Source of the DNA: Kiritimatiellia bacterium
Lineage (GTDB): Bacteria > Verrucomicrobiota > Kiritimatiellia > CAIVKH01
Assembly: GCA_035327305.1 (NCBI GenBank)
Contig: DAOLDL010000002.1
Coordinates: forward strand, 19,334 to 83,333
Reading direction: 5' to 3'
Length of the DNA stretch: 64,000 nucleotides
How positions within the stretch are numbered: the first letter of the stretch is position 1; every line of letters begins with the position of its first letter. The notes beneath the pieces are model-generated. The model ran no database searches and had not been told where the DNA came from. It was given only the letters and a program-made list of their open reading frames with translations. This document shows positions 1-64,000 of this stretch, piece after piece. A program made the position numbers and the translations under genes.

Positions 1-732
1 GTCTTCCGTAATTTCCGATGAAGCTTTTTTCCAGATCGCCTTCCGCGAATTTATGGTCTCATCCTTCGGCTCCTCCTTGCCATCCGCATCAATCGCAGTC
101 AGCAGAATTGGAAAGCTTATGTAATCTGAATAATGCTTAATGATGGCTTTGATCCGCCAGGCATCAAGGTACTCATCCATTCCTTCCCGCAGTTTCAGAA
201 CAACGTCCGTGCCGAAATCGTTGCGTGTGGTCTCTTCAAGGGTGTAGGCATCGTCGCCGTTGGAAGACCATTTCAAAGCAGGTTCATCCACGCCACCACG
301 CCGGGTCACCACGGTTACTTCCTCCGCCACCATAAATGCCGAATAAAATCCGACGCCAAATCGCCCGATCATTTCCGGGTTGTTCGCGGACTTTGCATCG
401 GTCTTCAAGGAATCCAAAAACTTTCGGGTACCGGAACTGGCAATGGTGCCGATGTTTTGTTCGACTTCCTGTGCGGTCATGCCGATCCCGTTATCGGAAA
501 TCTTCAGGGTACGGTTCTTTTTATCCGCGGTGATGGTGATTCGCCACGTTTCTTCGTCGCGTTGCAGGGACTTATGCGTCAAGGCTTCGAAACGCGCACG
601 GTCAATGGCATCGGAGGCATTCGATACAAGTTCGCGAAGGAAGATTTCCTTCTTGGAGTACAGGGAATGAATGACGAGATCGAGCAACTGCCGGACCTCG
701 GTTTTGAATGGATGTTTTTGCGCAGTAGTCAT
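1..732 (-). CDS. htpG: Chaperone HtpG (Hsp90), N-terminal ATPase domain; 3' end of the gene lies beyond the window start
   Basis: The reverse complement from 732 translates MTTAQKHPFKTEVRQLLDLVIHSLYSKKEIFLRELVSNASDAIDRARFEAL..., the canonical HtpG/Hsp90 GHKL N-terminus. The reading frame stays open to position 1. The plus-strand ORF 133..744 is its antisense shadow. Confidence 0.85.
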   Translation of the reverse strand, partial: MTTAQKHPFKTEVRQLLDLVIHSLYSKKEIFLRELVSNASDAIDRARFEALTHKSLQRDEETWRITITADKKNRTLKISDNGIGMTAQEVEQNIGTIASSGTRKFLDSLKTDAKSANNPEMIGRFGVGFYSAFMVAEEVTVVTRRGGVDEPALKWSSNGDDAYTLEETTRNDFGTDVVLKLREGMDEYLDAWRIKAIIKHYSDYISFPILLTAIDADGKEEPKDETINSRKAIWKKASSEITED

Positions 733-793
733 GATTCACCTTAAAAATGGAGTTAAATTATGTATGGAATTACCACTCCGTGGCAATCAAAAA

Positions 794-2020
794 TCAAAGC
801 GTCACCGCTTCATCCAGCCGGGGGTGATTGTCCTTGAGATCCTGGCGGCTTAATCCGCGACCGCGATTGGCTTTGTCCATTTCCCAAAGCGCTTCTTTCA
901 AGGCATGAATGCAGGCCAAAACATCCCCGGTATGTGCGACTTCGGAAATCGTATGCATGTTGCGAACGGGAATTCCGACCGAAACTGCGGCGGCATCAAT
1001 ACTAGCCAGTACGGCCGCCATCGCGTCGGTTCCGGTATCACGCCCGGTCGGACTCCGCTGGCACGGAATGTTGTGTTTTCGACATACGCCGTCGATCATT
1101 CGGTTGACGTATTCGCTGGTAATTGAGCCGGACGAAAGGGTAAATCCTGCGCCGATCGTATTGGGTGTATAATGTTGCTCACCCACCCCCGGTGCGGCCT
1201 TGTAGTCGTGATCAACGTCCACACCAACCAAAATATCCGGTTTCAATAATCCAGCCAGAACACGACTCCCAAACCGTCCGATTTCCTCATACGACGCAAT
1301 CGCAAACATAACACGCATATTTTTTAATCCACCCGCTTCCGCAAGCAGTCGCCCCAACTCGGCAACGATAAAGCACCCCAGTCCGTTATCGAGATATGCG
1401 CCATAAAACGTGTTCGCCGTAAAACCGTGGCGTATTGGTCGCTTCAGAATAATGGCATCGCCTTCCTTGATTCCAGCTTTCTGAATGTCCTTTTTCGGTG
1501 TTTTGCCACAGGCTTGCAATTCAACATACAGCATTTCCGGCTTGATGCCCTTGGTGCCCGTACGCATATCAGGCGGTGCGAAGTGAATAGCTCCGATAGC
1601 TTCGACAGTTCCGCCTTCGATCACGCGGTACTCGCCGTTTGAACCCGGCTTTTCGCTGAAAATCTGGACTTCATGTCCGATCAAGGTCGAGGGAAGAAAT
1701 GAATCGCTGTTGATCCAGACCTTTCCGTCATCTCCAACCATTCGGACCTGCATACGGATTTTGTCCGCATGCCCCACCAGCATGATGGAAGTCCGGTCAT
1801 CTTCGCCGGGATGTGTATCCAGAACAATGCCGGCGTTACCCTTGAATTGATGAATATCCCAACCGGAAAGTTTGAAGCTATCGAAAGCCGGTTTGAGTAC
1901 CCCGTACGACATCGCGGCTTCCAGTCCAATGGGACTCGGCGCGGCCAGTATGCGCCGCATCCAGTCAAACTGTTCCTCGGGCATCGGACGTGTCCACGGC
2001 GCGGCTTTACTCTTTTTCAT
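794..2020 (-). CDS. M42 family metallo-aminopeptidase (FrvX/glutamyl aminopeptidase-like)
   Basis: M42 peptidase-like sequence over its full length (HADKIRMQV, GAYLDNGLG regions). The start is set at MKKSKAAPW (2020), which is preceded by AGGAGCAAACACC; the longer ORF start at 2065 has no SD. Confidence 0.8.
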   Translation of the reverse strand: MKKSKAAPWTRPMPEEQFDWMRRILAAPSPIGLEAAMSYGVLKPAFDSFKLSGWDIHQFKGNAGIVLDTHPGEDDRTSIMLVGHADKIRMQVRMVGDDGKVWINSDSFLPSTLIGHEVQIFSEKPGSNGEYRVIEGGTVEAIGAIHFAPPDMRTGTKGIKPEMLYVELQACGKTPKKDIQKAGIKEGDAIILKRPIRHGFTANTFYGAYLDNGLGCFIVAELGRLLAEAGGLKNMRVMFAIASYEEIGRFGSRVLAGLLKPDILVGVDVDHDYKAAPGVGEQHYTPNTIGAGFTLSSGSITSEYVNRMIDGVCRKHNIPCQRSPTGRDTGTDAMAAVLASIDAAAVSVGIPVRNMHTISEVAHTGDVLACIHALKEALWEMDKANRGRGLSRQDLKDNHPRLDEAVTL

Positions 2021-2093
2021 GGTGTTTGCTCCTGAAGACATTGTAAACTCGCAGTTTATTACCATGCGTTGGCATGTTCTTCAACCGACAATT

Positions 2094-3374
2094 ATGAACC
2101 ACGATCCGCTACACATAGATTTCAAGCACGTCTGGCACCCCTATACCCGCTTTTCGACCCTGCGAAATGACGGTTTGCCGGTGATCACGCGGGGCGAAGG
2201 GATTTATTTGATCGACCATAACGGCAAACGTTATGTGGACGCAATTTCATCATGGTGGTGCTGTAACCTGGGCCACGGACGCCCCGAAATCATTTCCGCC
2301 ATCCAACGGCAGGCGGCGGAACTCCAGCACAGTATTTTGGGTAATATGACCCATCCCGGCGCGATTGAACTTGCCCGAAAACTCGCAGAATTGATGCCTT
2401 CGCCGGATCGCCATGTTCTGTTTGCTTCCGATGGCGCTTCCGCCATCGAACAAGCCGTCAAAATATCCATCCAGTACCGGGCCAATACCGGCCAGACAAA
2501 CCGGCATCTGCTGGCCTGTATCGACGGCGCATATCACGGCGATACCCTGGGCGCCATGGCGCTTGGATACCTTGAACATTTTCACCTGCCATACCGAAAA
2601 CATCTGTTTCCCGTACTTCGTCTGCCGTTTCCGGAATCCGACGATTTTTCCGAGGCGTCAGCTATACTTGCCCCACATGCCAATGAGCTGACCAGTATCG
2701 TGGTCGAGCCGTTACTTCAGGGCGCTTCCGGGATGCGTATTTACAGTGCAGTTTGGTTGTCCCGGTTGGCTGATTGGTGTCGCCGGCACAATGTGTTGCT
2801 GATTCTGGATGAAATCGCCACCGGATTTGGGCGAACCGGCGCATGGTTTGCTTTTCAACATGCCGACGTCGATCCCGACATCATTTGCATTGGAAAAGGT
2901 CTTTCCGGTGGCTACCTGCCGATCAGCGCCACGATTGTTCGTGATTCCATTTATGAAACGTTTGCCGATACTCCAAACGATCACACACTTCAACACGGAC
3001 ACACCTTTTGCGGGAATCCAATTGCCGCCGCCGCATCGCTGGCCGCGTTGAAATCTTATGCTGATGGCGTTATCGAAACAATTCCAATGCTTGGAAAAAT
3101 TCTGGCTGATTGTTTCCAGCCATTGGAAAACCATCCTTCCGTAAAAGATATTCGCAGTCTGGGACTGATGACCGCAGTGGAACTTCATCCTGCCAAAACA
3201 CTGGTTGGCGAACGTTCACTACCCCATCGCATTCGCGTCGAACTCATGGAGCGCGGAATTCTGCTACGCCCGCTCGGCAATGTCATTTATGTAATGCCAC
3301 CTCTGACTACTCATGAAGTCGAGTTACGACAACTCGGTTGTACCGTGGCGGATGTAATCAGCGGGACTAAATGA
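2094..3374 (+). CDS. bioA: Adenosylmethionine-8-amino-7-oxononanoate aminotransferase (DAPA aminotransferase), class III PLP enzyme
   Basis: HVWHPYT N-terminal BioA signature, SSWWCCNLGHGRPEI, and the PLP-lysine region DEIATGFGRTG. The start is ambiguous between 2064 (MRWHV) and 2094 (MNHDPL); the ORF-track start at 1872 overlaps the divergent peptidase gene and is rejected. Confidence 0.8.
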   Translation: MNHDPLHIDFKHVWHPYTRFSTLRNDGLPVITRGEGIYLIDHNGKRYVDAISSWWCCNLGHGRPEIISAIQRQAAELQHSILGNMTHPGAIELARKLAELMPSPDRHVLFASDGASAIEQAVKISIQYRANTGQTNRHLLACIDGAYHGDTLGAMALGYLEHFHLPYRKHLFPVLRLPFPESDDFSEASAILAPHANELTSIVVEPLLQGASGMRIYSAVWLSRLADWCRRHNVLLILDEIATGFGRTGAWFAFQHADVDPDIICIGKGLSGGYLPISATIVRDSIYETFADTPNDHTLQHGHTFCGNPIAAAASLAALKSYADGVIETIPMLGKILADCFQPLENHPSVKDIRSLGLMTAVELHPAKTLVGERSLPHRIRVELMERGILLRPLGNVIYVMPPLTTHEVELRQLGCTVADVISGTK

Positions 3375-3555
3375 AATATCCTTTGTCTAAAGCAAGGATC
3401 GCACCAACTCGCCGCGCAAAAAACATGCGATTTCTTATCGTTTAACCAACCTCGCCCAGGTCTAGGCAATTCCCTGATAATGCGATCGGGATGTTGTCGC
3501 ATTGAGCATGTAAGCGTATGTTTGGTATACCAATCATCTACAGGCGACCAGCATA

Positions 3556-3819
3556 ATGAATACTCTCAAGAGTCAGGAAAGTTTTAGCCGTCTTGATGAA
3601 TTGGCGTATGATGAAAAGGCGATAGTATATTGCGTCGACGCGCCTGAATCATGTGCCTGCCGACTCCGCGCCATGGGATTGTGCGAAGGCGCTTCCATTT
3701 GTATTCTGCACACCCATGATCCCGCCATTGTAAAATGCGATGAAACACGAATGGCGATTTGCCGATCCTTGATGAAGCACATTACGGTTTGCAAGCATAC
3801 CGTTGCCGGCAAGTCATGA
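3556..3819 (+). CDS. feoA: Ferrous iron transport protein A (FeoA, SH3-like)
   Basis: 87 aa with a FeoA-like core (RLRAMGLCEGASICIL...DPAIVKCDETRMAICRSL). The stop TGA (3817-3819) overlaps the feoB ATG (3816-3818) in an ATGA arrangement. Confidence 0.75.
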   Translation: MNTLKSQESFSRLDELAYDEKAIVYCVDAPESCACRLRAMGLCEGASICILHTHDPAIVKCDETRMAICRSLMKHITVCKHTVAGKS

Positions 3820-5948
3820 ATGCAATTTCCGACCCGTTGTTACTTGATTGTGAAGGAGCAGGCCAATCACCGGCCAACAAAAACTCCGTTAAGAATATCA
3901 TCCTGATTGGAAATCCGAATTGCGGAAAAACCACCCTCTTTAATCGCCTGACCGGGATGCGGCAACGAGTCGGAAATTTTCCCGGCGTCACTGTGGAGAA
4001 GAAGATCGGCTCCATATCGCTTCACGGCACACACGCACAAATAATTGACTTGCCCGGATGTTACAATCTTTCACCACACACAGAAGACGAACAGGTCGCT
4101 TTGGACGCGCTATTCGGCCATAACAATGCACAGCCACCTGACCTTGCAGTTGCAGTCGTTGATGCGCTCAACCTGTCGCGTCATCTTCTGCTGGTCCTGC
4201 AACTGATCGACTTGGAAATTCCAGTCATTCTCGCAGTTAACCGCTGGGACTTGTTGGCCAAAAGTGGCAAATCCATCGATCTCTCGTTGTTATCGGAACG
4301 CCTGGGCATTCCAGTGATTCCCGTATCTGCCGTCACTGGATGGGGTGTGCATGAACTGAAGTCACAAATATTTAATTCCCTTTCCTCACCGAAGGCACCG
4401 CATCCGATATTATGGCCGGATTTTATCAAGAGTATATCAAATGAACTTTCCGAACGTCATCGCGGAACAAGACTTGGCTTCGCGATATGGAGACGCCTGC
4501 TTTTTAGCCGTCAATATACTCGAAGCCTGGAAAAATTAATCACCGCAGAAAATGTACAACCGACCATACAAATGGGTCGCCAGTTAATTGAACAACACGG
4601 TTATCATCCGATGGCCGCGGAAACGTTAATTCTGCGAAAACTTGCGTTCAGAATACTTGAAAACGTTGAAGTCCAATGCACCGATACGAAATATGACGCT
4701 ACGCATAAACTGGATCGCATCTTAACCCATCGGGTTTACGGGGTACTGATCTTTGCCTTGATCATGCCGATCATGTTTTTCATGTTGTTCACCCTTTCTG
4801 CTCCGGTGGTCGAATTACTGGAAATTGCCACGGAACACCTTTCAATACTGTCATCAACCATGGAGTTTTTACCGCCGTGGACAATCAGCCTTATTGCCGA
4901 TGGCATCATCGGAGGCGTTGGCGGTGTCCTGACATTTCTTCCTCAAATCATAATTCTTTTTTTCCTGATTGGTTTGTTGGAGGACTCCGGTTATATGGCG
5001 AGGGCCGCCTGTGTGATGGATCGGTGGATGAGCCGTTGCGGTTTGAACGGGAAAAGCATGGTTCCCATGTTGTCGAGTTTTGCCTGTGCTATTCCCGGTG
5101 TTATGGCCACCCGCACCATTGAACAGCCTAAAACCCGACTTACCACCATGCTGGTTACCCCGTTGATCAGTTGCTCGGCCCGATTACCGGTTTATACGCT
5201 TTTGGTCGGCGCTATAATTGTGCCCAGATATGGACATGCCGCCGGAGCCATTACACTATTTTCCCTGCATCTTCTGGGAATACTTCTGGCATTTCCCGCC
5301 GCATGGTTGTTGAATCGCAAACTTTTCAAAAGCGGACACACCCCGCTGATCCTGGAAATGCCGGACTATTCATGGCCTCGCCTTCGTGATCTGTTTCAAC
5401 GCGTTTACAACAGCGCCTTGTCTTTTGTGCGGCGCGCCGGAACACTGATTGTCCTGGTTTCCATGGTCATTTGGGCTTTGGCCTATTTTCCCGTATCCGA
5501 GAATGAAACGGAATTGGACAAGACAACGCAAATGGAAAACAGTTATCTTGGCCGCCTTGGACACTTGATTCAACCGGTATTTGCCCCGGCGGGATTTGAC
5601 TGGAAAATATCCGTGGGAGTTCTTGCAAGCTTTCCCGCCCGTGAAGTCATCGTTGCAACCATGGGCGTTCTATACCCCGCCCATGAAGGCGATGAAACAA
5701 TTTCCGCCGCATTGCGCAATGCCACATGGGCTGGAGGTGCAAAAGCCGGTCAGCCGGTTTTTACCATTCCAACGGCCGTGGCACTGCTGGTATTTATCGC
5801 CTTATGTATGCAATGCGCCGCGACATTGGTGACGATCGCCCGGGAAAGTGCGTGGCGTTGGGCGCTCGGGGTATATACTGTTTATACCGCGATTGCCTGG
5901 CTCGCCGCGGTGATTACATATCAGTCGCTGTCGGCGTTTGGCTTGTAA
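3816..5948 (+). CDS. feoB: Ferrous iron transporter FeoB (N-terminal G-domain plus membrane permease)
   Basis: G1 motif IILIGNPNCGKTTLFN about 20 aa after the chosen start. Gate and permease regions are typical of FeoB. The start is placed at the in-frame ATG 3816 that overlaps the feoA stop, rather than the upstream 3759. Confidence 0.9.
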   Translation: MNAISDPLLLDCEGAGQSPANKNSVKNIILIGNPNCGKTTLFNRLTGMRQRVGNFPGVTVEKKIGSISLHGTHAQIIDLPGCYNLSPHTEDEQVALDALFGHNNAQPPDLAVAVVDALNLSRHLLLVLQLIDLEIPVILAVNRWDLLAKSGKSIDLSLLSERLGIPVIPVSAVTGWGVHELKSQIFNSLSSPKAPHPILWPDFIKSISNELSERHRGTRLGFAIWRRLLFSRQYTRSLEKLITAENVQPTIQMGRQLIEQHGYHPMAAETLILRKLAFRILENVEVQCTDTKYDATHKLDRILTHRVYGVLIFALIMPIMFFMLFTLSAPVVELLEIATEHLSILSSTMEFLPPWTISLIADGIIGGVGGVLTFLPQIIILFFLIGLLEDSGYMARAACVMDRWMSRCGLNGKSMVPMLSSFACAIPGVMATRTIEQPKTRLTTMLVTPLISCSARLPVYTLLVGAIIVPRYGHAAGAITLFSLHLLGILLAFPAAWLLNRKLFKSGHTPLILEMPDYSWPRLRDLFQRVYNSALSFVRRAGTLIVLVSMVIWALAYFPVSENETELDKTTQMENSYLGRLGHLIQPVFAPAGFDWKISVGVLASFPAREVIVATMGVLYPAHEGDETISAALRNATWAGGAKAGQPVFTIPTAVALLVFIALCMQCAATLVTIARESAWRWALGVYTVYTAIAWLAAVITYQSLSAFGL

Positions 5949-6858
5949 TCGCACGGGCAAGACATCGGAACTCATCAACCAATCGCCCGCGTAAAGGTTC
6001 AGCCGCCGTCGCAAATGCTTGCTGATAGTCGACATATTCCCGACGGCCGCTTTCCGTTTCGATTCGAATCGGCTCCAACTGCCATGCCTGCAAATCATAC
6101 GGACTCGCCCGCATGTCAACTTCCCGGATTTGAACCGCCAGCAAAAAGCAGTCGGCGATTAAATCGCTGGAAATCCACGGATAGAACTGTTGCGCCCATT
6201 TGTACAAATCCATATTAACATGCAGGCAACCTCGTTGTTCCATATCCGTCCGCGTTTTTAATGTGGGTTGCAGTCGGTTCAAGGGTCTCGCTTCCGGTGT
6301 AAAAAAGCGGAATGCATCGTAATGTGAACACGCTATGGGCAACGATTCGACAATGCCCGCGAGCTGATCTGCGGGAAACCGCAAAGGCACACGATCATGT
6401 CTTGCCGCACCGCAACGGTACACCATGGCCCATTCGTGAAGGCCATAACATCCAAACCGGGGTGGCCGTTCCGCGGTTTTCTCCAGCAGTTCCACCACCC
6501 ACCGCACGGCATCGCAACGCCGGGAAGGAAACGTGGTGATATCAAGCTCCCAGCCATCGTCCAATGTCCTCCCCCCCTTTATTCCAGCCATAAACTCTGC
6601 CGCATTTCCGGACAATTTAACGCCAAGTCCCGGCGTCCAGCGCATTAATTGCGCCACGGAAAAAGGATAATACGTAAAAAGAAAATCCATCACCGGATGA
6701 GCAATATGCCGGGATGCCCGATCCAAATGCTCGTTGATGATCGGATTAAGTTTCTGGTGGTGGCGATCAATGCGTTCACGCCATTGCCATTCTTCCAAGG
6801 CAATTTCAACGACACGATTTATTGAATCAGATACTGGCATTTTGACTGGATTTATCAT
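5914..6858 (-). CDS. Conserved hypothetical protein (about 314 aa, no family assignable from sequence alone)
   Basis: Long ORF with a non-repetitive, globular-looking sequence (motifs FLFTYYPF, GCYGLHEWAMVYR, HYDAFRFFTPEARPLN, GCLHVNMDLYKWA). Its 3' end overlaps the feoB 3' end by 35 bp on the opposite strand, and it is divergent from gdx. Confidence 0.5.
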   Translation of the reverse strand: MINPVKMPVSDSINRVVEIALEEWQWRERIDRHHQKLNPIINEHLDRASRHIAHPVMDFLFTYYPFSVAQLMRWTPGLGVKLSGNAAEFMAGIKGGRTLDDGWELDITTFPSRRCDAVRWVVELLEKTAERPPRFGCYGLHEWAMVYRCGAARHDRVPLRFPADQLAGIVESLPIACSHYDAFRFFTPEARPLNRLQPTLKTRTDMEQRGCLHVNMDLYKWAQQFYPWISSDLIADCFLLAVQIREVDMRASPYDLQAWQLEPIRIETESGRREYVDYQQAFATAAEPLRGRLVDEFRCLARAITSQTPTATDM

Positions 6859-6899
6859 ATAGTTGACGGTTTGTGCATCGTACTATTTAGAGAACTATT

Positions 6900-7220
6900 A
6901 TGTCATGGTTTATATTAATACTTGCCGGATTGCTGGAAGTGACCTGGCCAATCGGACTGAAAATATCACAAATTCCCGGCCGTGGGTTGCAGGGGATTTT
7001 GCTGATTGTTGTCGGCATGTCGACCAGTTTGTTTTTCCTGTGGCTGGCTCAACGAACCATACCCATTGGCACTGCTTATGCCACCTGGACCGGGATCGGC
7101 GCTTCCGGCACGTTTCTGGCAGGCATTCTACTCTTTGGTGATGCCGCCTCCATGGTGCGAATTGCCGGGGTCACGCTGATTGTATCCGGTGTTGTCTTAT
7201 TAAAAATTGCCCACGGTTAA
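6900..7220 (+). CDS. gdx: SMR-family guanidinium exporter Gdx (SugE)
   Basis: 106 aa with four TM segments. MSWFILILAGLLEVTWPIGLK...GTAYATWTGIGA is near-identical in pattern to E. coli SugE/Gdx, including the conserved Glu in TM1. Confidence 0.85.
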   Translation: MSWFILILAGLLEVTWPIGLKISQIPGRGLQGILLIVVGMSTSLFFLWLAQRTIPIGTAYATWTGIGASGTFLAGILLFGDAASMVRIAGVTLIVSGVVLLKIAHG

Positions 7221-7227
7221 TCATTTC

Positions 7228-7902
7228 ATGAACGAATCATTTGATTTTTGGTATGCGATCAACAACACCGAGGTGATTGTTCGTCCCCGTCAGTCCCTGG
7301 AAACTTTCGGAACAACCACCCTGCATTACCATTTAATTTCAGAAATCATGGATTCCGTGGATCAAATACGCGTGCGCGAAGGTCGCATTCACGCTTTTCG
7401 CCCACAGATTATAACTCCGGACTCCATCGCCCAGACACTGCTGGAAGGCTTTGGCGAAGAACAAGCCGATCACTATCTAAATTGGTTGCGCGAAAATGAA
7501 AGTCACTTGGTGCTGTTGAAATATGGTTTTTCGATTAAAAAGGAAAAAATCAACGAACACATCATTACCGACAATCTGGCCAATGTGCTTGATCGGGTAA
7601 AGCAGGACGTGTCTGCAAGTACACAGCCCATGCATGCATTGATTCGTGGGGTCGACGAACCGTGGGAGGTATGCCTTCTGCAACTCATGGCAGAAGTGGT
7701 ACAGCAATCCGCCCTGTCCAATGCGCAGGACTTGCGTCATGACCCAGAAGGAATCCGCCACCGAATTGATCGGCTATTTCTTGAAGCATCGCGCGACCCG
7801 GGCCGCATTCCTGAACTTTCCAAGTTTCTGCATAAAGCCAGGCTTTTCAAGGAATACGAGGATCGCTTTTTCGCCTTGGTTCGAGCAAGCACGATTCGCT
7901 GA
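7228..7902 (+). CDS. Hypothetical protein (225 aa)
   Basis: ORF with its start at MNESFDF immediately after the gdx stop. No recognisable motif. Convergent with the SNF2 helicase gene. Confidence 0.45.
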   Translation: MNESFDFWYAINNTEVIVRPRQSLETFGTTTLHYHLISEIMDSVDQIRVREGRIHAFRPQIITPDSIAQTLLEGFGEEQADHYLNWLRENESHLVLLKYGFSIKKEKINEHIITDNLANVLDRVKQDVSASTQPMHALIRGVDEPWEVCLLQLMAEVVQQSALSNAQDLRHDPEGIRHRIDRLFLEASRDPGRIPELSKFLHKARLFKEYEDRFFALVRASTIR

Positions 7903-7921
7903 AATAGACCATAACCGCCAA

Positions 7922-10900
7922 CTACAACTCCAGAAGTTCCTGGACATCTTCCCACGACAACTTGTCCATGACCTGCTCGTCATTTTCCAACGTGGCGTCA
8001 ATGATCGCCCGCTTGCGATCCTGCATGGCAAGAACCCGCTCTTCAATAGTACCTTTGGTGATAAGCTTCACGCTGTAAACGGTTCGCTTTTGTCCTATAC
8101 GGTAAGCACGATCCGTGGCTTGAGCTTCCACGGCGGGATTCCACCAGGGATCGTAGTGAATGACCATGTCCGCTCCGGTCAGATTCAAACCAGTTCCTCC
8201 GGCCTTGAGGCTGATGAGGAAAATCGGTATCCGTCGATCCGTGTTGAAGGTATGCACGACCTGCATACGTTCCTGGGTACTGCCATCGAGATAACAATAT
8301 TGAACACCCCGGCGATCCAGTTCCGCCCGAATTAAGGTCAACATGGAAACAAACTGGCTGAACACCAGTACGCGGTGTCCGCCATCCATGGCCTCGTTGA
8401 GCAGTTCGAGAAACAATTCCATTTTAGCCGATGGATTATCGGACTGAAGTTCCAGGTTTTTCAGCAACGAAAGGTGACAGCATACCTGCCGCAATCGCAT
8501 CAACGTCTTCAGCACTTCCATGCGGGAGCGATTGAATCCCTGATCCTGGACAAGTTGCGTAAGTTTCCGTCGCGACTCATCCAGCAAGGTCCGGTAAACG
8601 GTCTGCTGATCCGTTGTCATACTGCAGAAAGCCACACGTTCGATTTTTGGCGGAAGGTCCGTCGCAACGTCTTTTTTAAGACGGCGTAGTAAAAACGGAC
8701 TCAATTTTCGCTTCAGCTTAACTTGAGCCATCTGTCCCATGTCATCACTCCGACTGATGGGAAGCTCGTAATTTCGACGAAATGTCTCGTGAGGGCCAAG
8801 GTAACCCGGCATGAGAAAATCCATGATCGACCAGAAGTCGGAAACGCCATTTTCAATCGGGGTTCCGGTCAACACCAAACGATGCTTCGCGTGAAGTCGT
8901 TTGGCCGCCAGGGCATTCTGCGTCGCCTTGTTTTTGATATGCTGGGCTTCATCGAGAATTGCCACGGAAAATTGTTGAGCCGCATATTGTTCGATATCCC
9001 GCCGCAACAACGCATAAGAAGTGACAATAATGTCGTGTTCACTTAACTCCGCCCATTTTTGGTGGCGATCGGTACCGGTCACGGTCAGCACCCGCAAATT
9101 GGGGGTGAAACGCGCCGCTTCCGCCGCCCAGTTGTCAACCAGGCTGGTCGGACACACAATCAGGGCGGGGAGATAACGCGAAGGCTCATCCTCACGCTCC
9201 AACTGAAGCCAGGCAAGCGTCTGAATGGTTTTCCCAAGTCCCATTTCGTCCGCCAGCACTCCACCGTAACCACCTTTTTCCAAAAATCGCAACCAGCTTA
9301 AACCGTCGCGTTGATATGGACGCAGTGACGCCTGCAACATCGGATGTGGATGAACCGGCTCCAACGAGACTTCGCGATTTTGCCGCCGAGCCGAGGACAA
9401 CCATTCCGGAGTCGCCTCTACGTCTATTCCATCCAACGCATCCAACGATGCTTTTACATACGAGGAGTAAATTGACGACAACCGGAAGTGACCTGCCCGA
9501 TCCGCCTCGCCGGAGGCACAATCGGCAAACACATCCTGCATGGATTCTATGGCGCCGGCGTCAAGCAGGCATGTGCGTGATCCAATTTCTATAAACGCAT
9601 CCCCCATGCGTAATGCGCGTTGAACATCATGTGCTGAAAGCTGACCACCATGCCCGTCTTCGTATTGGAACCCTACTTCAAACCAATCCGTACCGCTCTC
9701 ATGAATTTGTACAACCGGCGCAATAAAGTCAGCTTTTTCCATGAATTCAGATACCGCGCCTTGCAGATCGAGTTTCCAGCCTTCCCGGCGCAGTGCGGGC
9801 CATTCGCGACCGAGAAAATTCATGACTTCACGCGTGCCGACGATCGACGTCAGGTCATCGCCGACAATCCCTTTGAATCCGGCCCGGGCGACTCTAGCCA
9901 GACCCCGTTGTTCGGCATCCGGATTCCGCACGGTAAATCGCATAAAATCGTCGGGATCCGGATGTGCAAAATGTCCGGCGGGATCGGGGCGTGCCGCCAC
10001 GACGGAGACACCTTGATAATCAGCGTGGAGCGTGGCGGCCAACGATGCCTGGCTACCCCGAATTTGGAGGTGAAATTTTGGTTGTCCAGGTTCAATGGCA
10101 AATAAATCGCGGTTTAATTCCGAGACCACCGTCATTTCCTTTTCGATCAAAGGAAGTTCGTGGTCAAAAAATCGCAAGATCGCATCACGGGGTATTTTTA
10201 CCGGACCTTCATAAATATCCTGAAATGGAGTGGGCAAAACATGACTCAACGGCCAGAAATGACCCGCGCCATATACCCACCCATGCTTGCCTTTCACCAC
10301 ATAGAGCGGCGATTCCTTCCCGTTCACAAATGGCAACTCGGTGTGAACAGACACCACCAGTTCGCCAGTGTTCCGGTTCATATCCACGAACAGAAGAGAT
10401 TGCATGGGTGTTCCGCCGATTTTTACGGCGGAAAAGTCTGGCAAACTCAATGCCTTGCCTTCCTTGAGTTTCAGGACATTGTCGAAGTCCTGGGCCTTGA
10501 GATCGATTTTCTCCGGAACCGGTCCTTCCGCGATGTCTTCGAGCACATACATCAAGGCATCGTCATCCTTGTTCATGGCCACCGGTTTTTCCCTCGGCAT
10601 CTTATCCACCGGAGTCAGGGCTTTGCCCGTTCGGATCAAACATCGCAAAGGTACATGCCGCAAGAGTCGTGAATTACCCCAGCCTTCATCAAGAACAAGA
10701 ACCACTTCGGCCGTATCTTGTGACGGTTTATTAACCACCATGCGTTGCAAGTAAGCAGACTCATCGATCGTAGCAACACGGGCCGCCTTGACGGTTTCCT
10801 CTTTGATATTAATTTCCCGGCGTGCAATTTCGGATTCAGCACGCTTGGCCAGCACCATGCCCAGGGCGATAATGTGCGCGCAAATGATTCCGCGTTCCGT

Positions 10901-11113
10901 GCTGTCGCGGCACGGACAAAGATTCTCGCATGTGCCGTCGGGCTGAATCCTGGCTTTGCTTTTCAGTGAACGATTGCCAAAAGAAAGCGTTCCTTCGAGA
11001 ATGGGAGGTGAGAAATCAACATCCTGGACCGCACCGCGGTCGTAGAGCAACTTGGCGTCGCGGTATATCGCAACCCCAGCCCAGTCCATTAGCAATTTTT
11101 GGCTAAACTGCAT
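7922..11113 (-). CDS. SNF2-family DNA-dependent ATPase/helicase with N-terminal SWIM zinc finger (RapA/HepA or YwqA-like)
   Basis: N-terminal SWIM CxCx(n)CxH ([19 protein letters not shown]). SNF2 motifs [30 protein letters not shown], and a C-terminal helicase region [37 protein letters not shown]. Confidence 0.9.
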   Translation of the reverse strand: [1063 protein letters not shown]

Positions 11114-11281
11114 ACTCTATAATGACCCGAGTGATGTGCATTTTGTGTAAAGGCACAAAAGGCGATAATATGATATTGAATCGAGGGGACAAGGATATTC
11201 TGATGAGTGATAGCGGTATGATGCAACACAGAGATTCGTGTCTGTGGCGCCTCACTGTTCAACTGGTCCGCATAAGAACGG

Positions 11282-11809
11282 CTACAACGCTTTAGGCTCC
11301 GTGACCCGAACTCCAGTTACCCGGTGCAAATGGCAAAGCGCAATCGCCAGAGCATCAGCCGCGTCTTCCTGCGGTACGCGGTTCAGCTTGAGCAACGAGG
11401 TGATCATTTTCGCCACTTGATCCTTGGAAGCGGCGCCAAATCCTGACAGCGATTTTTTTACATCACGCGGTGCGTATTCATAAACGGGCTTGCCGGCCCG
11501 GGCCGCCGCCGCAAGAACCACCCCGCGCGCCTGTCCAAGAATCATCGCCGTGCGTACATTCTTGCAAAAGAATATGCCTTCAATCGCGACGACGTCCGGA
11601 TTGTGCTCTTCAATCAGTTCGGATATTCCGGCATCCAGTCGACGCAAGCACTCGGTATGAGGTTGACTCGCAGGCGTCTTGATGGTTCCGCACGTGATGA
11701 ATTGCGGATTGCGAACCGGTCCTCTAACCAGCCCCACCCCGGACGACCGGAGGGACGTGTCGACACCCAGCACCAGCAGATCAGCATGTTTGCCGGTTTC
11801 GGTAGGCAT
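11282..11809 (-). CDS. ruvC: Crossover junction endodeoxyribonuclease RuvC (Holliday junction resolvase)
   Basis: LVLGVDTSLRSSGVGL catalytic Asp region, VAIEGIFF, EYAPRDVKK and EDAADALAIALCH match RuvC. It lies 5 nt downstream of yebC, the classic yebC-ruvC linkage. Confidence 0.85.
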   Translation of the reverse strand: MPTETGKHADLLVLGVDTSLRSSGVGLVRGPVRNPQFITCGTIKTPASQPHTECLRRLDAGISELIEEHNPDVVAIEGIFFCKNVRTAMILGQARGVVLAAAARAGKPVYEYAPRDVKKSLSGFGAASKDQVAKMITSLLKLNRVPQEDAADALAIALCHLHRVTGVRVTEPKAL

Positions 11810-11814
11810 ACGGA

Positions 11815-12567
11815 TCAGCCCGACACTTCCTCTAGCAGTTTTTCCTCTAAATCAAAATTGCTGTAGACGTGCTGGACATCATCCAAATCTTCCAATGCGG
11901 CGACAAACTTCATCAGTTGTGTTGCCTGTTCCTTGTCCGTCACTTGGACCAACAATGCAGGGATCATGGTAATTTCATTGTCCCCGATTTTTACGCCAGC
12001 TTTTGAAAGCGCCTCCACAACCTGGTGAAAATCACCGGGATCAGTCAACACCTCAAACGCGTCGCCATCACGCACGACATCCTCGGCTCCGGCTTCCAAC
12101 GCCAATTCCAAAAGTTTGTCCTCCTCAATCGAGGAGGCATCGACAAACAACTGGCCCTTGCGGTTGTAGTTTCGAATGACACTTCCCTGCTGACCTAGAT
12201 TACCGCCCTGTTTGTTGAATACATGACGTATTTCCGCCGCCGTGCGGTTGCGATTGTCGGTAAGACAGGAAACGATCAACGATACGCCACCGGAGGCAAA
12301 ACCCTCGTAAACAACTTCCTCCATGGCATCTCCGGCAATTTCCCCGGTGCCTTTCTTAATGGCACGGTCGATGTTATCGTTCGGCATGTTCACGCCGCGG
12401 GCCTTGGTAATCAGTGAGCGCAAAGTAATGTTTCCAGCCGGATCGCCTCCGCCAAGCCGCGCGGCGACAGTTATTTCCTTCGCAATTTTACTGAATACCT
12501 TGCCTTTAACGGCATCAGAAGCCGCTTTCCGGTGTTTGATGTTCGCCCACTTGCTATGACCTGCCAT
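11815..12567 (-). CDS. yebC: YebC/PmpR family DNA-binding transcriptional regulator
   Basis: MAGHSKWANIKHRKAASDAVKGKVFSKIAKEI is the diagnostic YebC N-terminus; 250 aa. Confidence 0.9.
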   Translation of the reverse strand: MAGHSKWANIKHRKAASDAVKGKVFSKIAKEITVAARLGGGDPAGNITLRSLITKARGVNMPNDNIDRAIKKGTGEIAGDAMEEVVYEGFASGGVSLIVSCLTDNRNRTAAEIRHVFNKQGGNLGQQGSVIRNYNRKGQLFVDASSIEEDKLLELALEAGAEDVVRDGDAFEVLTDPGDFHQVVEALSKAGVKIGDNEITMIPALLVQVTDKEQATQLMKFVAALEDLDDVQHVYSNFDLEEKLLEEVSG

Positions 12568-12591
12568 GATTGATCAATCCTTCAACCGCCG

Positions 12592-14625
12592 TTATTCATC
12601 TTCATGATCGCGCTTGACCGCAGATGCGATGATTTTCTGCGAAATATGCGCCGGCACAACATCATACCGGGCAAATGTCGCTTCAAACACTCCCTGCCCC
12701 TGTGTCAAGCTTCGCAACTCGGCGGCATAGCGGAAAATTTCCGCCTGAGGTGCTTCCGCCGAAATCGTCTGCATCCCGGCGTCCACGTCAATACCTAAAA
12801 TTCGTCCCCGGCGTTGATTCAAATCACCGGTTATGTCACCCATGTATTGTTCGGGTATGGTTATCTTAAGCGACATAATCGGTTCGAGCAAGACCGGACG
12901 AGCCTTGGATGCTCCGTCCGACAAGGCGCGTGAACCGGCGATCTTGAAAGCGACTTCGGACGAATCGACGTCATGGTAGGTTCCATCGTAAACCCTGACC
13001 TTGGCATTGATGATGGGATAACCGGCCAACACACCGCGTTGCAGACCTTCATGAACACCCTTCTCCACTGCAGGGATGAAATTGCGTGGTATGGCTCCGC
13101 CCACGATTTCGTTCACAAACCACGCATCATCGGACGGATCGCGAGACTCTACCTTCAGGTATACTTCGCCATATTGGCCCCGACCACCGGATTGCTTCTT
13201 GTGCTTGTAATGACCCTCGCCAAAGCCGGTCACAGTCTCCTTGTAGGCGACTTTGGGAATGTTAAGCTCGACATCGACATTGCTTCGCTTTTTCATCCGA
13301 CTGACTGCAATATCCAAATGGATATCGCCCATGCCGGATAAAATCAATTCATGCGTTTCCGTGTTTCGCTCCAAGTGCAAGGTCGGATCCTCTTCCACAA
13401 CCCGGTGAAGACCAATACCAGCCTTGTCGTCATCCCCTTGTGTTTTGGGAACCACGGCCACGGATGTAACTGGTTGGGGAAACCTGATCGGATCCAGTGT
13501 GATGTTTTTTCCAATCGCGCATAGCGTGTCATTCACACCTGTGCTTTTCAGTTTGGCCAAGGCCACAATTTGCCCGGCTGTGGCCAACGGAACGACTTCA
13601 TCTTTTTTTCCGTTATAGATATGAAGAGGACCAATACGTTCCTTCTGACCTTTCGTATTGTTATAGACTTCAGAATCAGCGGAAAGCGTTCCACTGTATA
13701 TTTTCAGAAACTGCAACTGACCGATAAACGGATCATTGATCGAACGCCAAATCAATCCACTAAACGGAGCGTCCGCCGATACATCGATCAGTTCACCTGC
13801 CGCGTCCAAGACTTCGTGGTCGATCGGCGAAGGAAATAAACGGAACAACTCGTCCAACAACTCACCCACGCCAACATCTTGCAATGCCTCGACTTCAAAT
13901 ACCGGAACGATGTGGCGGCGCTTGATGGCGACTCGCAAACCCATGGTCAATTCGTCGTGGCTCAAATGTTCGCCGCTCAAGTATTTATCCAGCAAGGCAT
14001 CGTCTTCCTCGGCGGCATCCTCCTCAAGCACGCTCATCGCCAATTCCGCCTCATCGGTCAGTTCATCGGGAATTTTTGTTTCGGATAGAATATCGATAAT
14101 GGCATGGCGATCATGGGTGGGCAACTCGACCGGTACGCATTTCTTGCCCCATACCGACTGGATATTAGCCAACACCTTGTCGAAATCGGCGTTTTCCTTG
14201 TCGAGTCCGGTAATAACAATGCCGCAGGGCAAATCGTTTTCCTCACACAACCGCCACGCACGGGTTGAACCGACTTGCACACCGGAGACTGCATCAACAA
14301 CGATCAAGGCCGCATCAGCCACTTTAGCCGCGGCCACGGACTGGCCATAAAGATCCAGATAACCCGGCGTGTCAATCAATGTAAGGTCCATCGATTGGCC
14401 TTCGGTGGTTTTGTATTGAACATGGAAAGGCTTGGCCCAAATGGATATTTTCCGATCCTTTTCCTCGTCGGTCCAGTCGGCCATGCTCGACCCGTTGGAG
14501 GAAAGGCCCAACCGGTCATTGTACCCGGTTTTGTAAAGGATGGCATCGATCAAGGTGGTTTTACCGTTTCCGGTATGGCCAAGTAAAACGACATTGCGGG
14601 TGTTGCTCACAGGCAGTTGCGACAT
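12592..14625 (-). CDS. Elongation factor G paralog (EF-G 2-like translational GTPase)
   Basis: G1 LLGHTGNGKTTLIDAIL, DTPGYLD, and EF-G domains II-V. The start is placed at MSQLPVSN (14625), preceded by GGAAAGGA, rather than the longer ORF start at 14706. Confidence 0.8.
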   Translation of the reverse strand: MSQLPVSNTRNVVLLGHTGNGKTTLIDAILYKTGYNDRLGLSSNGSSMADWTDEEKDRKISIWAKPFHVQYKTTEGQSMDLTLIDTPGYLDLYGQSVAAAKVADAALIVVDAVSGVQVGSTRAWRLCEENDLPCGIVITGLDKENADFDKVLANIQSVWGKKCVPVELPTHDRHAIIDILSETKIPDELTDEAELAMSVLEEDAAEEDDALLDKYLSGEHLSHDELTMGLRVAIKRRHIVPVFEVEALQDVGVGELLDELFRLFPSPIDHEVLDAAGELIDVSADAPFSGLIWRSINDPFIGQLQFLKIYSGTLSADSEVYNNTKGQKERIGPLHIYNGKKDEVVPLATAGQIVALAKLKSTGVNDTLCAIGKNITLDPIRFPQPVTSVAVVPKTQGDDDKAGIGLHRVVEEDPTLHLERNTETHELILSGMGDIHLDIAVSRMKKRSNVDVELNIPKVAYKETVTGFGEGHYKHKKQSGGRGQYGEVYLKVESRDPSDDAWFVNEIVGGAIPRNFIPAVEKGVHEGLQRGVLAGYPIINAKVRVYDGTYHDVDSSEVAFKIAGSRALSDGASKARPVLLEPIMSLKITIPEQYMGDITGDLNQRRGRILGIDVDAGMQTISAEAPQAEIFRYAAELRSLTQGQGVFEATFARYDVVPAHISQKIIASAVKRDHEDE

Positions 14626-14814
14626 GTTCGATTCCTTTCCATGATAATGGGTTCCGCCGATTAAAGGCGACCGTCCGATTGAGACATAAACCCTCTCAAT
14701 TGGCAATGGTTTTTACCCTAATCCAAACCCTGATCTTGCGGCTGGCGAAATAGCGACACAAACATTTACTTACCGGCGAGATTCAGCATCACAACGAAAA
14801 CAATCAACCGTGCG

Positions 14815-17502
14815 TTACATCCCCGCAAGCATGCGTGATAGTTTTTCGATTTTTTCAACCATGGTTGATTCGTTGGCCCTGGTTTGCTCCACTACTTCCG
14901 GTTTTGCCTTGGCCATGAATTTTTCGTTGGCCAGCATGGCCCGGGTTTTTACAAGGCTTTGTTCGGCAAGTTGGATTTCACCGGCAAGGCGTTTCTTCTC
15001 CGCCTCGATATCTATACCGGCCATCGACATGAAAATTGTACCGCGACTGCACAGGGCACTGGGCATAGGACCCTGCGGCTCATAACTCGAATCAATGGTC
15101 AACGTTCCGGACTTTAACAGCGAAGTAATACCGGAAGTATCGTCACGGAACAAAGCTTCGTCTTCACTGCTGGTCGGCTTAATGACAAAATCCATTTTCT
15201 GTCCGGGTGGAATTTCATAATCGCCACGCATGGTGCGACCGGCCCGGATCAACTCGTGCTTGCCGTCCACATATAGGACATATGGCTCGGCAAGATTTCG
15301 CAGTGGGCTATCGTTTTCGAGTGGCCATTCCGCATGAAGGATACTTTCACTTTCAGCGCCAAATCCAAAGGCGTGCCATAATTCCTCGGTCAGGTATGGC
15401 ATGAGCGGATGAAGCAATCTCAAGGAACGGGAGAAAACGTAAAGCATAATCCGCAACACTTCATGTTTGCGATCCTGATCATCGCCATAAAGTGATTCTT
15501 TCGCATATTCAAGATACCAGTCGCAAAACTCGTGCCACATGAAATCGTACAACACCTTGGCGTAATCGTTGAATCGATAACGCATCAGGCAATCTTCAGC
15601 GGCTTTTGCCGCATCCTGTACGCGCGCGACAATGTGCCAGTCATCCGGTCGCCAATTATGAGGATTTAAAGTCATCCCGGACGCGGTGATGCCTTCCCTG
15701 TCGAGGTTCATTTGCATGAAGCGCGCGGCATTCCAGATTTTCGTTCCGAAATTGCGCCCGATCTCGAATTTTTCCTTAGACACATAGACATCCTGACCGG
15801 TCGCGGTCAGCATGATCAAACTGAAGCGGAGCGCATCCGCACTGTACTCATTGATGATGTCGAGCGGATCAATGGAGTTCCCGAGGCTTTTACTCATCTT
15901 ACGGCCCTGGTTGTCACGCACCGTGCCGTGAATGTAGACTTCACGGAATGGGATGTCCCCCATGAACTCAAACCCCGCCATGATCATCCGGGCCACCCAG
16001 AAAAAGATAATTTCCGATGCCGTTGCCAGAGAGTGCGTAGGATAATAAAATGCCAGATCGGGATTTTGTGCGAGACGCTGATCCTTCAACTCCCCTTTGG
16101 GCCAGTCAAATACGCTGAACGGCCATAGCCAGGAAGAAAACCAGGTGTCGAGTACGTCTTCATCCTGGCGTATTCTGGACGAGTTACATTTTTTACATGC
16201 ACCTGGTTGACCGCGATCCGCCCATTCATACGCGCAGTCATCGCAGTAAAACACCGGAATCCGGTGCCCCCACCAAATCTGCCGGGAAATGCACCAGTCG
16301 CGAATATTCTCCATCCACTCGATATAAACTTTGTTCCATCGATCCGGAATAAAGTTGATCCGGCCATCTTTTACAGCGGCCAACGCCGGCTCGGCGAGCG
16401 GCTTCATCTTTACAAACCATTGCGGTGATAACCTCGGTTCCACTATTTGGTGGCACCGGTAACAATGCCCCACGGCATGTGGATGATCCTCCACCTTCGC
16501 CAAAAGTCCGGCGGCAGACATATCATCCATGATTTTCTTCCGACACGCAAACCGTTCCAATCCCTGATACGGGCCGGCTTCTTCGTTCATGTGTCCATCG
16601 TCGGTCATGACATTGATCATGGGAAGATTGTGGCGTTGTCCCATGGCGAAATCGTTCGGATCGTGTGCGGGCGTCACTTTAACACAACCGGTTCCAAAGG
16701 CCGGATCAACAAAATCATCGGCGATCACCGGGATTTCACGTCCGAGAACCGGCAGGATCAGCATTTTGCCTACCAGGTCCGCGTAGCGCTCATCCTTGGG
16801 ATTCACGGCCACCGCCGTGTCACCAAGATACGTTTCAGGACGCGTCGTGGCCACCGTTACAAAGCGACCGGTTTCTCCTTTCACCGGATAGCGAAAGTGA
16901 TAGAGCTTGCCTTGAACACTTTGATGTTCGCTTTCCTCGTCAGACAGAGCGGTTTCGCAACGCGGACACCAGTTAATGATGTATTTACCGCGATAAATCA
17001 GCCCTTTGTCGTAAAGGCGAACGAATACCTCCTTCACCGCGTTGCTCAATCCCTCATCCATGGTGAAGCGTTCGCGATCCCAGTCGCAAGCGCAACCAAG
17101 CCGCTTCAATTGTCGGATAATGGTCCCGCCGTATTGTTCCTTCCACTCCCAGACGCGTTCGACAAATTGCTCGCGACCGAGGTCGCGCCGCGATTTGCCC
17201 TCATCTTTTTTCAGTGCTCGTTCCACCACGTTTTGCGTGGCGATACCCGCATGATCGGTGCCGGGAACCCACACACTGTTGCGGCCCTGAAGTGAACGCC
17301 AACGGATCAGAATGTCCTGAATGGTATTGTTCAAGGCATGCCCCATGTGGAGGATGCCGGTGACATTCGGAGGAGGAATCACAATACAAAAAGGATCGCC
17401 GCCCTTGCGATGATCACGTGAAGCCACCTTATGGTCCAGCCAGAATGCGCTCCACTTTTCTTCAATAGCTTTGGGGTCGTAATTTTTCGGTAATTCACTC
17501 AT
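14815..17502 (-). CDS. valS: Valine--tRNA ligase
   Basis: Class I motifs [16 protein letters not shown] and KMSKSLGN. 895 aa with the C-terminal coiled coil typical of ValRS. Confidence 0.95.
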
Positions 17503-17647
17503 GGCGGACTCAATTTGTTAAAGTGCTCGACTAACACACGCGATAAAATATTGCGCTATCATACATAACTCACACGATTCATGGCGTCGCGTAACTTCGC
17601 CTTTCAGTTTTCTCACCTTTATTCAACATAACCGTTCACTTTATCCG

Positions 17648-19237
17648 TTACGCTTTGCCGGATCTTTTCTGTTCATCGAGGAACAATTTATATTCCACGC
17701 TGTCGACCAAGGCCTCCCACGAAGCTTCGATCAAGTTTGTAGAAACGCCGACCGTTCCCCACGTCTTATCGCCATCCGAAGATTCGATCAGCACCCGGGT
17801 TTTTGCGGCAGTGGCTTCTTCCGGATCGAGAATACGAACACGGTAATCAACCAAATGTACATCCTTGATACTCGGATAAGCCGCCGACAAGGCTTTTCGC
17901 ATCGCATCATTCAAGGCATCAACCGGTCCATCCCCCTCTCCCACGGTATGCAGGACGTCACCATTGATGCGGAGTTTGACCGTCGCCTCGGAAATGCATG
18001 GCTCTTCGGCATGACGCTTTTCAACAATTACCCGGAATCCTTCCAATGAGAAGAACGGCTTGTGCGCCTTCAGCACTTTCTGGATCAAAAGCTTGAAAGA
18101 TGCCTCCGCCGCCTCGAACTCGTAGCCCTTCTTTTCCATGACCTCGAGTTCCTTCAGGATGTTCTTCACCTCGGGTGATTTCTTGTCGAGCGAAAGCCCC
18201 ATTTCCACCGCCTTGAGGAAAACATTGCTGGTTCCCGACAATTCCGAGATAAGCACCCGTCGCTGGTTTCCAACGGATTCCGGGGTGATGTGCTCAAAGC
18301 TATGCGGATTCTTGTTTACGCCGTCGACGTGCATGCCGGCTTTGTGAGCAAACGCGCTGTGACCGACAAACGCGGCTTTGTCATTCGGGCGCACATTGGC
18401 CATCTCGTACACGAAGTCCGCCACGGTTTTGAGCTGACCCATTTTTTCCGGTGAGCTTAAAACAGAGTACCCCATCTTCAGGCCGAGATTGGGTATGATG
18501 GAGCACAAATTGGCGTTGCCGCATCGTTCGCCAAACCCGTTGATGGTGCCTTGCACATGCATCGCGCCGGCTCGAATCGCTTCCAGCGAATTCGCCACCC
18601 CCAGTTCCGAGTCGTTATGGGTATGAATACCGACGTTACCGCCGATCTGCGAAATCACGTCACGGGTTATGTCACCCACTTCAAAGTAAGGTGTTCCGCC
18701 GTTGGTGTCGCATAATACGATCCGGTCCGCGCCGGCTGACTTTGCGGCCCGAAGTGTCGCCAGCGCATGGGCCGGCGAATCTTTATAACCGTCAAAGAAA
18801 TGCTCGGCATCATAAATGACTTCACGTCCGTTTTCCTTGAGAAACCGGACGGTATCAAAGATCATGGCCCGGTTTTCATCTTCTGTGGTGCGCAGGACTT
18901 CATGAACATGAAAGGCCCAGCTTTTTCCAAAGATGGTGACAACCGGAGTGTCGGCTTCGATCAAAGCGCGGGATCCCGCATCATCCGCCGCCTTGATACC
19001 GGCGCGGCGGGTACTGCCGAACGCGGCGATACGGGCATGCTGAAGACGCTCGCGCTTGATCGCATGGAAAAACTCCATGTCCTTGGGGTTGGATGCGGCA
19101 TAACCGCCCTCGATGTAGTCGACGCCTAATTCATCCAGAATTTTTGCGACACGGATTTTGCCGACACTGGAAAAGGAAATGCCCTCACCCTGGGCGCCAT
19201 CGCGCAGAGTCGTATCATATATTTCTATTTTTTTCAT
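17648..19237 (-). CDS. cimA: (R)-citramalate synthase / 2-isopropylmalate synthase family protein (long CimA type with LeuA-dimer regulatory domain)
   Basis: IYDTTLRDGAQ, HTHNDSELGVAN, and a C-terminal LeuA_dimer-like region. The start is set at MKKIEIY (19237), with AGGAGCAGGTT upstream. Its position in the thr operon suggests threonine-independent Ile biosynthesis. Confidence 0.75.
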   Translation of the reverse strand: MKKIEIYDTTLRDGAQGEGISFSSVGKIRVAKILDELGVDYIEGGYAASNPKDMEFFHAIKRERLQHARIAAFGSTRRAGIKAADDAGSRALIEADTPVVTIFGKSWAFHVHEVLRTTEDENRAMIFDTVRFLKENGREVIYDAEHFFDGYKDSPAHALATLRAAKSAGADRIVLCDTNGGTPYFEVGDITRDVISQIGGNVGIHTHNDSELGVANSLEAIRAGAMHVQGTINGFGERCGNANLCSIIPNLGLKMGYSVLSSPEKMGQLKTVADFVYEMANVRPNDKAAFVGHSAFAHKAGMHVDGVNKNPHSFEHITPESVGNQRRVLISELSGTSNVFLKAVEMGLSLDKKSPEVKNILKELEVMEKKGYEFEAAEASFKLLIQKVLKAHKPFFSLEGFRVIVEKRHAEEPCISEATVKLRINGDVLHTVGEGDGPVDALNDAMRKALSAAYPSIKDVHLVDYRVRILDPEEATAAKTRVLIESSDGDKTWGTVGVSTNLIEASWEALVDSVEYKLFLDEQKRSGKA

Positions 19238-19305
19238 AACCTGCTCCTGTTTCCCGGCTTGATCCATTCGCCAATTCCATGTTCAGACGTGGCGTCTGCC
19301 TGTGT

Positions 19306-20553
19306 TTATTTTTTCTTAACGGGTCTCTTTTTTACAACCTGTTTATCCAACTCAAATATTTTATGCAACGTCTGCACGGCCTTGTCGGCATGCGCTTTTT
19401 TAATCACCACGGAAATCTTGATTTCCGAGGTGGCGATCATGCTGATGTTGATTTTTGCCTTGGCCAATGCGTCAAACATGCGAAATGCGACGCCGGAATG
19501 ACTGCGCATCCCCACGCCTACGATGCTGATCTTCGCAATATCTTCATCGATGTCGGGCTGACGCTCGCCGAGATGGCCTTCAAGCGCTTTCAAGGTTTTG
19601 CGGGTTTTATTGACTTCGGTGGCCGGCACCGTGAAGGAAATATCCGTAACGCCCATGGCGCTGACGTTTTGCACGATCATGTCCACGTTGATGCTGGCGG
19701 CGGCCAGCTCCTTGAATAATTCTGCGGCTACACCGGGTTTATCCGGCACCGAAGAAATGGTAACTTTTGCCTGCCCTTTATCAGCGGCCACACCACGCAC
19801 TACAATGTCTTCCATATTCTTAACCTCTTCTCTAACCAATGTTCCGGGTTTTTCCACAAAGCTCGACATGACTTCCAGGGTCACGCCATATTTTTTCGCA
19901 AATTCCACGGCTCGCGATTGCAGGACTTCCGAGCCGAGGCTCGCGAGCTCCAGCATTTCATCGTAGGCAATTTCATCCAACTTCACAGCCTCCGGAACCA
20001 CCCGGGGATTTGCCGTGTAAACGCCTTCGACATCTTTCAATATCTGGCATCGGTCGGCCTTTAACGCCGCGGCCAGCGCCACTGCAGTGGTATCCGATCC
20101 CCCGCGACCAAGCGTGGCGATATCCTGATTGGGGTTCAACCCCTGAAAGCCGGCGATAATGACGATCTGGTTTTTCGCAAGTTGTTCGAAGATGCGCGTA
20201 GGTTTGATGTCGCGAATCTTCGCCTTGGTGTGCACGGCATCGGTAAAGATTCCAGCTTGCGGACCGCTCATGGCGATGGCATCCGCCCCCATGGCATGTA
20301 ATGCCATGGTCAGCACGGCCGACGATATTTGTTCGCCGCTGGCCATCAACATATCCAGCTCGCGTTCACTCGGATCGCTGGTGATTTGTTTCGCCAAGGC
20401 AATCAAATCGTCGGTGGTATCTCCCATTGCGCTCACGACCACCACAACTTTGTTGCCTTGATTGCGGGTGTTCAAGATGCGTTGAGCAACCCTGCGCATG
20501 CAATCGGCATCCGCCACCGAACTGCCTCCATATTTTTGTACTATCAATGCCAT
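19306..20553 (-). CDS. lysC: Aspartate kinase with C-terminal ACT domains
   Basis: IVQKYGGSSV, VVVVSAMGDTTD, and tandem ACT domains. Confidence 0.9.
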   Translation of the reverse strand: MALIVQKYGGSSVADADCMRRVAQRILNTRNQGNKVVVVVSAMGDTTDDLIALAKQITSDPSERELDMLMASGEQISSAVLTMALHAMGADAIAMSGPQAGIFTDAVHTKAKIRDIKPTRIFEQLAKNQIVIIAGFQGLNPNQDIATLGRGGSDTTAVALAAALKADRCQILKDVEGVYTANPRVVPEAVKLDEIAYDEMLELASLGSEVLQSRAVEFAKKYGVTLEVMSSFVEKPGTLVREEVKNMEDIVVRGVAADKGQAKVTISSVPDKPGVAAELFKELAAASINVDMIVQNVSAMGVTDISFTVPATEVNKTRKTLKALEGHLGERQPDIDEDIAKISIVGVGMRSHSGVAFRMFDALAKAKINISMIATSEIKISVVIKKAHADKAVQTLHKIFELDKQVVKKRPVKKK

Positions 20554-20559
20554 ATACGT

Positions 20560-21702
20560 TTAGTCTCCCAATAATTTACTTATGCAACGATGAGCGGGCA
20601 AGCGGCCCAAACCGCCCCCATGGCACGAAACCTCGTCCCAGCGCCCGACCTTGTCGGGCGAAACATTGTTGCCGGCCAGCGCCACCGGTATCTGCTCCAT
20701 GAGTTGGCCCTCTTCCGGCATGGCGACCAACATGATACGCGTATCTGGAATACACTCAACTGCTTGTGTGATACGGCTCAACACATGAATGTCCAGCCGA
20801 TCCAACGCCTTTACTTTTTCCACGCCTTCACCGAACCGACCGCCTTCCAGCGGGGCTTCAACATAAACCACGGTGATTTCATGCCGTGCCATCACGTCCG
20901 CCAACTCATCCACGCCGATCAATTCGGGTTGCACTGAATCAGCCCATACATCGCCCAGATGCTTGACTGTCATACGACATAACGTGCCAATTCCCCGCCC
21001 GAGCGGACTATTGGTCACCATCGCCGAAATCAGTGGCGCCCCGATGAAGGGACGACTGATCTTTGCCGACGGACCGCCCGCCCAGAGCCAAAGTGCGTTG
21101 GCGGGATTTTCCCCGAGATCAACACGCACATCGTTGATGCTTTGACGAGCAAGGCATTCAGCCGCGGCTCGCATGAACTTCGCACGGGCGGACAATGTAT
21201 CACCATCCTCCGGCAAGCGGACCCCCGGAGCAGGAAATTCACCTGCGTCTGAAGCAGTCTCCGCCTTATCAAAACGGACAGCAACCCGGCCTCTGCCGGT
21301 AATCGTGATCGTTGCGCCATGCGATTTGGCCACATCTGCCAACGAGTCCACCAACCATGTAGTTTCGTCCAAGCTTAAACCGGTCACCCGGCTTTCGCGG
21401 ACCTCTGATCCGTCGCATGTGACAAAATTTCCACGGTAACAATAACCGTTTCCTGGCGCGCCCTCCACTGGACCGCGCACCATGGTTTTCGCTTCTTCTG
21501 AAGCAATTCCCAAAACGATACCGGTCATTTCCGGAGCGGTTGTGCCTGCATGATCGGCTGGCCACAACAGATAGCCGCCCACACCGCGGCGAACCAACGC
21601 CGTGGCATGAATATTCCGGGCAAGTTGCAAAGGGGTTGAACCCTCCAACTCATCGGAAGGCAAATCCGCCGCACCTTCATAAATGACCAATACATATTTC
21701 AC
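20560..21702 (-). CDS. Archaeal-type cofactor-independent phosphoglycerate mutase (ApgM) family protein; from its operon position, a candidate non-orthologous homoserine kinase
   Basis: ApgM-like N-terminus MKYVLVIYEGAADLP and a metalloenzyme-superfamily C-terminus. The gene sits 6 nt after hom and 6 nt before lysC. Confidence 0.65.
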   Translation of the reverse strand: MKYVLVIYEGAADLPSDELEGSTPLQLARNIHATALVRRGVGGYLLWPADHAGTTAPEMTGIVLGIASEEAKTMVRGPVEGAPGNGYCYRGNFVTCDGSEVRESRVTGLSLDETTWLVDSLADVAKSHGATITITGRGRVAVRFDKAETASDAGEFPAPGVRLPEDGDTLSARAKFMRAAAECLARQSINDVRVDLGENPANALWLWAGGPSAKISRPFIGAPLISAMVTNSPLGRGIGTLCRMTVKHLGDVWADSVQPELIGVDELADVMARHEITVVYVEAPLEGGRFGEGVEKVKALDRLDIHVLSRITQAVECIPDTRIMLVAMPEEGQLMEQIPVALAGNNVSPDKVGRWDEVSCHGGGLGRLPAHRCISKLLGD

Positions 21703-21708
21703 GGAACA

Positions 21709-23007
21709 TCAATTAAAATCTTCCACACGGAAACGCACGGTCGGAGCCTTGATCGAGTCCAACGCATCAATTTGCGCCAATGCCTCCCGGCAATCTCTTT
21801 CCTTGGCCGCGTGGGTCATCATGATCATTTCCGCCGATCCCTTGTCGGAACCGTCCTTCTGGATCATGCTGGCAATGCTGATGCGGTGATCGCCAAGAAT
21901 TTTGGCAACTCTGGCCAGCACCCCGGGTTTATCTTCCACCGACAAACGCAGATAGTACCGGCAGGTGATATCATCCACCGACAACATGGCGGGCTTTTCG
22001 CCTTCCGGAATAAATGCCGGCAAATGATGCCGCGATTGCGTAGCAAGCTGACGGGCCACGGCCGCGACATCGCTTAACACCGCGCTTGCCGTCGGGAGCC
22101 GTCCCGCGCCCCGTCCATAATAAAGCGTGTCGCCCACGATATCGCCGGACACCATGACCGCATTGAATACACTGCTGACCGATGCAATCATGTGGGTTGC
22201 CGGAACCAGCGCCGGGTGAACCCGGACGCTAACCGCGTTGTCCTGCTTTTTGACGACCGCCAGCAATTTAACCCGGTAGCCCATATCCGCCGCATAAGCA
22301 ATATCTTCGCGGGCGATACCTCGTATGCCTTCCACGTACATGGAAGAAAGCGGTACCGGGAAACCGTAAGCCAAAGAGGCCAACAATGCGGCTTTGTGCG
22401 CAGTATCGTGACCATCAATATCAAGGCTTGGCTCCGCTTCGGCGAATCCCGCGTCTTGAGCTTCGCGCAGAACCTTGTCAAACGGCAGACCTTCCAGTTC
22501 CATCCTGGTGAGGATGTAATTGCAGGTGCCATTGAGGATGCCATAAAGATTTGGAATGTGATTGGCGATCAGTCCATCGCGCAAAGCCTGTATGATCGGG
22601 ATTCCGCCCGCCACACTGGCTTCAAACCGGAGATCCACTTTGTTTTCGTCGGCAAGGGCAAACAACCCCGCGCCGTATTCGGCCAGAAGTTTCTTGTTGG
22701 CCGTGACCACGGGTTTTCCCATTTTGAGCGCCTCGGTGACCAGTTCACGGGCGATTCCTACGCCGCCAATCAATTCGATGATGATGTGAACAGAAGGGTC
22801 TCGTATGACCGACATCGCGTCTGTGGTAAGCACGGACCGATCAACCACCACGCCGCGATCGCGCTCAAGATCGAGGTCGGCGATTTTGCGCAAGACCAGA
22901 CGAACCCCGGAGCGGCTGGCAATCAGATCGCCATTACGTTGCAGACCTTCCACTACCCCGGCGCCGACGGTGCCGAAACCCAGTAATCCCAATCCTATTT
23001 CTTTCAT
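21709..23007 (-). CDS. hom: Homoserine dehydrogenase with C-terminal ACT domain
   Basis: GLGLLGFGTVGAGV NAD-binding N-terminus, catalytic core, and C-terminal ACT. SD AGGAAG lies 7 nt before the ATG. Confidence 0.9.
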   Translation of the reverse strand: MKEIGLGLLGFGTVGAGVVEGLQRNGDLIASRSGVRLVLRKIADLDLERDRGVVVDRSVLTTDAMSVIRDPSVHIIIELIGGVGIARELVTEALKMGKPVVTANKKLLAEYGAGLFALADENKVDLRFEASVAGGIPIIQALRDGLIANHIPNLYGILNGTCNYILTRMELEGLPFDKVLREAQDAGFAEAEPSLDIDGHDTAHKAALLASLAYGFPVPLSSMYVEGIRGIAREDIAYAADMGYRVKLLAVVKKQDNAVSVRVHPALVPATHMIASVSSVFNAVMVSGDIVGDTLYYGRGAGRLPTASAVLSDVAAVARQLATQSRHHLPAFIPEGEKPAMLSVDDITCRYYLRLSVEDKPGVLARVAKILGDHRISIASMIQKDGSDKGSAEMIMMTHAAKERDCREALAQIDALDSIKAPTVRFRVEDFN

Positions 23008-23030
23008 ATTCGCTTCCTGTAAAATGTTAC

Positions 23031-23055
23031 AAAAAAACCCCTCTCTAAAGAGGGG
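23031..23055 (-). terminator. Rho-independent terminator in the hom leader (attenuator terminator)
   Basis: Minus strand reads CCCCTCT-TTAG-AGAGGGG followed by TTTTTTT. It ends 23 nt upstream of the hom ATG on the same strand, so hom transcription must read through it. Confidence 0.8.
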
Positions 23056-23083
23056 TTGTCAAACAGCAGACGCCGCCAGCCCC

Positions 23084-23134
23084 TCAAGAGTCCGAGGTAG
23101 TTACAATAATTGTAATGGCAGTCGTGGTTTTCAT
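23084..23134 (-). CDS. thrL: Threonine/isoleucine-rich leader peptide (thrL-like) of the hom operon attenuator
   Basis: Minus-strand ORF ATG AAA ACC ACG ACT GCC ATT ACA ATT ATT GTA ACT ACC TCG GAC TCT TGA encodes MKTTTAITIIVTTSDS (6 Thr, 3 Ile in 16 codons). The stop overlaps GAGGGG, which can pair with the terminator 5' arm CCCCTC. A weak SD AAGG lies upstream. Confidence 0.65.
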   Translation of the reverse strand: MKTTTAITIIVTTSDS

Positions 23135-23424
23135 TAATAAGTGCCTTATAATAGCGATTTTACTTGGCACGACAAGTGCGAATTTGAGCATAAAAACCAT
23201 CATTTTTCCACGATAAATACTGAAAAAGGATTTAGATATACGGACCATGCACCTGATTTTGCACCGTAAAATCGGTGTTGGTATTGAGCAAACCATCAAA
23301 ACCTGGATCCCGATTTCATTGGCGAACGAGGACCCGATAAGGCCGGAGATGATAAAGAAACGAATCCCAGACGATTATGCGTAACAAGATGACACAGTCA
23401 TTCTTGTCTGTGTATTTGTCTGTT

Positions 23425-25740
23425 TTAGTTTGCCTGCATTGCTTTCAAAACATTTTCCGCGGTGAAAGGTGATGTGCGCAAACGAACACCCACCGCATTG
23501 TAAATTGCGTTAGCGATAGCCGGGAGTGGACCATTAATGCAAATTTCCGATACGCTTTTGGCGCCATACGGTCCGGTTTTTTCGTAGCTCGGCACCAGGA
23601 TCGTCTTGATCACCGGTTTGTCCCGCATCGAATATATTTTGTAATGCTGAAAGCCGGCGTTCAACATCTTGCCTTTGGGACTGAACAAATATTTTTCGGT
23701 CAGGGCATAACTGATTCCGTTAAGTACCCCACCCTCGGTTTGTCCTTCTGCAAGCTTGGGATTGATCGCGGTTCCGCAATCCACCGCGGCAACATATCGA
23801 AGGACCCGGACACGACCCGTGAGCGTATCAACTTCCACTTCGGTAAAATGCGCTGAAAATGGCGGCGGAGATTTATGCGATATCCTCGAGGAAACCGCAC
23901 CGATCTGAAATTGATCGGTTCCGTAAAGCGCCCGCAAGGCAATTTCACTGAATGTGACCGATCGCCCATCGGCGGATACCGCCTTGTTGTCGGCCAGCTT
24001 GATTTCCTTGCCCGGACATTCCATCATGGCGCTTGCCACTTCAATCATTTGTCGGGCCACCTTTTCCGCCACGTTTTTAACCGCCATACCGCTTAAATAT
24101 GTCGTACTGGAAGCATACGCCCCGACATCAAACGGCGTCATATCCGTGTCAGATGAATAAACAATGATCTTGTCCATATCGCAACCGAGTGTCTCCGCCG
24201 CAATCTGGGCAAGCACGGTATCGCTACCCGTGCCAAGATCGGTTGCCCCCATGAGCAGATTAAACGATCCGTCATCGTTTATTTTCAGGGAGGCCGCACC
24301 CATGTCGATTTCGGGGATACTCGATCCCTGCATCAACGCCGCCATACCAATACCACGGCGGAACCGCCCCTTCTTGTCCTGCCATCTTCCCCGTTTCTTC
24401 CAGCCGATCTCCTTTGCGCCGAGTTTGATGCACTTATCAAGTTCGCAACTTCCAATCGATTGCTCGACGCCGGCCTTGCCTTCACCCAATGCGCGAAACA
24501 CCGGCGATGTTTCGCCCGTGCGAATAGCATTCTTGCGGCGAAACTCCAACGAATCCATTCCGATGGCCTCCGCCATTTCATCCATTTGACAATCAATCGC
24601 AAACGATGATTGCGTGGCGCCATATCCTCGATACGCTCCGCCAACCGGAAGATTGGTGTAACACGATTCTCCAACAAAATGAATGTTCGGGGTCCGGTAT
24701 AGCGGCAATATTTTACTGCCGCTGTTACAGACCACGGTCAAGGCATGCGATCCATAAGCGCCGGTATTGGTAATGCAATCGAGACCGACGGCGGTAATGG
24801 TTCCATCTTTTTTAACACCGGTGCGAACCCGCATCTTTTCCGGGTGACGAGTCCGGGAAGAGACGAATTCCTCTTCGCGGGTGTATTTCCAGAACACGGG
24901 GCGACCGGTTCGCATTGCCATCAGCGCCACCACATCTTCCAAAAGCACTTCCTGTTTTACACCAAATCCACCGCCGATGCGCGGCTTGATTACACGAATC
25001 TTTCGCACGGGAATATCCAATGTCTGGGCTACGATTCGACGTACATGAAATGGGACTTGCGTGCTGGTGGTGATGATCACCCGGCCGTCAGCGGCGAGGT
25101 GCGCCATTGAGACATGTGGTTCGATGGGACAATGCTGGGCATAGTCGGTATAGTATTCGTGATCCATTGCAACATCCGCTTCGCGCAAGCCCGCTTCCAA
25201 GTCGCCGACATCCATAGCCACCCGGGCGGCGAGATTCCTGGCCGGTTCGTAAGGAACGGGGATCGGAATATGCGCCTCGGGTTCATCGTGAATAACCGGT
25301 GCGCCGGGCTTCAGCGCTTCCTCTATGGACAACACTGCTGGCAAAACCTCGTACGTGACCTTTATTTTCTTCAAGGCCTCGATAGCTTGTTCGGCGGTTT
25401 CGGCCGCCACGGCGGCAACACGATCACCCACATGCCGCACTTTGTTGTCGAACATGAACGTATCATAGGGTGATGGCTCGGGAAATCCCTGCCCGGCGGT
25501 TGTGTGTGCGATTCTGGGGACGTTTCCATGATGCAGAATAATATGTACCCCGGGCATTTTATCCGCCTCGCTGGTATCTATCGAGGTGATGCGAGCGTGG
25601 GCGTGTGGACTCCACAACATTTTCACAATCAAGGCATCGGCAGGCTTGAAATCGGCCACAAACATCGGCTTACCAGTGGCAAGTGAGAGGGAATCAATTT
25701 TTTTGACGGACTTGTTGACAACCGTGAAGTTCTTTTTCAT
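23425..25740 (-). CDS. Molybdopterin-dependent hydroxylase large subunit (xanthine dehydrogenase / aldehyde oxidoreductase family)
   Basis: 771 aa with Ald_Xan_dh_C and molybdopterin-binding-like regions (GGGFGVKQEV, TQVPFHVRR). Starts 4 nt inside the Fe-S subunit gene end. Confidence 0.85.
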   Translation of the reverse strand: MKKNFTVVNKSVKKIDSLSLATGKPMFVADFKPADALIVKMLWSPHAHARITSIDTSEADKMPGVHIILHHGNVPRIAHTTAGQGFPEPSPYDTFMFDNKVRHVGDRVAAVAAETAEQAIEALKKIKVTYEVLPAVLSIEEALKPGAPVIHDEPEAHIPIPVPYEPARNLAARVAMDVGDLEAGLREADVAMDHEYYTDYAQHCPIEPHVSMAHLAADGRVIITTSTQVPFHVRRIVAQTLDIPVRKIRVIKPRIGGGFGVKQEVLLEDVVALMAMRTGRPVFWKYTREEEFVSSRTRHPEKMRVRTGVKKDGTITAVGLDCITNTGAYGSHALTVVCNSGSKILPLYRTPNIHFVGESCYTNLPVGGAYRGYGATQSSFAIDCQMDEMAEAIGMDSLEFRRKNAIRTGETSPVFRALGEGKAGVEQSIGSCELDKCIKLGAKEIGWKKRGRWQDKKGRFRRGIGMAALMQGSSIPEIDMGAASLKINDDGSFNLLMGATDLGTGSDTVLAQIAAETLGCDMDKIIVYSSDTDMTPFDVGAYASSTTYLSGMAVKNVAEKVARQMIEVASAMMECPGKEIKLADNKAVSADGRSVTFSEIALRALYGTDQFQIGAVSSRISHKSPPPFSAHFTEVEVDTLTGRVRVLRYVAAVDCGTAINPKLAEGQTEGGVLNGISYALTEKYLFSPKGKMLNAGFQHYKIYSMRDKPVIKTILVPSYEKTGPYGAKSVSEICINGPLPAIANAIYNAVGVRLRTSPFTAENVLKAMQAN

Positions 25741-26219
25741 GCAACGCCTCCTTTTCCGGCGGCCGCAACCTTCCGTAATGCCGTTTGAATTTTTTCATAC
25801 CCGGTGCAACGGCAGAGCTGTCCGTCGAGGTGAATCGCCATTTCCTCGTCGGTAGGTGTCGGATTTATATCAAACAACGCCTTGGCGGCCATGATCATAC
25901 CCGGCATGCAGTAACCGCACTGAACTGCGCCCTCTTCCACCAGCGCCGCCTGAATGGGATGTGGGTTGTCCAGCGAACCGACCGATTCAACAGTGTCCAC
26001 GATTCCGCCGTCGGCCTGCACCGCATAGGTAAGACACGAATTCACGACGCGACCATTCAGATTGACTGCGCACGAACCACAAGCGCCTTCACTGCAACCC
26101 ATTTTCACACTGTAGCATCCGAGTTGACGGAGAATGTCGATGAGCTTTGTTTTTACATCGACCGTCACGGATTGTTTGCGTCCGTTTAACGTGAGTTGTA
26201 TGGTCATGATGTTACTCAT
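25737..26219 (-). CDS. [2Fe-2S]-binding small subunit of the molybdo-hydroxylase (CoxS/XdhC-like)
   Basis: Cys motifs CSEGACGSCAV and CGYCMPG...CRCTGY. The start at MSNIMTIQ (26219) has a strong AAAGGAGG SD and an ATGA overlap with the FAD subunit stop. Confidence 0.85.
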   Translation of the reverse strand: MSNIMTIQLTLNGRKQSVTVDVKTKLIDILRQLGCYSVKMGCSEGACGSCAVNLNGRVVNSCLTYAVQADGGIVDTVESVGSLDNPHPIQAALVEEGAVQCGYCMPGMIMAAKALFDINPTPTDEEMAIHLDGQLCRCTGYEKIQTALRKVAAAGKGGVA

Positions 26220-27061
26220 GTCGCACCTCCTTTGGCCATCTGCCATGCATCAATTATTACGTCTTCAAGATGTGCCTGGGCCAGAGCGCGTATGTAATCA
26301 TCGCTGAAGCCATCGCCTCCTTTCCATTTCACCGAATCCAATGTCGAGGCAATCGCCTGCTTGATGGCATCGGTGGAAATGGCTACTCCGGCAAGTGCAT
26401 TTTCCAACCCGGGGAGACGACACGGAAGCGGTACACCCGCTCCTGCCGCTATCCGAATATCGGCAACCGTTCGCTTGTCGAGTCTTATCCAGGCCGCCAG
26501 CGTCAGCAGGCTGAAGTCCATGTTCACCACGTTTTCCTTGTGGTAAGCGAAACCGCAACCGCTTTTGACTGCGGGTACTTTTATCTCCACGAGCAAATCA
26601 CCGGGTTCATACAGGCGCGCCGGTTGACCTTTGAAATAAACATCCGCGGTATGGGTTTGGACATCCTGGCCTGTAATGGTCATTACCGCGCCAAGCGCAA
26701 GTAGTGCGACAGGAAAATCGTTCCAGGGAAAAACGCGGGCGATATTGCCGCCGATGGTGGTCATGTTGCGAATGGGCTGACTGACAAACCGAAGGGCCAC
26801 GCGATCCAGCACCCAGCCGGGAGCATGATACGATTGTAGATCGGCGATGCGTGTGTTGGCTCCGATGGTAAAACTGTCCGGTCCATGATCGATACGGTCG
26901 TAGCCCATCCAAGCAAGGTCGACAGCGACTTTTTCCTCATCACCTTTTAGGAATGAGTGGGACGTAGCACCTGCCATTGGAAGTCCGGATGGGCCTAATT
27001 CCTTGAGAATACGTTTTGCCTCATCCAGAGTCGTCGGTCGATGATATCCACTTAGTTTCAT
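26216..27061 (-). CDS. FAD-binding subunit of the molybdo-hydroxylase (CoxM/XdhB-like)
   Basis: FAD_binding_5-like N-terminus (MKLSGYHRPTTLDEA...AGATSH) and CO-dehydrogenase flavoprotein C-terminal domain. The start at 27061 has a GGGAGAA SD; the ORF-track start at 27079 has none. Confidence 0.8.
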   Translation of the reverse strand: MKLSGYHRPTTLDEAKRILKELGPSGLPMAGATSHSFLKGDEEKVAVDLAWMGYDRIDHGPDSFTIGANTRIADLQSYHAPGWVLDRVALRFVSQPIRNMTTIGGNIARVFPWNDFPVALLALGAVMTITGQDVQTHTADVYFKGQPARLYEPGDLLVEIKVPAVKSGCGFAYHKENVVNMDFSLLTLAAWIRLDKRTVADIRIAAGAGVPLPCRLPGLENALAGVAISTDAIKQAIASTLDSVKWKGGDGFSDDYIRALAQAHLEDVIIDAWQMAKGGAT

Positions 27062-27274
27062 AAGTATTCTCCCACGCATGAATGGTAGTCGCCGCAGTAT
27101 TGAATAGGAAGAATTACACGCCCCTATCGTCGATTAAGGGAATCCACTAATGAAGAAATTTGCCAAGTCTCTTGAACACGGCTCGGCGGGAGCCGATACA
27201 TCCACTATTTCTTTTATTTCGGAATTTCCACAGATCCATATCTACCCGCACAGATAGAATGCCTTCGTCATGAT

Positions 27275-28648
27275 TTACCTGGCCGCGGCCAACATCTTTG
27301 CGGCGATATCATTCGCGTGATGGAACAACCTCTGCTCATCCACGCCGAGAAGCTCGCCCTTGGCCACGCGTATCACGCCGTTGACAATGGTATAATCAGC
27401 ACGGGCACCTGCACCACAGAAAAGAATTGCTGATGCAGGGTCGGCCATGGCGCCGGCGTATTCGATTTTATCGAGGCGGAACATTGTGAGGTCGGCGAGC
27501 AGACCCGGTGCGATGCGTCCCAGGTCGCTCCATCCCAGCATTTCCGCCCCGCCCATCGTAGCCATTCGCACCACGGTTTGCGCAGGCATTGCGTCAACTG
27601 CTGTGCCAACACGATGCACCAACAGAGCCATCTGCAATTCGCGCGACAGGCTGGAGCTGTCATTGCTGGCGCTTCCGTCCACCGCCAATCCCACTCTTAC
27701 TCCTGCTTTGAGCATTTTTGGAATCGGCGCAATACCGGAGCCAAGTCGCAGGTTCGATGTCGGACAATGAGCAACACCGGTTTTCGTCGCGGCGAGTCGG
27801 TGAATTTCAGCGTCGTTAAAATAGATGCCATGAGCGAACCAGACGTCAGGCCCCAGCCACTCGTTTTTCTCCATGTATTCAAGCGGCCGCATGCCATGGG
27901 TGGCAAGACAGTATTCCTCTTCGTCAACAGTTTCGCAAAGGTGTGTGTGGCAAATCACGTTACGTGAACGCGCGAACCTGATGGTCTCCAGTAAAAGTTC
28001 AGAGGTGACGGAAAACGGCGAACAAGGAGCCAACGCGATGCGGCACATGGAGTCCGGAGATGGATCATGACAGGCGTCAATGACTCGCGCACAATCCCGC
28101 AGAATTACTTCATGATGCTGAACCACATCGTCCGGAGGTAATCCGCCATCGGATCGCCCGCGACTCATACTTCCGCGTGTGGGATGAAATCGAATGCCCA
28201 TTTCGCGAGCGGCGGCGATCTCAACATCGAGCAATTCACCCGTGGTGTTTTCAGGAAAGACATAAAAATGGTCGGTGGTGGTTGTGCAACCGGACAGCAA
28301 CAATTCTCCCACACCAACACGTGTGCTGATGTCCACGGCCTCAGGCGTCAAACCGCGCCAGATTTCATAGAGTCCTATGAGCCAGTCGAATAGTTTTGCA
28401 TTTTGCACGCAGGGAATATTTCGGGTGAGGGTCTGATAAAGATGGTGATGGGTGTTGATAAAACCGGGATAAACGACGTGACGGCTGGCGTCGATCACTT
28501 CAGCGTCGGCGGGTGGGAATGGTTTATGGGGGCCGGTATGGATGGCGGCGATGCGATTTCCTTGAATCAACAGGTCCGCGCCATTCAGCGGCGCTTCACC
28601 GTCGTTCATGGTGACCAGGGTGTGGATGTTTCGCAGAAGTATTTTCAT
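27275..28648 (-). CDS. Amidohydrolase (SsnA / chlorohydrolase / 8-oxoguanine-deaminase-like)
   Basis: HxH metal motif FINTHHHLYQ, HTHLCE, and Asp near the C-terminus. It is a paralog of the adjacent upstream amidohydrolase, with a 4-nt overlap to it. Confidence 0.8.
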   Translation of the reverse strand: MKILLRNIHTLVTMNDGEAPLNGADLLIQGNRIAAIHTGPHKPFPPADAEVIDASRHVVYPGFINTHHHLYQTLTRNIPCVQNAKLFDWLIGLYEIWRGLTPEAVDISTRVGVGELLLSGCTTTTDHFYVFPENTTGELLDVEIAAAREMGIRFHPTRGSMSRGRSDGGLPPDDVVQHHEVILRDCARVIDACHDPSPDSMCRIALAPCSPFSVTSELLLETIRFARSRNVICHTHLCETVDEEEYCLATHGMRPLEYMEKNEWLGPDVWFAHGIYFNDAEIHRLAATKTGVAHCPTSNLRLGSGIAPIPKMLKAGVRVGLAVDGSASNDSSSLSRELQMALLVHRVGTAVDAMPAQTVVRMATMGGAEMLGWSDLGRIAPGLLADLTMFRLDKIEYAGAMADPASAILFCGAGARADYTIVNGVIRVAKGELLGVDEQRLFHHANDIAAKMLAAAR

Positions 28649-29961
28649 TCAATTCTCTTCCACATTGCACGCGCTTGTTCAACGGCCTTGCGACGAATAT
28701 TTTCCTCATCCAGATGATGAATGATTCCGTTTTCCATCAGGACCCGGCCTCTGCACATGGTCATGGTAACCGGGGCATTCACCAATCCGAACAGAAAGTG
28801 ACCATAAAATGTCGATGGATCAAATGGCGTGAATGGCACATAATCCATAATGATCAGGTCGGCCAGATATCCCTCGACCAAACGACCCCGCCCTTCCGGA
28901 AATATTCTTTCGGCAATCAACCGATTGTTATCCAACAATAATCGGCAAGCTTCAACAAACGCCACACGCGGATCGCGCCGCACGGCCCGCTGAATCAAAT
29001 ACGCGGCCCTGGCCTGCGCGATCATGTTGTTGGACATTCCATCGGTGCCAAGTCCCACCAGAATTCCCGCGTGCAACAGTTCAAGCAGAGGGGTAACAGC
29101 CAGGCCGTTGTTCATGTTGGACTCGGGATTTGTAACCATCATGCATCCGGTGTCGGCCAGCAGATTCCATCCCCGTTCGTCAAGGTGAATACCATGGGCG
29201 AAAATCGATCCCGGACCGGCAATTCCAGCCTTTACAAAACGGTCAACCGGTGCCTCTCCATATTTTTCCAACGACTCTTCAGCATCGCATTCCGCTTCAT
29301 CGATATGGACATGAAAACCGACACCCATCGTTTGTCCTTCGGTTGCACAACGCTCCAGTGTGGCATTGCCCAAGGTCATGGAAGCATGCAATCCGAACAG
29401 CGCTTTAATCTGCGGGTCATCATCATCCCGGCATTTTTTGATAAAACGTATGTTTTCTTCAATACCCTCGCCCACGCGGTTACGGTCGGAGACTTCATAA
29501 CACAAACAGCCGTTCAGCCCGGCTTCACGGAATGCTTTTTCAATGATATCGAGACTACTGAAACTGCACGAGGGTGAGGCATGGTGATCAATGATGGTGG
29601 TGCATCCGGCATGGATGGCCTCCACCATCGGAAGCATGGACGAATAATACACATCGTCTTCGTTTAATGCATAATCCAGTTTCCACCAAAGCCGTTCCAG
29701 TATCTGTTTGAAATTCGAAGCTGGCTCACCGGGTGGCGAGAATCCACGCGCCAATGTTGAATAGAGATGGTGGTGCGTATTGATAAATCCCGGCATAATC
29801 ACGCGTCCATTCGCATCGATAATCCGGTCCGCCGACGCATCTCCCACATCGCCGACCGCGGCGATGGTTTCATCTTCGACCAACACCGCGCCGTGATCAA
29901 AGAAATCGCCTTGTTCATCCAACGTAACCAAAATGCCGTTTTTTATAAGTACGCTTCCCAT
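28645..29961 (-). CDS. Amidohydrolase (SsnA-like, second paralog)
   Basis: FINTHHHLYS and HVHIDEAE motifs. The start at MGSVLIKNG (29961) has AAAGGAGG 7 nt upstream; the longer ORF start at 30123 runs inside the upstream gene. Confidence 0.8.
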   Translation of the reverse strand: MGSVLIKNGILVTLDEQGDFFDHGAVLVEDETIAAVGDVGDASADRIIDANGRVIMPGFINTHHHLYSTLARGFSPPGEPASNFKQILERLWWKLDYALNEDDVYYSSMLPMVEAIHAGCTTIIDHHASPSCSFSSLDIIEKAFREAGLNGCLCYEVSDRNRVGEGIEENIRFIKKCRDDDDPQIKALFGLHASMTLGNATLERCATEGQTMGVGFHVHIDEAECDAEESLEKYGEAPVDRFVKAGIAGPGSIFAHGIHLDERGWNLLADTGCMMVTNPESNMNNGLAVTPLLELLHAGILVGLGTDGMSNNMIAQARAAYLIQRAVRRDPRVAFVEACRLLLDNNRLIAERIFPEGRGRLVEGYLADLIIMDYVPFTPFDPSTFYGHFLFGLVNAPVTMTMCRGRVLMENGIIHHLDEENIRRKAVEQARAMWKRIE

Positions 29962-29963
29962 GA

Positions 29964-32900
29964 CTATGCCTCCTTTGTGATGATCAGTGGCATGTAGGAC
30001 ACGGATCGCGTGACGCCATAAAATAACGAAGCCATTTCCACCGCGTGACGCAATGATACTTGCTCCTTGTTTGACTTTACACTTGTCCCGTGTACCGCCA
30101 CAAGATGCCAATCCAAATGCCATTCGGCACGCAATTCGGGAGTCGTGTAGACAATAGTATCCGCGATTGCCAATGTATGCGTTTCGCCATTCACCCTGGA
30201 ATAAACAAAGCTGGCGCGCCCCTTTTGCTCCATCAGAAAAGCATTATCCGTCTCACTCACAAATTCATCGGCGTTCAGATAAATGCGTGGTTTATCCTTA
30301 TAAGGTTTTCCAATGCTTGGACAAAACGTGACGCAATTTCCACATTCATTGCAAAAGTCGGAGTAAACCGCGACCTGATAGGGTTGGTTGATTCGAATGG
30401 TTTCTCCGCCGAGAGTGAACCATTGCCCATTATGTATCCGCCCGATCGGTAAATTCCAGTGAGCGGGAATATGCTCATACGTGAACAAGGCAAGGTTGGG
30501 ACAAACTCCAACGCAGTAACTGCACAAGTGATCACAATCCAGACAACGCGCCGCCTCGCGTCGTGCGGCGTCAGCGCCCAATGTCTCCACTACTTCCTGA
30601 AAATCCCTGCGCTGACCGGCCGGGCGTTGAGGAATGGATTCAGGCGTCGAACGCGTAGCCCGATGCAATTGAATCGAACCACGGTCAATTTTCGGGAAAA
30701 TCGCGCGGTCGGTCGGTGCGATAGAACCTTCGAACCGCTCCCGAATCGAACGTGCAATCCGTTTGCCATCCCCAAGCGCCTTTACAATCGTTGCCGGCCC
30801 GTCACCAATTGCATCACCCCCCGCATACACGCCGTCCAAACAAGTTTCCAGTGTAGTTGGCTTTACTTCGATGTAACCATTGGAATTAAATTCCACACCT
30901 TCATTTTTCAACCAATCGAAATCGCCAGACTGATTGATCGCGACGATCAATGCATCAAGAGGGAGTTCCTCGAACTTTCCTTCAACTGGCCTGGGTTTTC
31001 TCCGACCGCCGGCATCCGGCTCGCCAAGCTCCATCACACTGCACACAAGTCCGGAGAGACGTCCCTCATGTGCCAGCAGTTTTTTGGGCGCCAGCAATTC
31101 ACGGACAGGAATATTTTCGTCAAGCAGTCCGGTAATTTCATCGTATTGCGCAGGCATTTCATACCGGGTGCGCCGATAGATCACCGACACCTGTTCCGCA
31201 CCAATCCGCCATGCTGTTCTGGCACAATCCATGGCAACGTCACCGCCCCCCACAACCCCGACGCGATTACCAAGTTTGGGCGGACGCCCTTCACGGCATT
31301 CTTTCAGAAACGAAAGGGAATCCCAGACCCCGTCGACGTTCTCCCCTTCCATTCCCAGCTTTCCGGCTTTTTGCGCACCAATCGCAATGACAACGGCATC
31401 AAAGCCTTCTTTCCGAAGATCCGTCAACGTGAAGTCTTTGCCTGCGCAGACATTGTGCCTGATCTGAACGCCGCGTTGTACAAGAAATGACGTATCCTTG
31501 AGCAATGCATCATCGGAAGCACGATAGCCAGGAATCGAAGACGAAACCATGCCGCCCTCGCGGTCGCGCGCATCCATGATCGTAACCTGATAACCGGCAC
31601 GACTCAAGAAGTCAGATGTCGCCAGGCCGCAAGGTCCGGCGCCGATTATCGCGATGCGTTCCTTGCGTTTTGTTTCCGTGTTCACGTTAGCGCGTGCGTG
31701 ATCGACGATAAATCTTTTGATTTCCCGGATTTCCACCGGTTGATCCAGATGACTGCGCACACATCGGGCATGACAGGGATGATGACACGCCCGGCCTAAA
31801 ATAGCCGGCATGGTGTTGTCACGTTCGACAACGTCGGCCGCCTTTTGAAGTTGTCCGGTCTTCACCATCCGCATGTATTGTGGAACTTTTTGTTCAATCG
31901 GACAGACATCGGTGCAAGGCGCCTTGATGCAATCAAACGAACCCAACGGACGCAATGACTTGGTGTCGGCCCGCTGGTAAGTATCGGCATGGTAGGATTT
32001 ATCTGCCGACACATGTTCGGCATACGACGCGAGATTATGAAGTGCGGCTTTCCGTTTGTCGTTAACTCCAGCGGACTTCACGACCCAGTCATCGAGGTTC
32101 ACGCTGTTGAGTTCCGATAAGGATTTGCGAAGAATCGAGTAATACTGGGTCATTCGCGCATAACCGCCTGAACGCAGAAGATCCGAACACACGGTCACAG
32201 TTTTCATACCGCAACCGAGCAACGCGGGGATATTAAACGCGTCAGCGCCGCCGGAAAATGACATATCCAATTCGCCGTCGAATTCTTCCTGGAGTTTTCG
32301 CGCCACCTGCACCGTAATGGCATGCAAAGGTCGGCCCGACATGTACATTTGTTTTTCCCGCGATGAAAATACCTTGCGATGATTGATGACTTCAAGCGTG
32401 TTGGAAAGCTTGACGCCGAAACATAATCCTCGTTTTTCGGCAATCTCCCGCAAATCACGAATCAACGCCACGGCATGATCAAATGTGATGTCATGCCCGA
32501 ATGCTTCATCGGGAACGGTAATATCAGAAAAACCAAGCTCATCGTTTAGCAACCGGCGAAGTTCACGCGCACCCAGCAACGTAGGATTCAATTTCACGTA
32601 GGTGTGAAGGCCACGTTCCTCCAGCATATAGCGACAGATCGCACCAATCTCCTCGGGCGGGCAACCATGCATGGTGGAAAGTGTGATATTGTCGGATATA
32701 CGTTTGGGTATGTGGATGTCATCTATACCGGGAAAATGATCGCGGAGATCATTCACCACCGCGGAGATAAGGTTCGATCCATCATCCATACTGCGGAAGA
32801 ACTCCTGCACATTTGACTTGAGAATTCCCTCCATGTTGTAGCCGACACTCATATTGAATATCGCACCGGGACTGTCGCCCGGCATTCCCAGCATGCGATG

Positions 32901-33302
32901 CAAGGCATGGATCAGTACCCAGGCATTGGTGTACTCACGGATGGATTCCGCGATGCGCAGTTCCTGCGACCACTCTACATTAAAGCCGGCGTCTTCCATG
33001 TCGATGCAAGGCTTGGATACATCCAACTTATCCAACGTTTGAACGGTTTTCAGCTCAATGAAACGTGCGCCGCACAACCAGGCGGCAATGATATTCTGCG
33101 CCATTTGCGTGTGCGGGCCGGCGGCAACTCCAATCGGGGAATCAATATTTTGTCTAAATACCGAAGTCTTGAATGAATCGTCGGGTGAAGGCTGGAAAAA
33201 GACCTTGCGGTTGAGTCCCAACATGGAACCCGAGGCACTCCATTCATCGCGGAGCCATCGAGCCAACTTCACTGCGTCCAACGGATATAATCGATCACTC
33301 AT
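29964..33302 (-). CDS. ygfK: YgfK-like multidomain Fe-S flavoprotein oxidoreductase (DHOD/DPD-like TIM barrel, glutamate-synthase small-chain-like FAD/NAD(P) domain, 4Fe-4S ferredoxin)
   Basis: Collinear with E. coli YgfK: GVAAGPHTQMAQNI...GARFIELKTVQ...KPCIDMEDAGFNVEWSQE, LSTMHGCPPEEIGAICRYMLEE, Rossmann GAGPCGLA..., and C-terminal Cys clusters. The start at MSDRLYPLD (33302) has a GGGGAG SD. Confidence 0.8.
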   Translation of the reverse strand: MSDRLYPLDAVKLARWLRDEWSASGSMLGLNRKVFFQPSPDDSFKTSVFRQNIDSPIGVAAGPHTQMAQNIIAAWLCGARFIELKTVQTLDKLDVSKPCIDMEDAGFNVEWSQELRIAESIREYTNAWVLIHALHRMLGMPGDSPGAIFNMSVGYNMEGILKSNVQEFFRSMDDGSNLISAVVNDLRDHFPGIDDIHIPKRISDNITLSTMHGCPPEEIGAICRYMLEERGLHTYVKLNPTLLGARELRRLLNDELGFSDITVPDEAFGHDITFDHAVALIRDLREIAEKRGLCFGVKLSNTLEVINHRKVFSSREKQMYMSGRPLHAITVQVARKLQEEFDGELDMSFSGGADAFNIPALLGCGMKTVTVCSDLLRSGGYARMTQYYSILRKSLSELNSVNLDDWVVKSAGVNDKRKAALHNLASYAEHVSADKSYHADTYQRADTKSLRPLGSFDCIKAPCTDVCPIEQKVPQYMRMVKTGQLQKAADVVERDNTMPAILGRACHHPCHARCVRSHLDQPVEIREIKRFIVDHARANVNTETKRKERIAIIGAGPCGLATSDFLSRAGYQVTIMDARDREGGMVSSSIPGYRASDDALLKDTSFLVQRGVQIRHNVCAGKDFTLTDLRKEGFDAVVIAIGAQKAGKLGMEGENVDGVWDSLSFLKECREGRPPKLGNRVGVVGGGDVAMDCARTAWRIGAEQVSVIYRRTRYEMPAQYDEITGLLDENIPVRELLAPKKLLAHEGRLSGLVCSVMELGEPDAGGRRKPRPVEGKFEELPLDALIVAINQSGDFDWLKNEGVEFNSNGYIEVKPTTLETCLDGVYAGGDAIGDGPATIVKALGDGKRIARSIRERFEGSIAPTDRAIFPKIDRGSIQLHRATRSTPESIPQRPAGQRRDFQEVVETLGADAARREAARCLDCDHLCSYCVGVCPNLALFTYEHIPAHWNLPIGRIHNGQWFTLGGETIRINQPYQVAVYSDFCNECGNCVTFCPSIGKPYKDKPRIYLNADEFVSETDNAFLMEQKGRASFVYSRVNGETHTLAIADTIVYTTPELRAEWHLDWHLVAVHGTSVKSNKEQVSLRHAVEMASLFYGVTRSVSYMPLIITKEA

Positions 33303-33500
33303 TATCAGGTCTCCCCACCGTGCCATTGTTTGATTCCATCTCGATGGCAACCAGCACAAAGGAAATATCACCGCCATTATTTCAATATCAGGGAAGCACC
33401 GATACTCCTTCTGCGACGAATAGACCGCTCAAACGTTTCGTCTTTTCCCTGATAGGTCATTACGGCGCGTGCCCGATGGTATTAAAACTGCTTTATAACG

Positions 33501-36500
33501 ATGATATTCGCCATGAACTCCACCTTTTCGATTATTGATGGTAACGAAGCCGCCGCCGCAATTGCGCACAAAGTCAGTGAAGTTTGCGCAATCTATCCGA
33601 TCACGCCTTCCTCCAACATGGGCGAACTGGCCGACCAATGGTCCAGCGAGGGCCGCACGAACATCTGGGGCACCGTCCCGCTGGTTGTTGAGATGCAAAG
33701 TGAAGGTGGCGCCGCAGGCGCTGTTCACGGCGCATTGCAAACCGGAGCCATGGCCACCACGTTCACCGCGTCCCAGGGATTACTTCTCATGATCCCCAAC
33801 ATGTATAAAATCGCCGGTGAATTGACTCCGGCGGTATTTCATGTATCTGCACGAGCAATTGCATGCCAGGGTCTTTCCATTTTTGGTGACCATGCCGACA
33901 TCATGTCCGTGCGCGGGACCGGATTCGCCCTCCTTGGCGCCGCTTCAGTGCAGGAAGCCGCCGACATGGCATTGATCGCCCATTCCACCACGTTAAAGAC
34001 CCGGGTTCCATTTATTCACTTCTTTGATGGATTCCGTACATCTCATGAAGTAAACAAGGTCGTAACGCCGGATGACGATGTCATACGCGCCATGATTGAT
34101 GAGGAAGCCGTGCTGGCTCATCGGGCACGCGCCTTGAATCCTGACAAACCCGTCATGCGCGGAACGGCACAAAATCCTGATGTGTACTTTCAAGGTCGCG
34201 AAACCGTGAATCCATTTTATGCGGCAGTTCCTGATGCCGTTCAGTCCGCCATGGATCAGTTGGCTTCACTGACCGGACGTAAGTACAAACTTTATGATTA
34301 CTACGGCCATGCTGAAGCCGAACGCGTGGTTGTCCTGATGGGATCAGGGGTTGAAACCGTCAAGGAAACGATTGATGTCCTGTTGGCCAATGGAGAAAAA
34401 GTCGGCGTTCTGATGGTCCGGTTATTCCGCCCGTTTTCCGCCGGACATTTCGCCGCCGCCCTGCCCGCCACGGTAAAGACACTTGCCGTACTGGATCGAT
34501 CCAAGGAACCGGGATCTGCCGGAGAGCCCCTGTATCAGGATGTCATCACCGCCCTGGTGGAACAATTCAATGATGGCAGGTTGTCCATGCCGTCCCTACC
34601 CCGGATCATTGGCGGACGCTACGGACTTTCCTCCAAGGAATTCACCCCGGCTATGGTAAAAGCCGTATATGACGAATGCGCGAAAGCACAACCCAAAAAT
34701 CACTTCACGGTAGGTATCAACGACGATGTTTCGCATACCAGCCTGGAAATCGATCCCGACTTCGTGATTGAATCCGATAAAGTTGTCCGGGCCGTGTTTT
34801 ATGGACTTGGTGCGGATGGCACGGTCGGTGCAAACAAAAACTCGATCAAGATTATCGGGGAAGAGACAGATTTTTATACACAGGGTTATTTTGTCTATGA
34901 CTCAAAAAAATCCGGATCGCAAACGGTTTCACATCTTCGTTTCGGTCCCGACCCCATTCGCTCCACCTACCTGATTCAATCCGCCAACTTTGTCGGATGT
35001 CACCAATTTGGCTTCCTGGAAAAAACCGATGTGCTCAAGCTGGCCGCGCCCGGCTCGGTATTTCTTCTTAACAGTCCCTTCGGCCCGGATGACGTCTGGA
35101 ACAAATTGCCGGGACGAATCCAGGAACAAATCATTGCCCGTAAGATATCGTTTTACGTCATTGATGCCTACAAAGTCGCCAGGGAAAGCGGCATGGGTTC
35201 GCGCATCAACACCATCATGCAAACCTGCTTTTTCGCAATCTCCGGCGTTTTGCCGCGCGACAAAGCCATTGAACAAATCAAGAAGGCGATCGAAAAAACC
35301 TACAAACGAAAAGGCGTGGAAGTTGTTCAAAAGAATTTCGCCGCCGTGGATCATACCCTTGCCCATCTTTATCAGGTAAATGTGCCGTCAGCCGTCACCG
35401 CTGACACCGCGCCGCCGCGAATTGTCTCAGACAACGCTCCTGAATTTGTACAAAGTGTACTCGTCCCGATGATGATCGGAGAAGCCGACAATCTGCCGGT
35501 AAGCAAGATGCCGGTAGACGGGACATTCCCCACAGCAACGACGAAATGGGAAAAAAGAAACATTTCCGACATGGTGCCGGTTTGGGATGAAACAATTTGC
35601 ATCCAGTGCGGACTTTGCGGACTGGTCTGCCCTCACAGCGTCATACGTTCCAAAACCTATGATGAATCGCACTTAACCCATGCGCCCGCCGCATTCAAAT
35701 CCGCTACCTTACGAGGCAAGGATGTCGCACCAGGATCACGGTATACCTTGCAGGTTTACATTGAAGACTGTACCGGGTGCGGACTATGCGTCGGGGTATG
35801 CCCGACCAAAAACAAGCAGGAGGTCGGATTACGCGCAATCAATATGGAAGCCAAGGCTCCCGTTTTCGAAGACGAGCGTGAAAATATCCGTTTTTACGAA
35901 ACGTTGCCGGTCAATACGGATCCGACACTGGATGGAACCCTGGTCAAGGATGTGCAGTACATGGATCCTTTGTTCGAGTTCTCTGGAGCTTGCAGTGGTT
36001 GCGGAGAAACGCCGTACGTTAAAATATTAAGTCAGCTTTTCGGTGATCGCATGCTGGTGGCCAACGCCACCGGCTGTTCATCGATTTATGGCGGAAACCT
36101 TCCTTCCACCCCTTGGTCAGTCGATCATCTGGGACGAGGCCCCGCCTGGTCGAATTCGCTGTTTGAGGACAATGCCGAGTTTGGATTCGGATACCGGCTG
36201 ACCCTCGATAAACATTCGGAATATGCCAGTGAATTGATAAAGAAATTCGGACCGCAATTGGGCGATCAACTGGTAGACGATATCCTGAACGGAAGAAGAA
36301 CCGGTAAAGCCGAGGTGGAAAAACAACGGGAACGAGTATCTGCCGCCAAAGAAATATTAACGTCCGTCAAAGATCCGGACGCGCGGCGCCTGTTGTCGAT
36401 TATTGATTGTCTGGTCAACCGCAGTATTTGGATTATGGGGGGAGACGGATGGGCGTACGATATCGGGTACGGCGGATTGGATCACGTACTCGCCTCGGGA

Positions 36501-37109
36501 CGCGATATCAATGTGCTGGTTCTGGACACCGAAGTATATTCCAACACCGGTGGTCAGATGTCCAAATCAACGCCACGCGGCGCGGTGGCAAAATTTGCCG
36601 CCGGTGGCAAACAATTGGGCAAAAAAGACCTTGGCCTACTGGCCATTTCCTATGGTCATGTCTACGTTGCCCGGGTTGCGATGGGCGCAAATCCACGCCA
36701 GACCTTGCGGGCATTGGTTGAAGCAGAACAATATCCTGGACCATCGCTGGTCATTGCCTACAGCCACTGCATTGCACACGGCATCGATATGGCAAATGGT
36801 CTGAAACAGCAAAAACTCGCGGTCGACAGCGCACACTGGCCGCTTTACCGGTTCAATCCGGGTCTGATGGGATCGGACAAAAACCCGTTCAGTCTCGACA
36901 GCAAACCTCCCACCATTTCACTCCGGGATTATGCTTACAACGAAGTTCGCTACCGGATGCTTCATCACAGCCATCCCGAAGAAGCCAGCCGGTTGCTCAA
37001 ATTGGCGGAGCAGGATGTCAAGGAGCGCTGGGCCATTCACGAAAGCCTTGTTAAACGCTATGAACCCGCACCGGCTGTTGCCGCCGTTGAAAGCAGGAGC
37101 ACGACATGA
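33501..37109 (+). CDS. nifJ: Pyruvate:ferredoxin (flavodoxin) oxidoreductase, single-polypeptide NifJ/PFOR type
   Basis: 1202 aa, collinear with PFOR: N-terminal domains I/II, two ferredoxin Cys motifs (CIQCGLCGLVCP, CTGCGLCVGVCP), and the TPP domain GGDGWAYDIGYGGLDH. An alternative start is at 33513. Confidence 0.9.
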   Translation: MIFAMNSTFSIIDGNEAAAAIAHKVSEVCAIYPITPSSNMGELADQWSSEGRTNIWGTVPLVVEMQSEGGAAGAVHGALQTGAMATTFTASQGLLLMIPNMYKIAGELTPAVFHVSARAIACQGLSIFGDHADIMSVRGTGFALLGAASVQEAADMALIAHSTTLKTRVPFIHFFDGFRTSHEVNKVVTPDDDVIRAMIDEEAVLAHRARALNPDKPVMRGTAQNPDVYFQGRETVNPFYAAVPDAVQSAMDQLASLTGRKYKLYDYYGHAEAERVVVLMGSGVETVKETIDVLLANGEKVGVLMVRLFRPFSAGHFAAALPATVKTLAVLDRSKEPGSAGEPLYQDVITALVEQFNDGRLSMPSLPRIIGGRYGLSSKEFTPAMVKAVYDECAKAQPKNHFTVGINDDVSHTSLEIDPDFVIESDKVVRAVFYGLGADGTVGANKNSIKIIGEETDFYTQGYFVYDSKKSGSQTVSHLRFGPDPIRSTYLIQSANFVGCHQFGFLEKTDVLKLAAPGSVFLLNSPFGPDDVWNKLPGRIQEQIIARKISFYVIDAYKVARESGMGSRINTIMQTCFFAISGVLPRDKAIEQIKKAIEKTYKRKGVEVVQKNFAAVDHTLAHLYQVNVPSAVTADTAPPRIVSDNAPEFVQSVLVPMMIGEADNLPVSKMPVDGTFPTATTKWEKRNISDMVPVWDETICIQCGLCGLVCPHSVIRSKTYDESHLTHAPAAFKSATLRGKDVAPGSRYTLQVYIEDCTGCGLCVGVCPTKNKQEVGLRAINMEAKAPVFEDERENIRFYETLPVNTDPTLDGTLVKDVQYMDPLFEFSGACSGCGETPYVKILSQLFGDRMLVANATGCSSIYGGNLPSTPWSVDHLGRGPAWSNSLFEDNAEFGFGYRLTLDKHSEYASELIKKFGPQLGDQLVDDILNGRRTGKAEVEKQRERVSAAKEILTSVKDPDARRLLSIIDCLVNRSIWIMGGDGWAYDIGYGGLDHVLASGRDINVLVLDTEVYSNTGGQMSKSTPRGAVAKFAAGGKQLGKKDLGLLAISYGHVYVARVAMGANPRQTLRALVEAEQYPGPSLVIAYSHCIAHGIDMANGLKQQKLAVDSAHWPLYRFNPGLMGSDKNPFSLDSKPPTISLRDYAYNEVRYRMLHHSHPEEASRLLKLAEQDVKERWAIHESLVKRYEPAPAVAAVESRSTT

Positions 37110-38122
37110 ACCTAAGTACCAACTATATGGGTCTTCATCTGAAAAATCCGCTCGTCCCCTCCGCGTCCCCCATCATGGAAAACGTGGACAACATCCGCCG
37201 GCTGGCCGACGCCGGAGCTTCCGCAGTTACCATGTTCTCCATATTCGAAGAGCAACTTCGCATGGAAGCGGCGGCTTTGGACCACTACACATCGGTAGGC
37301 GACAATATGTATGCGGAATCATTGTCGTTCTTTCCGCAAACGGATGAATACCATGTTGCACCGAACCGGTACCTCGACATCATTCACCGGGCTTCGCAGG
37401 CTGTTGACATTCCCATCATTGGAAGCTTGAACGGCATGACCAATGAAGGCTGGATTGACTACGCGGCGCAAATTGAAAAAGCCGGCGCCAAAGCACTGGA
37501 ATTGAACATATTCATGATTCCCACCGACCCGAAAATCAGCGGTGGCAAGGTTGAGGAGTCCTATATCGATATCGTGAAGGCGGTCCGTGACGCAGTCTCC
37601 ATTCCAATCGCGGTAAAAATGAATCCGTTCTTCAGTTCGATTGCCAATATGGCGAAAAGGTTTGAGGAAGCTGGCGCTGATGGACTGGTTCTCTTCAACC
37701 GGTTTATACAACCTGACTTCGATCTTGAAGAACTCGAAGTCGTGCCAAACCTCACCCTTAGCTCGCCCGGTGAAATCAGGCTTCCGCTCCGGTGGATTGC
37801 CATCCTGTATGGCCGTCTCGGCATATCGCTGGCGGCATCTCGCGGCGTTCATTCATCGCGTGAAGTTATTAAATACATCCTGGCTGGCGCGGATATTGTT
37901 TGCATGACATCCGCCTTGCTCAAACAGGGCATCCCCTACCTCAACCACTTGCTCACCGATCTGGTCGCCTGGATGGATGAACATGAATACGAGTCGATCG
38001 AACAGATGAAAGGCGCCATGAGCCAGAAGTCCGTTTCCGATCCATCGGCATTCGAGCGCGCGAATTATATCAAGACCATTGAGCATTTCAAACGACACCA
38101 TGCCGCCAGCATGCCGTGGTAA
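37106..38122 (+). CDS. Dihydroorotate dehydrogenase / dihydropyrimidine dehydrogenase-like flavoprotein (class 1 DHOD fold)
   Basis: GLHLKNPLVPSAS and DHOD-like TIM-barrel pattern, 338 aa. Its ATG overlaps the PFOR stop (ATGA). Confidence 0.7.
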   Translation: MNLSTNYMGLHLKNPLVPSASPIMENVDNIRRLADAGASAVTMFSIFEEQLRMEAAALDHYTSVGDNMYAESLSFFPQTDEYHVAPNRYLDIIHRASQAVDIPIIGSLNGMTNEGWIDYAAQIEKAGAKALELNIFMIPTDPKISGGKVEESYIDIVKAVRDAVSIPIAVKMNPFFSSIANMAKRFEEAGADGLVLFNRFIQPDFDLEELEVVPNLTLSSPGEIRLPLRWIAILYGRLGISLAASRGVHSSREVIKYILAGADIVCMTSALLKQGIPYLNHLLTDLVAWMDEHEYESIEQMKGAMSQKSVSDPSAFERANYIKTIEHFKRHHAASMPW

Positions 38123-38159
38123 GTGATAGTGAATCAGTACAAAATAAGGAGAATAAAAA

Positions 38160-38348
38160 ATGAAAGTTGAAGTTGATGCCAGCACCTGCACGGGTTGTGC
38201 AGTTTGCAGTGATTTGGCGCCGGAAGTATTCGAATTGACGGATGACAATATTTCAATCGTCAAAACGCCTGAAGTGCCAGCCGGATTGGAAGACAAAGTT
38301 CAAGAAGCGGCCGATAGCTGTCCGGTAACCTGTATTGCCATTTCCTGA
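38160..38348 (+). CDS. fdx: Small single-cluster [4Fe-4S] ferredoxin
   Basis: 62 aa with CTGCAVC...CP Cys pattern. Strong SD AAGGAGAATAAAAA before the ATG. Confidence 0.75.
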   Translation: MKVEVDASTCTGCAVCSDLAPEVFELTDDNISIVKTPEVPAGLEDKVQEAADSCPVTCIAIS

Positions 38349-38423
38349 TCGGTGTCATTGCCGGTATGCTGATGATTCTCATGCCGGTAGCGATTCTTTG
38401 ACGGAATAAAGGACCGAACCAAC

Positions 38424-40307
38424 ATGCATGTTCCATTGGGATTAATTTTAGTTCCTCTTATCGGGGCATTTGTCATGTTGGCATTGGGCCTCACGAAAAT
38501 GCGAAAACCTCTGGTGATCGCATGTTCCACGGTTATTGGTCTTGGGTCCCTGCATCTGCTCTTCAATCAACTGCATTCTGAATTTCTACTGATGCCAATC
38601 AATGAACACGATTGGCTTCCAGTATTCGGTTGGTTGGGACTGGGAATCGGCGTTCTCCTGTTCATCATCAGCATTCGTCATCGACAGTACCTCGCGGCGA
38701 TCTTGGCCGCGACACAGGCAACGCTGGCCTGGTGGGCCGAGCACCTCACGCATATTTCGGAACAAGTAGTGCCTGCGCCCATGGTAATTGATCATTTATC
38801 GACCATCATGGCGGCAATCGTCGGGCTGATCGGCGGACTGATTTGCGTCCATGCCGTTGGCTACATGAAAGATTGGCATGAACATCACAAAAACCTTCCT
38901 GATCGACGTAATGTTTTCTTTTTTCTCCTGTTTATTTTTCTCTCATCCATGTTTGGTTTGGTATTTGCCAACAGCCTGCCTTGGCTGGTCTTTTTCTGGG
39001 AAGTCACCACTATTTGTTCCTTTTTCCTGATCGGCTACGCACGTTCTGACGAAGCCATCAAAAACTCATTTCTGGCTTTGAAGCTGAATCTGATTGGCGG
39101 GATTTTCATGACGTTGGGATGGATTCTGATTATCTGGCGGGGGGGAACCCTGGATATGCTTCAAATAGTGGCTTCCGGTGACGCACTTTACCTTTTGCCG
39201 GTTGCCATGATTTGTGTGGCTGGATTGGTCAAATCGGCCCAGTTTCCCTTCTCGCCCTGGTTACTCGGTGCGATGGTGGCGCCGACACCTGTTTCCGCCA
39301 TGCTACATGCCAGCACCATGGTAAAGGCCGGTGTGTATGTAATCATCCGGTTTGCCCCGGTTTTGCAAGACACCACGGCCGGACTTATGATATCATTGAT
39401 TGGTGCAACTACTTTTCTCCTCACCTCTCTGATCGCCATCGGCCAGAATAATGCCAAACGAGTTCTGGCTTACTCCACCATCGCCAACCTTGGCCTTATC
39501 GTTACATGCGCAGGCACCGGACAATACAATGCCATTTGGGCGGCCATACTATTAATTATATTCCACGCAGTCGCCAAAGCACTTCTGTTTCTAGCCGTTG
39601 GCACGGTTGAACATCGTCTTGGCAGTCGTGATATCGAGGATATGCAGGGACTTATTATGCGTCATCCGGCGCTTGCCGTGGCCATGTTGGTGGGAATCGC
39701 CGGGATGTTCCTGGCGCCTTTCGGATTATTGATAAGCAAATGGGCCGCACTGGAAGCACTGATTGTAGTCAATCCCATCCTGCCGATATTTGTTGTTTTC
39801 GGCAGTTCAGCGACGCTATTTTTCTGGGCAAAGTGGATGGGTAAAATCATTGGCGCGGAGCCTGGTACCCGCCCGGTTCCTGATGACACCCACTCGCTCG
39901 AATTGATTGTGTTGGCGGTACTGACGTCCATGGTGATTGTCTGTTGCGCAGCTTTCCCCTGGGTCGCGGAAATGATGATCGACCCCTATGTTATTTCCGC
40001 CTACGGGCGCACCATGATTATTGATCGCGAGACCATGGTGGTCATGTCCATCATGCTCTTGCTGGTGGCGCTACTTCCGTTAAGCCTTCTTTATCGGGGT
40101 GGCGAACGTTTCCGTCGCGTGGCGCCTTATCTTGCAGGAGCCAACTACGAACACCCCTACCGATTCACCGGCTCCGCCGGCAAAGAATATTCAATGGGAT
40201 TCAAAAACTATTACCTGGCTGAATATCTTCCCGAGGCCGGTATATGCCGCTGGGGATATCTGGCTTCGCTGACACTATTGCTGGTACTCATGGTGGTGGC
40301 ATTATGA
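38424..40307 (+). CDS. echA: Ech hydrogenase subunit A (NuoL/MnhA-like proton-antiporter membrane subunit)
   Basis: 627 aa polytopic Proton_antipo_M-type protein. First gene of the ech-type module. Confidence 0.8.
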   Translation: MHVPLGLILVPLIGAFVMLALGLTKMRKPLVIACSTVIGLGSLHLLFNQLHSEFLLMPINEHDWLPVFGWLGLGIGVLLFIISIRHRQYLAAILAATQATLAWWAEHLTHISEQVVPAPMVIDHLSTIMAAIVGLIGGLICVHAVGYMKDWHEHHKNLPDRRNVFFFLLFIFLSSMFGLVFANSLPWLVFFWEVTTICSFFLIGYARSDEAIKNSFLALKLNLIGGIFMTLGWILIIWRGGTLDMLQIVASGDALYLLPVAMICVAGLVKSAQFPFSPWLLGAMVAPTPVSAMLHASTMVKAGVYVIIRFAPVLQDTTAGLMISLIGATTFLLTSLIAIGQNNAKRVLAYSTIANLGLIVTCAGTGQYNAIWAAILLIIFHAVAKALLFLAVGTVEHRLGSRDIEDMQGLIMRHPALAVAMLVGIAGMFLAPFGLLISKWAALEALIVVNPILPIFVVFGSSATLFFWAKWMGKIIGAEPGTRPVPDDTHSLELIVLAVLTSMVIVCCAAFPWVAEMMIDPYVISAYGRTMIIDRETMVVMSIMLLLVALLPLSLLYRGGERFRRVAPYLAGANYEHPYRFTGSAGKEYSMGFKNYYLAEYLPEAGICRWGYLASLTLLLVLMVVAL

Positions 40308-41170
40308 CGCGAAACTTTCTGGCGGGATTTGCTTATCTATTGCTGGCGCCGGTGATCGGCGCCGTATTGGCCGGCATTGACCGCCGCATCACGGCACGCA
40401 TGCAAGGTCGACGCGGTCCCCCCATCCTTCAGCCGATTTACGATTTATTCAAACTACTTCAGAAAGAGCCGATCGGTGTTCGTCGCACCGGACATTTTTT
40501 TGTATTTGGCCATCTGATTTTCATGATGGCGGCAGGATTTGAATTTTTCTTTGGCGGCGACTTGTTGATTGTGATTTTCGCGTTTGCGCTTTCCAGCGTA
40601 TTCCTCGTTTTGGGAGCCTATGCCGCCCATTCACCCTTCAGTCACATTGGCGCCGAACGTGAATTGCTCCAGATGATGGCGGCCGAACCGATTCTCCTGC
40701 TGACCGCCATGGGATTTTATCTCGCAAACGGAAGCTTCCGTGTGGAACAGATATCCACACATCCCGTTCCGGCACTGTATGTTCTACCCGGTATATTTGC
40801 CGCGCTCGCCTTTATTCTAACCATTAAACTTCGCAAATCACCATTTGACCTTGCCACGTCCCATCACGCTCATCAGGAAATCGTCAAAGGACTGACCACG
40901 GAATTTTCCGGCGTTTCCCTTGCACTGGTGGAAATTGCGCACTGGTATGAAACGATCATGCTGTTGGGTCTGTTTTACCTTTTTCTCGCACCCTATCCGG
41001 TCGCGGCCATCCTCCTCGTTGCGGTTGTTTACGGACTCGAAATCCTGCTGGATAATACCAGCGCCCGCATGAAATGGCAGTGGGCAATGAAAAGCTCCTG
41101 GACAACCGCCTCCATTCTCGGCGCCATCAACCTCATTGTGATTTATTACTGGCTGGGAGGACAGCCATGA
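40304..41170 (+). CDS. echB: Ech hydrogenase subunit B (NuoH/HycD-like membrane subunit)
   Basis: NuoH-like sequence. ATG 40304 overlaps the echA stop (ATGA). Confidence 0.8.
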   Translation: MTRNFLAGFAYLLLAPVIGAVLAGIDRRITARMQGRRGPPILQPIYDLFKLLQKEPIGVRRTGHFFVFGHLIFMMAAGFEFFFGGDLLIVIFAFALSSVFLVLGAYAAHSPFSHIGAERELLQMMAAEPILLLTAMGFYLANGSFRVEQISTHPVPALYVLPGIFAALAFILTIKLRKSPFDLATSHHAHQEIVKGLTTEFSGVSLALVEIAHWYETIMLLGLFYLFLAPYPVAAILLVAVVYGLEILLDNTSARMKWQWAMKSSWTTASILGAINLIVIYYWLGGQP

Positions 41171-41610
41171 GCTTTTTCACCAAATCGCCATGGATTGTCC
41201 ATTACGACGGCGCCAGTTGTAACGGTTGCGACATCGAAGTGCTGGCCTGCTTGACTCCCCGTTATGATGTGGAGCGATTCGGATGCATTAACACCGGCAA
41301 CCCCAAACATGCCGACATTTTGCTCATCACCGGCTATATCAATGAACAAAGTGAGCCGGTAGTCAGGGCCATCTACGAGCAGATGGCTGACCCCAAGGTC
41401 GTAGTCGCCATTGGTATTTGCGCAACAAGCGGTGGAATCTTCAAGGATTGCTACAACACCAAAGGTGGTGTGGATACGGTCATTCCGGTTGATGTCTATG
41501 TGCCCGGTTGCGCCGCACGCCCAGAATCCATCATCGATGGCGTGGTAAAAGGCATCGCCATACTCGACCAGAAGCGCAAAACACTTAAGGAGTCGCGCAA
41601 AGCATCATGA
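41167..41610 (+). CDS. echC: Ech hydrogenase small subunit (NuoB-like, [4Fe-4S])
   Basis: CNGCDIE...GICATSGG...PGC pattern. ATGA overlap with echB. Confidence 0.85.
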   Translation: MSFFTKSPWIVHYDGASCNGCDIEVLACLTPRYDVERFGCINTGNPKHADILLITGYINEQSEPVVRAIYEQMADPKVVVAIGICATSGGIFKDCYNTKGGVDTVIPVDVYVPGCAARPESIIDGVVKGIAILDQKRKTLKESRKAS

Positions 41611-41984
41611 TCCCCGAGCAAGTCATTCATGAAATTGATTCAACCGATCTGCTTGAACGCACGCAGATCATGAAGCGTGAAGGATGGCGACTGGTGCAGA
41701 TTTGCGCCACGACGCTGGACGCCTTTGAAATGAGCTACAGCTTTACCATCGACAACCGATTTGAGCATTTCCGGCTTAAAATCCCATTACAGCAACCGAT
41801 CCTGCCCAGCATTACCGAAATATACTTTGGCGCCTTTGCCTATGAGAATGAATTGCACGACCTTTTCGGCATTTCGTTCCAAGGACTCAAACTCGATTAC
41901 GCCGGCAACTTTTTCAAGACGTCGGTTAAAAAGCCGTTTGCCACCAGCATGTGCGTGATTAAAAAAGGAGAAGCCGGTGTCTGA
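41607..41984 (+). CDS. echD: Ech hydrogenase subunit D (NuoC-like 30 kDa subunit)
   Basis: NuoC-like 125 aa protein. 4-nt overlap with echC. Confidence 0.7.
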   Translation: MIPEQVIHEIDSTDLLERTQIMKREGWRLVQICATTLDAFEMSYSFTIDNRFEHFRLKIPLQQPILPSITEIYFGAFAYENELHDLFGISFQGLKLDYAGNFFKTSVKKPFATSMCVIKKGEAGV

Positions 41985-43056
41985 ACGAACGGTCATTCCA
42001 TTCGGGCCTCAACACCCTGTCCTGCCGGAGCCTATCCATATCGATCTGGTGGTGGAAGATGAGCATGTCAAAGAGGCCATCCCCTCCTTTGGCTTTATTC
42101 ATCGCGGACTTGAGAAGCTGGTTGAGAAAAAAGATTTCAACGAATTCACCTACGTTGCGGAGCGGGTGTGCGGCATCTGCAGTTACATTCATGGCATGGG
42201 GTATTGCCAAGCCGTGGAAAAAGTCATGAATGTCGAAATCCCGCCCCGTGCAAATTACCTCCGGGTATTTTGGGCGGAACTTTCCCGGGCGCACAGTCAT
42301 TTGATGTGGGCAGGTTTGCTGGCCGATGCGTTTGGTTTTGAGAACCTCTTCATGCAGTGCTGGCGGATTCGCGAAACGCTTCTCGATGTAATCGAGGAAA
42401 CCACCGGCGGTCGCGTCATTTTCGGATCCGCCAAAATCGGCGGTGTGCGCCGCGATGTCGATAATGAAACGTTGAAACGTTGCGCGGCCAAAGTCGCCTC
42501 TGCAGCGGTTGAGTTTGAGGAAATTAAAAAGGTTTTCCGCGACGACTATTCAGTAAAGTCGCGCTTGTGTGGGATCGGCATGCTTTCCCGCGATAATGCA
42601 TGGGAACTTGGCGCGGTCGGACCGACTCTTCGAGGCAGTGGCATTAGCACCGATACCCGGCTTGAAGGATATGCGGCCTACCGCGACTTATCCATAACCC
42701 CGATCGTGGAAACCGCTTGTGACAGCTATGCGCGTTGCATGGTGCGACTGCATGAAATCAGCCAATCCCTTGATCTCATTCAGGAAGTTGCGGCCCGCAC
42801 CCCCGAAGGTCCGGTTTTCGAAAAACCCAAGGGCTACCCCAATGGCGAATATTTTGCCCGATTGGAACAGCCTCGCGGTGAAGTCATTTATTATGTAAAA
42901 GGTAATGGAACGAAGAACTTGAGTCGGTTCCGGGTACGAACCCCGACGTTTGCCAATATTCCCGCCCTGCTTCACATGTTGCAAGGATGCGAACTGGCGG
43001 ATGTCGGCTTGATCGTGCTTACGATCGACCCATGTATCAGTTGTGCGGAGCGATGA
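41977..43056 (+). CDS. echE: [NiFe] hydrogenase large subunit, group 4 energy-converting type (EchE/NuoD-like)
   Basis: L1 motif RVCGICSYIH and C-terminal L2 motif DPCISCAER are both intact, so Ni-Fe ligands are present. 359 aa like EchE. Confidence 0.85.
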   Translation: MSERTVIPFGPQHPVLPEPIHIDLVVEDEHVKEAIPSFGFIHRGLEKLVEKKDFNEFTYVAERVCGICSYIHGMGYCQAVEKVMNVEIPPRANYLRVFWAELSRAHSHLMWAGLLADAFGFENLFMQCWRIRETLLDVIEETTGGRVIFGSAKIGGVRRDVDNETLKRCAAKVASAAVEFEEIKKVFRDDYSVKSRLCGIGMLSRDNAWELGAVGPTLRGSGISTDTRLEGYAAYRDLSITPIVETACDSYARCMVRLHEISQSLDLIQEVAARTPEGPVFEKPKGYPNGEYFARLEQPRGEVIYYVKGNGTKNLSRFRVRTPTFANIPALLHMLQGCELADVGLIVLTIDPCISCAER

Positions 43057-43057
43057 A

Positions 43058-43465
43058 ATGAAACCTCTCGCCATGACCAAACTTTCGTTGCGGAACCTGT
43101 TCAAAGAACCGGTGACGGTGGCCTATCCGGTTATACCGCGGGAATACTTCCCCGGTACCCGGGGTCGCATACTTATAGAGCCATCCACATGCAATCTTTG
43201 CGTTATCTGCGATGTTCGATGTCCGACAAAGGCAATCAAAGTCGATCGTAAAGGTCAAACCTGGACCATTGATCGCCTGTCCTGCATTCAATGCGGTGCT
43301 TGCGTCGAGGCATGTCCAAGGAAATGCCTGACCACCGGCAATCAATATTCCGAACCCATGACCGAAAAGTCTGTCCTTGTAGTCCCGATTCCGTTTGTTC
43401 CGCCGCCGCCCAAACCAAAACCGCCCGCAAAGGATGCAAGCGATGCAAAAGACAGTCCCGTATAG
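43058..43465 (+). CDS. echF: Ech hydrogenase subunit F (NuoI-like 2x[4Fe-4S] ferredoxin)
   Basis: Two CxxCxxCxxxCP motifs (CNLCVICDVRCP, CIQCGACVEACP) and a Pro/Lys-rich C-terminal tail. Start at ATG 43058. Confidence 0.8.
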   Translation: MKPLAMTKLSLRNLFKEPVTVAYPVIPREYFPGTRGRILIEPSTCNLCVICDVRCPTKAIKVDRKGQTWTIDRLSCIQCGACVEACPRKCLTTGNQYSEPMTEKSVLVVPIPFVPPPPKPKPPAKDASDAKDSPV

Positions 43466-43466
43466 C

Positions 43467-43958
43467 ATGGCCATTGAAAGCCGATATCCGGAGCAGATTG
43501 CCGTCTGTATTGCCCGTGATTCCTCCGGACGTTACAACCCCATGACGATTGGATGGTTCATGCCGGTTTCCATGAAGCCGCCACTGATTGCCGTGGCAAT
43601 CGGTAATTCCCGTCACACGAATGCAGTGATCAAGCACGCTGGTGAATTTGTTTTATCCTTTCTATCCGAGGACCAGGCTAATCTGGCCCGCTACTTCGGC
43701 ACAAAATCCGGTCGTGATACCGACAAGTTCGGCACTATTCGTTGTGAAACCGTTCCGGCGGATAAAATTGACAACCGGTTGATTCGTGATGCCGTGGCGA
43801 ATTTTGAATGCGTGGTCAAACAAACGGTGGAAACGGGTGATCACACCATATTTATCGGTGAAATCGTTTGTGCCCATGTCACGGATAATCCGGTCAATCG
43901 TATGTTCACCCTGGTCAAAGCGGAACACTTGAATGGTGTGCGACAAAAATCCGTATAA
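43467..43958 (+). CDS. Flavin reductase-like domain protein (FMN-binding split-barrel, PF01613-like)
   Basis: 163 aa with flavin-reductase-like pattern (ESRYPEQIAVCIARDSSGRYNPMTIGWFMPVSMKPPLIAVAIG...). It begins 1 nt after the echF stop and ends 11 nt before hoxE. Confidence 0.65.
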   Translation: MAIESRYPEQIAVCIARDSSGRYNPMTIGWFMPVSMKPPLIAVAIGNSRHTNAVIKHAGEFVLSFLSEDQANLARYFGTKSGRDTDKFGTIRCETVPADKIDNRLIRDAVANFECVVKQTVETGDHTIFIGEIVCAHVTDNPVNRMFTLVKAEHLNGVRQKSV

Positions 43959-43969
43959 CGGAGGAAAAC

Positions 43970-44461
43970 ATGAATGCCGTTGAAACTAATGTTATCGGCG
44001 ATGAAAAAAGGTGGCGCCTTGTCGAGGCGGTCATGCGACGTTGCGGCTACTGCGGCGATGCCTTGATTGAAACCTTGCATGCCGTACAGGAGACCTATGG
44101 CTTTATCGACGAATCATCTATGCGTCGCGTGGCGGATTCATTGAAACTACCGTTAAGCAAGGTTTACGGTGTCGCAACATTCTACCACTTCTTCCACCTT
44201 AAACCGAAGGGTCGCCATACTTGCGTGGTCTGTATGGGAACTGCCTGTTACATCAAAGGCGCCGATGCCATCATGCAAAAAATTGATGACGCATTTGGCG
44301 TGAAGGCTGGTGAGACCACGCCGGATGACCACTTGTCGGTCATGACGGCGCGCTGTGTTGGTTCCTGTGGATTAGCCCCTGCCGTGGTGGTGGATCAACA
44401 GGTATTAGGGCATATCAAACCGGATCAAGTCGTCAATCACATCAAGGAGCTGGAATCATGA
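43970..44461 (+). CDS. hoxE: NAD(P)-linked hydrogenase diaphorase subunit HoxE (NuoE-like, [2Fe-2S])
   Basis: NuoE/thioredoxin-like 2Fe-2S pattern CGYCGDA...CMGTACYIKGA...CVGSCGLAP. Confidence 0.85.
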   Translation: MNAVETNVIGDEKRWRLVEAVMRRCGYCGDALIETLHAVQETYGFIDESSMRRVADSLKLPLSKVYGVATFYHFFHLKPKGRHTCVVCMGTACYIKGADAIMQKIDDAFGVKAGETTPDDHLSVMTARCVGSCGLAPAVVVDQQVLGHIKPDQVVNHIKELES

Positions 44462-46071
44462 CCCCCGAAGCCCTCCAGCAAGTAGCCAAAGCCGAGCAGG
44501 ACGCCATCACCAAACAACCGCAACGCATCGGTGTTTGCACTGCCGCCGGCTGTCTTTCATGCAAAAGCGGAGAAGTCCTAAAAACACTTCAAACCGCACT
44601 CGAACGCCGGGCCGACGTACCCTACAAAGCGGTGGGGGTCGGATGCATGGGGCTTTGCGCGCATGGACCGCTGGTGTCGGTCGAACCCGATGGTTTACTT
44701 TACCAGGACGTCGGCAAGGACGATATTCCAGCTTTGGTGGATTCTCTGGCCACGACACCGGTCATGGAAAAGCAATGCGATCTCAAAGCGCCATTTTTCA
44801 GCCGACAAGTCAAGGTGGTACTGGATAAGTTCGAGAAAATCCAGCCCGAACGCATCGAGTCCTATCTGGCCAACGGCGGTTACGAAGCTTTGATGCAATG
44901 CGTAACCAACCGATCACCGGAGCACATACTGGACGAAGTAAAACGAAGCGGCCTTCGTGGTCGCGGCGGCGGAGGATATCCCACCGGATTAAAGTGGGAA
45001 ACCGTAGCCAAGGCGCACGGCGCCAGGAAATTCGTGATCTGTAATGCTGATGAAGGCGACCCCGGCGCTTTCATGGACCGCAGTGTATTGGAGTGCGCGC
45101 CGCATCGGATTCTGGAAGGAATGGCCATCGCCGCATATGCGGTTGGCGCAACCGCAGGTTACCTTTATGTGCGCGCGGAATACCCGCTTGCCGTGCAACG
45201 ACTAAAGCTGGCTATTCGCCAGGCGGAAAAATTCGGACTTTTGGGCGATCACATTTGTGGAAGTTCATTCAGCTTTAAAGTGGAAATTCGGCTTGGCGCC
45301 GGGGCCTTTGTATGCGGAGAAGAAACCGCGTTGATCGCATCGATTGAGGGACGGCGAGGTCAACCGCGACCGCGCCCGCCCTTCCCTGCTGAAAAAGGTT
45401 TATGGGGCAATCCGACATTGATCAATAACGTGGAAACATTTGCGAATGTCCCGGCTATTCTCGTAAAGGGAGCGGATTGGTTTGCGGCAATGGGTACGGA
45501 ACAAAGCAAAGGAACCAAGGTTTTCGCTTTAGCCGGAAAAATCAACAATACCGGCTTGATCGAAGTTCCCATGGGCATCAGCTTAAGAGAAATCGTGGAG
45601 GAAATGGGCGGAGGCGCTCCAGATGGACACACCATCAAGGCCGTACAAACCGGAGGTCCATCCGGCGGCTGTATTCCCTCGGATCGGTTTGATATTTCCG
45701 TGGACTACGAGTCGCTGAAGAAAATGGGATCCATCATGGGTTCCGGAGGCATGATCGTGATGGATGAAACATCGAGCATGGTCGATGTCGCTCGCTTTTT
45801 CATGGAGTTCTGCAAGTCGGAGTCATGTGGCAAGTGCGTACCATGCCGGGTGGGAACATCACAATTGTACGACCTACTGGAACGGGTCCGCAAAAAACGC
45901 GCATCGCACCGGGATCTGGAGCGGATCGAACAACTATGCGAAATGGTGCGTACCACGAGTCTATGCGGACTCGGGCAAACCGCGCCAAATCCACTGTTGA
46001 GCACCTTGAAATTCTTCCGTCACGAATACGAAGAACTTCTGGTGGATCAACATGGGGAGGCCGTGTCATGA
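44458..46071 (+). CDS. hoxF: NAD(P)-linked hydrogenase diaphorase subunit HoxF (NuoF-like, FMN/NAD(P)H-binding, Fe-S)
   Basis: [15 protein letters not shown]-binding glycine-rich region, 4Fe-4[11 protein letters not shown], and an N-terminal Trx-like 2Fe-2S domain. 4-nt overlaps on both sides. Confidence 0.9.
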
Positions 46072-46790
46072 CCACAACCAGCGCAAAAGTCATCACACTG
46101 ACCATTGACGGACGCGAAGTAGGAGCGCGCGAAGATCAGACGATTCTGACCATTGCGCGTGAAAACAAAATACACATTCCGACACTTTGCTTTCTCGAAG
46201 GCTTGTCACCTGCGGGAGCTTGCCGTCTTTGTCTGGTGGAAATTGTCGGAACCAACCGGATTCTCCCCGCGTGCACGACCTATGCCACGGATGGGATGGT
46301 GGTACGGACTACATCCGAGTCACTGGAACAACACCGTCGCACGGTCATTGAACTGCTGTTTGCCGAGGGAAATCATGTTTGTGCCGTTTGTGTTTCCAAC
46401 GGAAATTGTGAATTGCAGGATCTCGCCACGGAATTGGGCGTGGACCACATCACCCTGCCCTACCTCAACCCGAAACGTCCGGTTGATGCCAGCCATCCAC
46501 GATTCACGCTGGACCACAACCGTTGCGTATTGTGCGCACGTTGTGTGCGGGTATGCGATGAAATAGAAGGCGCACATACCTGGGATATCATGGGGCGAGG
46601 CGTTGATGCCCGCATCATTGCCGACCTTAATCAGCCTTGGGGCGAGGCGGTTTCCTGCACAAGTTGCGGTAAATGCGTACACGTTTGCCCCACCGGAGCC
46701 TTGGTCGAAAAAGGAAAAGCCGTGGCGGAAATGAAAAAACGTCACGCCATTCCAAAACTAATCACACGCAACAAGGAGCCTGCATCATGA
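46068..46790 (+). CDS. hoxU: NAD(P)-linked hydrogenase diaphorase subunit HoxU (NuoG N-terminal-like, 2Fe-2S plus 4Fe-4S)
   Basis: 240 aa. Cys clusters [48 protein letters not shown] overlap with hoxF. Confidence 0.85.
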
Positions 46791-47293
46791 GCAGAATTCG
46801 CTTTGCCACAGTTTGGCTTGATGGCTGTTCCGGTTGTCACATGTCGTTTCTGGACATGGACATGATCCTGCTCGACCTCGCGGAAAAAATTGACCTCGTT
46901 TACAGTCCGCTGGTGGATTTCAAGATATTCCCGGAGAATGTGGATGTAACCGTGGTTGAAGGCGCCGTGAGCAGTGTGGAGGATGAGGAGAAAATTAAAC
47001 ATATCCGGAGCCGGACCAAGACATTGATTGCCCTGGGCGATTGCGCGGTGACCAGCAATGTTCCGGGGATGCGCAATGTCTTCAGCGTGGATGACATCAT
47101 GGAATATGTTTATGGCGATGAGCCGCCGGTGAAAGTCATTCCACCACTCCTTGAAAAAAGCGTGCCGGTGCATCATGTTGTGCCGGTCGATGTTTTCATA
47201 ACCGGATGTCCGCCATCCGCCGACACCATCGTCAAGGCGCTTCTGGCTGTGCTGGAAGGCAAGCCCAATCCCGTTCCACCCCGATTTGGATGA
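46787..47293 (+). CDS. hoxY: [NiFe] hydrogenase small subunit, group 3 (HoxY)
   Basis: Proximal cluster motif [15 protein letters not shown] and ITGCPPS. SD ACAAGGAG; ATGA overlap with hoxU. Confidence 0.85.
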
Positions 47294-47299
47294 CAAACC

Positions 47300-48724
47300 A
47301 TGAGTCGAACCATACTGATAGATCCGGTAACTCGTATTGAGGGGCACTCCAAGATCACCATATCACTGGATGATCAAGGCGTCGTAACGAACGCCCGCTT
47401 TCATGTAACGCAATTCCGGGGTTTTGAGGCGTTCTGCGTCGGAAGACCGTTCGAGGAAATGCCGGCATTGACTGCGCGCACCTGTGGCATTTGCCCGGTC
47501 AGCCACCTGATGGCATCGGCCAAAGCCGGCGACATGTTGCTGGCGGTGGATATTCCACCAGCGGCAAAACTATTGCGCCGGGTCCTTAACACCGCACAGA
47601 TCATTCAATCCCACGCCTTGAGTTTCTTTTATTTGTCATCACCTGACTTGGTTCTTGGCATGGACGCGGATCCGTCCGAGCGCCACATCCTTGGACTTGC
47701 CGCCAAGCATGAACAAGTGGCGAGAAACGGAATCACCTTGCGACAGTTTGGACAACAGATCATCGAAGATCTTGCCGGAAAACGAATTCATCCGGCGTGG
47801 GTGGTACCGGGCGGCGTCAGCCGTCCCTTAACCGAAGATCAACGTGTTCGGGTATTGGAAAAGCTTCCTGCCATGCTTGATATTGCACGACAGACCCTGG
47901 ATTCCTATCAGGATTGGGCGGTTAAGTTTGCTGACGAAATCAAATACCTCGGCCAGCATCCCAGTCTTTACATGGGATTGGTGACAAGCGATGGCGGGCT
48001 GGAGCATTACGACGGACAACTCCGGATGATCGATGAAAACGGCAACGAACTGGAAGCCGCCATTCCCACATTACATTACGGCGAATTTCTGGAGGAACAC
48101 GTTGAACCCGACTCCTACCTGAAGTCGCCCTATTACAAACCGAAGGGATACCCCGGCGGCATGTATCGGGTGGGTCCATTGGCCCGCATGAACTTAACGA
48201 CTCATGCCGGCACACCGATCGCGGATGAAGCATATTCTGCGTTTCGCGAAATCAATCGTAACGGACCGGTGGACAGTACATTTCATTATCATCATGCGCG
48301 GTTAATCGAAATTATTTTCGGTCTGGAAAAAATAGCCGAGTGGTTTAGCGATCCGGTGTGTATGGACAGACGGGTCCGGGCCATTGCCGCCCCGAACAAC
48401 CGGATTGGCGTGGGAATATCCGAAGCGCCACGAGGCACCCTCCTCCACCACTACGAAATTGATGACCACGGTCTGATCACCAAAGTGAATATGATCATCG
48501 CCACCGGACACAACAATCTGGCCATGAATGCGGGAATTCTGCAGGCGGCCAAGCAATTTGTGAAAGGCAACAAAATTCCTGAAGGCGCCTTGAATCGTGT
48601 TGAAGCGGTTATTCGCTGTTTTGATCCCTGCTTAAGTTGTTCGACCCATGCATATGGCCAGATGCCGATCAAGATCGAGCTACGCGCATCGGACGGCCGC
48701 CTCCTTGATGTGGCTTCAAGATAG
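47300..48724 (+). CDS. hoxH: [NiFe] hydrogenase large subunit, group 3 bidirectional type (HoxH)
   Basis: RIEGH N-terminus, L1 motif [11 protein letters not shown]2 motif DPCLSCSTH, followed by a C-terminal extension of the kind removed by a maturation protease. Confidence 0.9.
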
Positions 48725-48749
48725 TTCTGCAGAGATCAGAATTCTTAAA

Positions 48750-48830
48750 CCGCAAACCTGCGTCCTTGTCACAAGATTGCCAGGGAATCCCACAGCTTTC
48801 CCATTTGCGGCTTTCTGTTTTTCTGCTTAA
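48750..48830 (+). terminator. Putative structured terminator region after hoxH
   Basis: CCGCAAA(48750-56)...TTTGCGG(48804-10) encloses nested hairpins and is followed by CTTTCTGTTTTTCTGCTT. Weak, non-canonical. Confidence 0.3.
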
Positions 48831-48840
48831 ATGCCATATT

Positions 48841-49236
48841 ATGACAACGCGTGGCGCCAAAGCACAATTACGACAGCGATTGTACCTCGCCGCTCATCAG
48901 GAAGTTAAAAACATCATATCCAGGTTGCCGGATCCGGTACGCAATCACGCTCAAGCCGTCCCGGTAATTTTTGAAATGACCCCATCGGCAAAGGATGCAA
49001 AAAGTGGAATTGAATCAGACACCCTTGGATTGTTCACCGGCATGCCTATTTCCGAACAGTTAAATTCCTTAAGTGTGGAACCGACTCAAATCATATTATA
49101 TATGGAAAACATCTGGGATTACGTCCGGCATGATGCAACCGACTACCGCGAAGAAATTTGCCGGACATACCTTCATGAGTTGGGTCATTATCTGGGATTG
49201 GAAGAACACGAACTCGAAGAACGCAACCTCGATTGA
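48841..49236 (+). CDS. Zincin-like metallopeptidase-fold protein (DUF1025-like, HExxH)
   Basis: 131 aa ending in the ...YLHELGHYLGLEEHELEERNLD pattern typical of the small bacterial zincin-like family. Confidence 0.6.
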   Translation: MTTRGAKAQLRQRLYLAAHQEVKNIISRLPDPVRNHAQAVPVIFEMTPSAKDAKSGIESDTLGLFTGMPISEQLNSLSVEPTQIILYMENIWDYVRHDATDYREEICRTYLHELGHYLGLEEHELEERNLD

Positions 49237-49262
49237 TGAATCCACCATCTCCTGCATCGCAT

Positions 49263-50300
49263 ATGCTCTTTGTCTGTCGCCCGGAATTCAGTTCGTCACT
49301 TGTCGACGAAATCGAAGCACACGGGATTAATCGTGCCGCTATCCGGATCGATTGCCCGGGCATTGTCATTGTGAACGACCACAAGACAACCTCCTTGCCG
49401 ACATTGATTTTTGAACGCATGCGCACGCCGGGTCCGAAACTAATTCCATTAGGCAAACTCAAACCTGTGACACCGGATACCGCCATGGAATTGTTCGGAA
49501 ATATCGTCATGGATACACCATTGTGGGCGCCCCGGCTATTGACCCTGGAATGGGATGATGCGGATGAAGCGGTGCGGCACCGACTTGAAGGCGTGTGGAA
49601 TGCATTGTTACGAGAAGGACGAAAAATTGCTCCGGACATTGAAAAACGTCAGCGAGCATTGCAAAGGCTTAAACCGGGTGGCTCTTTGATAAATCTGATT
49701 TTGAGTCCGCAAGGACTTTGGCACTCAAGAGACATTGTGCAGGACGCAAACATCTTCGAGATTCGCCGGTCCCATCGCATGAAATTTGACCCGCTTGCTC
49801 CATCCCGCTCTTATTTAAAAATGGAGGAAGCGATTGACCGGCTTCAGCGAACACCCGGTGCGGGCGAGAAAGTCATTGATCTGGGGGCGGCACCCGGTGG
49901 ATGGACGTATTCTTTTATCAGGCGGGGCTGTGACGTGATTGCCGTCGATCATGGACCGATGAAACTTCCGCCACATCAAACCGGTTGGGGAAACATGACA
50001 CATATCAAAGAAAACGGCATCACTTTCAATGCTCCACCGGATTGGCCAACGGTTGACTGGTTGGTTGCCGACATGTTGATTGCCCCTGGCATTGCACAAG
50101 GTTTGTTGCGGCGTTGGATGGAATCCGGGAACGCAAGAACGATTGTCTGCAATATAAAACTTCCGCAAGAACAACCCTACATTGCGTTAAAACCCATTCT
50201 TGAGATGTTGCAACAACTGACAGGTTACCGTTCGAGCGTTAAACAGCTGTATCATGATCGACGGGAAGTTACAGTAATGGCCGAACGGGTCGTTCCGTGA
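49263..50300 (+). CDS. rlmM: 23S rRNA 2'-O-ribose C2498 methyltransferase RlmM
   Basis: MLFVCRPEF N-terminus as in E. coli RlmM (MNKVVLLCRPGFE), FtsJ motif DLGAAPGGWT, and a C-terminal ...QLYHDRREVTV matching RlmM LYHDREEVTV. Confidence 0.85.
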   Translation: MLFVCRPEFSSSLVDEIEAHGINRAAIRIDCPGIVIVNDHKTTSLPTLIFERMRTPGPKLIPLGKLKPVTPDTAMELFGNIVMDTPLWAPRLLTLEWDDADEAVRHRLEGVWNALLREGRKIAPDIEKRQRALQRLKPGGSLINLILSPQGLWHSRDIVQDANIFEIRRSHRMKFDPLAPSRSYLKMEEAIDRLQRTPGAGEKVIDLGAAPGGWTYSFIRRGCDVIAVDHGPMKLPPHQTGWGNMTHIKENGITFNAPPDWPTVDWLVADMLIAPGIAQGLLRRWMESGNARTIVCNIKLPQEQPYIALKPILEMLQQLTGYRSSVKQLYHDRREVTVMAERVVP

Positions 50301-50935
50301 TCTTGTAGAGATTGTGTATATGTCAAGCCGCCATACCGCAACGCCTGCGCCATCATCAAAGTGGTCATGATGTCGGAATGATCAAGCCGGGCATGCAATT
50401 CTTGCGTTGAGCATCCATCATCCAACCATTTACGCGCACAACAAAGACGCAATGTATGGGAGTGAAAACCGCCTGAATATCCCGAGATCCTGGCAGTATG
50501 AAGTACGCTGGAACTGAATACTTCCGTCGGTATAACACATGAATAATCAACATGCTCAAAACCCGGCACTGACTTCAATGGAAATAGCCACTGATGGGAA
50601 AACGGCAAAGCTCCCTCGCCACACCTACCTGAATCCAAAAACAAGCGACGGGTCTTTGCCCGATAATCCAGCAGGCAGTTTGCAAGCTCCGCAGTCAACT
50701 TGAACACGCGGAATGCCGTTGGCTTTCGCGAGGTAAAACTGATCGTGTCGCGATTAAAGTCCAGATTGCGTAACGACTGAATTTCACCGAGCCTCGCCGC
50801 CGTCTCATACATGAGCCACGCCATCAAACGTATCGGTTCCGCAAGCTTGGATAAGATACAACTGATTTGGCTGGAGTCGGGGAAATCCAACTGATTGCTT
50901 TGCACTTCAACCCTCGAAATCTCGATATTTTTCAT
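50252..50935 (-). CDS. Truncated tyrosine recombinase / phage-integrase-family catalytic domain protein
   Basis: Catalytic-domain motifs: box I ETAARLGEI, HTLRLCCARKWLDDG (HxxR), and GGLTYTQ (catalytic Tyr). No N-terminal core-binding domain (227 aa). Its 3' end overlaps the rlmM 3' end by 49 bp. Confidence 0.6.
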   Translation of the reverse strand: MKNIEISRVEVQSNQLDFPDSSQISCILSKLAEPIRLMAWLMYETAARLGEIQSLRNLDFNRDTISFTSRKPTAFRVFKLTAELANCLLDYRAKTRRLFLDSGRCGEGALPFSHQWLFPLKSVPGFEHVDYSCVIPTEVFSSSVLHTARISGYSGGFHSHTLRLCCARKWLDDGCSTQELHARLDHSDIMTTLMMAQALRYGGLTYTQSLQDHGTTRSAITVTSRRS

Positions 50936-50958
50936 CTTTACACCTCCATTGCCATATA

Positions 50959-50974
50959 CTATACATATGTATAG
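50959..50974. promoter_or_regulatory. Perfect 16-bp palindrome CTATACATATGTATAG; candidate LexA operator (SOS box) in the lexA promoter
   Basis: Perfect dyad located 24 nt upstream of the lexA ATG in the lexA/recombinase divergent intergenic region. It does not match the E. coli or Cheo box consensi. Confidence 0.5.
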
Positions 50975-50997
50975 CTTTCGGGGTAAAGGAAAATTCC

Positions 50998-51612
50998 ATG
51001 GAAATTTTAACGCCTAAACAAAAACAGATTCTGGACTATATCTCGCGGTATTTTTTAAAGAATCGAATGGCGCCGACGGTGCGGGAAATTGCTGATTCAT
51101 TTGGTTTCAGATCCCCAAAAGCGGTATCCGATCATCTGGAGGCTCTTGAACGCAAAGGTTATTTAACCAGAACAACTGGCATAGCGCGGGGCATTCGACT
51201 GGTCGAAGAACTGCAGGAGTCGCGTGACCGCGATTCGAGCATCCCCATTGTTGGTGACGTAGCCGCAGGTTTACCAATTCTGGCAATTGAAAATGTCCTC
51301 GGCACTCTCTCCATGGACTCCACCTTTGGCGCTGGTGAATTGTTTGCTGTGAGGGTTCGTGGTGACAGCATGATCGATCATGGAATTTATGACGGTGATT
51401 TCGTGGTGGTTCGCCGCTCACCGCATGTGGATAACAATGCCATCGCCGTTGCTTATGTAAACGGAGAGTCAACCGTAAAGGTCTTTCACAAAACCGAATG
51501 CGGCTATACACTTATTCCGGGCAATTCAAAGTACCCACCTATTGAGATCAATCCGGAAACCGACGAGTTTTCCGTGGCGGGACCAGTTGTAGGTGTTGTA
51601 CGCGCAATGTGA
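50998..51612 (+). CDS. lexA: LexA repressor (S24 peptidase, SOS regulator)
   Basis: N-terminal wHTH, the AAG cleavage-site region VAAGLPI, and Ser-Lys dyad RGDSM ... K. Confidence 0.9.
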   Translation: MEILTPKQKQILDYISRYFLKNRMAPTVREIADSFGFRSPKAVSDHLEALERKGYLTRTTGIARGIRLVEELQESRDRDSSIPIVGDVAAGLPILAIENVLGTLSMDSTFGAGELFAVRVRGDSMIDHGIYDGDFVVVRRSPHVDNNAIAVAYVNGESTVKVFHKTECGYTLIPGNSKYPPIEINPETDEFSVAGPVVGVVRAM

Positions 51613-51637
51613 ATATCGACCCGGCGATTCGAATCGG

Positions 51638-51982
51638 TTAACGAAAAACAAAATAAACCGCGCCAACCATGCACATTCCGGCCCACACGAAATCCAACCG
51701 GAATGGTTCATTCATATAATAGATGCTGAAAGGTATAAAAACACCCAGCGTTATGACTTCCTGCATGATCTTGAGCTGGCCCAGATTCAGCGCCGTGTAA
51801 CCAATCCGATTCGCCGGCACCTGTAAGAGGTATTCGAAAAAAGCGATACCCCAGCTGATGAGCGCGGCAATTATCCACGGCTTGTCGCGCAAATCCTTGA
51901 GGTGAGCATACCAGGCAAAGGTCATGAATATATTGGACAAAATCAACAATACTGCGGTTTGCAGGGTAATCGGTATCGACAT
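51638..51982 (-). CDS. Small DMT-superfamily membrane protein (DUF486-like)
   Basis: 114 aa with four TM segments and a FAWYAHLK motif. Confidence 0.6.
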   Translation of the reverse strand: MSIPITLQTAVLLILSNIFMTFAWYAHLKDLRDKPWIIAALISWGIAFFEYLLQVPANRIGYTALNLGQLKIMQEVITLGVFIPFSIYYMNEPFRLDFVWAGMCMVGAVYFVFR

Positions 51983-51991
51983 GTTGAACCT

Positions 51992-52939
51992 CTATTCTTG
52001 TAAGAGCCTGAAGACGACGTAACCAATGTATCCGAAAAACATTACACATCCTTCCATGCGGGACAATTTGAAGCCACTTCGTGCGAACGGGAGAAGCACT
52101 ACGGCAAAGATCATCATGACTACGAGGTCATACATTTCCAGATTGGAGGTACGGAATGGCCGGATAACTGCGGAAAGACCAAGAATGCTCAAGATGTTAA
52201 AAATATTGGAGCCGACAATATTTCCTACCGCAATATCGGTTTGACGTTTGGATGCCGCCGACAGGGATGTCGCCAGTTCAGGCAAACTTGTCCCTGCGGC
52301 CACGATCGTTAAACCTATGATTGCCTCACTGACATTCAACATGCGGGCAAGATCAATGGCTCCTTTCACGATCCACTTTGCGCCAAAAACCAATGCAAAC
52401 AATCCGACGACAATCAAAAGCACATCAACCCACAAACGGCAGGGCGGCGATGGCAACGAGTTTTGCGTGATTTGATCGACTTCCGATTCTTCATTGCGCG
52501 CACTCCAAATGGTGTAAACAGTGTACCCGATTATTCCGCCGAAAAGAATAATTCCTTCCCAGCGGGATAACCACTGATTGGCCAACATGACAACACCGAC
52601 AAGCGACACGCCGATCATCAAAGGAATTTCAAATCCAAGCAGGCGAAGATGAATGCTCAACGGGATAACCATGGCTGAAAGACCCAATATGACCGCTATA
52701 TTGAATATATTGGACCCGATCACATTACCGGCCGCGACATCCCCCTGACCGGCTAACGCGGCTTTAATGCTTACGGCAAGTTCAGGCGCACTGGTCCCGA
52801 AGGCGACGATGGTTAACCCGATAATCAAGGGGCGCACGCGGAATCTATTGGCCAACCCCACGCTTCCCCTGACAAGGAAATCAGCGCCGAGAATCAATGT
52901 CAACATACCGATAATTACGTAAACAATTGGAATATGCAT
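51992..52939 (-). CDS. Ca2+/Na+ antiporter (CaCA family, YrbG-like)
   Basis: Two alpha-repeat signatures GTSAPEL and GTSLPEL. About 10 TM segments. Confidence 0.85.
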   Translation of the reverse strand: MHIPIVYVIIGMLTLILGADFLVRGSVGLANRFRVRPLIIGLTIVAFGTSAPELAVSIKAALAGQGDVAAGNVIGSNIFNIAVILGLSAMVIPLSIHLRLLGFEIPLMIGVSLVGVVMLANQWLSRWEGIILFGGIIGYTVYTIWSARNEESEVDQITQNSLPSPPCRLWVDVLLIVVGLFALVFGAKWIVKGAIDLARMLNVSEAIIGLTIVAAGTSLPELATSLSAASKRQTDIAVGNIVGSNIFNILSILGLSAVIRPFRTSNLEMYDLVVMMIFAVVLLPFARSGFKLSRMEGCVMFFGYIGYVVFRLLQE

Positions 52940-53098
52940 GAAGCAAAGAATTCGAGTCATTTACTGATAACTGATGAATCGAATCCGGAATACGTTACTT
53001 CATGGCCGTGGGTTGGCAATGTAATTTTATATGGTTTTCAACACCCGCATATTGCACTATCAGACAATAAATTGCCGTACACCGCCAATCATGAATAA

Positions 53099-53737
53099 AT
53101 GATACGCCCATCAACAAAAGCTTTCACCATGCTCCCGGCAGGCTCGGGGATCATATTTTCGTGGCCGACCAGACGGCGCGATATATTCAGCAATTTATCC
53201 GACTATATTGCGCGCACACGTGCAAACCCCCTTTATGGGAAACCCGGCTGGACGAGAGAATGCGGACAGCGTTTTCATCGTGGTTGCGACATTGCTCCGA
53301 TTGCCGTGACACCAACCGGCCAAACATGCACGGTGATGTTTACCAATTGCGATACCGGCTCGGAGTATCCTAGCGAGGAACCGGTTGTATTGCCGGATGA
53401 CGATGTTTTCGTGGTTTATCAAGGCAAGGTGGCGGGAATTAATAAAGATATAGAAGAATCAGAATTTGGAATTCATGTAATCATCGAGCATGTCTGGCCG
53501 GATTCCGGTCACGTTTTCTATTCGCTTTATGCACATCTCGATAATTGCGAAGTGGAATTTAATGAGCATATAACATCCGGCGTTCGAATAGGACGAATGG
53601 GACAAACCAGCAATTCGGTCATGGGCCGGCAATTTCTTTCGATTGCGCCCCACCTTCATATCGAGTTCTGGAATCATGCCGGCCAGTCATTCGATCCGCT
53701 GGAAATGCTTATGCGTTATCTTCCGAAAACCGGTTAA
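53099..53737 (+). CDS. M23 family metallopeptidase (LytM-like), apparently lacking a signal peptide
   Basis: HRGCDIA (HxxxD) and PHLHIEFW (HxH) M23 motifs. The start may be the downstream Met at 53129. No N-terminal hydrophobic signal segment. Confidence 0.7.
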   Translation: MIRPSTKAFTMLPAGSGIIFSWPTRRRDIFSNLSDYIARTRANPLYGKPGWTRECGQRFHRGCDIAPIAVTPTGQTCTVMFTNCDTGSEYPSEEPVVLPDDDVFVVYQGKVAGINKDIEESEFGIHVIIEHVWPDSGHVFYSLYAHLDNCEVEFNEHITSGVRIGRMGQTSNSVMGRQFLSIAPHLHIEFWNHAGQSFDPLEMLMRYLPKTG

Positions 53738-53751
53738 GAACAATCCGGCCA

Positions 53752-55188
53752 TCACGCTATTCGATGCAGACAGGCCACGCTTTCAATATGAAATGTGTGC
53801 GGAAATAAATCCACCGGTTGTACGCGTCGTAATTCATACATGCCACCTTCGCAAAGCGCCTTGGCGTCACGAGCCAGGCTTCCCGGGTGGCAACTTACAT
53901 AGACAATTCTTTTGGGCGCCAGTGATCGAACAGTCTCCACCGCATCCGCATGCATTCCGGCTCGGGGTGGATCGGTGATTACCACATCCGGGCGCTCCCC
54001 GGCCCCCTCCATCGCCGAACGCAAATGCTTCATATCCGTCGCGAAGAATCGACAATGCGTCATACCATTTAATTCCGCATTTTTCCCGGCATCCTCCACC
54101 GCTGAAGGCTCCAACTCAAATCCGTACGCGGCACGACAGTTTCTCCCGCCAAACAATGTGATCGATCCGGTACCACAATACAGATCGAAAAGAACTTCAT
54201 CACGATTGATATCGGCCAGATCCATCACTACACGATAAAGCGTCAAAGCCTGCCCGCTATTTGTCTGGAAAAAGGAATTGGGTGAAACAGTGAAACGAAG
54301 ATCATCAAATAATTCTGTTATATATCCCGGACCGTGAAGGACGTGGTTGACTTCACCATACGCAACGAGGTTTTTTCTGCTGGTTGTACTATTGATGAGC
54401 GTCGTGAGTTGCGAACCAAGATTGTTTAACAAACAATCCTTGTAGGCATGCATTAACCCGGCGTCATATTCACTGGTGATCAAGTTGATCATGAATTCAT
54501 CCGTGGTTTCCGCATGCCGTAAGACCAGGTTGCGTAAAAAACCTTCATGTGAAATTGTACTGTAGGCATTTCGCCGGTTCTTTATGAAGAATTCACGGGT
54601 CAGGGAAAGCGCCCGCACCGAACGTTCCGACGCGATGTGGCATGTGTCGATATCGATAATTTTGTGGAAACATCCCCGCCGGTGAAAACCCAGGGCAAAA
54701 TCAGAGGGTTTGCTCCTTGATTCCGGCGGCACATTCATTTCCTCGTCGAGAATAAATCGCTCATTTGAAAACGTGAAATCGACCTTGTTGCGGTAGTGGT
54801 AAATCTTTTGCGAAGCAATTGGCGGGGCCACCTCGACATCAACAAACCCGCCCAGTCGAACCAGGGCGTCCTGCACGACTTTTTGTTTGTATTCAAGTTG
54901 TTGTTCGTATTGAACATGTTGCCATTTGCATCCACCGCAAACACCGTAATGCGGACACACGGGATCTGTGCGATGTCGTGATGGATGAATCAGGGAATCA
55001 AATCTGGCCTCCAGGTAGTTGCGTTTAATTTTGCTGATGGAGGCCAGTACCCGATCGCCGGGTGCGATCATGCCCCTGACGAAAACGACCATTCCGCCCG
55101 GCAGTTTGGCCATGCACGCGTCATCTTCGGCGGTATCCAGAATAACAAGTTCAAGCGGTGAGCCTTTTCGGAATTGCTTATCGTTCAT
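53752..55188 (-). CDS. rlmD: 23S rRNA (uracil-C5)-methyltransferase RlmD/RumA family (TRAM domain, [4Fe-4S], SAM MTase)
   Basis: N-terminal TRAM domain, Cys cluster CPHYGVCGGCKWQH, SAM motif DLYCGTGS, and the catalytic region. Confidence 0.85.
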   Translation of the reverse strand: MNDKQFRKGSPLELVILDTAEDDACMAKLPGGMVVFVRGMIAPGDRVLASISKIKRNYLEARFDSLIHPSRHRTDPVCPHYGVCGGCKWQHVQYEQQLEYKQKVVQDALVRLGGFVDVEVAPPIASQKIYHYRNKVDFTFSNERFILDEEMNVPPESRSKPSDFALGFHRRGCFHKIIDIDTCHIASERSVRALSLTREFFIKNRRNAYSTISHEGFLRNLVLRHAETTDEFMINLITSEYDAGLMHAYKDCLLNNLGSQLTTLINSTTSRKNLVAYGEVNHVLHGPGYITELFDDLRFTVSPNSFFQTNSGQALTLYRVVMDLADINRDEVLFDLYCGTGSITLFGGRNCRAAYGFELEPSAVEDAGKNAELNGMTHCRFFATDMKHLRSAMEGAGERPDVVITDPPRAGMHADAVETVRSLAPKRIVYVSCHPGSLARDAKALCEGGMYELRRVQPVDLFPHTFHIESVACLHRIA

Positions 55189-55194
55189 GCGGGT

Positions 55195-56925
55195 TCATCG
55201 AAATGTTGATTGAAGTTTCTTTAGGAGTTCCGGCAAGGGCAATGTGTTCAGAACATGCGCTTTCTCCAACCAACCCCGCCGGGCCTGCATGACGCCGTGT
55301 TGATGGTTATGAAAATCGGGAATGCTGTGGGCATCGTTGCTGATTGCCACCGGAATCCCAAGTTCTCGAGCTTTGCGGCAATGATGTTCATTTATATCAA
55401 GTCGCAGTGGATGGGCATTCAATTCGACAAAACAACCACGTTGGCGAATGTGCTCCAGCACACGATCCATGTCGATTTCGTACGGATCACGCTGAAGCAA
55501 AAGCCTGCCCGTTGGATGCGCCAGCAACGAGATGAAGGGGTGATCCAGCGCACGAAGAACCCTTGCCGTCTGCTTTTCCCGATCAAGATTGAATTTATGG
55601 TGAACCGAAATTACAACGATATCCAGCAACTTCAGAATATCATCGGGCAAATCGAGTTTGCCGTCTTCAAGGATGTCCACTTCCGAGCCTTTAAGGATTC
55701 GTATGCCCAACGCGCCCTCGGCGTTCAGCCGGTCAATTTCTTCAATTTGCCGCCGTAAGCGTTCTTCGTTCAAGCCGTTGGCCACGGTCAACCTTTTAGA
55801 GTGATCGGTAATGGCGATGTATTCCCACCCCAATGAAGCGGCATGCCGGGCCATTTGCTCAACGCTTTCACTTCCATCCGACCAGGTGGAATGATTGTGG
55901 AGATCACCGATCAAATCCGTATTATTGATCAAGTCCGGAATATTATTCTTTTCAGCCGCTTCAAGTTCACCTGAATCTTCGCGAATCTCCGGCGGAATCC
56001 ATGGTAATCCAAGCGCGGAAAAGACCTCCTCTTCCGTTTGCCCCGCGATTCGACCCTCCCCCCGGAAAATGCCGTACTCATTTTGCTTCAAGCCAGCCTG
56101 CTGTGCTTTTCTGCGGGTGGCTATATTGTGCGATTTACTGCCGGTAAAATAATGCAGGGCGGAACCAAAGCTTTCTTTTTCAACCATTCTAAGATCTGCC
56201 TGGATACCATTCTTCAAGAGAATACTTCCCCTGGTTTCCCCTTCAGCCAAAACACGCTCGGTGCCGGGCAACGATACAAACGCTTTCATGACTCGATCGG
56301 GTTCAGCCGCTACCACCAGAAAATCAAGATCGCCAACGGTTTCCTTGCCCCGACGGTAACTGCCGGCAACTTCCAGGCTGTGAACACCGCCGACTTTCCG
56401 TATATGCGCCGAAATTTCATCCACAGTATTCATGGCTCGAGCGCGCAAATGGCGCACGGTTGTATCCAATTTCTTCGTGGCGGCTTCCAGCAGTGAAGCC
56501 TCAAGCTTTGGACCAAACCCGGGTAACTCGCGGATCTGACCGTTCTTCGCCGCCGCAACCAATTCCTCCATGGAGGCAATTTTCAATTTATCCAACAAGA
56601 CTTTTAATCGCTTCGGGCCCAGTCCAGGTAATTTGAGAAGTAAAGGAAGGGATGGCGGAAATTCTTTTTTAACCGTTTCCAATGCTGGCAAGGAACCCGT
56701 CACCAACATGACTGCTATTTTCGCGGCGATTTCCTTGCCGATTCCGTCAATTTCCATCAAGTCCCGTTTATTTGCGACTTCCCGGCTCATTTCAACGGGA
56801 TGGTCGGCAATAATGCGTGCGGCATTCCGGTAGGCCCGTATTTTGAAGGGATTTTCACCTTTAATCTCCAAATAATCGGCTAATTCCTCAAAAGTATCGG
56901 CAATTTCCTGATTCACCATGGTCAT
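55195..56925 (-). CDS. polX: DNA polymerase X family protein with C-terminal PHP phosphoesterase domain (PolX)
   Basis: Pol-beta-like HhH, fingers and palm (GSYRRGKETVGDLDFLV), and a PHP domain with His-rich motifs (LHNHSTWSDG, ITDHS). Start at MTMVNQ. Confidence 0.85.
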   Translation of the reverse strand: MTMVNQEIADTFEELADYLEIKGENPFKIRAYRNAARIIADHPVEMSREVANKRDLMEIDGIGKEIAAKIAVMLVTGSLPALETVKKEFPPSLPLLLKLPGLGPKRLKVLLDKLKIASMEELVAAAKNGQIRELPGFGPKLEASLLEAATKKLDTTVRHLRARAMNTVDEISAHIRKVGGVHSLEVAGSYRRGKETVGDLDFLVVAAEPDRVMKAFVSLPGTERVLAEGETRGSILLKNGIQADLRMVEKESFGSALHYFTGSKSHNIATRRKAQQAGLKQNEYGIFRGEGRIAGQTEEEVFSALGLPWIPPEIREDSGELEAAEKNNIPDLINNTDLIGDLHNHSTWSDGSESVEQMARHAASLGWEYIAITDHSKRLTVANGLNEERLRRQIEEIDRLNAEGALGIRILKGSEVDILEDGKLDLPDDILKLLDIVVISVHHKFNLDREKQTARVLRALDHPFISLLAHPTGRLLLQRDPYEIDMDRVLEHIRQRGCFVELNAHPLRLDINEHHCRKARELGIPVAISNDAHSIPDFHNHQHGVMQARRGWLEKAHVLNTLPLPELLKKLQSTFR

Positions 56926-57098
56926 AGGACGCCAGCATAAAGCAGTTATTACGGCTTGGCATAGAATAAACATCAAGGTTCGGCGAGGAAATCATCATGG
57001 GTTACCTGAATCATTCCAACCCTTTGTAGACAAACAGCTTGACCTGTTTCAAATACGTGGTTTACTCGATCTTTGTTTAATTGGGAGTAGCAGGTGGC

Positions 57099-58247
57099 AT
57101 GAATATATTTATCGCCAAAGAAACACATCCGGGGGAATCTCGAATTCCCGTAATTCCGGCAACGATTGAAAAATTCGTCAAACTCGGATGTAACGTGTCG
57201 GTTGAATCCGGTATCGGTGCATCGCTTGGAATTTCTGATGAAATCTACGCCAAGGCTGGGTCCCAAATTGCCGGCAATGTGAATGAAAGCCTGGCTTCCG
57301 CCGACATAGTTATTCGCCTTCGCAAGCCATCCGTCGCGAGTCTGGACCACCTGAAACCCGGGGCCATTCATGTCAGCTATTTGGATCCGTTTAACGAACA
57401 TGACCTGATTCGCGCCCTCGCGTCGAAATCCATCAGCGCCATAAGCCTGGAAATGATTCCGCGGACAACGATCGCACAAAAAATGGATGTGATCAGTTCG
57501 CAGGCCAACCTCGGCGGGTATGTGGCGGTAATCCTCGCCGCGGAACGTAGTGCAAAAATTTTCCCGATGATGACAACGCCCGCCGGTACCATTGCCCCGG
57601 CTAAAGTATTTGTAATCGGCGTAGGTGTTGCGGGACTCCAAGCCATTGCCACTGCAAAACGGCTGGGCGCACTGGTGGAAGCATTTGATACCCGACCCGT
57701 GGTCGAAGACCAGGTAAAGTCACTGGGAGCCAAATTCGTCAAAATTGACCTGGGGGAGACCGGACAAACCAAAGATGGCTATGCCAAGGCGCTGACGCCA
57801 GAGCAGATTGAAATACAACGCAAAGCCATGGCCAAACATTGTGCCGCGTCAGATATCGTCATAACCACAGCCCAGGTATTCGGTCGCAAGGCGCCGGTTA
57901 TTGTGACCAGGGAAATGGTCGCGGGTATGGCGCCGGGAAGTATTATCGTGGATATGGCCGTGGAAACCGGCGGAAATGTCGAAGGTTCCGAGGTTGACAA
58001 GGAAGTCGATGTGAACGGTGTGCGCATCATTGGCCTTGGCAATCTGCCGGGCCGGGTCGCAGTGCATGCCAGCCAGATGTATTCCAGCAATGCCTACAAC
58101 TTCGTGGAGCATTTCTGGGCCAAGAAGGAAGGCCGCTTCAATCTTCGTTTGGAAGACGAAATAATTCGAGGCGCTTTGATTACACATGGCGGCGAAGTGG
58201 TAAATCCGGTGATCAAAGAGTTGTTGCAAAAGGGAAAGGACGCTTAA
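57099..58247 (+). CDS. pntAA: NAD(P) transhydrogenase subunit alpha part 1 (dI, NAD(H)-binding)
   Basis: Alanine-dehydrogenase-like fold and Rossmann VIGVGVAGLQA. Start at ATG 57099 with GGGAG upstream. Confidence 0.9.
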   Translation: MNIFIAKETHPGESRIPVIPATIEKFVKLGCNVSVESGIGASLGISDEIYAKAGSQIAGNVNESLASADIVIRLRKPSVASLDHLKPGAIHVSYLDPFNEHDLIRALASKSISAISLEMIPRTTIAQKMDVISSQANLGGYVAVILAAERSAKIFPMMTTPAGTIAPAKVFVIGVGVAGLQAIATAKRLGALVEAFDTRPVVEDQVKSLGAKFVKIDLGETGQTKDGYAKALTPEQIEIQRKAMAKHCAASDIVITTAQVFGRKAPVIVTREMVAGMAPGSIIVDMAVETGGNVEGSEVDKEVDVNGVRIIGLGNLPGRVAVHASQMYSSNAYNFVEHFWAKKEGRFNLRLEDEIIRGALITHGGEVVNPVIKELLQKGKDA

Positions 58248-58248
58248 T

Positions 58249-58530
58249 ATGACATTGCTGTTTTTTGTCTTTGTTCTGGCCATTTTTCTTGGCTTTGAAC
58301 TTATATCCAAAGTGCCGTCGCAATTGCACACTCCGCTGATGTCCGGATCCAACGCCATATCCGGCATCACCATAGTGGCCGCCATCATTGCCGCAGGTGT
58401 GGATGACGGTTCAAAAATAACCACCATCCTCGGCTTCATTGCGGTTACGGTGGCCACCATCAATGTCGTTGGCGGTTATCTGGTTACCAATCGCATGCTA
58501 TCGATGTTTAAAAAGAAAGACGGAGCCTGA
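58249..58530 (+). CDS. pntAB: NAD(P) transhydrogenase subunit alpha part 2 (membrane dII segment)
   Basis: 93 aa with three TM segments. Starts 2 nt after the pntAA stop. Confidence 0.85.
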   Translation: MTLLFFVFVLAIFLGFELISKVPSQLHTPLMSGSNAISGITIVAAIIAAGVDDGSKITTILGFIAVTVATINVVGGYLVTNRMLSMFKKKDGA

Positions 58531-58536
58531 TCTGCG

Positions 58537-59937
58537 ATGAATATGCAATCGTTGATTGATGTCAGTTATATCGTTGCGGCCGTTCTATTCATTTTTGGAC
58601 TCAAAATGTTAGGCAAGGCCTCGACCGCGCCACGCGGCAATTTAGTGTCGGCCATTGGCATGCTGATAGCCATTGTCGTCACGCTTCTGGTCAAGGACGT
58701 TGAATCCTACAAAATCATTCTTGCCGGATTTATTGTCGGCGGCGCGATCGGCGCCATTGCCGCGCAACGGGTCAAAATGACGGCCATGCCGGAAATGGTT
58801 GCGTTATTCAATGGTTTCGGCGGTTTGGCAAGCTTGCTGGTGGGTTGGTCGGAATATCATCGCGCCCTGGCGGCTTCAGCACCCGAAGGTATAGCGACCT
58901 TCACCATGGTGGCGACCTACCTTGCCGTATTGATTGGCGGCATTACATTCACCGGGAGTCTGATTGCTTTTGCCAAACTTGCGGAAAAAATTACCGGGAA
59001 ACCCATTTTGTTCAAGGCTCAAAAGCCGGTAAACGCCGGGCTGTTGATCGCCGCCATTGTCATATTGGTTATCGGATCTCTTGCCCCGGAAACCACGTAT
59101 CCAATATTTCTTATTGCACTGATTATTTCACTTGTACTCGGCGTGCTTGCGGTGATTCCCATCGGCGGCGCCGATATGCCGGTGGTAATTTCCCTGCTAA
59201 ACAGCTATTCAGGTCTCGCCGCCTGCGCGGCAGGTTTTGTTATAACCAATAATGTTTTGGTTGTGGCCGGCTGTCTGGTAGGCGCCAGCGGCATTATTCT
59301 CACTCAAATCATGTGTAAAGCCATGAACCGCTCCCTTGCCAATGTGCTGTTCAGCGGTTTCGGCGCAACAACCACATCGGGTAGCGCCGCCGGTGTTCAA
59401 GGTGAGGCCAAGCCTATCACCGCCGACGACGCGTATTACATTCTCGAGGCCGCACGTTCCGTTATTGTGGTTCCCGGCTACGGAATGGCCGTCGCTCAAG
59501 CACAACATGTGGTCAGGGAATTGGGCGATCTTCTCGAAAAAAATGGTTGTGAAGTCAAATACGCCATTCACCCGGTGGCGGGACGCATGCCCGGCCATAT
59601 GAATGTTCTGCTTGCCGAAGCCAACGTCCCCTATGAACAACTCGTTGAGCCACCCGACGTAAATCCCATTATGTCCACCATCGACGTGGCAATCGTTATC
59701 GGAGCCAACGATGTTGTGAATCCCGCCGCCCGCGAGGACGCGACAAGTCCGATCTATGGAATGCCGATCATCAATGTTGACGAAGCCAAGACATGTTTTG
59801 TGCTGAAACGAAGTATGGCATCCGGATTTGCCGGTGTTGATAATCCGCTATTCTTCAAGGATAACACCCGCATGTTATTTGGCGACGCAAAGGCAAGCGT
59901 GACTGCACTGGTGGCGAACTTCAAAGATGCAGGATAA
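58537..59937 (+). CDS. pntB: NAD(P) transhydrogenase subunit beta
   Basis: N-terminal TM domain and C-terminal NADP(H)-binding dIII (GYGMAVAQAQ). Confidence 0.9.
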   Translation: MNMQSLIDVSYIVAAVLFIFGLKMLGKASTAPRGNLVSAIGMLIAIVVTLLVKDVESYKIILAGFIVGGAIGAIAAQRVKMTAMPEMVALFNGFGGLASLLVGWSEYHRALAASAPEGIATFTMVATYLAVLIGGITFTGSLIAFAKLAEKITGKPILFKAQKPVNAGLLIAAIVILVIGSLAPETTYPIFLIALIISLVLGVLAVIPIGGADMPVVISLLNSYSGLAACAAGFVITNNVLVVAGCLVGASGIILTQIMCKAMNRSLANVLFSGFGATTTSGSAAGVQGEAKPITADDAYYILEAARSVIVVPGYGMAVAQAQHVVRELGDLLEKNGCEVKYAIHPVAGRMPGHMNVLLAEANVPYEQLVEPPDVNPIMSTIDVAIVIGANDVVNPAAREDATSPIYGMPIINVDEAKTCFVLKRSMASGFAGVDNPLFFKDNTRMLFGDAKASVTALVANFKDAG

Positions 59938-59959
59938 TAAAACTCCAACATGCGGATGG

Positions 59960-60646
59960 ATGATTAAACATTGTATTTATCCCTCCGCCGAATCAGTGGC
60001 GACCGGCCTGGCCACGGCGATACTCAAGGCATTCGATCGCGCGGAAATGATCGATGGCCCTGTAGCAATCATGTTGGCGGGCGGGCGAACACCCAAGGCG
60101 GCTTACGAAATTGTCGCGCGCTCCGGACGCATCATTCCTGAAAACATGACGCTGATGATCAGCGATGAACGTTGGGTTCCTCTTGATAGTCCGGAAAGCA
60201 ATTTCCTCATGATGACGCCCTTCATGAAGGCCGTGAAATGCGCCGAAATCCAAAAAATCATGGTAAATACCGCATTGCCTCGTGAGGAGGCGGCAAAGGA
60301 TTTCGGGCGACGTCTGGATTCATTTTTCAACCGCGGCGGTATTCTGCTTGAGAGTTTTCTCGGGTTGGGCGCCGACGGCCATACGGCGTCGCTGTTTTCC
60401 GATGATCATTTGACCAAGAGTCAAAACACAAGCGCCATAGCCGTTGATCGTCCTGATGGAAGAGTCGGCATCAGCGCCACCGCATCGACAATTCAAAAGG
60501 CGCAACGTGTTGTTTTTGTCGTAACCGGCGCAGATAAAAAAAACATGGCTGACTTGCTATTGACCCGCCCACTTGACCTGACCGCCGGCAAAGTTGTTTT
60601 CCGGCATGCACACGTGGAACTGTGGCGAGATAAAGCCGCAGTCTGA
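59960..60646 (+). CDS. pgl: 6-phosphogluconolactonase
   Basis: LAGGRTP and GLGADGHTASLF motifs of the Pgl/NagB family. Start at MIKHC. Confidence 0.75.
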   Translation: MIKHCIYPSAESVATGLATAILKAFDRAEMIDGPVAIMLAGGRTPKAAYEIVARSGRIIPENMTLMISDERWVPLDSPESNFLMMTPFMKAVKCAEIQKIMVNTALPREEAAKDFGRRLDSFFNRGGILLESFLGLGADGHTASLFSDDHLTKSQNTSAIAVDRPDGRVGISATASTIQKAQRVVFVVTGADKKNMADLLLTRPLDLTAGKVVFRHAHVELWRDKAAV

Positions 60647-60752
60647 TATCGGCAAATTGCTGAATCCGCGGATTCGCATGATCACGCAACACGATTTTCA
60701 TCTCTATCTCGTTATGTGGCTATGACGGGTAACACAGAGAAAGGAAATCATC

Positions 60753-61220
60753 ATGAATACTTCGCTTGTAAAAGTATGGCTTGCCGCAAGTGTACTGGCA
60801 GGCTCTGCCGCACTTGCGCAAAAAGGCACGGGAATAGATGAAGGTATCGTGCGTCAGGGATTGATTCCAATCACACGATCCATAGCCGGCACATTGGAAG
60901 GCATCAAAACAGGACCTTGCAAAAACACCACCGGACGCGCCTACATCGGTTCGCATCTATTTCTACGAACACCCGAAAATGAATTGATAAATCTTCATCT
61001 TGGGCCGGCCAATTTCGTGGACGAATTCATATCCACACTTGCCACCGGACACATTGTTCGCGCAATAGCGTTTCAAACGGATAATCTGAAGGAAAACAAT
61101 TGGGTAGCAAAACAGGTGCGGGTAAATGATACGGAACTCCTGTTGCGTGATGATTCGTTTCGCCCATTATGGGCGGAGGGCAATCGCTCACCGCGTTTCA
61201 ACCGTAAATTCCGTTGGTAA
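60753..61220 (+). CDS. Hypothetical secreted protein (signal peptide, about 130 aa mature)
   Basis: N-terminal MNTSLVKVWLAASVLAGSAALAQ looks like a Sec signal peptide. No recognisable family. Confidence 0.5.
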   Translation: MNTSLVKVWLAASVLAGSAALAQKGTGIDEGIVRQGLIPITRSIAGTLEGIKTGPCKNTTGRAYIGSHLFLRTPENELINLHLGPANFVDEFISTLATGHIVRAIAFQTDNLKENNWVAKQVRVNDTELLLRDDSFRPLWAEGNRSPRFNRKFRW

Positions 61221-64000
61221 CACCGCTCTTCGGTACATGAACGTCCTGCGATCTGTCGACCAGATTCCGTTGCGTTTATGCGGGGGATTGGCAAGATATA
61301 ACCCGGTGTGTACCGAATAAGCGCCAGCGGCCATGTCATCAGGAACATGAAGAGTCTGCAACTCTACAATTCGCCCTTCATCCACGCGTGCAATGTTAAG
61401 CCGTTCGGATCCCAACACCCGGTCGCCTTGGAAAGCGGTTTTGCCATCACGGTCCTTGATGTGAACAAAAACCGCCCATGCCGTCATGTCCGTTGACCCG
61501 GGAATCACCCAGTGCCACCGCAAAATGACATTTTCGCCCGGTTTGGCAACAATCCTGTCAGGACGTACTCCAACCAGCCGGATGCCGTTAAAGAAACGTA
61601 CTGGTGTGAAATTATTAACCGGGGAAAATTGTTCGATTTTATCACGCAAGGCATATTCCAGACTATTTTCACCACGGATCATCGCGCATTCCGCAAGCAC
61701 AACCAAGGCAGGAAGATAATCGGGCCAGATAGCCAGAACCTTGCTTGCCAGATAGTGCGCGTCATCAACATGGCCGTCACGAAGGGATGACTCCGCCCGC
61801 TTACACATTTCATTGATCCATGGAAATGAAGGTGTTAACTGCGGACCGAATCCTCGCCAGATCATGGGCATTTCGCCCCTGTAAGTCTCATCGGCGTTCA
61901 CGAGATAAATCCGCCAGATTCCGACCTGGTGAAACTCGTATTCAAGTCCCAGTTTATCCAGCACACTGGCGGTAATCGCCTGATTTTCCTCACGCGAAAC
62001 CATGGCAAACGGTACATCCAGCACGATTCTGGCCGGCATACGTCGTGTCTCTTTAACCATTGCGACATCATCAAGTGAAAGCAACCAGCCATCAGGTCCG
62101 CGCAGATATAATTGATTGGCTTCCCAGCGGTCCGCATAAATTTTCCGGATGGAATGAGCTTTGAGGAACTCAATCAGCGGTTGAATATCCGGGGCAATTT
62201 GCGCCGCGGTGCGTTGCTCCGGACCCGGTGCGAATACATGGAATTCGGAAACCTGCACATAGGTATGCGTATCATCTTTATTGAACGTAATACGCATTGC
62301 CTCGATTTTACCAAAGGATTTCCATGTCTCAAGCCGGTCGAATCCGCCATGTGCGTAGGGTCTTGGACCGGACCAGTACCATTCCGTATACAACCAATTA
62401 TCAATGACGGTATGCCACGTGTCATCGCCGTGCCTGCGAACGTCCACCGATAAAAGTATGGGACGGAACGGCGGTTCGGCGATCCATCGGATTTTTGCGA
62501 CATCTGTCGGTTGTTCGAATTCAACAATCAACTGCTTCCCGCCATCGACGCGCGCGTTTTTCCAGTAAGTGGCTTTGTTGTGATCGGTCAGTCTATCCGT
62601 GATGTCGCTACCACTGACGGATTCGATGATTCTAAACCCATTGGTAACGGCAACCGGATGAATGGGCGAAGGTTTCAACCGGTGAGTCATCCAGAAACCG
62701 CGGACAAATCGAAACACATCAGCGGAGCCTCCGGTTTGTTCGAGAAAATCATGAATCAGTCGGAAGCGGTTCAAAAATGCCGGATATGACTCCATTTCCG
62801 CTTTCTGCAGATAAAAATACATGCGTTCTTGTAGCGGTATTTCGGTAAAACAGAATGCTTCATCGAAATAGAAATTCATGCCGAAACCGTATTCACGAAT
62901 ACTGTAATCTGCGTAAATGATATCGGTGTCCAATGATTCGAAGTAGGGACGCATGGCGTCGAGTTCGGCAAAATATGCATGCCTTTCCTGATACCATTTC
63001 CAACACACAGGGATAAATCGAACTTGCGGAACCAGTAGTACAATCAGAATAAGCCAGCCTAGGATTTTGGTTTTTCGGTTCAACACAGCGAGGGCATTTC
63101 CGGTGAGGACGGCAAGCGCGGGAAGTAGCGGAAGATAATAACGGGGGGGACCTATTTGTTCGGGTTTTCGCGCGTAAAAAAGCATGGCGACAACGACAAG
63201 CAACAATGCCGTCAGCAAATGCAAACGCGAAGCATCTTCACCACGTACCCGCCATGTGACAAGGAATCCGTAAATAATTGCCGCCAAGAATAACAATCCG
63301 ACAAGCCAGGACCAATCAACCATCGAATCCATCGCGGTATCCGCCATCGCTTTTGCGTAAAGGACAAGTCCCTTGGAAAAACTTCCGCTAGTTCCACTTC
63401 TGATAAATTTCAGCGACGCCCATTCATTCTGATAATTCCACAACCAAAACGGGAGACTTCCCGCGATAAAGGCGGCGGATACACCGCTCAACACAGGCAG
63501 TCGTAAACATTTGGTTCGGAAATGGAACAGAAACAGCATTGCCGTGGTTATCAATCCGGGTAAAACCAGAGGTCCAGACCACCAGGCCAGTCCGGCGACA
63601 AAACCCAGGGCCAGCATCCAATGAAATCCCGGGACGGAGTTGCGACCTCGATGAACTTCAATAATTTTCATGGCCAGCAACAATGTGGCGGTATTGAAAA
63701 ACGTCAGGGCGGCATAAGCCCCGAACGACCAGTTCATAAACTGCATGTATATGGGCGGCCCAATCGTTAGCAGGCCAAGCGCAAAAAGACCGGCGGTAAT
63801 CCCCCCTGCCCTTCGACCCCAGTACCAGATGAGGGGAATGATCGCGATGCCGAATAGCGCAGTACCCAGATTGCAGGCAAAATTCTTATCAATGGGTAAT
63901 CGGTAGAAAACTGCGCCGAAATAAGCTTCAAGACTGCCAAGATAAGCTTGTCCATAATACATCGCGGGGAATCGAACACCTTCGCTTATATGCTTGGCCA
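61188..64000 (-). CDS. GT39/ArnT-like (PMT_2 family) membrane glycosyltransferase with large C-terminal soluble domain; 5' end probably beyond the window
   Basis: N-terminal polytopic region typical of dolichyl-phosphate-mannose / ArnT-type transferases, plus about 600 aa of extra-membrane domain. The reading frame remains open upstream of the first Met (63962) to the window edge. Confidence 0.65.
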   Translation of the reverse strand, partial: AKHISEGVRFPAMYYGQAYLGSLEAYFGAVFYRLPIDKNFACNLGTALFGIAIIPLIWYWGRRAGGITAGLFALGLLTIGPPIYMQFMNWSFGAYAALTFFNTATLLLAMKIIEVHRGRNSVPGFHWMLALGFVAGLAWWSGPLVLPGLITTAMLFLFHFRTKCLRLPVLSGVSAAFIAGSLPFWLWNYQNEWASLKFIRSGTSGSFSKGLVLYAKAMADTAMDSMVDWSWLVGLLFLAAIIYGFLVTWRVRGEDASRLHLLTALLLVVVAMLFYARKPEQIGPPRYYLPLLPALAVLTGNALAVLNRKTKILGWLILIVLLVPQVRFIPVCWKWYQERHAYFAELDAMRPYFESLDTDIIYADYSIREYGFGMNFYFDEAFCFTEIPLQERMYFYLQKAEMESYPAFLNRFRLIHDFLEQTGGSADVFRFVRGFWMTHRLKPSPIHPVAVTNGFRIIESVSGSDITDRLTDHNKATYWKNARVDGGKQLIVEFEQPTDVAKIRWIAEPPFRPILLSVDVRRHGDDTWHTVIDNWLYTEWYWSGPRPYAHGGFDRLETWKSFGKIEAMRITFNKDDTHTYVQVSEFHVFAPGPEQRTAAQIAPDIQPLIEFLKAHSIRKIYADRWEANQLYLRGPDGWLLSLDDVAMVKETRRMPARIVLDVPFAMVSREENQAITASVLDKLGLEYEFHQVGIWRIYLVNADETYRGEMPMIWRGFGPQLTPSFPWINEMCKRAESSLRDGHVDDAHYLASKVLAIWPDYLPALVVLAECAMIRGENSLEYALRDKIEQFSPVNNFTPVRFFNGIRLVGVRPDRIVAKPGENVILRWHWVIPGSTDMTAWAVFVHIKDRDGKTAFQGDRVLGSERLNIARVDEGRIVELQTLHVPDDMAAGAYSVHTGLYLANPPHKRNGIWSTDRRTFMYRRAVLPTEFTVETR

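Follow-up and report, generated by a model that had tools for sequence, protein, structure and literature searches.

A HomK-derived protein with a dismantled active site is encoded between hom and lysC in the threonine operon of Kiritimatiellia

Results

Gene organization and attenuation of the hom operon

The window considered here is the whole 64-kb stretch of Kiritimatiellia DNA that was analyzed. Gene X occupies positions 20560..21702 on the minus strand, starts with GTG, and encodes a 380-amino acid ApgM-fold protein that, as described below, is derived from HomK. Its N terminus, MKYVLVIYEGAAD, agrees with the N termini of its homologues. The identical protein sequence is present in three independent assemblies, and the NCBI record (HMP88726.1) carries the label "hypothetical protein." Immediately upstream lies hom (21709..23007, minus strand), which encodes homoserine dehydrogenase with a C-terminal ACT domain (NF004976, 534 bits versus a cut-off of 205; Pfam domains NAD_binding_3, Homoserine_dh, and ACT). 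Immediately downstream is lysC (19306..20553, minus strand), encoding a monofunctional aspartate kinase with two ACT domains (NF005155, 581 bits versus 346; Pfam domains AA_kinase and ACT). Both intergenic gaps measure exactly 6 nt (TGA-TGTTCC-GTG between hom and X, TAA-ACGTAT-ATG between X and lysC), and the GGGAGA Shine-Dalgarno sequence of lysC falls inside the 3′ end of X. The ORFs and the full-length TIGR00306 match reported below agree with the preliminary description of this DNA, which had placed an ApgM-family homologue between hom and lysC with 6-nt gaps.

The last conserved gene of the cluster is cimA (17648..19267, minus strand; TIGR00977, 729 bits versus 450). Its product, citramalate synthase, provides a threonine-independent route to isoleucine, and the gene is syntenic in nearly all related loci. 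The valS ORF (14815..17502, minus strand) is the downstream neighbor by synteny in Kiritimatiellia, Omnitrophota, and Planctomycetota loci and is a candidate for co-transcription.

Upstream of hom, we identified the elements of a leader attenuator. A sigma-70-like promoter candidate, TTGTCG-16-TATTAT (23148..23175, minus strand), which matches 9 of 12 consensus positions and is weak alone, lies just upstream of a short ORF (23084..23134, minus strand) that encodes the 16-amino acid leader peptide MKTTTAITIIVTTSDS*, with 5 Thr and 3 Ile among its 16 codons. A GAGGGG element overlapping the leader stop codon pairs with CCCCTC to form the predicted antiterminator (2:3) helix (23050..23085, minus strand; fold of 23105-23046, −17.7 kcal/mol). 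The same CCCCTC is the 5′ arm of an intrinsic terminator, AACCCCTCT-TTAG-AGAGGGGTT followed by T7 (23030..23057, minus strand; 9 bp with 5 GC pairs, fold −14.3 kcal/mol), whose hairpin spans 23057-23036 and which stands 23 nt upstream of the hom ATG. A short ORF rich in regulatory codons and two mutually exclusive hairpins are placed directly before the first gene. Homologous Thr/Ile-rich leaders of 10-18 residues stand ahead of hom at about 22 Kiritimatiellia-type loci; the examined loci from Omnitrophota and Planctomycetota have no such leader. The GAGGGG and CCCCTC elements are conserved across related loci. The Thr/Ile attenuator named in the preliminary description is real, and its design recurs upstream of hom at these 22 or so loci.

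This arrangement resembles E. coli thrL (Rfam Thr_leader) in that threonine pathway genes are preceded by alternative hairpins and a short ORF with many Thr and Ile codons. Unlike thrL, it gave no leader match in an Rfam scan of positions 14000-24000, where the sole match was at chance level (E = 0.64) to an unrelated sRNA; its sequence family is different and confined to Kiritimatiellia-type loci, and the operon it controls also includes cimA.

Search for another homoserine kinase

Of the 34 window ORFs scanned with Pfam, none was identified as thrB, thrC, or pgm, and neither tblastn with E. coli ThrB nor a GHMP-motif search found a ThrB-like sequence in the window or at any of 89 related loci, confirming the earlier statement that the operon lacks thrB. 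X itself is unrelated to the GHMP family and does not contain the PxGSGLGSSA motif of ThrB. A further HomK gene was found neither in the window nor in the ±10 kb covered at each of the 89 related loci. At about 28 related loci, the 10 kb on either side of X also yielded no ThrB, no ThrH-like candidate, and no additional HomK, and the same was true of the entire 64-kb window.

X descends from HomK and is not a phosphoglycerate mutase

The replacement of homoserine kinase by PGM-like proteins, which the preliminary description had cited as a prediction from genome context, is now validated by experiment. HomK (also ThrB2; TIGR02535, "proposed homoserine kinase") is represented by BT2402 of Bacteroides thetaiotaomicron and by DET_RS08350 from Dehalococcoides; both proteins have intact active-site residues, and they are the only two shown to complement E. 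coli thrB::kan (bioRxiv 10.1101/2024.10.14.618325). Before accepting diverged HomKs, the GapMind authors demanded the catalytic Ser and the metal ligands, and they described a specificity position that is Glu in HomK (BT2402 E299) and Lys in the mutases (bioRxiv 10.1101/2024.10.14.618325). In the literature, we found HomK covered by the GapMind papers only, and we found none on degenerate forms or on threonine synthesis in Kiritimatiellia.

X scored 96.5 bits with TIGR02535, below the curated cut-off of 446.3 bits, and the clade members P0002, P0037, P0043, and P0052 scored 114-215 bits. The nearest canonical relatives, P0057-P0064, all pass with 455-526 bits, and one of them, P0057, is encoded directly after hom. 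The identity between X and canonical HomK is under 30%. The best NCBIfam match of X was TIGR00306 (apgM), which covers residues 2-377 with an E value of 1e-33 but reaches 116.6 bits against a cut-off of 320; NF003242 gave 103 against 426. Pfam returned no match at E ≤ 0.01, including PF01676 (Metalloenzyme) and PF10143 (PhosphMutase). The AlphaFold model of X (pLDDT 92.8, pTM 0.92) has the two-domain ApgM fold, and its best PDB matches in Foldseek were 3idd, 3kd8, and 2zkt (E values of ∼2e-23 to 5e-22, TM scores up to 0.69).

Together, the leading NCBIfam score and the archaeal structural matches could point to a glycolytic cofactor-independent phosphoglycerate mutase, as X shares its overall fold and full-length sequence homology with archaeal-type ApgM (2zkt, 3kd8, 3idd; TIGR00306). 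However, X lies far below the 320-bit cut-off, gives no Pfam Metalloenzyme or PhosphMutase match, and retains neither the Ser nor any of the metal ligands. It further differs from ApgM in the residue preceding the former metal-binding Asp, which is Glu where ApgM has Lys, in its HomK-type middle-domain motif, and in its place in a threonine operon. We rejected a glycolytic role on these grounds and consider its probability negligible.

X and HomK have in common the two-domain ApgM fold, the position directly after hom on the same strand (seen for X at most of about 28 related loci), a Glu equivalent to E299, and the motif VRxDLGENPANxxWLWGxG. Because canonical relatives exceed the TIGR02535 cut-off, P0057 follows hom, and both the motif and the Glu are shared, the sequence comparisons clearly indicate that X descends from HomK. 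X differs from HomK in lacking the catalytic Ser and the Asp/His metal ligands, in falling far below the TIGR02535 cut-off, and in evolving faster. The preliminary description had seen in X a probable homoserine kinase rather than a glycolytic enzyme; the HomK ancestry and the exclusion of a mutase hold, but the assignment as a kinase is not supported, given a score of 96.5 against 446.3 bits, the lack of a Pfam match, and the loss of the Ser and all six other metal ligands. Operon context alone would mis-annotate X as homoserine kinase.

Active-site residues lost and retained in X

At the catalytic and metal-binding positions, X carries E9, A56, L285, R289, M328 or a gap, and Q333. The catalytic Ser (BT2402 S56) is replaced by A56 in the local sequence TTAPEM, and Ser56 is kept in 5 of 55 clade members versus 8 of 8 canonical HomKs. 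Metal site 1 (BT2402 D9, D346, and H347, corresponding to P0057 D9, D339, and H340) reads E9, M328, and a gap in X; all 55 clade members have Glu at position 9, most have Leu in place of D339, and most have lost H340 by deletion. Metal site 2, comprising the Asp and His of EAPDEAGH and a downstream His (P0057 D295, H299, and H349), reads L285, R289, and Q333, where the site was mapped by motif and the preprint numbers D274, H278, and H325 fit no single alignment offset. Positions D295, H299, D339, H340, and H349 are variable or deleted across the 55 clade members, among which we found no conserved replacement residues at the old ligand positions. The same loss recurs in about 28 genome-derived Kiritimatiellia-type loci. 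X thus has neither a phospho-serine nucleophile nor a binuclear metal site, which makes the chemistry of HomK impossible for this protein.

Other parts of the protein are kept. The specificity Glu corresponds to E282 of X, within YVEAP, as mapped from BT2402 E299 by the +7 offset of D346/H347, and is retained by 50 of the 55 members of the clade. At this position, Lys occurs in the ApgM structures (iKATD, fKPTD) versus "vEAPD" in HomK. The HomK-type middle-domain motif, residues 189-210 (INDVRVDLGENPANALWLWAGG; 21073..21138, minus strand), is the best-conserved stretch of the clade, with N190, R193, D195, L196, N199, P200, W207, G209, and G210 invariant in 27 diverse members. Its identity is 0.66 in the X clade versus 0.58 in canonical HomK, and the ApgM structures read differently there. 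In the catalytic-loop residues 241-260, the identity is 0.34 in the X clade versus 0.64 in canonical HomK. Constraint peaks in the middle-domain motif and has disappeared from the catalytic loops. Around the old active site, E9 is invariant and D13, E57/58, and E282 are near-invariant in the clade, forming a conserved acidic cluster that might bind Mg2+.

X evolves rapidly but under purifying selection

For the same genome pairs, dN was 0.42-0.54 for X and 0.06-0.14 for hom, lysC, cimA, and valS, so that amino acid change in X is 4-8 times that in the neighboring genes. Relative to Hom, the divergence ratio was 1.8-5.8 for X and 0.8-0.9 for canonical HomK. As dS was saturated (>1.3, with some estimates undefined), the usable quantities are the dN ratios and a bound placing ω well below 1.

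The fast substitution and the lost active site are what would be expected of a functionless HomK relic, decaying after another enzyme took over. We consider this very unlikely and rejected pseudogene decay: X ORFs are intact and full-length in all of the about 28 Kiritimatiellia-type loci not cut by contig ends, down to ∼52-56% Hom identity, the bound on ω is well below 1 even with saturated dS, and the fold is predicted with confidence. Furthermore, 24 positions are invariant and 26 near-invariant among the 27 diverse members, and the tight spacing to hom and lysC is kept. The substitution pattern shows a relaxed but real purifying selection that acts on a reduced core of X.

Related loci and degenerate counterparts in Omnitrophota

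The order hom-X-lysC-cimA is found in most of about 28 Kiritimatiellia-type loci, where ORF clustering revealed only hom, X, lysC, cimA, and valS as recurrent. Among the 89 related loci (±10 kb), thrC is present only in those from Omnitrophota and Planctomycetota. X is best read as the positional orthologue of HomK in the hom-(thrC)-homK-lysC-cimA-valS cluster of PVC bacteria and Omnitrophota. There was no cultured Kiritimatiellales species among the best 80 genome matches.

A profile search showed that degenerate forms make up most of the best 129 full-length representatives of 50%-identity clusters. Many Omnitrophota encode a degenerate HomK-like protein between thrC and lysC (e.g. loci L037 and L047, with the order hom-thrC-X′-lysC-cimA-valS). 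These proteins occupy the same operon slot as X, share its fold family, and likewise lack most of the metal ligands, and the change of H299 to Arg is common to them, X, and many members of the X clade. Unlike X, they show a different and fixed pattern of substitutions (A9, D57, H292, R299, G339, H340, and I349), have His in place of the specificity Glu, evolve as slowly as Hom (ratio of ∼0.8-1.3), and have thrC adjacent. In a neighbor-joining tree (midpoint rooted, with long branches), the degenerate clades of Kiritimatiellia and Omnitrophota were separate, a topology compatible with independent losses of the active site in the two groups as well as with a single loss.

Discussion

The results above establish the ancestry of X, the loss of its active site, the conservation of its synteny, the purifying selection that still acts on its reduced core, and the attenuator. 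Beyond these points, we propose that X is a ligand-binding pseudoenzyme retained in the threonine operon, a reading to which we give about an even chance. The Kiritimatiellia protein has lost its alkaline-phosphatase-type catalytic center but retains the two-domain fold, the middle-domain motif, and the Glu proposed to contact the homoserine amino group. With the active center lost and these elements kept, the most likely role would be that of a non-catalytic amino acid binder, perhaps of homoserine or O-phosphohomoserine. Produced along with Hom and aspartate kinase from an operon subject to Thr/Ile attenuation, X would probably serve as a regulatory or scaffolding partner of these enzymes, and homoserine would be phosphorylated by another enzyme, presumably one whose gene lies in another part of the genome. 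In our view, X is more likely to be a conserved partner without catalytic function in threonine synthesis than simply the homoserine kinase.

There is a functional analogy in histidine biosynthesis, where HisZ, a catalytically dead paralogue of HisRS encoded in the operon, regulates the ATP-PRT HisG. Like HisZ, X would be related to an enzyme whose catalytic residues it no longer has and whose ligand-binding elements it keeps, and its gene lies inside the operon of the pathway in which it would act. The analogy concerns function alone, as there is no homology, and the interaction of X with Hom or LysC is hypothetical.

Several of our observations count against a pseudoenzyme and would instead suit a homoserine phosphotransferase with a remodeled mechanism, operating without the phospho-serine intermediate or the His/Asp binuclear metal site. 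One possibility is a direct in-line transfer at a carboxylate Mg2+ site (E9/D13/E58/E282), with R289 replacing a metal. X sits in the exact slot of HomK within the HomK-operon gene order, and its co-regulation by the Thr/Ile leader argues for a continuing role in threonine supply. Searches of the window and the 89 related loci yielded no alternative homoserine kinase. The specificity Glu and the substrate-domain motif are kept, and E9, part of the acidic cluster that might bind Mg2+, is invariant in all 55 members. In addition, the Omnitrophota degenerate clade, with its fixed pattern (A9, H292, R299, G339, H340) and Hom-like rates, looks more enzyme-like than relic-like.

Nevertheless, we regard retained kinase activity, the main alternative, as possible but rather unlikely. 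All seven residues needed by every characterized member of this superfamily branch, and required by the GapMind authors, are gone from X. The old ligand positions are variable in the Kiritimatiellia clade and not fixed to a new set. Moreover, X outpaces Hom 2-6 times in its evolution, and canonical HomK is slightly slower than Hom. We know of no catalytic member of the ApgM/HomK fold that is free of metal ligands. The stronger proposition, that X and the constrained Omnitrophota degenerate proteins are the sole makers of O-phosphohomoserine in these bacteria, with neither the phospho-serine nucleophile nor the binuclear metal center, seems doubtful to us. If true, an old fold would have acquired a new way of catalysis, and threonine synthesis in two under-studied phyla would be explained.

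Neither of the current annotation routes fits X: filling gaps by context yields "homoserine kinase," and homology pipelines yield a hypothetical protein or a phosphoglycerate mutase. The residues described here offer a rule by which pathway-annotation tools could exclude X-like sequences. More broadly, Kiritimatiellia and many Omnitrophota harbor a large, previously undescribed set of HomK-derived proteins whose active site is dismantled and which are kept in threonine operons. These proteins may represent a new kind of pseudoenzyme embedded in an operon, which might regulate or scaffold homoserine dehydrogenase or aspartate kinase, or else a mechanistically new phosphotransferase. Either option poses a testable question on how O-phosphohomoserine is synthesized in these mostly uncultured bacteria.

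Gene organization around X

The gene under study, X, encodes 380 amino acids from a GTG start (window 20560-21702, minus strand) and belongs to a compact minus-strand cluster. Upstream of hom (21709-23007) lies a leader ORF (23134-23084), separated from it by a terminator (23057-23036); X is followed by lysC (19306-20553), the citramalate synthase gene cimA (17648-19267) and valS (14815-17502). Hom, LysC and CimA score well over the curated NCBIfam cut-offs (534 versus 205, 581 versus 346 and 729 versus 450 bits, respectively). The gaps at the hom/X (TGA-TGTTCC-GTG) and X/lysC (TAA-ACGTAT-ATG) junctions are exactly 6 nt each, and the lysC Shine-Dalgarno sequence GGGAGA lies within the 3' end of X. 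X would be co-expressed with Hom and aspartate kinase, and is probably translationally coupled. Coordinates, junctions and models thus confirm the preliminary description of an ApgM-type gene set between hom and lysC with 6-nt gaps, behind an attenuator. Three independent assemblies share the identical protein, entered at NCBI as HMP88726.1, "hypothetical protein", from a Kiritimatiellia MAG.

Across Kiritimatiellia, Omnitrophota and Planctomycetota, cimA is a constant part of the cluster formed by hom, X or a PGM-like homoserine kinase (HomK), and lysC, usually with valS next. This linkage implies that threonine-independent isoleucine synthesis is co-regulated with the aspartate pathway.

Directly upstream of the leader is a xanthine-dehydrogenase-family molybdoenzyme set, with MoCoBD (23425-25740), 2Fe-2S (25737-26246) and FAD (26216-27079) subunits. 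Next come two amidohydrolases (27275-30123) and a Fer4_20/Pyr_redox protein of 1137 aa; the gene content of the whole stretch (23425-33377, minus strand) suggests a cluster for degrading purines or pyrimidines. Farther along, a plus-strand cluster (38424-48724) combines complex-I-like and NiFe-hydrogenase modules: Proton_antipo_M, NADHdh, a 49-kDa/NiFe large subunit, NuoE/F-like and NuoG-like Fe-S proteins, Oxidored_q6 and a second NiFeSe large subunit, with a flavin reductase in mid-cluster. A short phage-integrase-family ORF (50252-50935, minus strand) stands back to back with lexA (50998-51612, plus strand), and the GC minimum of the window falls at 50-54 kb (0.48-0.49).

A putative Thr/Ile attenuator precedes hom

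The peptide encoded by the leader ORF is MKTTTAITIIVTTSDS, and GAGGGG overlaps the stop codon of this ORF. GAGGGG and CCCCTC can form a helix (-17.7 kcal/mol); in the terminator, AACCCCTCT-TTAG-AGAGGGGTT followed by T7 (-14.3 kcal/mol), CCCCTC instead serves as the 5' arm. The start of hom lies 23 nt past the terminator end. Following the classical model of attenuation, a ribosome stalled on the Thr/Ile codons would leave GAGGGG free and the antiterminator would form, and a ribosome at the leader stop codon would mask GAGGGG. Threonine and isoleucine codons fit an operon that supplies threonine (hom, lysC) and isoleucine (cimA).

Similar leaders with the same helices, such as MKNVTVITIVTTSGS, MNSRATFITITTTGGS and MKRVVAIITITTTGGS, occur in about 22 Kiritimatiellia-type loci. 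The element (window 23030-23134, minus strand) has a conserved TGAGGGG...CCCCTC...GAGGGGTTTTTTT pattern and lies upstream of hom in, among the related genome loci, L001, L002, L004, L005, L010-L012, L021-L024, L027, L030 and L032. No Thr/Ile leader was found in any Omnitrophota or Planctomycetota locus examined, and no Rfam family matches the leader/attenuator; the family appears restricted to Kiritimatiellia-type genomes. Gene callers extend the leader upstream to a 38-aa ORF (MLKFALVV...MKTTTAITIIVTTSDS; window 23084-23200, minus strand; 8503-8619 in L091). Only the last 14-16 codons are conserved in other genomes, and the short ATG at 23134 is therefore the likely start.

X has an ApgM-type fold and lacks the HomK catalytic center

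A Pfam search with X returned zero matches. Archaeal-type ApgM models align with it end to end but weakly, at 116.6 bits for TIGR00306 (cut-off 320) and 103 bits for NF003242 (cut-off 426), and the "proposed homoserine kinase" model TIGR02535 gives 96.5 bits (cut-off 446.3). The AlphaFold model, built with 27 clade sequences as input, is confident (pLDDT 92.8, pTM 0.92), and the PDB entries that match it best are three ApgM structures, 3idd, 3kd8 and 2zkt (E-values from 2e-23 to 5e-22; highest TM 0.69). X is thus predicted to keep an intact fold, with a sequence distant from all curated families. A glycolytic role is effectively excluded.

PGM-like alternative homoserine kinases are beyond the prediction stage and form a known class: E. 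coli thrB::kan is complemented by BT2402 (TIGR02535, ThrB2; today called HomK) as well as by the diverged DET_RS08350 (bioRxiv 10.1101/2024.10.14.618325). The same study, whose analysis was limited to homologues with 30% or more identity to BT2402, defines HomK by the phospho-accepting Ser56 and by the Asp and His residues that bind two metal ions, and accepted diverged hom-linked homologues only once these residues had been checked.

We aligned X with the 54 other members of its clade, at 33-57% identity, and with eight remoter matches, P0057-P0064. The latter keep all motifs (PDG, GSD, vEAPDEAGH, (P/A)DH(P/A)TP and THT), all six that were scanned exceed the TIGR02535 cut-off (455-526 bits), and the P0057 gene lies directly downstream of hom. 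The catalytic center is absent from X and the whole clade (55/55). In P0057 numbering, D9 is Glu in 55/55 (E9 in X), S56 is Ser in just 5/55 (A56), D295, H299 and H349 are variable (L285, R289 and Q333), D339 is mostly Leu (M328), and H340 is mostly deleted, as in X. A phmmer alignment of X with 3kd8 gave the same active-site substitutions.

Other HomK traits persist. The specificity Glu is retained in X (E282 of YVEAP) and in 50 of the 55 clade members; it was mapped by the +7 offset between D346/H347 of BT2402 and D339/H340 of P0057, and by the presence of Lys instead of Glu there in 3kd8 and 2zkt. The second metal site was mapped by motifs because the preprint numbers misfit this offset: no single offset to canonical HomK fits both D274, H278 and H325 and the first-site D346 and H347 (bioRxiv 10.1101/2024.10.14.618325, Appendix 3), where a different numbering may be in use. 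The most conserved segment of the clade is the HomK-type middle-domain motif INDVRVDLGENPANxLWLWGGG, also retained and distinct from the ApgM sequence. Among columns invariant in canonical HomK (n=86), the clade keeps 26 and loses 46.

To our knowledge, all characterized members of this alkaline-phosphatase superfamily branch require the nucleophile and the metal site, so X should be unable to perform HomK chemistry as currently understood. The earlier proposal of a non-orthologous homoserine kinase, drawn from operon context, is partly supported: it agrees with the PGM-like class and the HomK ancestry, and finds no support in the catalytic residues or the TIGR02535 score (96.5 versus 446.3 bits).

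X is constrained in a different manner from HomK

In comparisons of the window with five close relatives, X has a dN of 0.42-0.54, versus 0.06-0.14 for hom, lysC, cimA and valS; with dS saturated, omega can be read only as well below 1, yet several-fold over that of the neighbors. Relative to Hom, X diverges fast in Kiritimatiellia (1.8-5.8), compared with 0.8-0.9 for canonical HomK and a slow, Hom-like 0.8-1.3 or so for a degenerate type in Omnitrophota. The full-length ORF nevertheless persists down to about 52-56% Hom identity, and the clade has 24 invariant and 26 near-invariant positions. Constraint is strongest at residues 181-200 and the N-terminus, and is gone from the loops that bear catalytic residues in HomK. 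Neutral decay to a pseudogene is effectively excluded by the retained ORF, the low omega and this conserved, localized core. At the sequence level, the pattern points to a reduced and different set of functional requirements.

Active-site-less HomK-like proteins are common

The hom-X-lysC-cimA order was present in every clade contig looked up. Among the best 80 loci from a scan in which a single genome represented each GTDB species, about 28 were from Kiritimatiellia or "Verrucomicrobia" MAGs; all carry the degenerate protein, most in this order. The remainder, from Omnitrophota, Planctomycetota and other PVC-group MAGs, read hom-thrC-(HomK-like)-lysC-cimA-valS, the extra gene being threonine synthase, and some encode canonical HomK. 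Many Omnitrophota have a second degenerate type with the fixed pattern A9, D57, H292, R299, G339, H340, I349. It lies between thrC and lysC (L035-L074; e.g. 10001-11206 in both L037 and L047), a slot that holds canonical HomK in related Omnitrophota. A neighbor-joining tree sets the two degenerate clades apart, compatible with one loss or two.

With a threshold of E below 1e-3, 4921 relatives came up in an exhaustive profile search. Of the 150 top-ranking representatives of clusters at 50% identity, 129 were full length; all seven catalytic ligands are present in only 14 of these and no more than two in about 94, indicating that active-site-less HomK-like proteins are common and diverse. Several further degenerate patterns recur among P0066-P0205 (e.g. 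DSRPF.AGP and S/A-S-D-Q-N-H-D-H). Our literature search found no description of such proteins.

Possible roles of X

We searched for another kinase in the window and within 10 kb on either side of X in related loci. None of the 34 window ORFs scanned with Pfam matched a GHMP kinase, a threonine synthase or a phosphoglycerate mutase, and tblastn with E. coli ThrB plus a GHMP-motif search found no ThrB in the window or 89 related loci. The related loci held neither a second HomK-like gene nor any other consistently linked gene.

The main alternative, that X still transfers phosphate to homoserine, by a new mechanism that is poor in metal, would suit the HomK operon slot, the attenuator control, a conserved acidic cluster (E9, D13, E57/58, E282) and the strong constraint on the Omnitrophota counterpart adjoining thrC; with the Ser nucleophile and metal ligands missing, we consider it rather unlikely. 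The best supported reading, whose chances we judge to be about even, is that X is a HomK-derived pseudoenzyme that has kept amino-acid-binding elements. As such it would serve as a regulatory or scaffolding partner, with the homoserine kinase encoded elsewhere. X is a new, catalytically stripped and previously undescribed variant of the PGM-like homoserine kinase.

Follow-up and report, generated by a model that had tools for sequence, protein, structure and literature searches.

Transcription attenuation by a leader peptide is a textbook mechanism. The trpL, hisL, leuL, ilvL and pheL leaders of Proteobacteria, the trp, ilv and leu leaders of Actinobacteria and the his and leu leaders of Firmicutes form one class, in which the position of the ribosome chooses between an antiterminator and a terminator; relative to the leader described here, they have other sensor codons and unrelated sequences. 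Vitreschak et al. 2004 reportedly found leader peptides also in the Bacteroidetes/Chlorobi and in Thermotogales. In the searchable literature, the documented range is mostly Proteobacteria and Actinobacteria, with some Firmicutes (PMC2965389, PMC1262725, PMC5794164); Naville and Gautheret described such systems as previously known only from Proteobacteria and Actinobacteria, and added the Firmicutes (PMC2965389). Our full-text literature search returned no paper joining Kiritimatiell* or Verrucomicrobia with leader peptides, and the wider literature may differ from what that search covers. A conserved case in Kiritimatiellia, with good comparative support, extends the documented range to the PVC group, and an attenuator there implies that transcription and translation are closely coupled in a little-studied phylum.

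The described system most similar to ours in layout is the thrL leader of Escherichia coli, the regulation of which senses both Thr and Ile. It encodes a short peptide rich in these 2 amino acids, the G-rich end of its ORF, UGA included (GGUGCGGGCUGA), repeats the sequence of the terminator 3' arm, and a spacer of about 25-30 nt leads to an intrinsic terminator just before the gene for aspartate kinase/homoserine dehydrogenase. A preliminary description of the DNA studied here had proposed a thrL-type architecture upstream of hom. We observed that the layout does match, including the copying of the terminator 3' arm by the last codons and stop of the leader, although the host belongs to the PVC group. 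From the sequence comparisons and folding predictions that follow, we consider it likely that an operon of hom, a HomK-like gene, lysC and cimA is controlled here by a leader-peptide attenuator of the thrL type, in which the ribosome mediates the decision on transcription.

Materials and methods

The window is the whole 64-kb stretch of DNA that was analysed. It was scanned for intrinsic terminators on both strands under strict criteria: a stem of 6 bp or more, with 4 or more GC pairs, and T5 or longer. For comparison we assembled 160 hom loci of the Kiritimatiellia type, 80 from species-representative genomes and 80 from metagenomes, with about 5 kb on either side of hom. The hom genes and their neighbours were located by tblastn, and a locus was taken as evaluable when 150 nt or more of sequence was available upstream (153 loci, counting the window). 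By its Hom homologues, the source organism falls among MAGs of the Kiritimatiellia. Leaders of the window and of loci L011, L083 and L126 were assigned by inspection. In the RNA folds, a mask stood for the ribosome; counted from the first nucleotide of the A site, it reached 15 nt in the upstream and 10-12 nt in the downstream direction.

Layout of the leader region and its operon

The features of the region are collected in Table 1. The leader ORF, the spacer, the terminator and the spacing to hom all lie on the minus strand at the places given for them in the preliminary description, exact to the base. The leader peptide, MKTTTAITIIVTTSDS, contains 6 Thr and 3 Ile. A 28-nt spacer separates its stop codon from the CCCC of the terminator, which in the DNA reads AACCCCTCT-TTAG-AGAGGGGTT at 23057..23036, with T7 at 23037..23031; the RNA form is AACCCCUCU-UUAG-AGAGGGGUU, followed by the U7 tract. 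Another 23 nt lie between the T-run and the hom ATG (23007), and the Shine-Dalgarno sequence of hom is AGGAAG, at 23018..23013. The sequence GAGGGG (23085..23080) is complementary to CCCCTC of the terminator 5' arm, as had been claimed, and the pairing was also seen in folds of the nascent transcript, which are described below.

Table 1. Features of the hom leader region, the operon behind it and the gene upstream (window coordinates)
Feature	Position	Strand	Remarks
Promoter-like site	-35 TTGTCG 23175..23170; -10 TATTAT 23153..23148	minus	16-nt spacer; consensus match 9/12
Leader ORF	23084..23134	minus	16 codons + TGA; ATG 23134..23132, TGA 23086..23084
Putative Thr/Ile sensor codons	23128..23096	minus	leader codons 3-13
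Region 1, CCUCGG	23092..23097	minus	in leader codons 13-15; could pair with UUGAGG at stop codon
Region 2, GAGGGG	23080..23085	minus	overlaps leader stop codon; copies core of terminator 3' arm
Predicted antiterminator stem-loop (regions 2:3)	23050..23085	minus	GAGGGG...CCCCUC around inner hairpin; RNA folding
Intrinsic terminator (regions 3:4)	23031..23057	minus	9 bp, U7; top terminator-like site in pattern scan
hom, homoserine dehydrogenase with ACT domain	21709..23007	minus	first operon gene; NF004976 534 bits (cut-off 205)
apgM-family paralogue, candidate HomK/ThrB2-type homoserine kinase	20560..21702	minus	starts 6 nt after hom stop
lysC, monofunctional aspartate kinase	19306..20553	minus	NF005155 581 bits (cut-off 346)
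cimA, citramalate synthase	17648..19267	minus	first step of threonine-independent isoleucine pathway; TIGR00977 728.6 bits (cut-off 450)
Xanthine-dehydrogenase-family gene	23425..25740	minus	upstream of leader

The 4 genes of the operon are separated by gaps of 6, 6 and 38 nt, and valS lies 145 nt beyond cimA. The hom product carries the Pfam domains Homoserine_dh, NAD_binding_3 and ACT, and that of cimA the domains HMGL-like and LeuA_dimer. The apgM-like gene scored 116.6 bits with TIGR00306 and 96.5 bits with TIGR02535 (cut-off 446.3), both far below the cut-offs. HomK/ThrB2, an alternative homoserine kinase, is typically encoded beside hom (GapMind 2026 preprint), and by its position next to hom the apgM-like gene is a candidate for this function. 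The specificity position of HomK carries a Glu (E299 of BT2402). These profile matches agree with the earlier assignment of hom, an iPGM-like gene (our apgM/HomK-like gene), lysC and cimA to Thr and Ile synthesis; judged from them, the operon would serve Thr through hom, the HomK-like gene and lysC, and Ile through cimA. The operon of E. coli is thrABC, and it is only in the operon described here that the Ile codons of the leader are matched directly by an operon gene: they make direct sense there, as the threonine-independent route to isoleucine begins with cimA. The leader region supplies a concrete cis-regulatory annotation for the 4 genes.

The strict scan yielded 2 terminator-like sites in the window, one within an ORF and the other, 28 nt ahead of an ORF start, before hom, which makes the hom terminator the only strong intergenic terminator of the 64 kb on either strand. 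It also ranked as the best terminator-like site in 17000..26500 by pattern scan. No second attenuator was apparent in the window, where the strict scan gave no other intergenic terminator, and no other amino-acid operon was recognized among the ten further large ORFs annotated in it. The leader peptide is unusual as well. Thr or Ile occupies 9 of its 15 non-initiator residues, against a background in long ORFs of 11.9% (Thr 5.0%, Ile 6.9%; binomial P = 1.2e-5 for at least 9 of 15), and of the 896 ORFs in the window that start with ATG and have 10-30 codons, 2 reached a Thr plus Ile content of at least 50%. With the rarity of both terminator and ORF, and the conservation of the whole unit in relatives, the hom leader unit is more than a product of chance.

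Conservation among related hom loci

A short ORF followed by a terminator was found upstream of hom in 29 of the 153 evaluable loci, the window included, with 26 distinct sequences among them; the metagenome loci contributed few additional close relatives. In the leader-bearing loci the terminator, with its T-run, begins 24-38 nt after the short ORF and stands just before hom, and the leader unit as a whole always lies 20-130 nt before that gene. When we counted strong terminators in 15 related loci, 15 of the 21 lay within 260 nt before hom. Conservation of a short Thr/Ile-rich ORF in related genomes, on which the preliminary description had made its reading depend, is thus what we observed.

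In a neighbour-joining tree of Hom proteins, the window and its 15 nearest leader-bearing relatives fall into one clade, the sole leaderless member of which is L005, where hom directly follows another gene. The other leader-bearing groups (L041/L111; L038/L101/L102/L147; L116; L126; and L047/L060/L061/L078/L137) are interspersed among lineages that have neither the short ORF nor the terminator. Indeed, hom loci that lack a short ORF also lack a comparable terminator. The neighbour gene upstream of the leader varies, with similarity between upstream ORFs in only one pair of leader-bearing relatives. Because the upstream gene is not conserved among leader-bearing loci, the leader unit belongs to hom.

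Promoter-like motif and start of the leader

The sigma70-like element TTGTCG-N16-TATTAT of the preliminary description is present where it had been placed, but its 9/12 match to consensus, taken alone, is no better than that of shuffled sequences. The related loci add to it. Of 148 loci, 66 have the motif CTTG[TAC]-N15-18-TAnnnT in the 250 nt before hom, versus 4.8 expected from mononucleotide shuffles, and in lineages without a leader it stands directly before hom. Among 18 pattern-matched leader-bearing sequences, 11 have 12-13 nt between the end of the -10 box and the leader ATG, two have 8-9 nt and four have 21-24 nt; in the window the distance is about 13 nt. The promoter match gains weight because the position of the motif is conserved.

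No Shine-Dalgarno sequence was found before the leader ATG, in contrast to the AGGAAG of hom. With an assumed transcription start about 7 nt beyond the -10 box, the leader mRNA of most lineages would have a 5' UTR of 0-7 nt. Since a Shine-Dalgarno sequence is lacking and the ATG follows the -10 box by only 8-13 nt at most loci, any translation of the leader would have to be leaderless or near-leaderless. In favour of translation are a conserved ATG, a second codon that is AAA or AAC in most leaders, and coding-type substitutions; the missing Shine-Dalgarno sequence and the short distance to the -10 box speak against it.

Coding signature of the leader ORF

Peptides of the main clade include MKKTTVITITTTSCA, MKTKTTTTTIRTTAYS, MNSFTTITTITTTGVT, MNNTTTIITITTGGGS and, in L012, MKRVVAIITITTTGGS, which may be compared with the short Thr/Ile-rich peptide of thrL. 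In the 16 closest leaders, Thr and Ile make up 123 of 234 residues (53%, against the 11.9% background), and the content in the other 2 frames is 4% and 1%. All four Thr codons, ACC, ACG, ACT and ACA, are used, as are both common Ile codons, ATT and ATC. When the leaders were aligned from the stop codon, mean entropies over the sensor codons were 0.74, 0.93 and 1.43 bits for codon positions 1, 2 and 3, respectively. Every unique leader examined retains its ATG, an open frame and a stop, and the distance from the last Thr of the run to the stop is 3, sometimes 4, codons, about one ribosome half-footprint. Apart from its composition, the peptide sequence changes quickly.

All of the 16 closest leaders keep a stop codon with GGGG directly behind it, and GAGGGG is near-invariant in 17 aligned leaders. 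In L008, TAA replaces TGA, so that the stop is retained and one antiterminator base pair is lost. We found no conserved structure by RNAalifold inside the leader ORF or elsewhere upstream of the terminator, which was the only consensus structure. The variable third positions, the restriction of Thr and Ile to one frame and the lack of structure in the ORF argue for selection on a translated Thr/Ile-rich frame rather than on an RNA motif.

Alternative RNA structures

We compared the terminator and antiterminator folds, as the preliminary description had proposed. In the window the terminator has a predicted energy of -13.7 kcal/mol. The proposed pairing of GAGGGG with CCCCTC was recovered, not as an isolated 6-bp helix but as part of a 36-nt stem-loop that encloses an inner hairpin (-16.5 kcal/mol, z-score -2.59 versus shuffles). 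In a transcript that ends before the 3' arm of the terminator, CCCCUC of the 5' arm pairs with GAGGGG with P=0.96 in the window, and 12 of the 16 closest leaders reach a P of 0.75 or more. Median energies in the clade are -5.2 kcal/mol for pairing 1:2, -16.0 for 2:3 and -13.9 for 3:4. Folds of the full leader of the window have z-scores of -2.6 to -3.3 versus dinucleotide shuffles.

The predictions under the ribosome mask agreed with an attenuator in 16 of 16 main-clade leaders. A mask whose A site falls on the final Thr/Ile codon of the run leaves the predicted 2:3 structure intact in 15 of 16 leaders, and one whose A site falls on either of the last two codons or on the stop removes it in all 16. 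In the window the structure withstands a mask on the Thr/Ile codons. In L001, L004 and L083, pairing 2:3 is disfavoured without a ribosome and rises with a ribosome on the sensor codons, which is the classical behaviour. In truncated folds of most sequences the antiterminator forms even without a ribosome, so that a leader which is not translated may allow read-through instead of termination.

The hairpin of region 1, CCUCGG/UUGAGG (-6.2 kcal/mol in the window), was seen in full-length minimum-energy folds. It is weak, its sequence is not conserved, and 2:3 out-competes it in truncated folds; by these models, region 1 could act as a weak anti-antiterminator through its pairing with the UUGAGG at the stop codon. 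For full-length RNA at equilibrium, 1:2 plus the terminator is preferred, and the terminator is favoured under most ribosome masks, so that switching must be kinetic; it was reproduced by co-transcriptional (truncated) folds and not by equilibrium folds. Switching in the E. coli trp leader has the same kinetic dependence.

Covariation across hom upstream regions, a further check suggested at the outset, gave no support for either helix: values for the terminator and antiterminator helices were not above those of shuffles. The result is uninformative because GAGGGG and CCCCTC, and with them the helices, are nearly invariant. The potential for pairings 2:3 and 3:4 is conserved through sequence conservation alone.

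Proposed mechanism

Transcription would start about 6-8 nt before the leader ATG, and a ribosome would translate the 16 codons of the leader as RNA polymerase moves on through the following 70 nt. When Thr-tRNA and Ile-tRNA are plentiful, the ribosome would reach the last codons or the UGA and cover GAGGGG (region 2); CCCCUCU and AGAGGGG would then pair, and transcription would stop at the U7 tract, 23 nt before hom. When charged tRNA-Thr or tRNA-Ile is scarce, the ribosome would stall on one of the nine Thr/Ile codons (3-13). Because such a stall lies at least 13 nt upstream of GAGGGG, region 2 would stay free and would pair with the terminator 5' arm as it emerges, giving the 36-nt antiterminator (-16.5 kcal/mol) and read-through into hom. 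In this scheme we infer where transcription starts, that the leader is translated and that the switch responds to tRNA charging, and all of the uncertainty about the mechanism lies in these 3 steps, translation being required to begin without a Shine-Dalgarno sequence.

Other explanations

What the sequences show directly is the set of features and how they are conserved, the coding signature in the short ORF, and the geometry of two pairings that exclude each other. The premature terminator might be controlled by a protein or small RNA that acts on the ACG/AUU-rich stretch or on GAGGGG, with the short ORF incidental. The recurrent ACG and AUU triplets of the leader would suit such an arrangement, and they loosely resemble the sites of triplet-repeat proteins, such as TRAP targets; the missing Shine-Dalgarno sequence, the very short predicted 5' UTR and the lack of covariation backing for an RNA switch would suit it too. 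Yet the Thr/Ile codons keep their first two positions and change freely at the third, the enrichment is confined to the leader frame, the last Thr codon is fixed at 3-4 codons from the stop, and ATG, frame and stop persist in every unique leader examined, with a single change of TGA to TAA. There is also no match to an Rfam family. We therefore regard control of this kind as improbable.

It is more improbable still that the hairpin has no link to hom, being either the terminator of the xanthine-dehydrogenase-family gene or part of an independent gene for a small RNA or small protein. We rejected the former on synteny: that gene shares the strand of the leader and no other terminator follows it, but its stop lies 367 nt before the hairpin with a promoter-like site between, and it occurs at none of the other leader-bearing loci, where the unit nevertheless keeps its place before hom. 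As to the latter, promoter, ORF and terminator could indeed make a self-contained transcript of about 110 nt; however, the joint absence of short ORF and terminator from the remaining hom loci speaks against it. A last possibility would add to the attenuator rather than replace it, namely that the terminated leader RNA or the peptide also acts in trans, as has been reported for rnTrpL and peTrpL of Sinorhizobium (PMC7298713, PMC7968998). Termination would yield an RNA of about 110 nt that is abundant and ends in a stable hairpin. Given how quickly the peptide changes in all but composition, we attach little probability to such an additional role.

Relation to known RNA families

The attenuator that we propose would work like thrL, yet by sequence search it is not a member of the Rfam Thr_leader family, and no homology in sequence or structure was detectable. 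RF00506 gave no match in the window at its gathering threshold of 55 bits, none on 22950..23450 at E<=10, and none in L001, L012 or L060 at E<=1, whereas the E. coli thrL control scored 122.1 bits. Unlike thrL, the window leader has no Shine-Dalgarno sequence, is near-leaderless by prediction, and has a weak 1:2 hairpin. Judged from these sequence comparisons, the hom leaders are best described as a new, phylum-specific family of putative Thr/Ile leader-peptide attenuators.

T-box leaders and amino-acid riboswitches are also premature terminators at the 5' ends of amino-acid genes and respond to supply, but they sense through structured RNA that binds tRNA or ligand, whereas here we observed a coding signature and no conserved upstream structure. 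We rejected a T-box or known riboswitch, since the window has no Rfam match and RNAalifold gave no structure upstream of the terminator. No Rfam family reached threshold anywhere in the window; sub-threshold hits of P9, anti-hemB and NsiR1 on the terminator hairpin were rejected as generic terminator matches.

Variation among the more distant leaders

Several distant variants have few Thr/Ile codons (MKITATA, MRRARMTVVITGAGSS), and in other lineages Val and Met are mixed into the sensor codons, as in MMRLTVIMTMAGSS and MNRAGIVLVTMTGGS. We suggest, tentatively and as something that is rather unlikely to hold in full, that the leader is translated from a leaderless or near-leaderless transcript (5' UTR of about 0-7 nt, no Shine-Dalgarno sequence, the ribosome loading at the 5' end of a self-contained RNA of about 110 nt), and that its sensor codons are rewritten from lineage to lineage, which would tune one terminator/antiterminator chassis to different amino acids. 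With no Shine-Dalgarno sequence and a 5' UTR that is predicted to be very short, these loci are a natural test case for attenuation by leaderless translation. The distant leaders also vary in their pairings: in the sub-clade of L047, L060, L061, L078 and L137, the helix overlaps the terminator by only 2-4 nt.

Divergent leaders and a relative without the leader

The coordinates of the loci and genes discussed here are collected in the table. In more distant leaders, those of the hom loci L038, L101, L147, L041 and L126, we observed that the stop codon is still followed by GGG or GAGGG and that the CCCCTC terminator is retained. The sensor codons differ (MMRLTVIMTMAGSS, MRRARMTVVITGAGSS, MNRAGIVLVTMTGGS, MVIARTTGMTITHDE), with Val and Met among the amino acids encoded. 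In L038, L101 and L147 the stop codon lies within a strong hairpin (GGCAGC...GCUGCC). A sub-clade that includes L060, L061, L137 and L047 carries the leader MRLKRTIMGTITTRRGSA and has a different terminator, GCCCCGC/GCGGGGC, adjoined by a 12-13-bp helix of GCGGGAGCGC with GCGUUCCCGC that overlaps it by only 2-4 nt.

Among the main-clade relatives of the window on the Hom tree, the leader is absent only from L005. There a different gene ends 21 nt before the hom start, and neither promoter nor leader nor terminator is present. An additional 85-128 nt separates the attenuator terminator from hom in L008, L009, L012 and L013; these inserts contain long hairpins, GC-rich or repeat-like, as exemplified by GTCGTCCTTGTCGTCGTCCTCGAAACGGAGGAACGATGACGAGGAGGACGACGAGGACGG from L012.

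Positions of the features, in the numbering of each sequence
Feature	Sequence	Position	Strand	Remarks
valS	window	14815..17502	minus	145 nt after cimA
apgM/HomK-like gene	window	20560..21702	minus	between hom and lysC
-10 box to leader ATG	window	23135..23153	minus
Gene cluster	window	23425..33377	minus	upstream of attenuator
Sub-clade leader	L060	4885..4987
Sub-clade leader	L061	4885..4987
Sub-clade leader	L137	2885..2987
Sub-clade leader	L047	2329..2434
Distant leader	L038	4887..4981
Distant leader	L101	448..548
Distant leader	L147	27..127
Distant leader	L041	4871..4974
Distant leader	L126			roughly 135-20 nt before hom
Region lacking leader	L005	3680..3945
Insert	L012	about 4926..5000

Leader start and terminators

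The -10 box lies only 13 nt upstream of the leader ATG in the window and 8-9 nt upstream of it in L004 and L041, and no Shine-Dalgarno sequence precedes the ATG. The short distance and the lack of this element together suggest that translation of the leader peptide is leaderless or near-leaderless.

Strict intrinsic-terminator matches numbered 2 in the 128 kb of strand sequence that the two strands of the window comprise, only one of them intergenic. Canonical intrinsic terminators are very rare in the window. Most of its genes must end transcription by other means. No terminator-like site was seen in the gap between cimA and valS; the order hom, aspartate-kinase-like gene, cimA, valS is conserved in many Kiritimatiellia-type loci.

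The apgM/HomK-like gene and the upstream cluster

The apgM/HomK-like protein of the window is 52% identical to its L001 counterpart, versus 89% for Hom and 92% for LysC and CimA; judged by sequence, its evolution is much faster than that of its operon neighbours. The gene scores under all NCBIfam cut-offs. It occupies the hom-lysC interval in every leader-bearing main-clade locus that is long enough, except L011, and outside this clade in one locus only, L044.

The cluster upstream of the attenuator encodes the large, 2Fe-2S and FAD subunits of a xanthine-dehydrogenase-family molybdoenzyme, two amidohydrolases, and one protein with dihydropyrimidine-dehydrogenase-like and pyridine-nucleotide-disulphide-oxidoreductase domains; these may be genes of purine or pyrimidine catabolism.

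Follow-up and report, generated by a model that had tools for sequence, protein, structure and literature searches.

A conserved pyruvate:ferredoxin oxidoreductase/dihydroorotate dehydrogenase-like gene pair precedes ferredoxin and [NiFe] hydrogenase genes in a Kiritimatiellia bacterium

INTRODUCTION

In Synechocystis sp. PCC 6803, transcription unit TU3296 comprises the pyruvate:ferredoxin oxidoreductase (PFOR) gene sll0741 (nifJ), sll0743, and sll0744, the last annotated as "dihydroorotate dehydrogenase (fumarate)," and nifJ and sll0744 are induced together with hox upon a shift to microoxic, fermentative conditions (PMC11368403). Likewise, the PFOR gene of Propionibacterium shares both its transcript and its regulation with a flanking gene for a dihydroorotate dehydrogenase (DHOD)-like protein, which according to the authors is not a DHOD and was proposed to form a redox complex with PFOR (McCubbin et al. 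2020, PMC7650540). A joint transcript of nifJ and the DHOD-like gene, as implied in the original prediction for the locus studied here, has been reported in both organisms. A DHOD-like gene of Microcystis is among the most strongly night-induced genes. The bifurcating, quinol-linked function put forward for the Propionibacterium cluster is a proposal only, and we found neither a paper that determines the function of the PFOR/DHOD-like pair nor, for any organism, an experiment on the DHOD-like protein itself.

In this study, we examined a locus within a stretch of 64,000 nucleotides from a Kiritimatiellia bacterium (here called the window), in which the genes for PFOR, a DHOD-like protein, and a small ferredoxin follow each other. 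As in TU3296, PFOR and a DHOD-annotated gene stand together, and the same order of PFOR and DHOD-like gene is found in the cyanobacterial loci L056 and L076, whose DHOD-like proteins are 53 to 54% identical to that of the window. Judging from its annotation and from these other cyanobacterial loci, sll0744 probably belongs to the same family (NCBIfam NF005741). TU3296 differs by an extra hypothetical gene and by having no ferredoxin gene, and the hox genes of Synechocystis are located elsewhere. The Propionibacterium cluster has a GltD-like (NfnB-like) gene 5' of PFOR and no ferredoxin or hydrogenase gene; its order is shared by Competibacteraceae and other Gammaproteobacteria (L002, L005, L008, L011, and L062) and is absent from the window. 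The original prediction had described the three-gene unit as not a standard described operon, which holds for its function and not for the PFOR/DHOD-like pair as such, since the pair has already been catalogued and noticed; the window locus adds a new member to this module.

RESULTS AND DISCUSSION

The triad is encoded on the plus strand and consists of a nifJ-type PFOR (33501-37109, 1202 amino acids), the DHOD-like protein (37106-38122, 338 amino acids; PF01180 match), and a single-cluster [4Fe-4S] ferredoxin (38160-38348, 62 amino acids; Fer4_15 and Fer4_13 matches), with all three open reading frames where they had been predicted. The junction of the first two genes is also as described: ACATGAAC was read at 37104-37111, and the PFOR stop codon TGA (37107-37109) overlaps the DHOD-like ATG (37106-37108) within an ATGA, with AGGAG located 7 nt 5' of this start. 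The strong Shine-Dalgarno sequence ascribed to the ferredoxin gene was found as AAGGAG 8 nt 5' of its ATG. All genes from PFOR through the Hox hydrogenase are located on the plus strand with short or overlapping gaps, and a scan of the 75-nt gap 3' of the ferredoxin gene revealed no plus-strand terminator-like site; in this organism, the triad is probably co-transcribed with the downstream genes.

The PFOR scored 1778 bits on TIGR02176 (cut-off 911), contains the full Pfam domain set (POR_N, PFOR_II, POR, EKR, two Fer4, and TPP_enzyme_C), and matched the PFORs of Moorella (6CIN, 1361 bits) and Desulfovibrio (1B0P, 1280 bits). Going by its sequence, it is a canonical homodimeric pyruvate:ferredoxin (flavodoxin) oxidoreductase of the nifJ type. 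The PFORs of Moorella, Desulfovibrio, and Escherichia coli function without a DHOD-like partner, and core PFOR catalysis thus does not need one. In the ferredoxin, the cluster ligands are Cys10, 13, 16, and 54 in a CxxCxxC...CP motif, and the nearest solved structures are those of Thermotoga maritima Fd (1ROF), Pyrococcus furiosus Fd, and Desulfovibrio africanus Fd I. The native electron acceptors of PFOR include single-cluster ferredoxins such as D. africanus Fd I. The PFOR-Fd I system of D. africanus and the PFOR-Fd-hydrogenase system of T. maritima resemble the window in their ferredoxins but not in gene order, as PFOR, DHOD-like, and ferredoxin genes do not follow each other there.

The DHOD-like protein has a 100% identical counterpart in an NCBI Kiritimatiellia MAG and reached 472 bits on NF005741 ("dihydroorotate dehydrogenase-like protein"; PRK07565 family; cut-off 303), whereas it remained below the cut-offs of the true PyrD and PreA models, with 98 bits versus 269 to 270 for class-1 PyrD. 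Its assignment as a TIM barrel like those of DHOD and dihydropyrimidine dehydrogenase (DPD) was supported by the PF01180 match and by an AF2 model of moderate quality (pLDDT 78; residues 48-84 and the C terminus poorly defined), which Foldseek matched to the DPD FMN domain and to DHODs 1A/1B (E 1e-13 to 1e-17, TM ~0.6). With Lactococcus lactis DHODA/DHODB PyrD, DPD, and PreA it has the FMN TIM-barrel fold in common, and with DHOD/DPD also the ELN Asn, the VK(L/M) Lys, the strand-6 Asn, and the phosphate-binding Gly motifs, at 17 to 22% identity to class 1 DHOD/DPD. N134, K171, and N198 are kept at active-site positions common to both enzymes, and the protein probably binds FMN. In contrast, the pyrimidine-binding and protonating residues of DHOD and DPD (Lys43/K574, the Asn67/N609 loop, and Cys130/C671) are missing family-wide. 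The Lys43/K574 position is Met/Leu, the active-site loop is shorter and has no Cys/Ser base, and a helical insertion in which FEE and SYFP motifs are conserved takes the place of the N67/N609 substrate loop. None of 139 diverse representatives has Lys at 43/44 or Cys/Ser at 136/137; N134, K171, N198, R199, G247, and G261/A262 are near-invariant in the family, and the barrel-top residues N109, N134, K171, N198-R199, S219, W230, and H249 are strongly conserved. We regard the protein as neither a dihydroorotate nor a dihydropyrimidine dehydrogenase. Unlike PyrD/PreA systems, it lacks both a PyrK partner and the C-terminal Fe-S domain through which PreA connects to PreT. It also has no Fe-S site, its single Cys not being conserved, which we counted against reading it as a redox partner.

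We analyzed the neighborhoods of the top 80 carriers of the DHOD-like gene, a set whose taxonomic makeup is skewed by query similarity. In 74 of the 79 informative species loci, representing more than 10 phyla, the gene is located directly 3' of PFOR, with a median gap of 61 nt and ATGA-type overlaps in several loci; the PFORs of these loci are 57 to 68% identical. PFOR and the DHOD-like gene were the only two gene clusters recurring throughout the neighborhoods. The HMM scores and this recurrence are far beyond chance, and the pair is a two-gene module that travelled through many bacterial phyla. The carriers are mainly Acidobacteriota, Chloroflexota, Cyanobacteria, Bacteroidota/Ignavibacteriota, Verrucomicrobiota, and Competibacteraceae, and classical strict anaerobes do not dominate. 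Recurrent, non-universal neighbors are fermentation/H2 genes, such as Hox (L056, L073, and L074) and Ech-like genes (L060 and L063), and HypF and ADP-forming acetyl-CoA synthetase are found in five loci each. Distant family members (L086, L090, and L091; 37 to 39% identity) are not located beside PFOR, an observation likewise counted against a redox-partner role.

Ferredoxin homologs directly 3' of the DHOD-like gene were found in L081, L084, L085, L004, and L013, so the co-occurrence of the triad, for which a check had been proposed, extends to other PVC bacteria. In the Kiritimatiellia relatives, a hydrogenase follows the triad every time, i.e., EchABCDEF in L081 (67% identity), a flavin reductase and Hox in L084 (80%), and Ech, a flavin reductase, and Hox in L085 (87%). 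In two further PVC genomes, only housekeeping genes surround the triad. PFOR, the DHOD-like protein, and the ferredoxin are a real, conserved unit belonging together.

In the window, the triad is followed on the plus strand by six genes (38424-43465) that Pfam and NCBIfam models identify as an Ech-type (group 4) membrane-bound [NiFe] hydrogenase: EchA (NuoL-like, 38424-40307), EchB (NuoH-like, 40244-41170), EchC (NuoB-like, 41074-41610), EchD (NuoC-like, 41607-41984), EchE (large subunit, 41977-43056), and EchF (2x[4Fe-4S], 43043-43465). The starts given are those of the longest open reading frames; translation of EchB, EchC, and EchF probably begins further downstream. Order and subunit types are the same as in echABCDEF of Methanosarcina barkeri, Desulfovibrio gigas, and Caldanaerobacter, and the Ni-Fe ligand motifs (RVCGIC and DPCISC in EchE) are intact, as in these operons. 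Ech hydrogenases depend on ferredoxin, which is the expected donor here as well. Different from known Ech operons is the junction with genes for PFOR, ferredoxin, and Hox. A flavin-reductase-like protein (43395-43958, plus strand; PF01613, Pfam E = 4.5e-39) is encoded directly 5' of hoxE, in the same position as in L084 and L085. The following plus-strand genes (43970-48724) encode a HoxEFUYH bidirectional NAD-linked [NiFe] hydrogenase; HoxE (231 bits, cut-off 224) and HoxU (386 bits, cut-off 333) passed the NCBIfam equivalog cut-offs, and HoxH carries the motifs RTCGIC and DPCLSC.

The triad is probably the front end of a fermentative pyruvate-to-H2 operon in which the DHOD-like protein, considering its linkage and fold, most likely serves as an accessory redox partner of PFOR. 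PFOR would oxidize pyruvate with CoA to acetyl-CoA and CO2, and the electrons would exit via the small [4Fe-4S] ferredoxin, whose gene is the second one 3' of PFOR, and reach the six-subunit, ion-translocating Ech hydrogenase encoded right after it, yielding H2. The ferredoxin probably also supplies HoxEFUYH, either directly or via the flavin-reductase-like protein. The FMN site of the DHOD-like protein may take electrons from the PFOR Fe-S chain or from the ferredoxin and pass them to a putative acceptor.

Alternatively, the DHOD-like protein might have no substrate chemistry of its own and accompany PFOR in a structural, protective, or regulatory role, e.g., for O2 shielding or scavenging, given that the lineages carrying the pair are largely aerobic or facultative. 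The lost catalytic residues, the cyanobacterial expression that tracks dark or microoxic transitions, and a carrier list not dominated by classical strict anaerobes are consistent with this, although the last point suffers from the query bias of the taxon list, and the conserved but poorly modeled residues 48-84 and C-terminal helix could be interaction surfaces. However, the family-wide conservation of the barrel top suggests a working active site, and we consider a mere companion unlikely. It also appears quite improbable that the protein contributes the FMN subunit to a split DPD/Nfn-like complex whose other part is a GltD-like Fe-S/FAD/NAD(P)H protein. Such a complex would couple PFOR/ferredoxin to NAD(P)(H) and possibly quinone, as postulated for Propionibacterium, where the GltD-like, PFOR, and DHOD-like genes are co-transcribed (PMC7650540). 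The GltD-like partner, which together with a DHOD-like barrel would give the PreT/PreA and DPD architecture, is encoded with a C-terminal 2x[4Fe-4S] directly 5' of PFOR and on the same strand in the gammaproteobacterial loci named above, and nearby in L054 and L065. Yet such a neighbor is found in only about 7 of 80 loci and, apart from the unrelated YgfK, in none of the Kiritimatiellia/Verrucomicrobia triads, and the Fe-S domain used by PreA to reach PreT is absent. In the present genome, the partner would come from another locus, or YgfK would lend its GltD-like module. A biosynthetic class 1 DHOD of the organism, as the PF01180 match and the JGI family name "dihydroorotate dehydrogenase (fumarate)" might indicate, is scarcely credible given the PyrD and NF005741 scores, the lack of the catalytic Cys/Ser and Lys43, and a neighborhood without pyr genes or pyrK, and the protein is no ordinary PyrD. 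Synechocystis has a separate pyrD besides sll0744.

The original prediction had instead placed the triad in purine or pyrimidine metabolism, with PFOR and ferredoxin driving the DHOD-like protein as a ring C=C reductase whose product feeds the amidohydrolases of a divergent cluster. This cluster encodes a YgfK-like protein (29964-33377, minus strand; TIGR03315 889.6 bits, cut-off 835.3; probable start ATG 33302), beside it a protein passing the SsnA model, and then a deaminase-like amidohydrolase and three XDH subunits. The DHOD/DPD-like fold, the retained N134, K171, and N198, and the adjacency of YgfK/SsnA/XDH in the window and in L085, the relative closest to it, would fit such a reductase. 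However, L081, L084, L004, L013, and essentially every other locus lack this adjacency. Purine or pyrimidine gene clusters do not recur in the set of 80 loci, and nearly all of the 74 loci with the pair have no purine genes near it. Furthermore, the pyrimidine-binding and catalytic residues are gone family-wide, and it is Ech and Hox hydrogenases that are conserved 3' of the unit instead. YgfK combines an N-terminal barrel of the DHOD/DPD fold with a GltD-like Fe-S/FAD/NAD(P)H module and C-terminal 4Fe-4S sites. It is in itself a complete, permuted DPD-like enzyme that brings its own electron input, and a PFOR-linked partner is therefore not needed. We regard a ring reductase as highly improbable and favor the pyruvate-to-H2 operon. 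The divergent genes share their YgfK, SsnA, and XDH content with the E. coli-type ygfK-ssnA-xdh purine/urate cluster but are a separate conserved unit, independent of the triad and upstream of it by chance in this lineage.

The DHOD/DPD likeness of the YgfK N-terminal domain, also part of the original prediction, was invisible to sequence searches (BLASTP E > 6; no Pfam match at E ≤ 1; no match in a PDB sequence search; hhalign probability 2%). It was borne out by an AF2 model of residues 27-480 (pLDDT 87.8), whose predicted fold has class-2 DHOD and DPD as top Foldseek PDB matches (E ~1e-9).

A PFOR gene followed by DHOD-like, ferredoxin and hydrogenase genes

Pyruvate:ferredoxin oxidoreductase (PFOR) is central to anaerobic and microoxic carbon metabolism and to biological hydrogen production. 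The PFOR gene of the window (33501-37109, + strand) encodes 1,202 amino acids, scores 1778 bits against TIGR02176 (cut-off, 911), and carries the complete Pfam domain set of a nifJ-type enzyme (POR_N, PFOR_II, POR, EKR, Fer4_7, and TPP_enzyme_C); the protein matches known PFOR structures over its full length. A gene for a dihydroorotate dehydrogenase (DHOD)-like protein of 338 amino acids (37106-38122, +; PF01180) follows. The junction reads AGGAGCACGACATGAAC, so that the PFOR stop codon overlaps the DHOD-like start codon in an ATGA at 37106-37109, with AGGAG located 7 nt upstream of this start. The third gene of the triad (38160-38348, +) encodes a 62-amino-acid ferredoxin (Fer4_15/Fer4_13) and is preceded by AAGGAG 8 nt 5' of its ATG. 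All three open reading frames (ORFs) lie exactly where the original prediction had placed them, and the start-stop overlap and strong Shine-Dalgarno sequence that it had described are seen in the sequence.

The ferredoxin has the CxxCxxC...CP ligand set of single-cluster ferredoxins, with Cys10, Cys13, Cys16, and Cys54-Pro as predicted ligands, and aligns end to end with 1ROF. Its nearest relatives are the single-cluster ferredoxins of Thermotoga maritima, Pyrococcus furiosus, and Desulfovibrio africanus (ferredoxin I), the last of which is a native acceptor of PFOR.

Only 75 nt, without a terminator-like site, separate the ferredoxin gene from six genes on the same strand for an Ech-type membrane [NiFe] hydrogenase (38424-43465, +) with NuoL-, NuoH-, NuoB-, NuoC-, NuoD-, and NuoI-like subunits, and we infer co-transcription in this organism. 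As in group 4 enzymes, EchE has the ligand motifs RVCGIC (65-68) and DPCISC (351-356), and EchC has Cys49, 52, 116, and 146. A flavin-reductase-like gene (43395-43958, +; PF01613, E = 4.5e-39) comes next, followed by HoxEFUYH (43970-48724, +), in which HoxE and HoxU exceed the cut-offs of NCBIfam equivalogs (231.1 versus 224 and 386.1 versus 333 bits). HoxF contains the Complex1_51K and NADH_4Fe-4S domains and HoxH the ligand motifs RTCGIC and DPCLSC, as in bidirectional hydrogenases. In a promoter and terminator scan, promoter-like sites were no more common than in shuffled sequences and the intergenic regions gave nothing useful; Rfam and tRNA scans of the whole window returned no match.

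The DHOD-like protein lacks catalytic features of DHOD and DPD

NCBI has a protein 100% identical to the DHOD-like protein; it comes from a Kiritimatiellia metagenome-assembled genome and is named "dihydroorotate dehydrogenase-like protein". The window protein passes the NCBIfam model of the same name, NF005741 (PRK07565), with 472.4 bits (cut-off, 303), residues 1 to 330 covering profile positions 2 to 331 of 335, and fails the class-1 PyrD models TIGR01037 (98.5 versus 270 bits) and NF005574 (97.9 versus 269 bits) as well as the PreA model NF006183 (83.7 bits; cut-off, 335). No solved structure was found for the family, the nearest chains being PyrD of Lactococcus lactis DHODB (E = 4e-16), DHODA, and pig dihydropyrimidine dehydrogenase (DPD). 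An AlphaFold2 (AF2) model (pLDDT 78, weak at residues 48 to 84 and at the C terminus) resembles class-1 DHODs and the FMN domain of DPD, with 17 to 22% identity and a TM score of ~0.6.

We compared active sites using HMM alignments to DHODs and DPD and an alignment of 139 family representatives (37 to 56% identity). The DHOD residues N127, K164, and N193 have counterparts in N134 (within ELN), K171 (strand 5), and N198 (strand 6), and the phosphate-binding Gly motifs are retained; N134, K171, N198, G247, and G261-A262 are near-invariant in the family and are predicted to bind FMN. The catalytic loop is shortened and without Cys or Ser (ELNIFMIPTD versus ELNISCPNV in DHODB and ELNLSCPNVPG in DHODA). 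Neither position 136 nor position 137 offers a conserved counterpart of the catalytic base, which is Cys130 in class-1 enzymes and Ser in those of class 2: of the 139 representatives, 108 have Tyr at position 136 and 4 have Ser, and position 137 varies, with Tyr in 31, Phe in 21, Ser in 14, and His in 12. At the position of Lys43 (beside FMN N5) or K574 the window protein has Met, family position 43 being Leu or Met and position 44 variable. The substrate loop Asn67-x-x-G-x-x-N (N609) appears to be replaced by a helical insertion at residues 48 to 84 with conserved FEE and SYFP, a region of low confidence in AF2. When the protein is aligned with DPD, K574 falls opposite a gap, N609 falls opposite Pro77, and nothing corresponds to the SCPHG loop. 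The losses of the Cys/Ser base, Lys43, and the Asn loop extend through the family in the alignment of representatives.

A further set of residues is near-invariant among the representatives, comprising S45, F47, E48, E49, N109, W116, E132, E150, F197, R199, S219, W230, R318, and Y321 besides N134, K171, N198, and G247. The sole Cys of the protein, C266, is not conserved in the family, which leaves the protein without an Fe-S site. Whereas DPD and PreA have a C-terminal 2x[4Fe-4S] domain and Cys671, the DHOD-like protein has neither, and no gene for a GltD-like partner, the counterpart of PreT, was found in the operon. Together, the retained barrel residues, the lost catalytic features, and the different invariant set indicate that the barrel very probably binds flavin and has a working active site, though not one of the DHOD or DPD kind. 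An ordinary pyrD was considered as the identity of the gene, but the model scores and active-site residues speak against it.

PFOR and DHOD-like genes form a recurrent pair

At E <= 1e-30, the DHOD-like family comprises 1,100 clusters at the 50% identity level, and among the matches listed the gene occurs in at least 600 GTDB species of more than 10 phyla. Carriers among these matches include Kiritimatiellota, Verrucomicrobiota, Lentisphaerota, Planctomycetota, Omnitrophota, Acidobacteriota, Chloroflexota, Cyanobacteria, Bacteroidota, Ignavibacteriota, Calditrichota, Deinococcota, and Gamma- and Alphaproteobacteria. Linkage was assessed in the best 80 species loci of the at least 600, 79 of which had enough upstream DNA to judge. 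A PFOR gene 57 to 68% identical to that of the window was found directly upstream on the same strand in 74 of these 79 loci, with a median gap of 61 nt and ATGA-type overlaps in several. The two genes stay linked down to ~41 to 44% identity (L088 and L089); three more distant members, at 37 to 39% (L086, L090, and L091), lack the linkage.

Clustering of all neighboring ORFs in the best 80 loci yielded PFOR and the DHOD-like gene as the sole recurrent pair. The next most common neighbors, each in fewer than 10 loci, encode universal stress proteins, a GltD-like Fe-S flavoprotein, CBS proteins, ADP-forming acetyl-CoA synthetase, and HypF; purine or pyrimidine genes were not among the most common neighbors in these loci. 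Hox genes adjoin the pair in three loci (L056, L073, and L074) and Ech-like genes in two (L060 and L063). Two apparent PFOR::DHOD-like read-throughs (gaps of -999 and -990) were dismissed as artifacts with stop codons inside the tblastn hit. The longer family members are limited to a receiver-domain fusion (protein P0233, on the 2-kb contig of locus L087) and unannotated extensions.

Furthermore, a GltD-like protein of ~570 amino acids with a C-terminal 2x[4Fe-4S] domain is encoded directly upstream of PFOR in L002, L005, L008, L011, and L062, and a GltD-like gene lies nearby in L054 and L065. The order GltD-like/PFOR/DHOD-like is that of Competibacteraceae and other Gammaproteobacteria (the first five loci) and also of Propionibacterium.

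The ferredoxin gene 3' of the DHOD-like gene was confined to PVC-group loci among those examined; a Cys-motif scan of small ORFs beside the pair in other phyla detected ferredoxin genes only in the PVC loci L001, L004, and L013. Co-occurrence of the triad in other genomes, proposed earlier as a check, was found in three Kiritimatiellia relatives and in L004 and L013, two other PVC loci in which the triad has no hydrogenase beside it and is flanked by genes for DnaG or a peptidase on one side and for lipid A or a methyltransferase on the other. The closest relative, L085 (87% identity), has the entire arrangement of the window, and its YgfK cluster is divergent as well. In L084 (80%), a response regulator is followed by PFOR, the DHOD-like protein, ferredoxin, flavin reductase, and HoxEFUYH, without Ech or YgfK, and L081 (67%) has a GerE regulator, the triad, and EchABCDEF, without Hox or YgfK. 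This retention identifies the triad as a genuine three-gene unit whose steady companion in Kiritimatiellia is a hydrogenase.

In L081 (5698-6399) and L084 (5668-6402), the gene for a GerE-type regulator reaches up to the PFOR start or overlaps it; the L084 regulator also has a receiver domain, GerE alone being detected in that of L081. L084 additionally encodes a sensor kinase and a second regulator at 1846-3635. In the window and L085 the position of the regulator is held by the divergent YgfK cluster.

The adjacent YgfK cluster

The YgfK gene (29964-33377, - strand; TIGR03315, 889.6 bits, cut-off 835.3) is divergent from PFOR and is followed by genes for SsnA, an 8-oxoguanine-deaminase-like amidohydrolase, and three xanthine-dehydrogenase-type subunits. 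The YgfK protein, in which a predicted N-terminal barrel of FMN type precedes a GltD-like module and a C-terminal Fe-S region, reads as a circularly permuted DPD. By sequence, comparisons to link the N terminus with the DHOD-like protein and the DHOD/DPD fold were negative or insignificant (BLASTP, Pfam at E <= 1, phmmer against the PDB, and hhalign with a probability of 2%). An AF2 model of residues 27 to 480 (pLDDT 87.8) has class-2 DHODs and DPD as its best PDB matches (E ~1e-9), and this fold comparison supports the predicted DHOD/DPD fold of the domain. With the ORFs, the overlap, the Shine-Dalgarno sequence, and this fold all found, the observation behind the original prediction is confirmed in every part.

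The interpretation, a pyruvate-driven reductase of purine or pyrimidine rings feeding the adjacent amidohydrolases, was not supported: YgfK is absent in L081 and L084, purine or pyrimidine genes are not among the most common neighbors in the best 80 loci, and the catalytic residues of DHOD and DPD are lost. The data do not support linking the triad with the catabolism of purines or pyrimidines, and its adjacency to YgfK is a recent, local feature. No pyr genes were found within the window, the remainder of which consists of housekeeping genes.

The longest YgfK ORF (1,137 amino acids) probably starts too early, as TIGR03315 matches it only from residue 27 on and an ATG is present at 33302; the L085 ortholog has 1,099 amino acids. 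The SsnA ORF (28645-30123), matched by its model only from residue 58, likewise probably starts too early.

Proposed electron path and role of the DHOD-like protein

The best-supported reading is that the window encodes a route from pyruvate to H2 via PFOR, ferredoxin, and Ech/Hox. PFOR would pass electrons from pyruvate to the co-encoded [4Fe-4S] ferredoxin, which would drive the ion-translocating Ech hydrogenase, while Hox and its conserved flavin-reductase-like companion would connect the same electron pool to NAD(H). The triad is a functionally coherent unit, and the window yields a clean operon model for an uncultured Kiritimatiellia bacterium from which the purine-cluster link is dropped. 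The flavin-reductase-like gene, which lies outside the canonical hoxEFUYH set, is found directly 5' of hoxE in each of the three hox clusters from Kiritimatiellia (the window, L084 at 11298-11798, and L085 at 16356-16862); its product could be the entry point of ferredoxin or flavin electrons into Hox.

The PFOR/DHOD-like module has already been catalogued and noticed in two model systems, to which the window adds a further instance. For Synechocystis, one listed transcription unit comprises nifJ (sll0741), sll0743, and sll0744 ("dihydroorotate dehydrogenase (fumarate)"); it is transiently induced along with hox when cells enter dark microoxic conditions (PMC11368403). The PFOR gene of Propionibacterium shares its transcript and regulation with flanking GltD-like and DHOD-like genes, and an electron-bifurcating complex was postulated that is, by the authors' own word, unconfirmed (PMC7650540). 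In Microcystis, a DHOD-like gene is among the strongest night-induced genes. Our literature search for a characterized function of the family returned only these mentions and no biochemistry.

Because the gene of the DHOD-like protein is attached to that of PFOR in many lineages and the protein keeps a conserved active-site-like constellation, it is most likely a PFOR accessory, an FMN redox partner moving electrons from PFOR or ferredoxin to some acceptor. In a rival reading, the protein would pair with a GltD-like partner in a split DPD/Nfn-like complex; the gammaproteobacterial and Propionibacterium gene orders speak for this, and the GltD-free operon of the window does not match it; GltD-like and DHOD-like proteins together would mimic a split DPD/PreTA. 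The protein might also be non-catalytic or have an oxygen-related role, a rival that would fit the lost DHOD catalytic residues and sits less easily with the conserved site kept at the top of the barrel. The heterocycle reductase first proposed and a plain PyrD, suggested by fold and annotation, are far less likely in view of that residue loss and the failed PyrD models.

For the favored redox partner, one tentative arrangement is an FMN subunit docked on PFOR as a second two-electron outlet, placed like the DPD/PreA barrel on its 2x[4Fe-4S] domain. Its acceptor might, just as speculatively, be a quinone, a fumarate-like acid, O2, or, in some lineages, NAD(P)+ via the GltD-like partner. If true, docking would make this a new kind of PFOR complex, present in hundreds of species, most of them not clostridia and cyanobacteria among them. 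With carriers that include model cyanobacteria and wastewater Competibacter, the role of a PFOR-tied protein of this breadth could redraw electron flow out of PFOR, including routes to H2, and working out its function would correct the widespread annotation "dihydroorotate dehydrogenase (fumarate)".

Other genes of the window

An ORF of 380 amino acids without a Pfam match (20560-21702, -) lies amid a string of amino acid biosynthesis genes, flanked by those for homoserine dehydrogenase (21709-23007) and aspartate kinase (19306-20553). Four further ORFs had no Pfam match: 61188-63962 (-, 924 amino acids), 5914-6858 (-, 314), 56973-57641 (-, 222), and 133-744 (+, 203). A gene for the transhydrogenase beta subunit PntB (58537-59937, +) follows an ORF with a TTG start (57081-58247). 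In Synechocystis, the genes induced along with nifJ and hox include pntB (PMC11368403), a parallel that may be coincidence. Just 3' of the hydrogenase region, a short phage-integrase-family ORF (50252-50935, -; 227 amino acids), divergent from lexA (50998-51612, +), may be a mobile-element remnant at the edge of the cluster.

Follow-up and report, generated by a model that had tools for sequence, protein, structure and literature searches.

The HoxEFUYH enzyme of Synechocystis sp. PCC 6803 makes H2 only with both NADH and reduced ferredoxin, and does not use NADPH; in these assays, the ferredoxin was reduced by pyruvate:ferredoxin oxidoreductase (PFOR) (June 2026 preprint, 10.64898/2026.06.25.734504). 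The fermenter Thermoanaerobacter tengcongensis, according to Soboh 2004 as cited in PMC5861303, has a ferredoxin-dependent Ech hydrogenase together with an NADH-dependent hydrogenase. The locus described here resembles the system of that account: a membrane hydrogenase for ferredoxin and a soluble multimeric one for NADH, through which fermentation reductant would be turned into H2. In the same account the soluble enzyme is an [FeFe] hydrogenase, whereas here both enzymes are [NiFe] hydrogenases, encoded in one predicted operon with PFOR and a ferredoxin. In this uncultured anaerobe, the genes of two different H2-making enzymes are packed tightly beside a pyruvate-derived electron supply. The individual enzymes are ordinary members of well-known families; no earlier description seems to exist of the operon's architecture or of its Flr partner. 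A literature search found no paper describing the PFOR-fdx-ech-flr-hox layout, in agreement with the preliminary description, which had called it "not a described standard arrangement".

The whole stretch of DNA analysed (the window) is 64 kb long, and contains the following genes:

33513..37109, + strand: PFOR, single-chain NifJ-type pyruvate:ferredoxin oxidoreductase (Pfam POR_N, PFOR_II, POR, EKR, Fer4, TPP_enzyme_C)
37106..38122, + strand: DHODH-like FMN TIM-barrel protein, NCBIfam PRK07565 subfamily (NF005741)
38160..38348, + strand: fdx, 62-aa single-cluster ferredoxin, CxxCxxC...CP (Fer4_13 and Fer4_15 on record for an identical gene)
38424..40307, + strand: echA, NuoL/Mrp-type antiporter-like membrane subunit (Proton_antipo_M, E = 1.6e-53)
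40304..41170, + strand: echB, NuoH-like membrane subunit (PF00146, E = 2.6e-40)
41167..41610, + strand: echC, NuoB-like small subunit, proximal [4Fe-4S] cluster (PF01058)
41607..41984, + strand: echD, NuoC-like subunit (PF00329, E = 2.5e-11)
41977..43056, + strand: echE, group 4 [NiFe] large subunit (NiFeSe_Hases and Complex1_49kDa, PF00374 and PF00346)
43058..43465, + strand: echF, NuoI-like 2x[4Fe-4S] subunit (Fer4 families; two CxxCxxCxxxCP motifs)
43443..43958, + strand: flr, 171-aa split-barrel flavin-reductase/flavoredoxin-like protein (PF01613, E = 2.9e-39)
43970..44461, + strand: hoxE, NuoE-like [2Fe-2S] subunit (NCBIfam HoxE equivalog)
44458..46071, + strand: hoxF, FMN/NADH subunit (Pfam 2Fe-2S_thioredx, Complex1_51K, SLBB, NADH_4Fe-4S)
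46068..46790, + strand: hoxU, short NuoG-like subunit, one [2Fe-2S] and three [4Fe-4S] clusters (NCBIfam HoxU equivalog)
46787..47293, + strand: hoxY, group 3 hydrogenase small subunit (PF01058)
47300..48724, + strand: hoxH, group 3 [NiFe] large subunit (PF00374; PF27537 HoxH recorded for the identical protein)

The interval 38424-48724 (+) contains 12 genes, echABCDEF (six), flr (one) and hoxEFUYH (five), rather than the eleven of the preliminary description. The gene identities, positions and strand given there agree with the Pfam and NCBIfam assignments, and the junction coordinates it listed were all correct on checking. From echA to hoxH, each junction is an overlap or a gap of 11 nt or less, including six ATGA overlaps (among them echA/echB), one 8-nt overlap, and gaps of 1, 6 and 11 nt. 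GC3 is uniform over ech and hox. No promoter-like site was found on the + strand in 41056-48841. An internal promoter and terminator between the two modules, named earlier as possible counter-evidence, were looked for at the ech-flr-hox junctions; neither was detected, and the space there is too small for either. The gene arrangement suggests that the ech-flr-hox string is co-transcribed. In T. tengcongensis, the two hydrogenases are encoded apart.

The conserved string begins with PFOR, which lies upstream in every variant having enough sequence. The PFOR start is called at the equivalent of 33513 on the near-identical contig L001; an alternative ATG is at 33501. As noted earlier, PFOR and the ferredoxin gene are upstream of ech, on the same strand. 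Between the two is the DHODH-like gene (37106-38122), an addition to the preliminary description. This gene overlaps the PFOR stop by 4 nt, and follows PFOR in all three operon variants. Its product scores 472 bits against NF005741 (cut-off 303); the best solved-structure match, the PyrD subunit of DHODH-B, scores only 62 bits. The ferredoxin has CTGCAVC and CP motifs, and is conserved through all variants (59-92% identity). It would be the electron acceptor of PFOR and the donor to the hydrogenases.

The predicted Ech enzyme is similar to those of Methanosarcina barkeri and T. tengcongensis. All six subunits show the same homologies (NuoL, H, B, C, D and I), both CxxC ligand pairs are present in a large subunit that ends without an extension, and ferredoxin is the presumed partner. 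The differences are its place mid-operon, between the ferredoxin gene and a second hydrogenase, and the Pro/Lys-rich C-terminal tail of EchF (~30 aa). EchC contains CNGC, GICA and GCAARP motifs. EchE, whose start codon is GTG, contains RVCGICSYIH, and DPCISCAER is followed directly by the stop. Both motifs occur in 119 of the 120 closest homologues, and a C-terminal tail in none (0/120); EchE homologues are labelled "ech hydrogenase subunit E" by JGI. Among solved structures, EchE is closest to the MBH alpha subunit (6cfw_L, 242 bits) and HycE (7z0s_E, 226 bits).

The Hox module is, by its sequence, of the cyanobacterial HoxEFUYH type, group 3d. Common features with the Synechocystis enzyme include the five-gene order, the separate HoxE, the N-terminal [2Fe-2S] domain of HoxF, the short HoxU, the Ni-Fe motifs, the HoxH C-terminal extension, the HoxF signature motifs (AFM, single-Phe and GGPSG), and an apparent functional tie to PFOR-reduced ferredoxin. 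HoxE and HoxU score 231 bits (cut-off 224) and 387 bits (cut-off 333) against their NCBIfam equivalogs. HoxE has CMGTAC and CVGSC motifs; HoxY has CSGC, GDCA and GCP. Seven of the eight reported Synechocystis HoxF FMN/NADH-pocket residues are matched at a constant offset of -3, in an offset mapping made without the Synechocystis sequence itself; in the eighth, Tyr is replaced by Phe. HoxH, which is identical to NCBI HMP88748.1 (Kiritimatiellia MAG), has both ligand motifs, and a 24-aa extension follows DPCLSCSTH. The Ni-ligand motifs quoted earlier for EchE and HoxH are therefore intact, as expected of two [NiFe] hydrogenases that belong to different groups, are each catalytically complete, and are encoded in a single unbroken gene string.

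Three Hox subunits find their best solved-structure match in NiFe-HydABCSL, an electron-bifurcating enzyme of the Bfu family from Acetomicrobium mobile (PDB 7T2R): HoxH with 513 bits (7t2r_D; 406 bits for 5xf9_D), HoxF with 660 bits and HoxU with 230 bits. HoxF shares the N-terminal [2Fe-2S] domain and flavin-site motifs with it. However, the HoxF alignment covers residues 8-528 of HydB (7t2r_B, 597 aa), and HoxF has no counterpart of the C-terminal 2x[4Fe-4S] domain with clusters B3 and B4; the short HoxU matches HydA (7t2r_A, 692 aa) over residues 2-208 only, without the HydA C-terminal domain. A Bfu-type identity was rejected because these extra domains are missing.

The locus also differs from the Synechocystis system. 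Its hydrogenase genes share one predicted operon with those of PFOR and ferredoxin, which fixes the link genetically; hoxE is preceded by an additional gene, flr, and farther upstream by an Ech cassette; and the anaerobe that carries the locus does not photosynthesise. The ferredoxin is of a small bacterial type (62 aa, a single [4Fe-4S] cluster); confurcation has been demonstrated only for the cyanobacterial enzyme with plant-type [2Fe-2S] ferredoxin. No hoxW endopeptidase or hyp genes, though needed by HoxH, were found within the 64-kb window; in relatives, they are just downstream. The earlier term "NAD(P)-linked" is probably incomplete, since the HoxEFUYH type in Synechocystis confurcates electrons from NADH and ferredoxin, with no use of NADPH. 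By this analogy, both hydrogenases here are probably ferredoxin-dependent. A similar requirement, with the HoxF signature residues kept, would explain the link of Hox to PFOR and ferredoxin.

The flr start, formerly placed at 43467, is more likely the ATG at 43443, which has an AAGGA ribosome-binding site and gives an N-terminus (MQKTVPYS) conserved in flr homologues. From this start, flr overlaps echF by 23 nt, and an equal overlap is found in six loci. The AlphaFold2 model (pLDDT 84.5) best matches the FMN-binding protein PH0856, NADH:FAD reductases and flavoredoxins (TM 0.7-0.8, 25-29% identity). In locus L090, which lacks ech, flr is still directly 5' of hoxE. The flr gene goes with the hox module, and a neutral spacer between modules was rejected on this ground. 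Flr is probably an FMN-type accessory electron-transfer partner of Hox; the fold itself gives no role.

The full layout PFOR-DHODH-like-fdx-ech-flr-hox was found in nine further independent Kiritimatiellia assemblies (L001-L004, L007, L010, L091, L096, and L097/L098), and an assembly chimera was therefore rejected. The proteins are 54-92% identical (EchD 43-72%), and divergence proceeds in step across ech, hox and PFOR. In the window and eight further full-layout loci (L001 and L098 left out), echF and flr overlap by up to 23 nt or lie at most 2 nt apart, and flr and hoxE overlap by up to 4 nt or are separated by up to 25 nt. Two variants carry one hydrogenase each. L090 has PFOR-DHODH-like-fdx-flr-hoxEFUYH, without ech. 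Its PFOR is 81-82% identical to the window's subclade versus 70-71% to deeper loci, and it falls inside this subclade in both the PFOR and Hox trees, which suggests that the ech cassette was cleanly lost. In L095, echABCDEF follows PFOR-DHODH-like-fdx, and flr-hox is absent. These variants indicate that each module attaches independently to the PFOR-ferredoxin core; this core is conserved, and the hydrogenases are plug-in modules.

The preliminary description had also proposed a physical supercomplex of Ech and Hox. Such an assembly would be complex-I-like, with NADH/FMN input and two Ni-Fe sites, and Flr or the EchF tail might be the adaptor. As in complex I (NuoA-N), homologues of the N-module (HoxEFU, related to NuoEFG), Q-module (EchCDEF) and P-module membrane subunits (EchAB) are side by side. 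The 23-nt echF/flr overlap would fit, and a contact between Hox and NDH-1 has been speculated for cyanobacteria. Unlike complex I, however, the locus encodes only two membrane subunits and an EchE with its Ni-Fe cysteines intact, quinone chemistry is absent, and HoxEFU is already partnered by its own HoxYH dimer. Close relatives have only one of the modules beside PFOR-fdx (Hox in L090, Ech in L095), the full-layout Hox modules are interleaved with stand-alone hox operons in the tree, and none of 117 flr homologues is fused. Co-transcription is no proof of physical association. The supercomplex is unsupported and very improbable, and the modular variants argue against an obligatory one.

We consider it likely that the locus is a co-expressed, modular H2-evolution operon in a fermentative Kiritimatiellia bacterium. 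PFOR would oxidise pyruvate and reduce the ferredoxin encoded two genes downstream, which would be re-oxidised by two independent hydrogenase modules. The membrane-bound EchABCDEF would transfer ferredoxin electrons to protons and keep the energy as an ion gradient, pumping being predicted by homology to Ech. The cytoplasmic HoxEFUYH would generate H2 from reduced ferredoxin and glycolytic NADH by confurcation, as predicted by homology to Synechocystis; the reverse reaction is possible. Together, the modules might allow flexible ratios of ferredoxin and NADH electron disposal, with a gain of ion-motive force. A ferredoxin/NADH/H2/ion-gradient hub is, in general terms, consistent with the conserved synteny; electron flow in this direction is presumed.

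Intracellular H2 cycling would use the same enzymes as a substitute for Rnf. Ech would make H2 from reduced ferredoxin and pump ions, and Hox would re-oxidise the H2 and reduce NAD+, so that the pair amounts to a ferredoxin:NAD+ oxidoreductase that translocates ions. Either enzyme can run in both directions, their genes are in one operon with a ferredoxin source, and Synechocystis Hox is able to oxidise H2, at lower rates, when NAD+ is the sole acceptor. However, relatives keep PFOR-fdx with one module only, so an Ech-Hox pair for H2 cycling is not obligatory. H2 escapes easily from cells, Hox in uptake mode with bifurcating stoichiometry would regenerate rather than drain reduced ferredoxin, and Rnf is reported in abundant Kiritimatiellaeota bins elsewhere. 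Such cycling seems unlikely.

H2 uptake might instead supply low-potential electrons to PFOR, acting as a pyruvate synthase, and to other reductive reactions. Hox would bifurcate H2 electrons to NAD+ and ferredoxin, as in Synechocystis during H2 uptake, and Ech, driven by the ion gradient, would reduce ferredoxin with H2. All three enzymes are reversible, and Ech is on record in sulfate reducers, acetogens and methanogens; the Methanosarcina Ech works in the H2-to-ferredoxin direction. However, carbon-fixation genes were not found within the 64-kb window, cultivated Kiritimatiellia are saccharolytic fermenters, and the 2 NADH : 4 reduced ferredoxin of sugar fermentation suits H2 evolution. This reductive mode is unlikely, and H2 evolution is the preferred reading.

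Two structured elements flank the ech-flr-hox string:

38358..38390, + strand: 11-bp stem-loop in the 75-nt fdx-echA spacer, followed by UUCUUU (predicted by folding)
48750..48826, + strand: putative terminator-like element 3' of hoxH, CCGCAAA/UUUGCGG pairing across a structured loop, followed by CUUUCUGUUUUUCUGC

In the echA-hoxH string, a terminator-like element is found only after hoxH. The enclosing 119-nt stretch folds at -28.6 kcal/mol (z = -2.07), and the element would function as a terminator. For the fdx-echA hairpin, the enclosing 81-nt stretch folds at -25.6 kcal/mol (z = -2.2). The spacer hairpin is missing in L095 and L096; non-homologous hairpins are present in L002, L003, L007, L090 and L091, that of L007 being terminator-like. 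The stem-loop of the window may terminate transcription in part or stabilise the RNA; the transcripts of PFOR-fdx and ech-hox may therefore be separate, or differ in abundance.

Twelve contiguous genes were counted on the forward strand at window positions 38424-48724, where the preliminary description had given eleven. Gene 7 of the twelve is flr, which encodes a PF01613 flavin-reductase-like protein (Flr). The gene count was the sole error in that observation, and all of its junction coordinates were correct on recheck. The PFOR and ferredoxin genes, described as lying just upstream of ech, were confirmed there on the same strand. The upstream partners are listed below.

33513-37109, + strand, PFOR, upstream of echA
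37106-38122, + strand, DHODH-like protein of the PRK07565 subfamily, with a 4-nt overlap with the PFOR gene
38160-38348, + strand, ferredoxin (fdx), 62 aa, with a CxxCxxC...CP motif

The full layout is thus PFOR-DHODH-like-fdx-echABCDEF-flr-hoxEFUYH. An internal promoter or terminator, named earlier as counter-evidence, was looked for at the ech-flr-hox junctions, and none was found. Consensus scans gave no forward-strand promoter-like site in 41056-48841. A small hairpin at 43950-43962 is not significant (z = -0.36). A terminator-like structure with a U-run lies 3' of hoxH. An 11-bp hairpin with UUCUUU on its 3' side lies in the 75-nt spacer between fdx and echA. In most relatives the same spacer carries hairpins unrelated to that of the window, and the one in L007, a full-layout locus, resembles a true terminator. 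Because hairpins sit in this spacer, expression of the PFOR-fdx genes may be uncoupled to some degree from that of the hydrogenase genes. A search for Rfam families and regulatory RNA gave zero matches across the whole window. A simple terminator-pattern scan of window 33000-51000 found 40 sites, whereas shuffled sequences give an expectation of 21.6 +/- 5.1; the sites lie almost entirely within coding sequence, on both strands, and the excess is probably a composition effect.

The echABCDEF genes carry the complete Ech set according to Pfam and NCBIfam, as listed below.

EchA, NuoL/Mrp-like, membrane subunit
EchB, NuoH-like, membrane subunit
EchC, NuoB-like, with cysteines for one [4Fe-4S] cluster
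EchD, NuoC-like
EchE, NuoD/NiFe large subunit
EchF, NuoI-like, with two CxxCxxCxxxCP motifs

Unlike NuoD, EchE has both CxxC Ni-Fe ligand pairs intact (RVCGICSYIH ... DPCISCAER, followed directly by the stop). Both motifs are kept in 119 of the 120 closest EchE homologues, and a C-terminal tail is present in none of the 120. Among solved structures, EchE is nearest to the MBH alpha subunit of P. furiosus and to HycE of E. coli; complex I subunits rank lower. No CO dehydrogenase or formate dehydrogenase gene was found in the 10 kb flanking each side or in the rest of the window, so the gene neighbourhood does not match the Coo or FHL subgroups. EchE homologues with 65-87% identity carry the JGI label 'ech hydrogenase subunit E', a database name that serves here as a proxy for subgroup 4e. 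Judged by its subunit set and motifs, echABCDEF can be assigned to the group 4 Ech-type [NiFe] hydrogenases, and ferredoxin-dependent H2 evolution, with coupled ion translocation, is predicted.

The second hydrogenase has the gene order hoxE-F-U-Y-H, with HoxE as a separate protein. HoxE and HoxU score above the NCBIfam equivalog cut-offs for 'bidirectional hydrogenase complex' proteins. HoxF contains an N-terminal thioredoxin-like [2Fe-2S] domain, an FMN/NADH domain, and a [4Fe-4S] site. HoxH belongs to PF27537 and has both ligand motifs, including DPCLSCSTH, and a 24-aa C-terminal extension. More than 7,900 HoxH homologues were found at E <= 1e-100, and both ligand motifs are kept in 116 of the 120 closest. 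A protein identical to the window's HoxH is held at NCBI as HMP88748.1 from a Kiritimatiellia MAG. The top solved-structure matches of HoxH, HoxF, and HoxU are subunits of 7T2R, ahead of the Hydrogenophilus NAD-reducing hydrogenase. This structure is that of a Bfu-type NiFe-HydABCSL enzyme, an electron-bifurcating hydrogenase from Acetomicrobium mobile. A C-terminal extension of HydB that holds the [4Fe-4S] clusters B3 and B4, together with the long form of HydA, is listed as unique to the bifurcating enzymes (PMC8880783). However, the 537-aa HoxF matches the 597-aa 7t2r_B over residues 8-528 and ends there, without this HydB domain; the short 240-aa HoxU spans just residues 2-208 of the 692-aa 7t2r_A, without the HydA C-terminal domain. 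The Bfu-type HydABCSL family was therefore rejected in spite of the best PDB matches. The architecture is that of the cyanobacterial HoxEFUYH, group 3d.

The purified HoxEFUYH of Synechocystis has recently been reported as both confurcating and bifurcating, with AFM, single-Phe, and GGPSG motifs in its HoxF and a low-potential branch via HoxE and the HoxF N-terminal [2Fe-2S] clusters (preprint 10.64898/2026.06.25.734504, June 2026). The same motifs are present in the window's HoxF, in which each [2Fe-2S] site has all four of its cysteines. Mapped by a constant offset of -3 rather than by alignment to the Synechocystis sequence, seven of the eight FMN/NADH-pocket residues named in the preprint are conserved; at the remaining position Tyr is replaced by Phe. 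NADH and reduced ferredoxin are strictly required for H2 production, and NADPH is unused, a requirement demonstrated for the Synechocystis enzyme only (10.64898/2026.06.25.734504). Hox had been described as NAD(P)-linked, which is probably incomplete, since in the preprint NADPH is unused and ferredoxin is needed. By homology, the window's Hox most likely needs ferredoxin besides NADH. Such a need would explain its position behind PFOR and fdx, which is plainest in the hox-only variant L090.

The flr homologues start with MQKTVP(Y/F)S, eight residues ahead of the MAIES peptide read from a start at 43467. In the window this peptide is in frame from the ATG at 43443, with AAGGA upstream, and flr therefore begins 23 nt inside echF. 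Six loci of the window's subclade share the identical 23-nt overlap; in deeper relatives, echF and flr overlap by at most 1 nt or are separated by up to 2 nt. The flr gene of L090 retains the same N-terminal peptide, with a TTG start. The 3' end of echF (window 43360-43465) codes for a Pro/Lys-rich EchF tail of about 30 aa (VPIPFVPPPPKPKPPAKDASDAKDSPV), which gave no alignment to relatives in tblastn comparisons; the flr start falls within the DNA coding for this tail. Flr has a split-barrel FMN fold. In structure comparison it is about equally near flavoredoxins, FMN-binding proteins, and NAD(P)H:flavin reductases, and a functional assignment by fold was rejected, as flavoredoxin and flavin reductase were inseparable in the fold search. 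Flr is part of the Hox module, and it is tentatively regarded as an accessory electron-transfer partner of Hox.

The homologues of flr with at most 52% identity come mainly from Planctomycetota, with one Firmicutes MAG, and are not adjacent to hydrogenases. As these homologues stand alone, Flr was rejected as a marker of the arrangement outside the clade. At stand-alone flr loci (42-52% identity), a homologue of the window's small Fer4_13/15 ferredoxin often precedes flr by 1-6 kb in the same orientation. Such proximity was recorded in about 30 of 79 metagenome loci (L008, L019, L022, and L036-L086), which are probably mostly Planctomycetota. It could reflect a Flr-ferredoxin partnership, or merely inherited synteny.

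The full layout recurs in nine further independent assemblies, and an assembly chimera is thereby ruled out. These are L001, which is an ENA contig nearly identical to the window; L002-L004, which represent species in GTDB and bear the label Verrucomicrobia; and L007, L010, L091, L096, and L097/L098. Protein identities among them are 54-92%, except for EchD at 43-72%, and divergence is roughly parallel for PFOR, Ech, and Hox. The full layout has thus been inherited across considerable divergence. Recent horizontal transfer of one module was rejected, as GC3 is uniform over ech and hox.

Two variants carry a single module. L090, on a 918-kb contig, has PFOR-DHODH-like-fdx-flr-hoxEFUYH without ech. 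Identity to the window is 79-86% for the PFOR and Hox proteins, which places L090 within the window's subclade. The most likely reading of L090 is that the six-gene ech cassette was cleanly lost, because the deeper-branching L007 and L096 and the sister lineages all carry ech. L095, a Kiritimatiellia MAG with an EchE of 74% identity, has PFOR-DHODH-like-fdx-echABCDEF without flr or hox, and convergent unrelated genes follow echF. In L090 (4371-5105) and L095 (825-1550), a GerE/LuxR-type response regulator gene overlaps the PFOR start, which suggests that the operon might be under two-component control in these relatives. A PAS histidine kinase is also near PFOR in L090. No response regulator gene was found upstream of PFOR in the window.

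L093 and L094, one from a Kiritimatiellia and the other from a Lentisphaerae, have a stand-alone hoxEFUYH + hoxW operon without flr. Hox phylogeny and operon type were compared over L001-L003, L007, L090, L093, L094, L096, and L097. A tree of HoxF+U+H places the window's subclade with the stand-alone L093 (69% identity), not with the full-layout L007 and L096 (64-65%), which sit with the stand-alone L094 (70%). The full-layout loci thus lie on both sides of the split between the two stand-alone operons, and Hox phylogeny is incongruent with operon type. This interleaving implies that the linkage of Hox to the operon has been gained or lost repeatedly. The conserved core is PFOR and the small ferredoxin, together with the DHODH-like protein; Ech and Flr-Hox are separable modules, each attaching to the PFOR-ferredoxin core.

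The preliminary description had suggested that Ech and Hox might form a physical supercomplex. The presumed co-transcription of ech and hox is the sole point in its favour; against it stand L090 and L095, in which obligatory co-occurrence fails, the interleaved Hox tree, and zero fusions among 117 flr homologues. Such a supercomplex is thus very improbable. There is equally little chance that HoxEFU(YH) is docked on the Ech peripheral arm, perhaps via Flr or the EchF tail. If true, the docked form would act as a complex-I-like NADH/ferredoxin:proton oxidoreductase that translocates ions. It would offer a present-day counterpart to the event proposed for the origin of complex I, in which a soluble NAD-linked hydrogenase merged with a membrane hydrogenase, and a natural setting for testing the contact of Hox with NDH-1 that has long been speculated on for cyanobacteria.

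The preferred scheme has two separable hydrogenases sharing one ferredoxin source. From the observed gene content, motifs, junctions, synteny, and variants, we infer co-transcription, the direction of electron flow, confurcation, ion pumping, and the role of Flr. PFOR would oxidise pyruvate and reduce the 62-aa ferredoxin. Ech would take electrons from the reduced ferredoxin to produce H2 and an ion gradient, and Hox would produce H2 from glycolytic NADH and further reduced ferredoxin. The conversion of glucose to acetate gives 2 NADH and 4 reduced ferredoxins, which is exactly the confurcation ratio (10.64898/2026.06.25.734504). Ech might serve as the energy-conserving outlet when NADH is consumed elsewhere. 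According to Soboh 2004, as cited in PMC5861303, Thermoanaerobacter tengcongensis pairs Ech with an NADH-dependent hydrogenase. The logic is the same; however, the two enzymes of the window are both [NiFe] and are encoded in one operon. It is possible, but not favoured, that Ech and Hox cycle H2 intracellularly and substitute for Rnf: the two modules also occur singly, and ferredoxin would be re-reduced by Hox in uptake mode. An uptake or reductive mode supplying pyruvate synthesis is possible, as every enzyme involved is reversible.

Taken individually, the enzymes are ordinary representatives of well-known families. The searchable literature names Ech and Hox together for various MAGs but never as one operon, and no paper was found that joins Ech, Hox, and Verrucomicrobia or Kiritimatiellia, or that describes the operon. 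The earlier statement that this is not a standard described arrangement therefore appears to hold. The PFOR-DHODH-like-Fd-Ech-Flr-Hox architecture, its modular variants, and the Flr-Hox association appear to be undescribed. The operon context directly ties a HoxEFUYH-type hydrogenase to PFOR and ferredoxin in non-photosynthetic anaerobes. It gives independent genomic support to the very recent claim that the widespread HoxEFUYH class is ferredoxin + NADH confurcating, and not simply NAD(P)-linked. Kiritimatiellia are abundant polysaccharide fermenters in anoxic waters and sediments, and they may dispose of reductant as H2 with [NiFe] enzymes only. Two conserved uncharacterised partners were identified, Flr for Hox and the DHODH-like protein for PFOR. 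With both modules, Hox only, or Ech only, the three variants found in nature provide a ready comparative system.

No homologue of hyp or hoxW was found in the 64-kb window. A hoxW-like gene (164-166 aa) and hypA/B(/F) are located directly 3' of hoxH in L007 and L096, and about 2-3 kb downstream of hoxH in L090 and L097. In the window, the region 3' of hoxH (48725-51612) instead contains a Zincin_1 gene, an FtsJ-type methyltransferase gene, a tyrosine integrase gene (- strand), and lexA, with a lower GC3 of 0.46-0.52. This difference suggests that a local rearrangement might have displaced the maturation genes. The accessory hoxW may be elsewhere in the genome. Synechocystis hox is regulated by LexA; the closeness of lexA to hox in the window is probably coincidental.

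The uncharacterised PRK07565-subfamily DHODH-like gene follows PFOR in every operon variant (the window, L007, L090, L095, L096, and L097). In Propionibacterium, PFOR is flanked by GltD-like and DHODH-like genes, and a complex has been postulated (PMC7650540). In the window, the neighbouring gene upstream of PFOR, transcribed divergently from it, encodes a GltD-like YgfK homologue. This gene belongs to a cluster at 23425-33377 (- strand), which contains the YgfK-like Fe-S flavoprotein (TIGR03315, 890 bits), two amidohydrolases, and the FAD, [2Fe-2S], and molybdopterin subunits of the xanthine dehydrogenase family. The cluster looks like an anaerobic purine-type catabolic cluster, and it is not conserved beside PFOR in relatives. 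About 9 kb downstream of the operon, at 57081-59937 (+ strand), the gene for a probable PntA stands before that for PntB (627 bits); together these form a membrane NAD(P) transhydrogenase.
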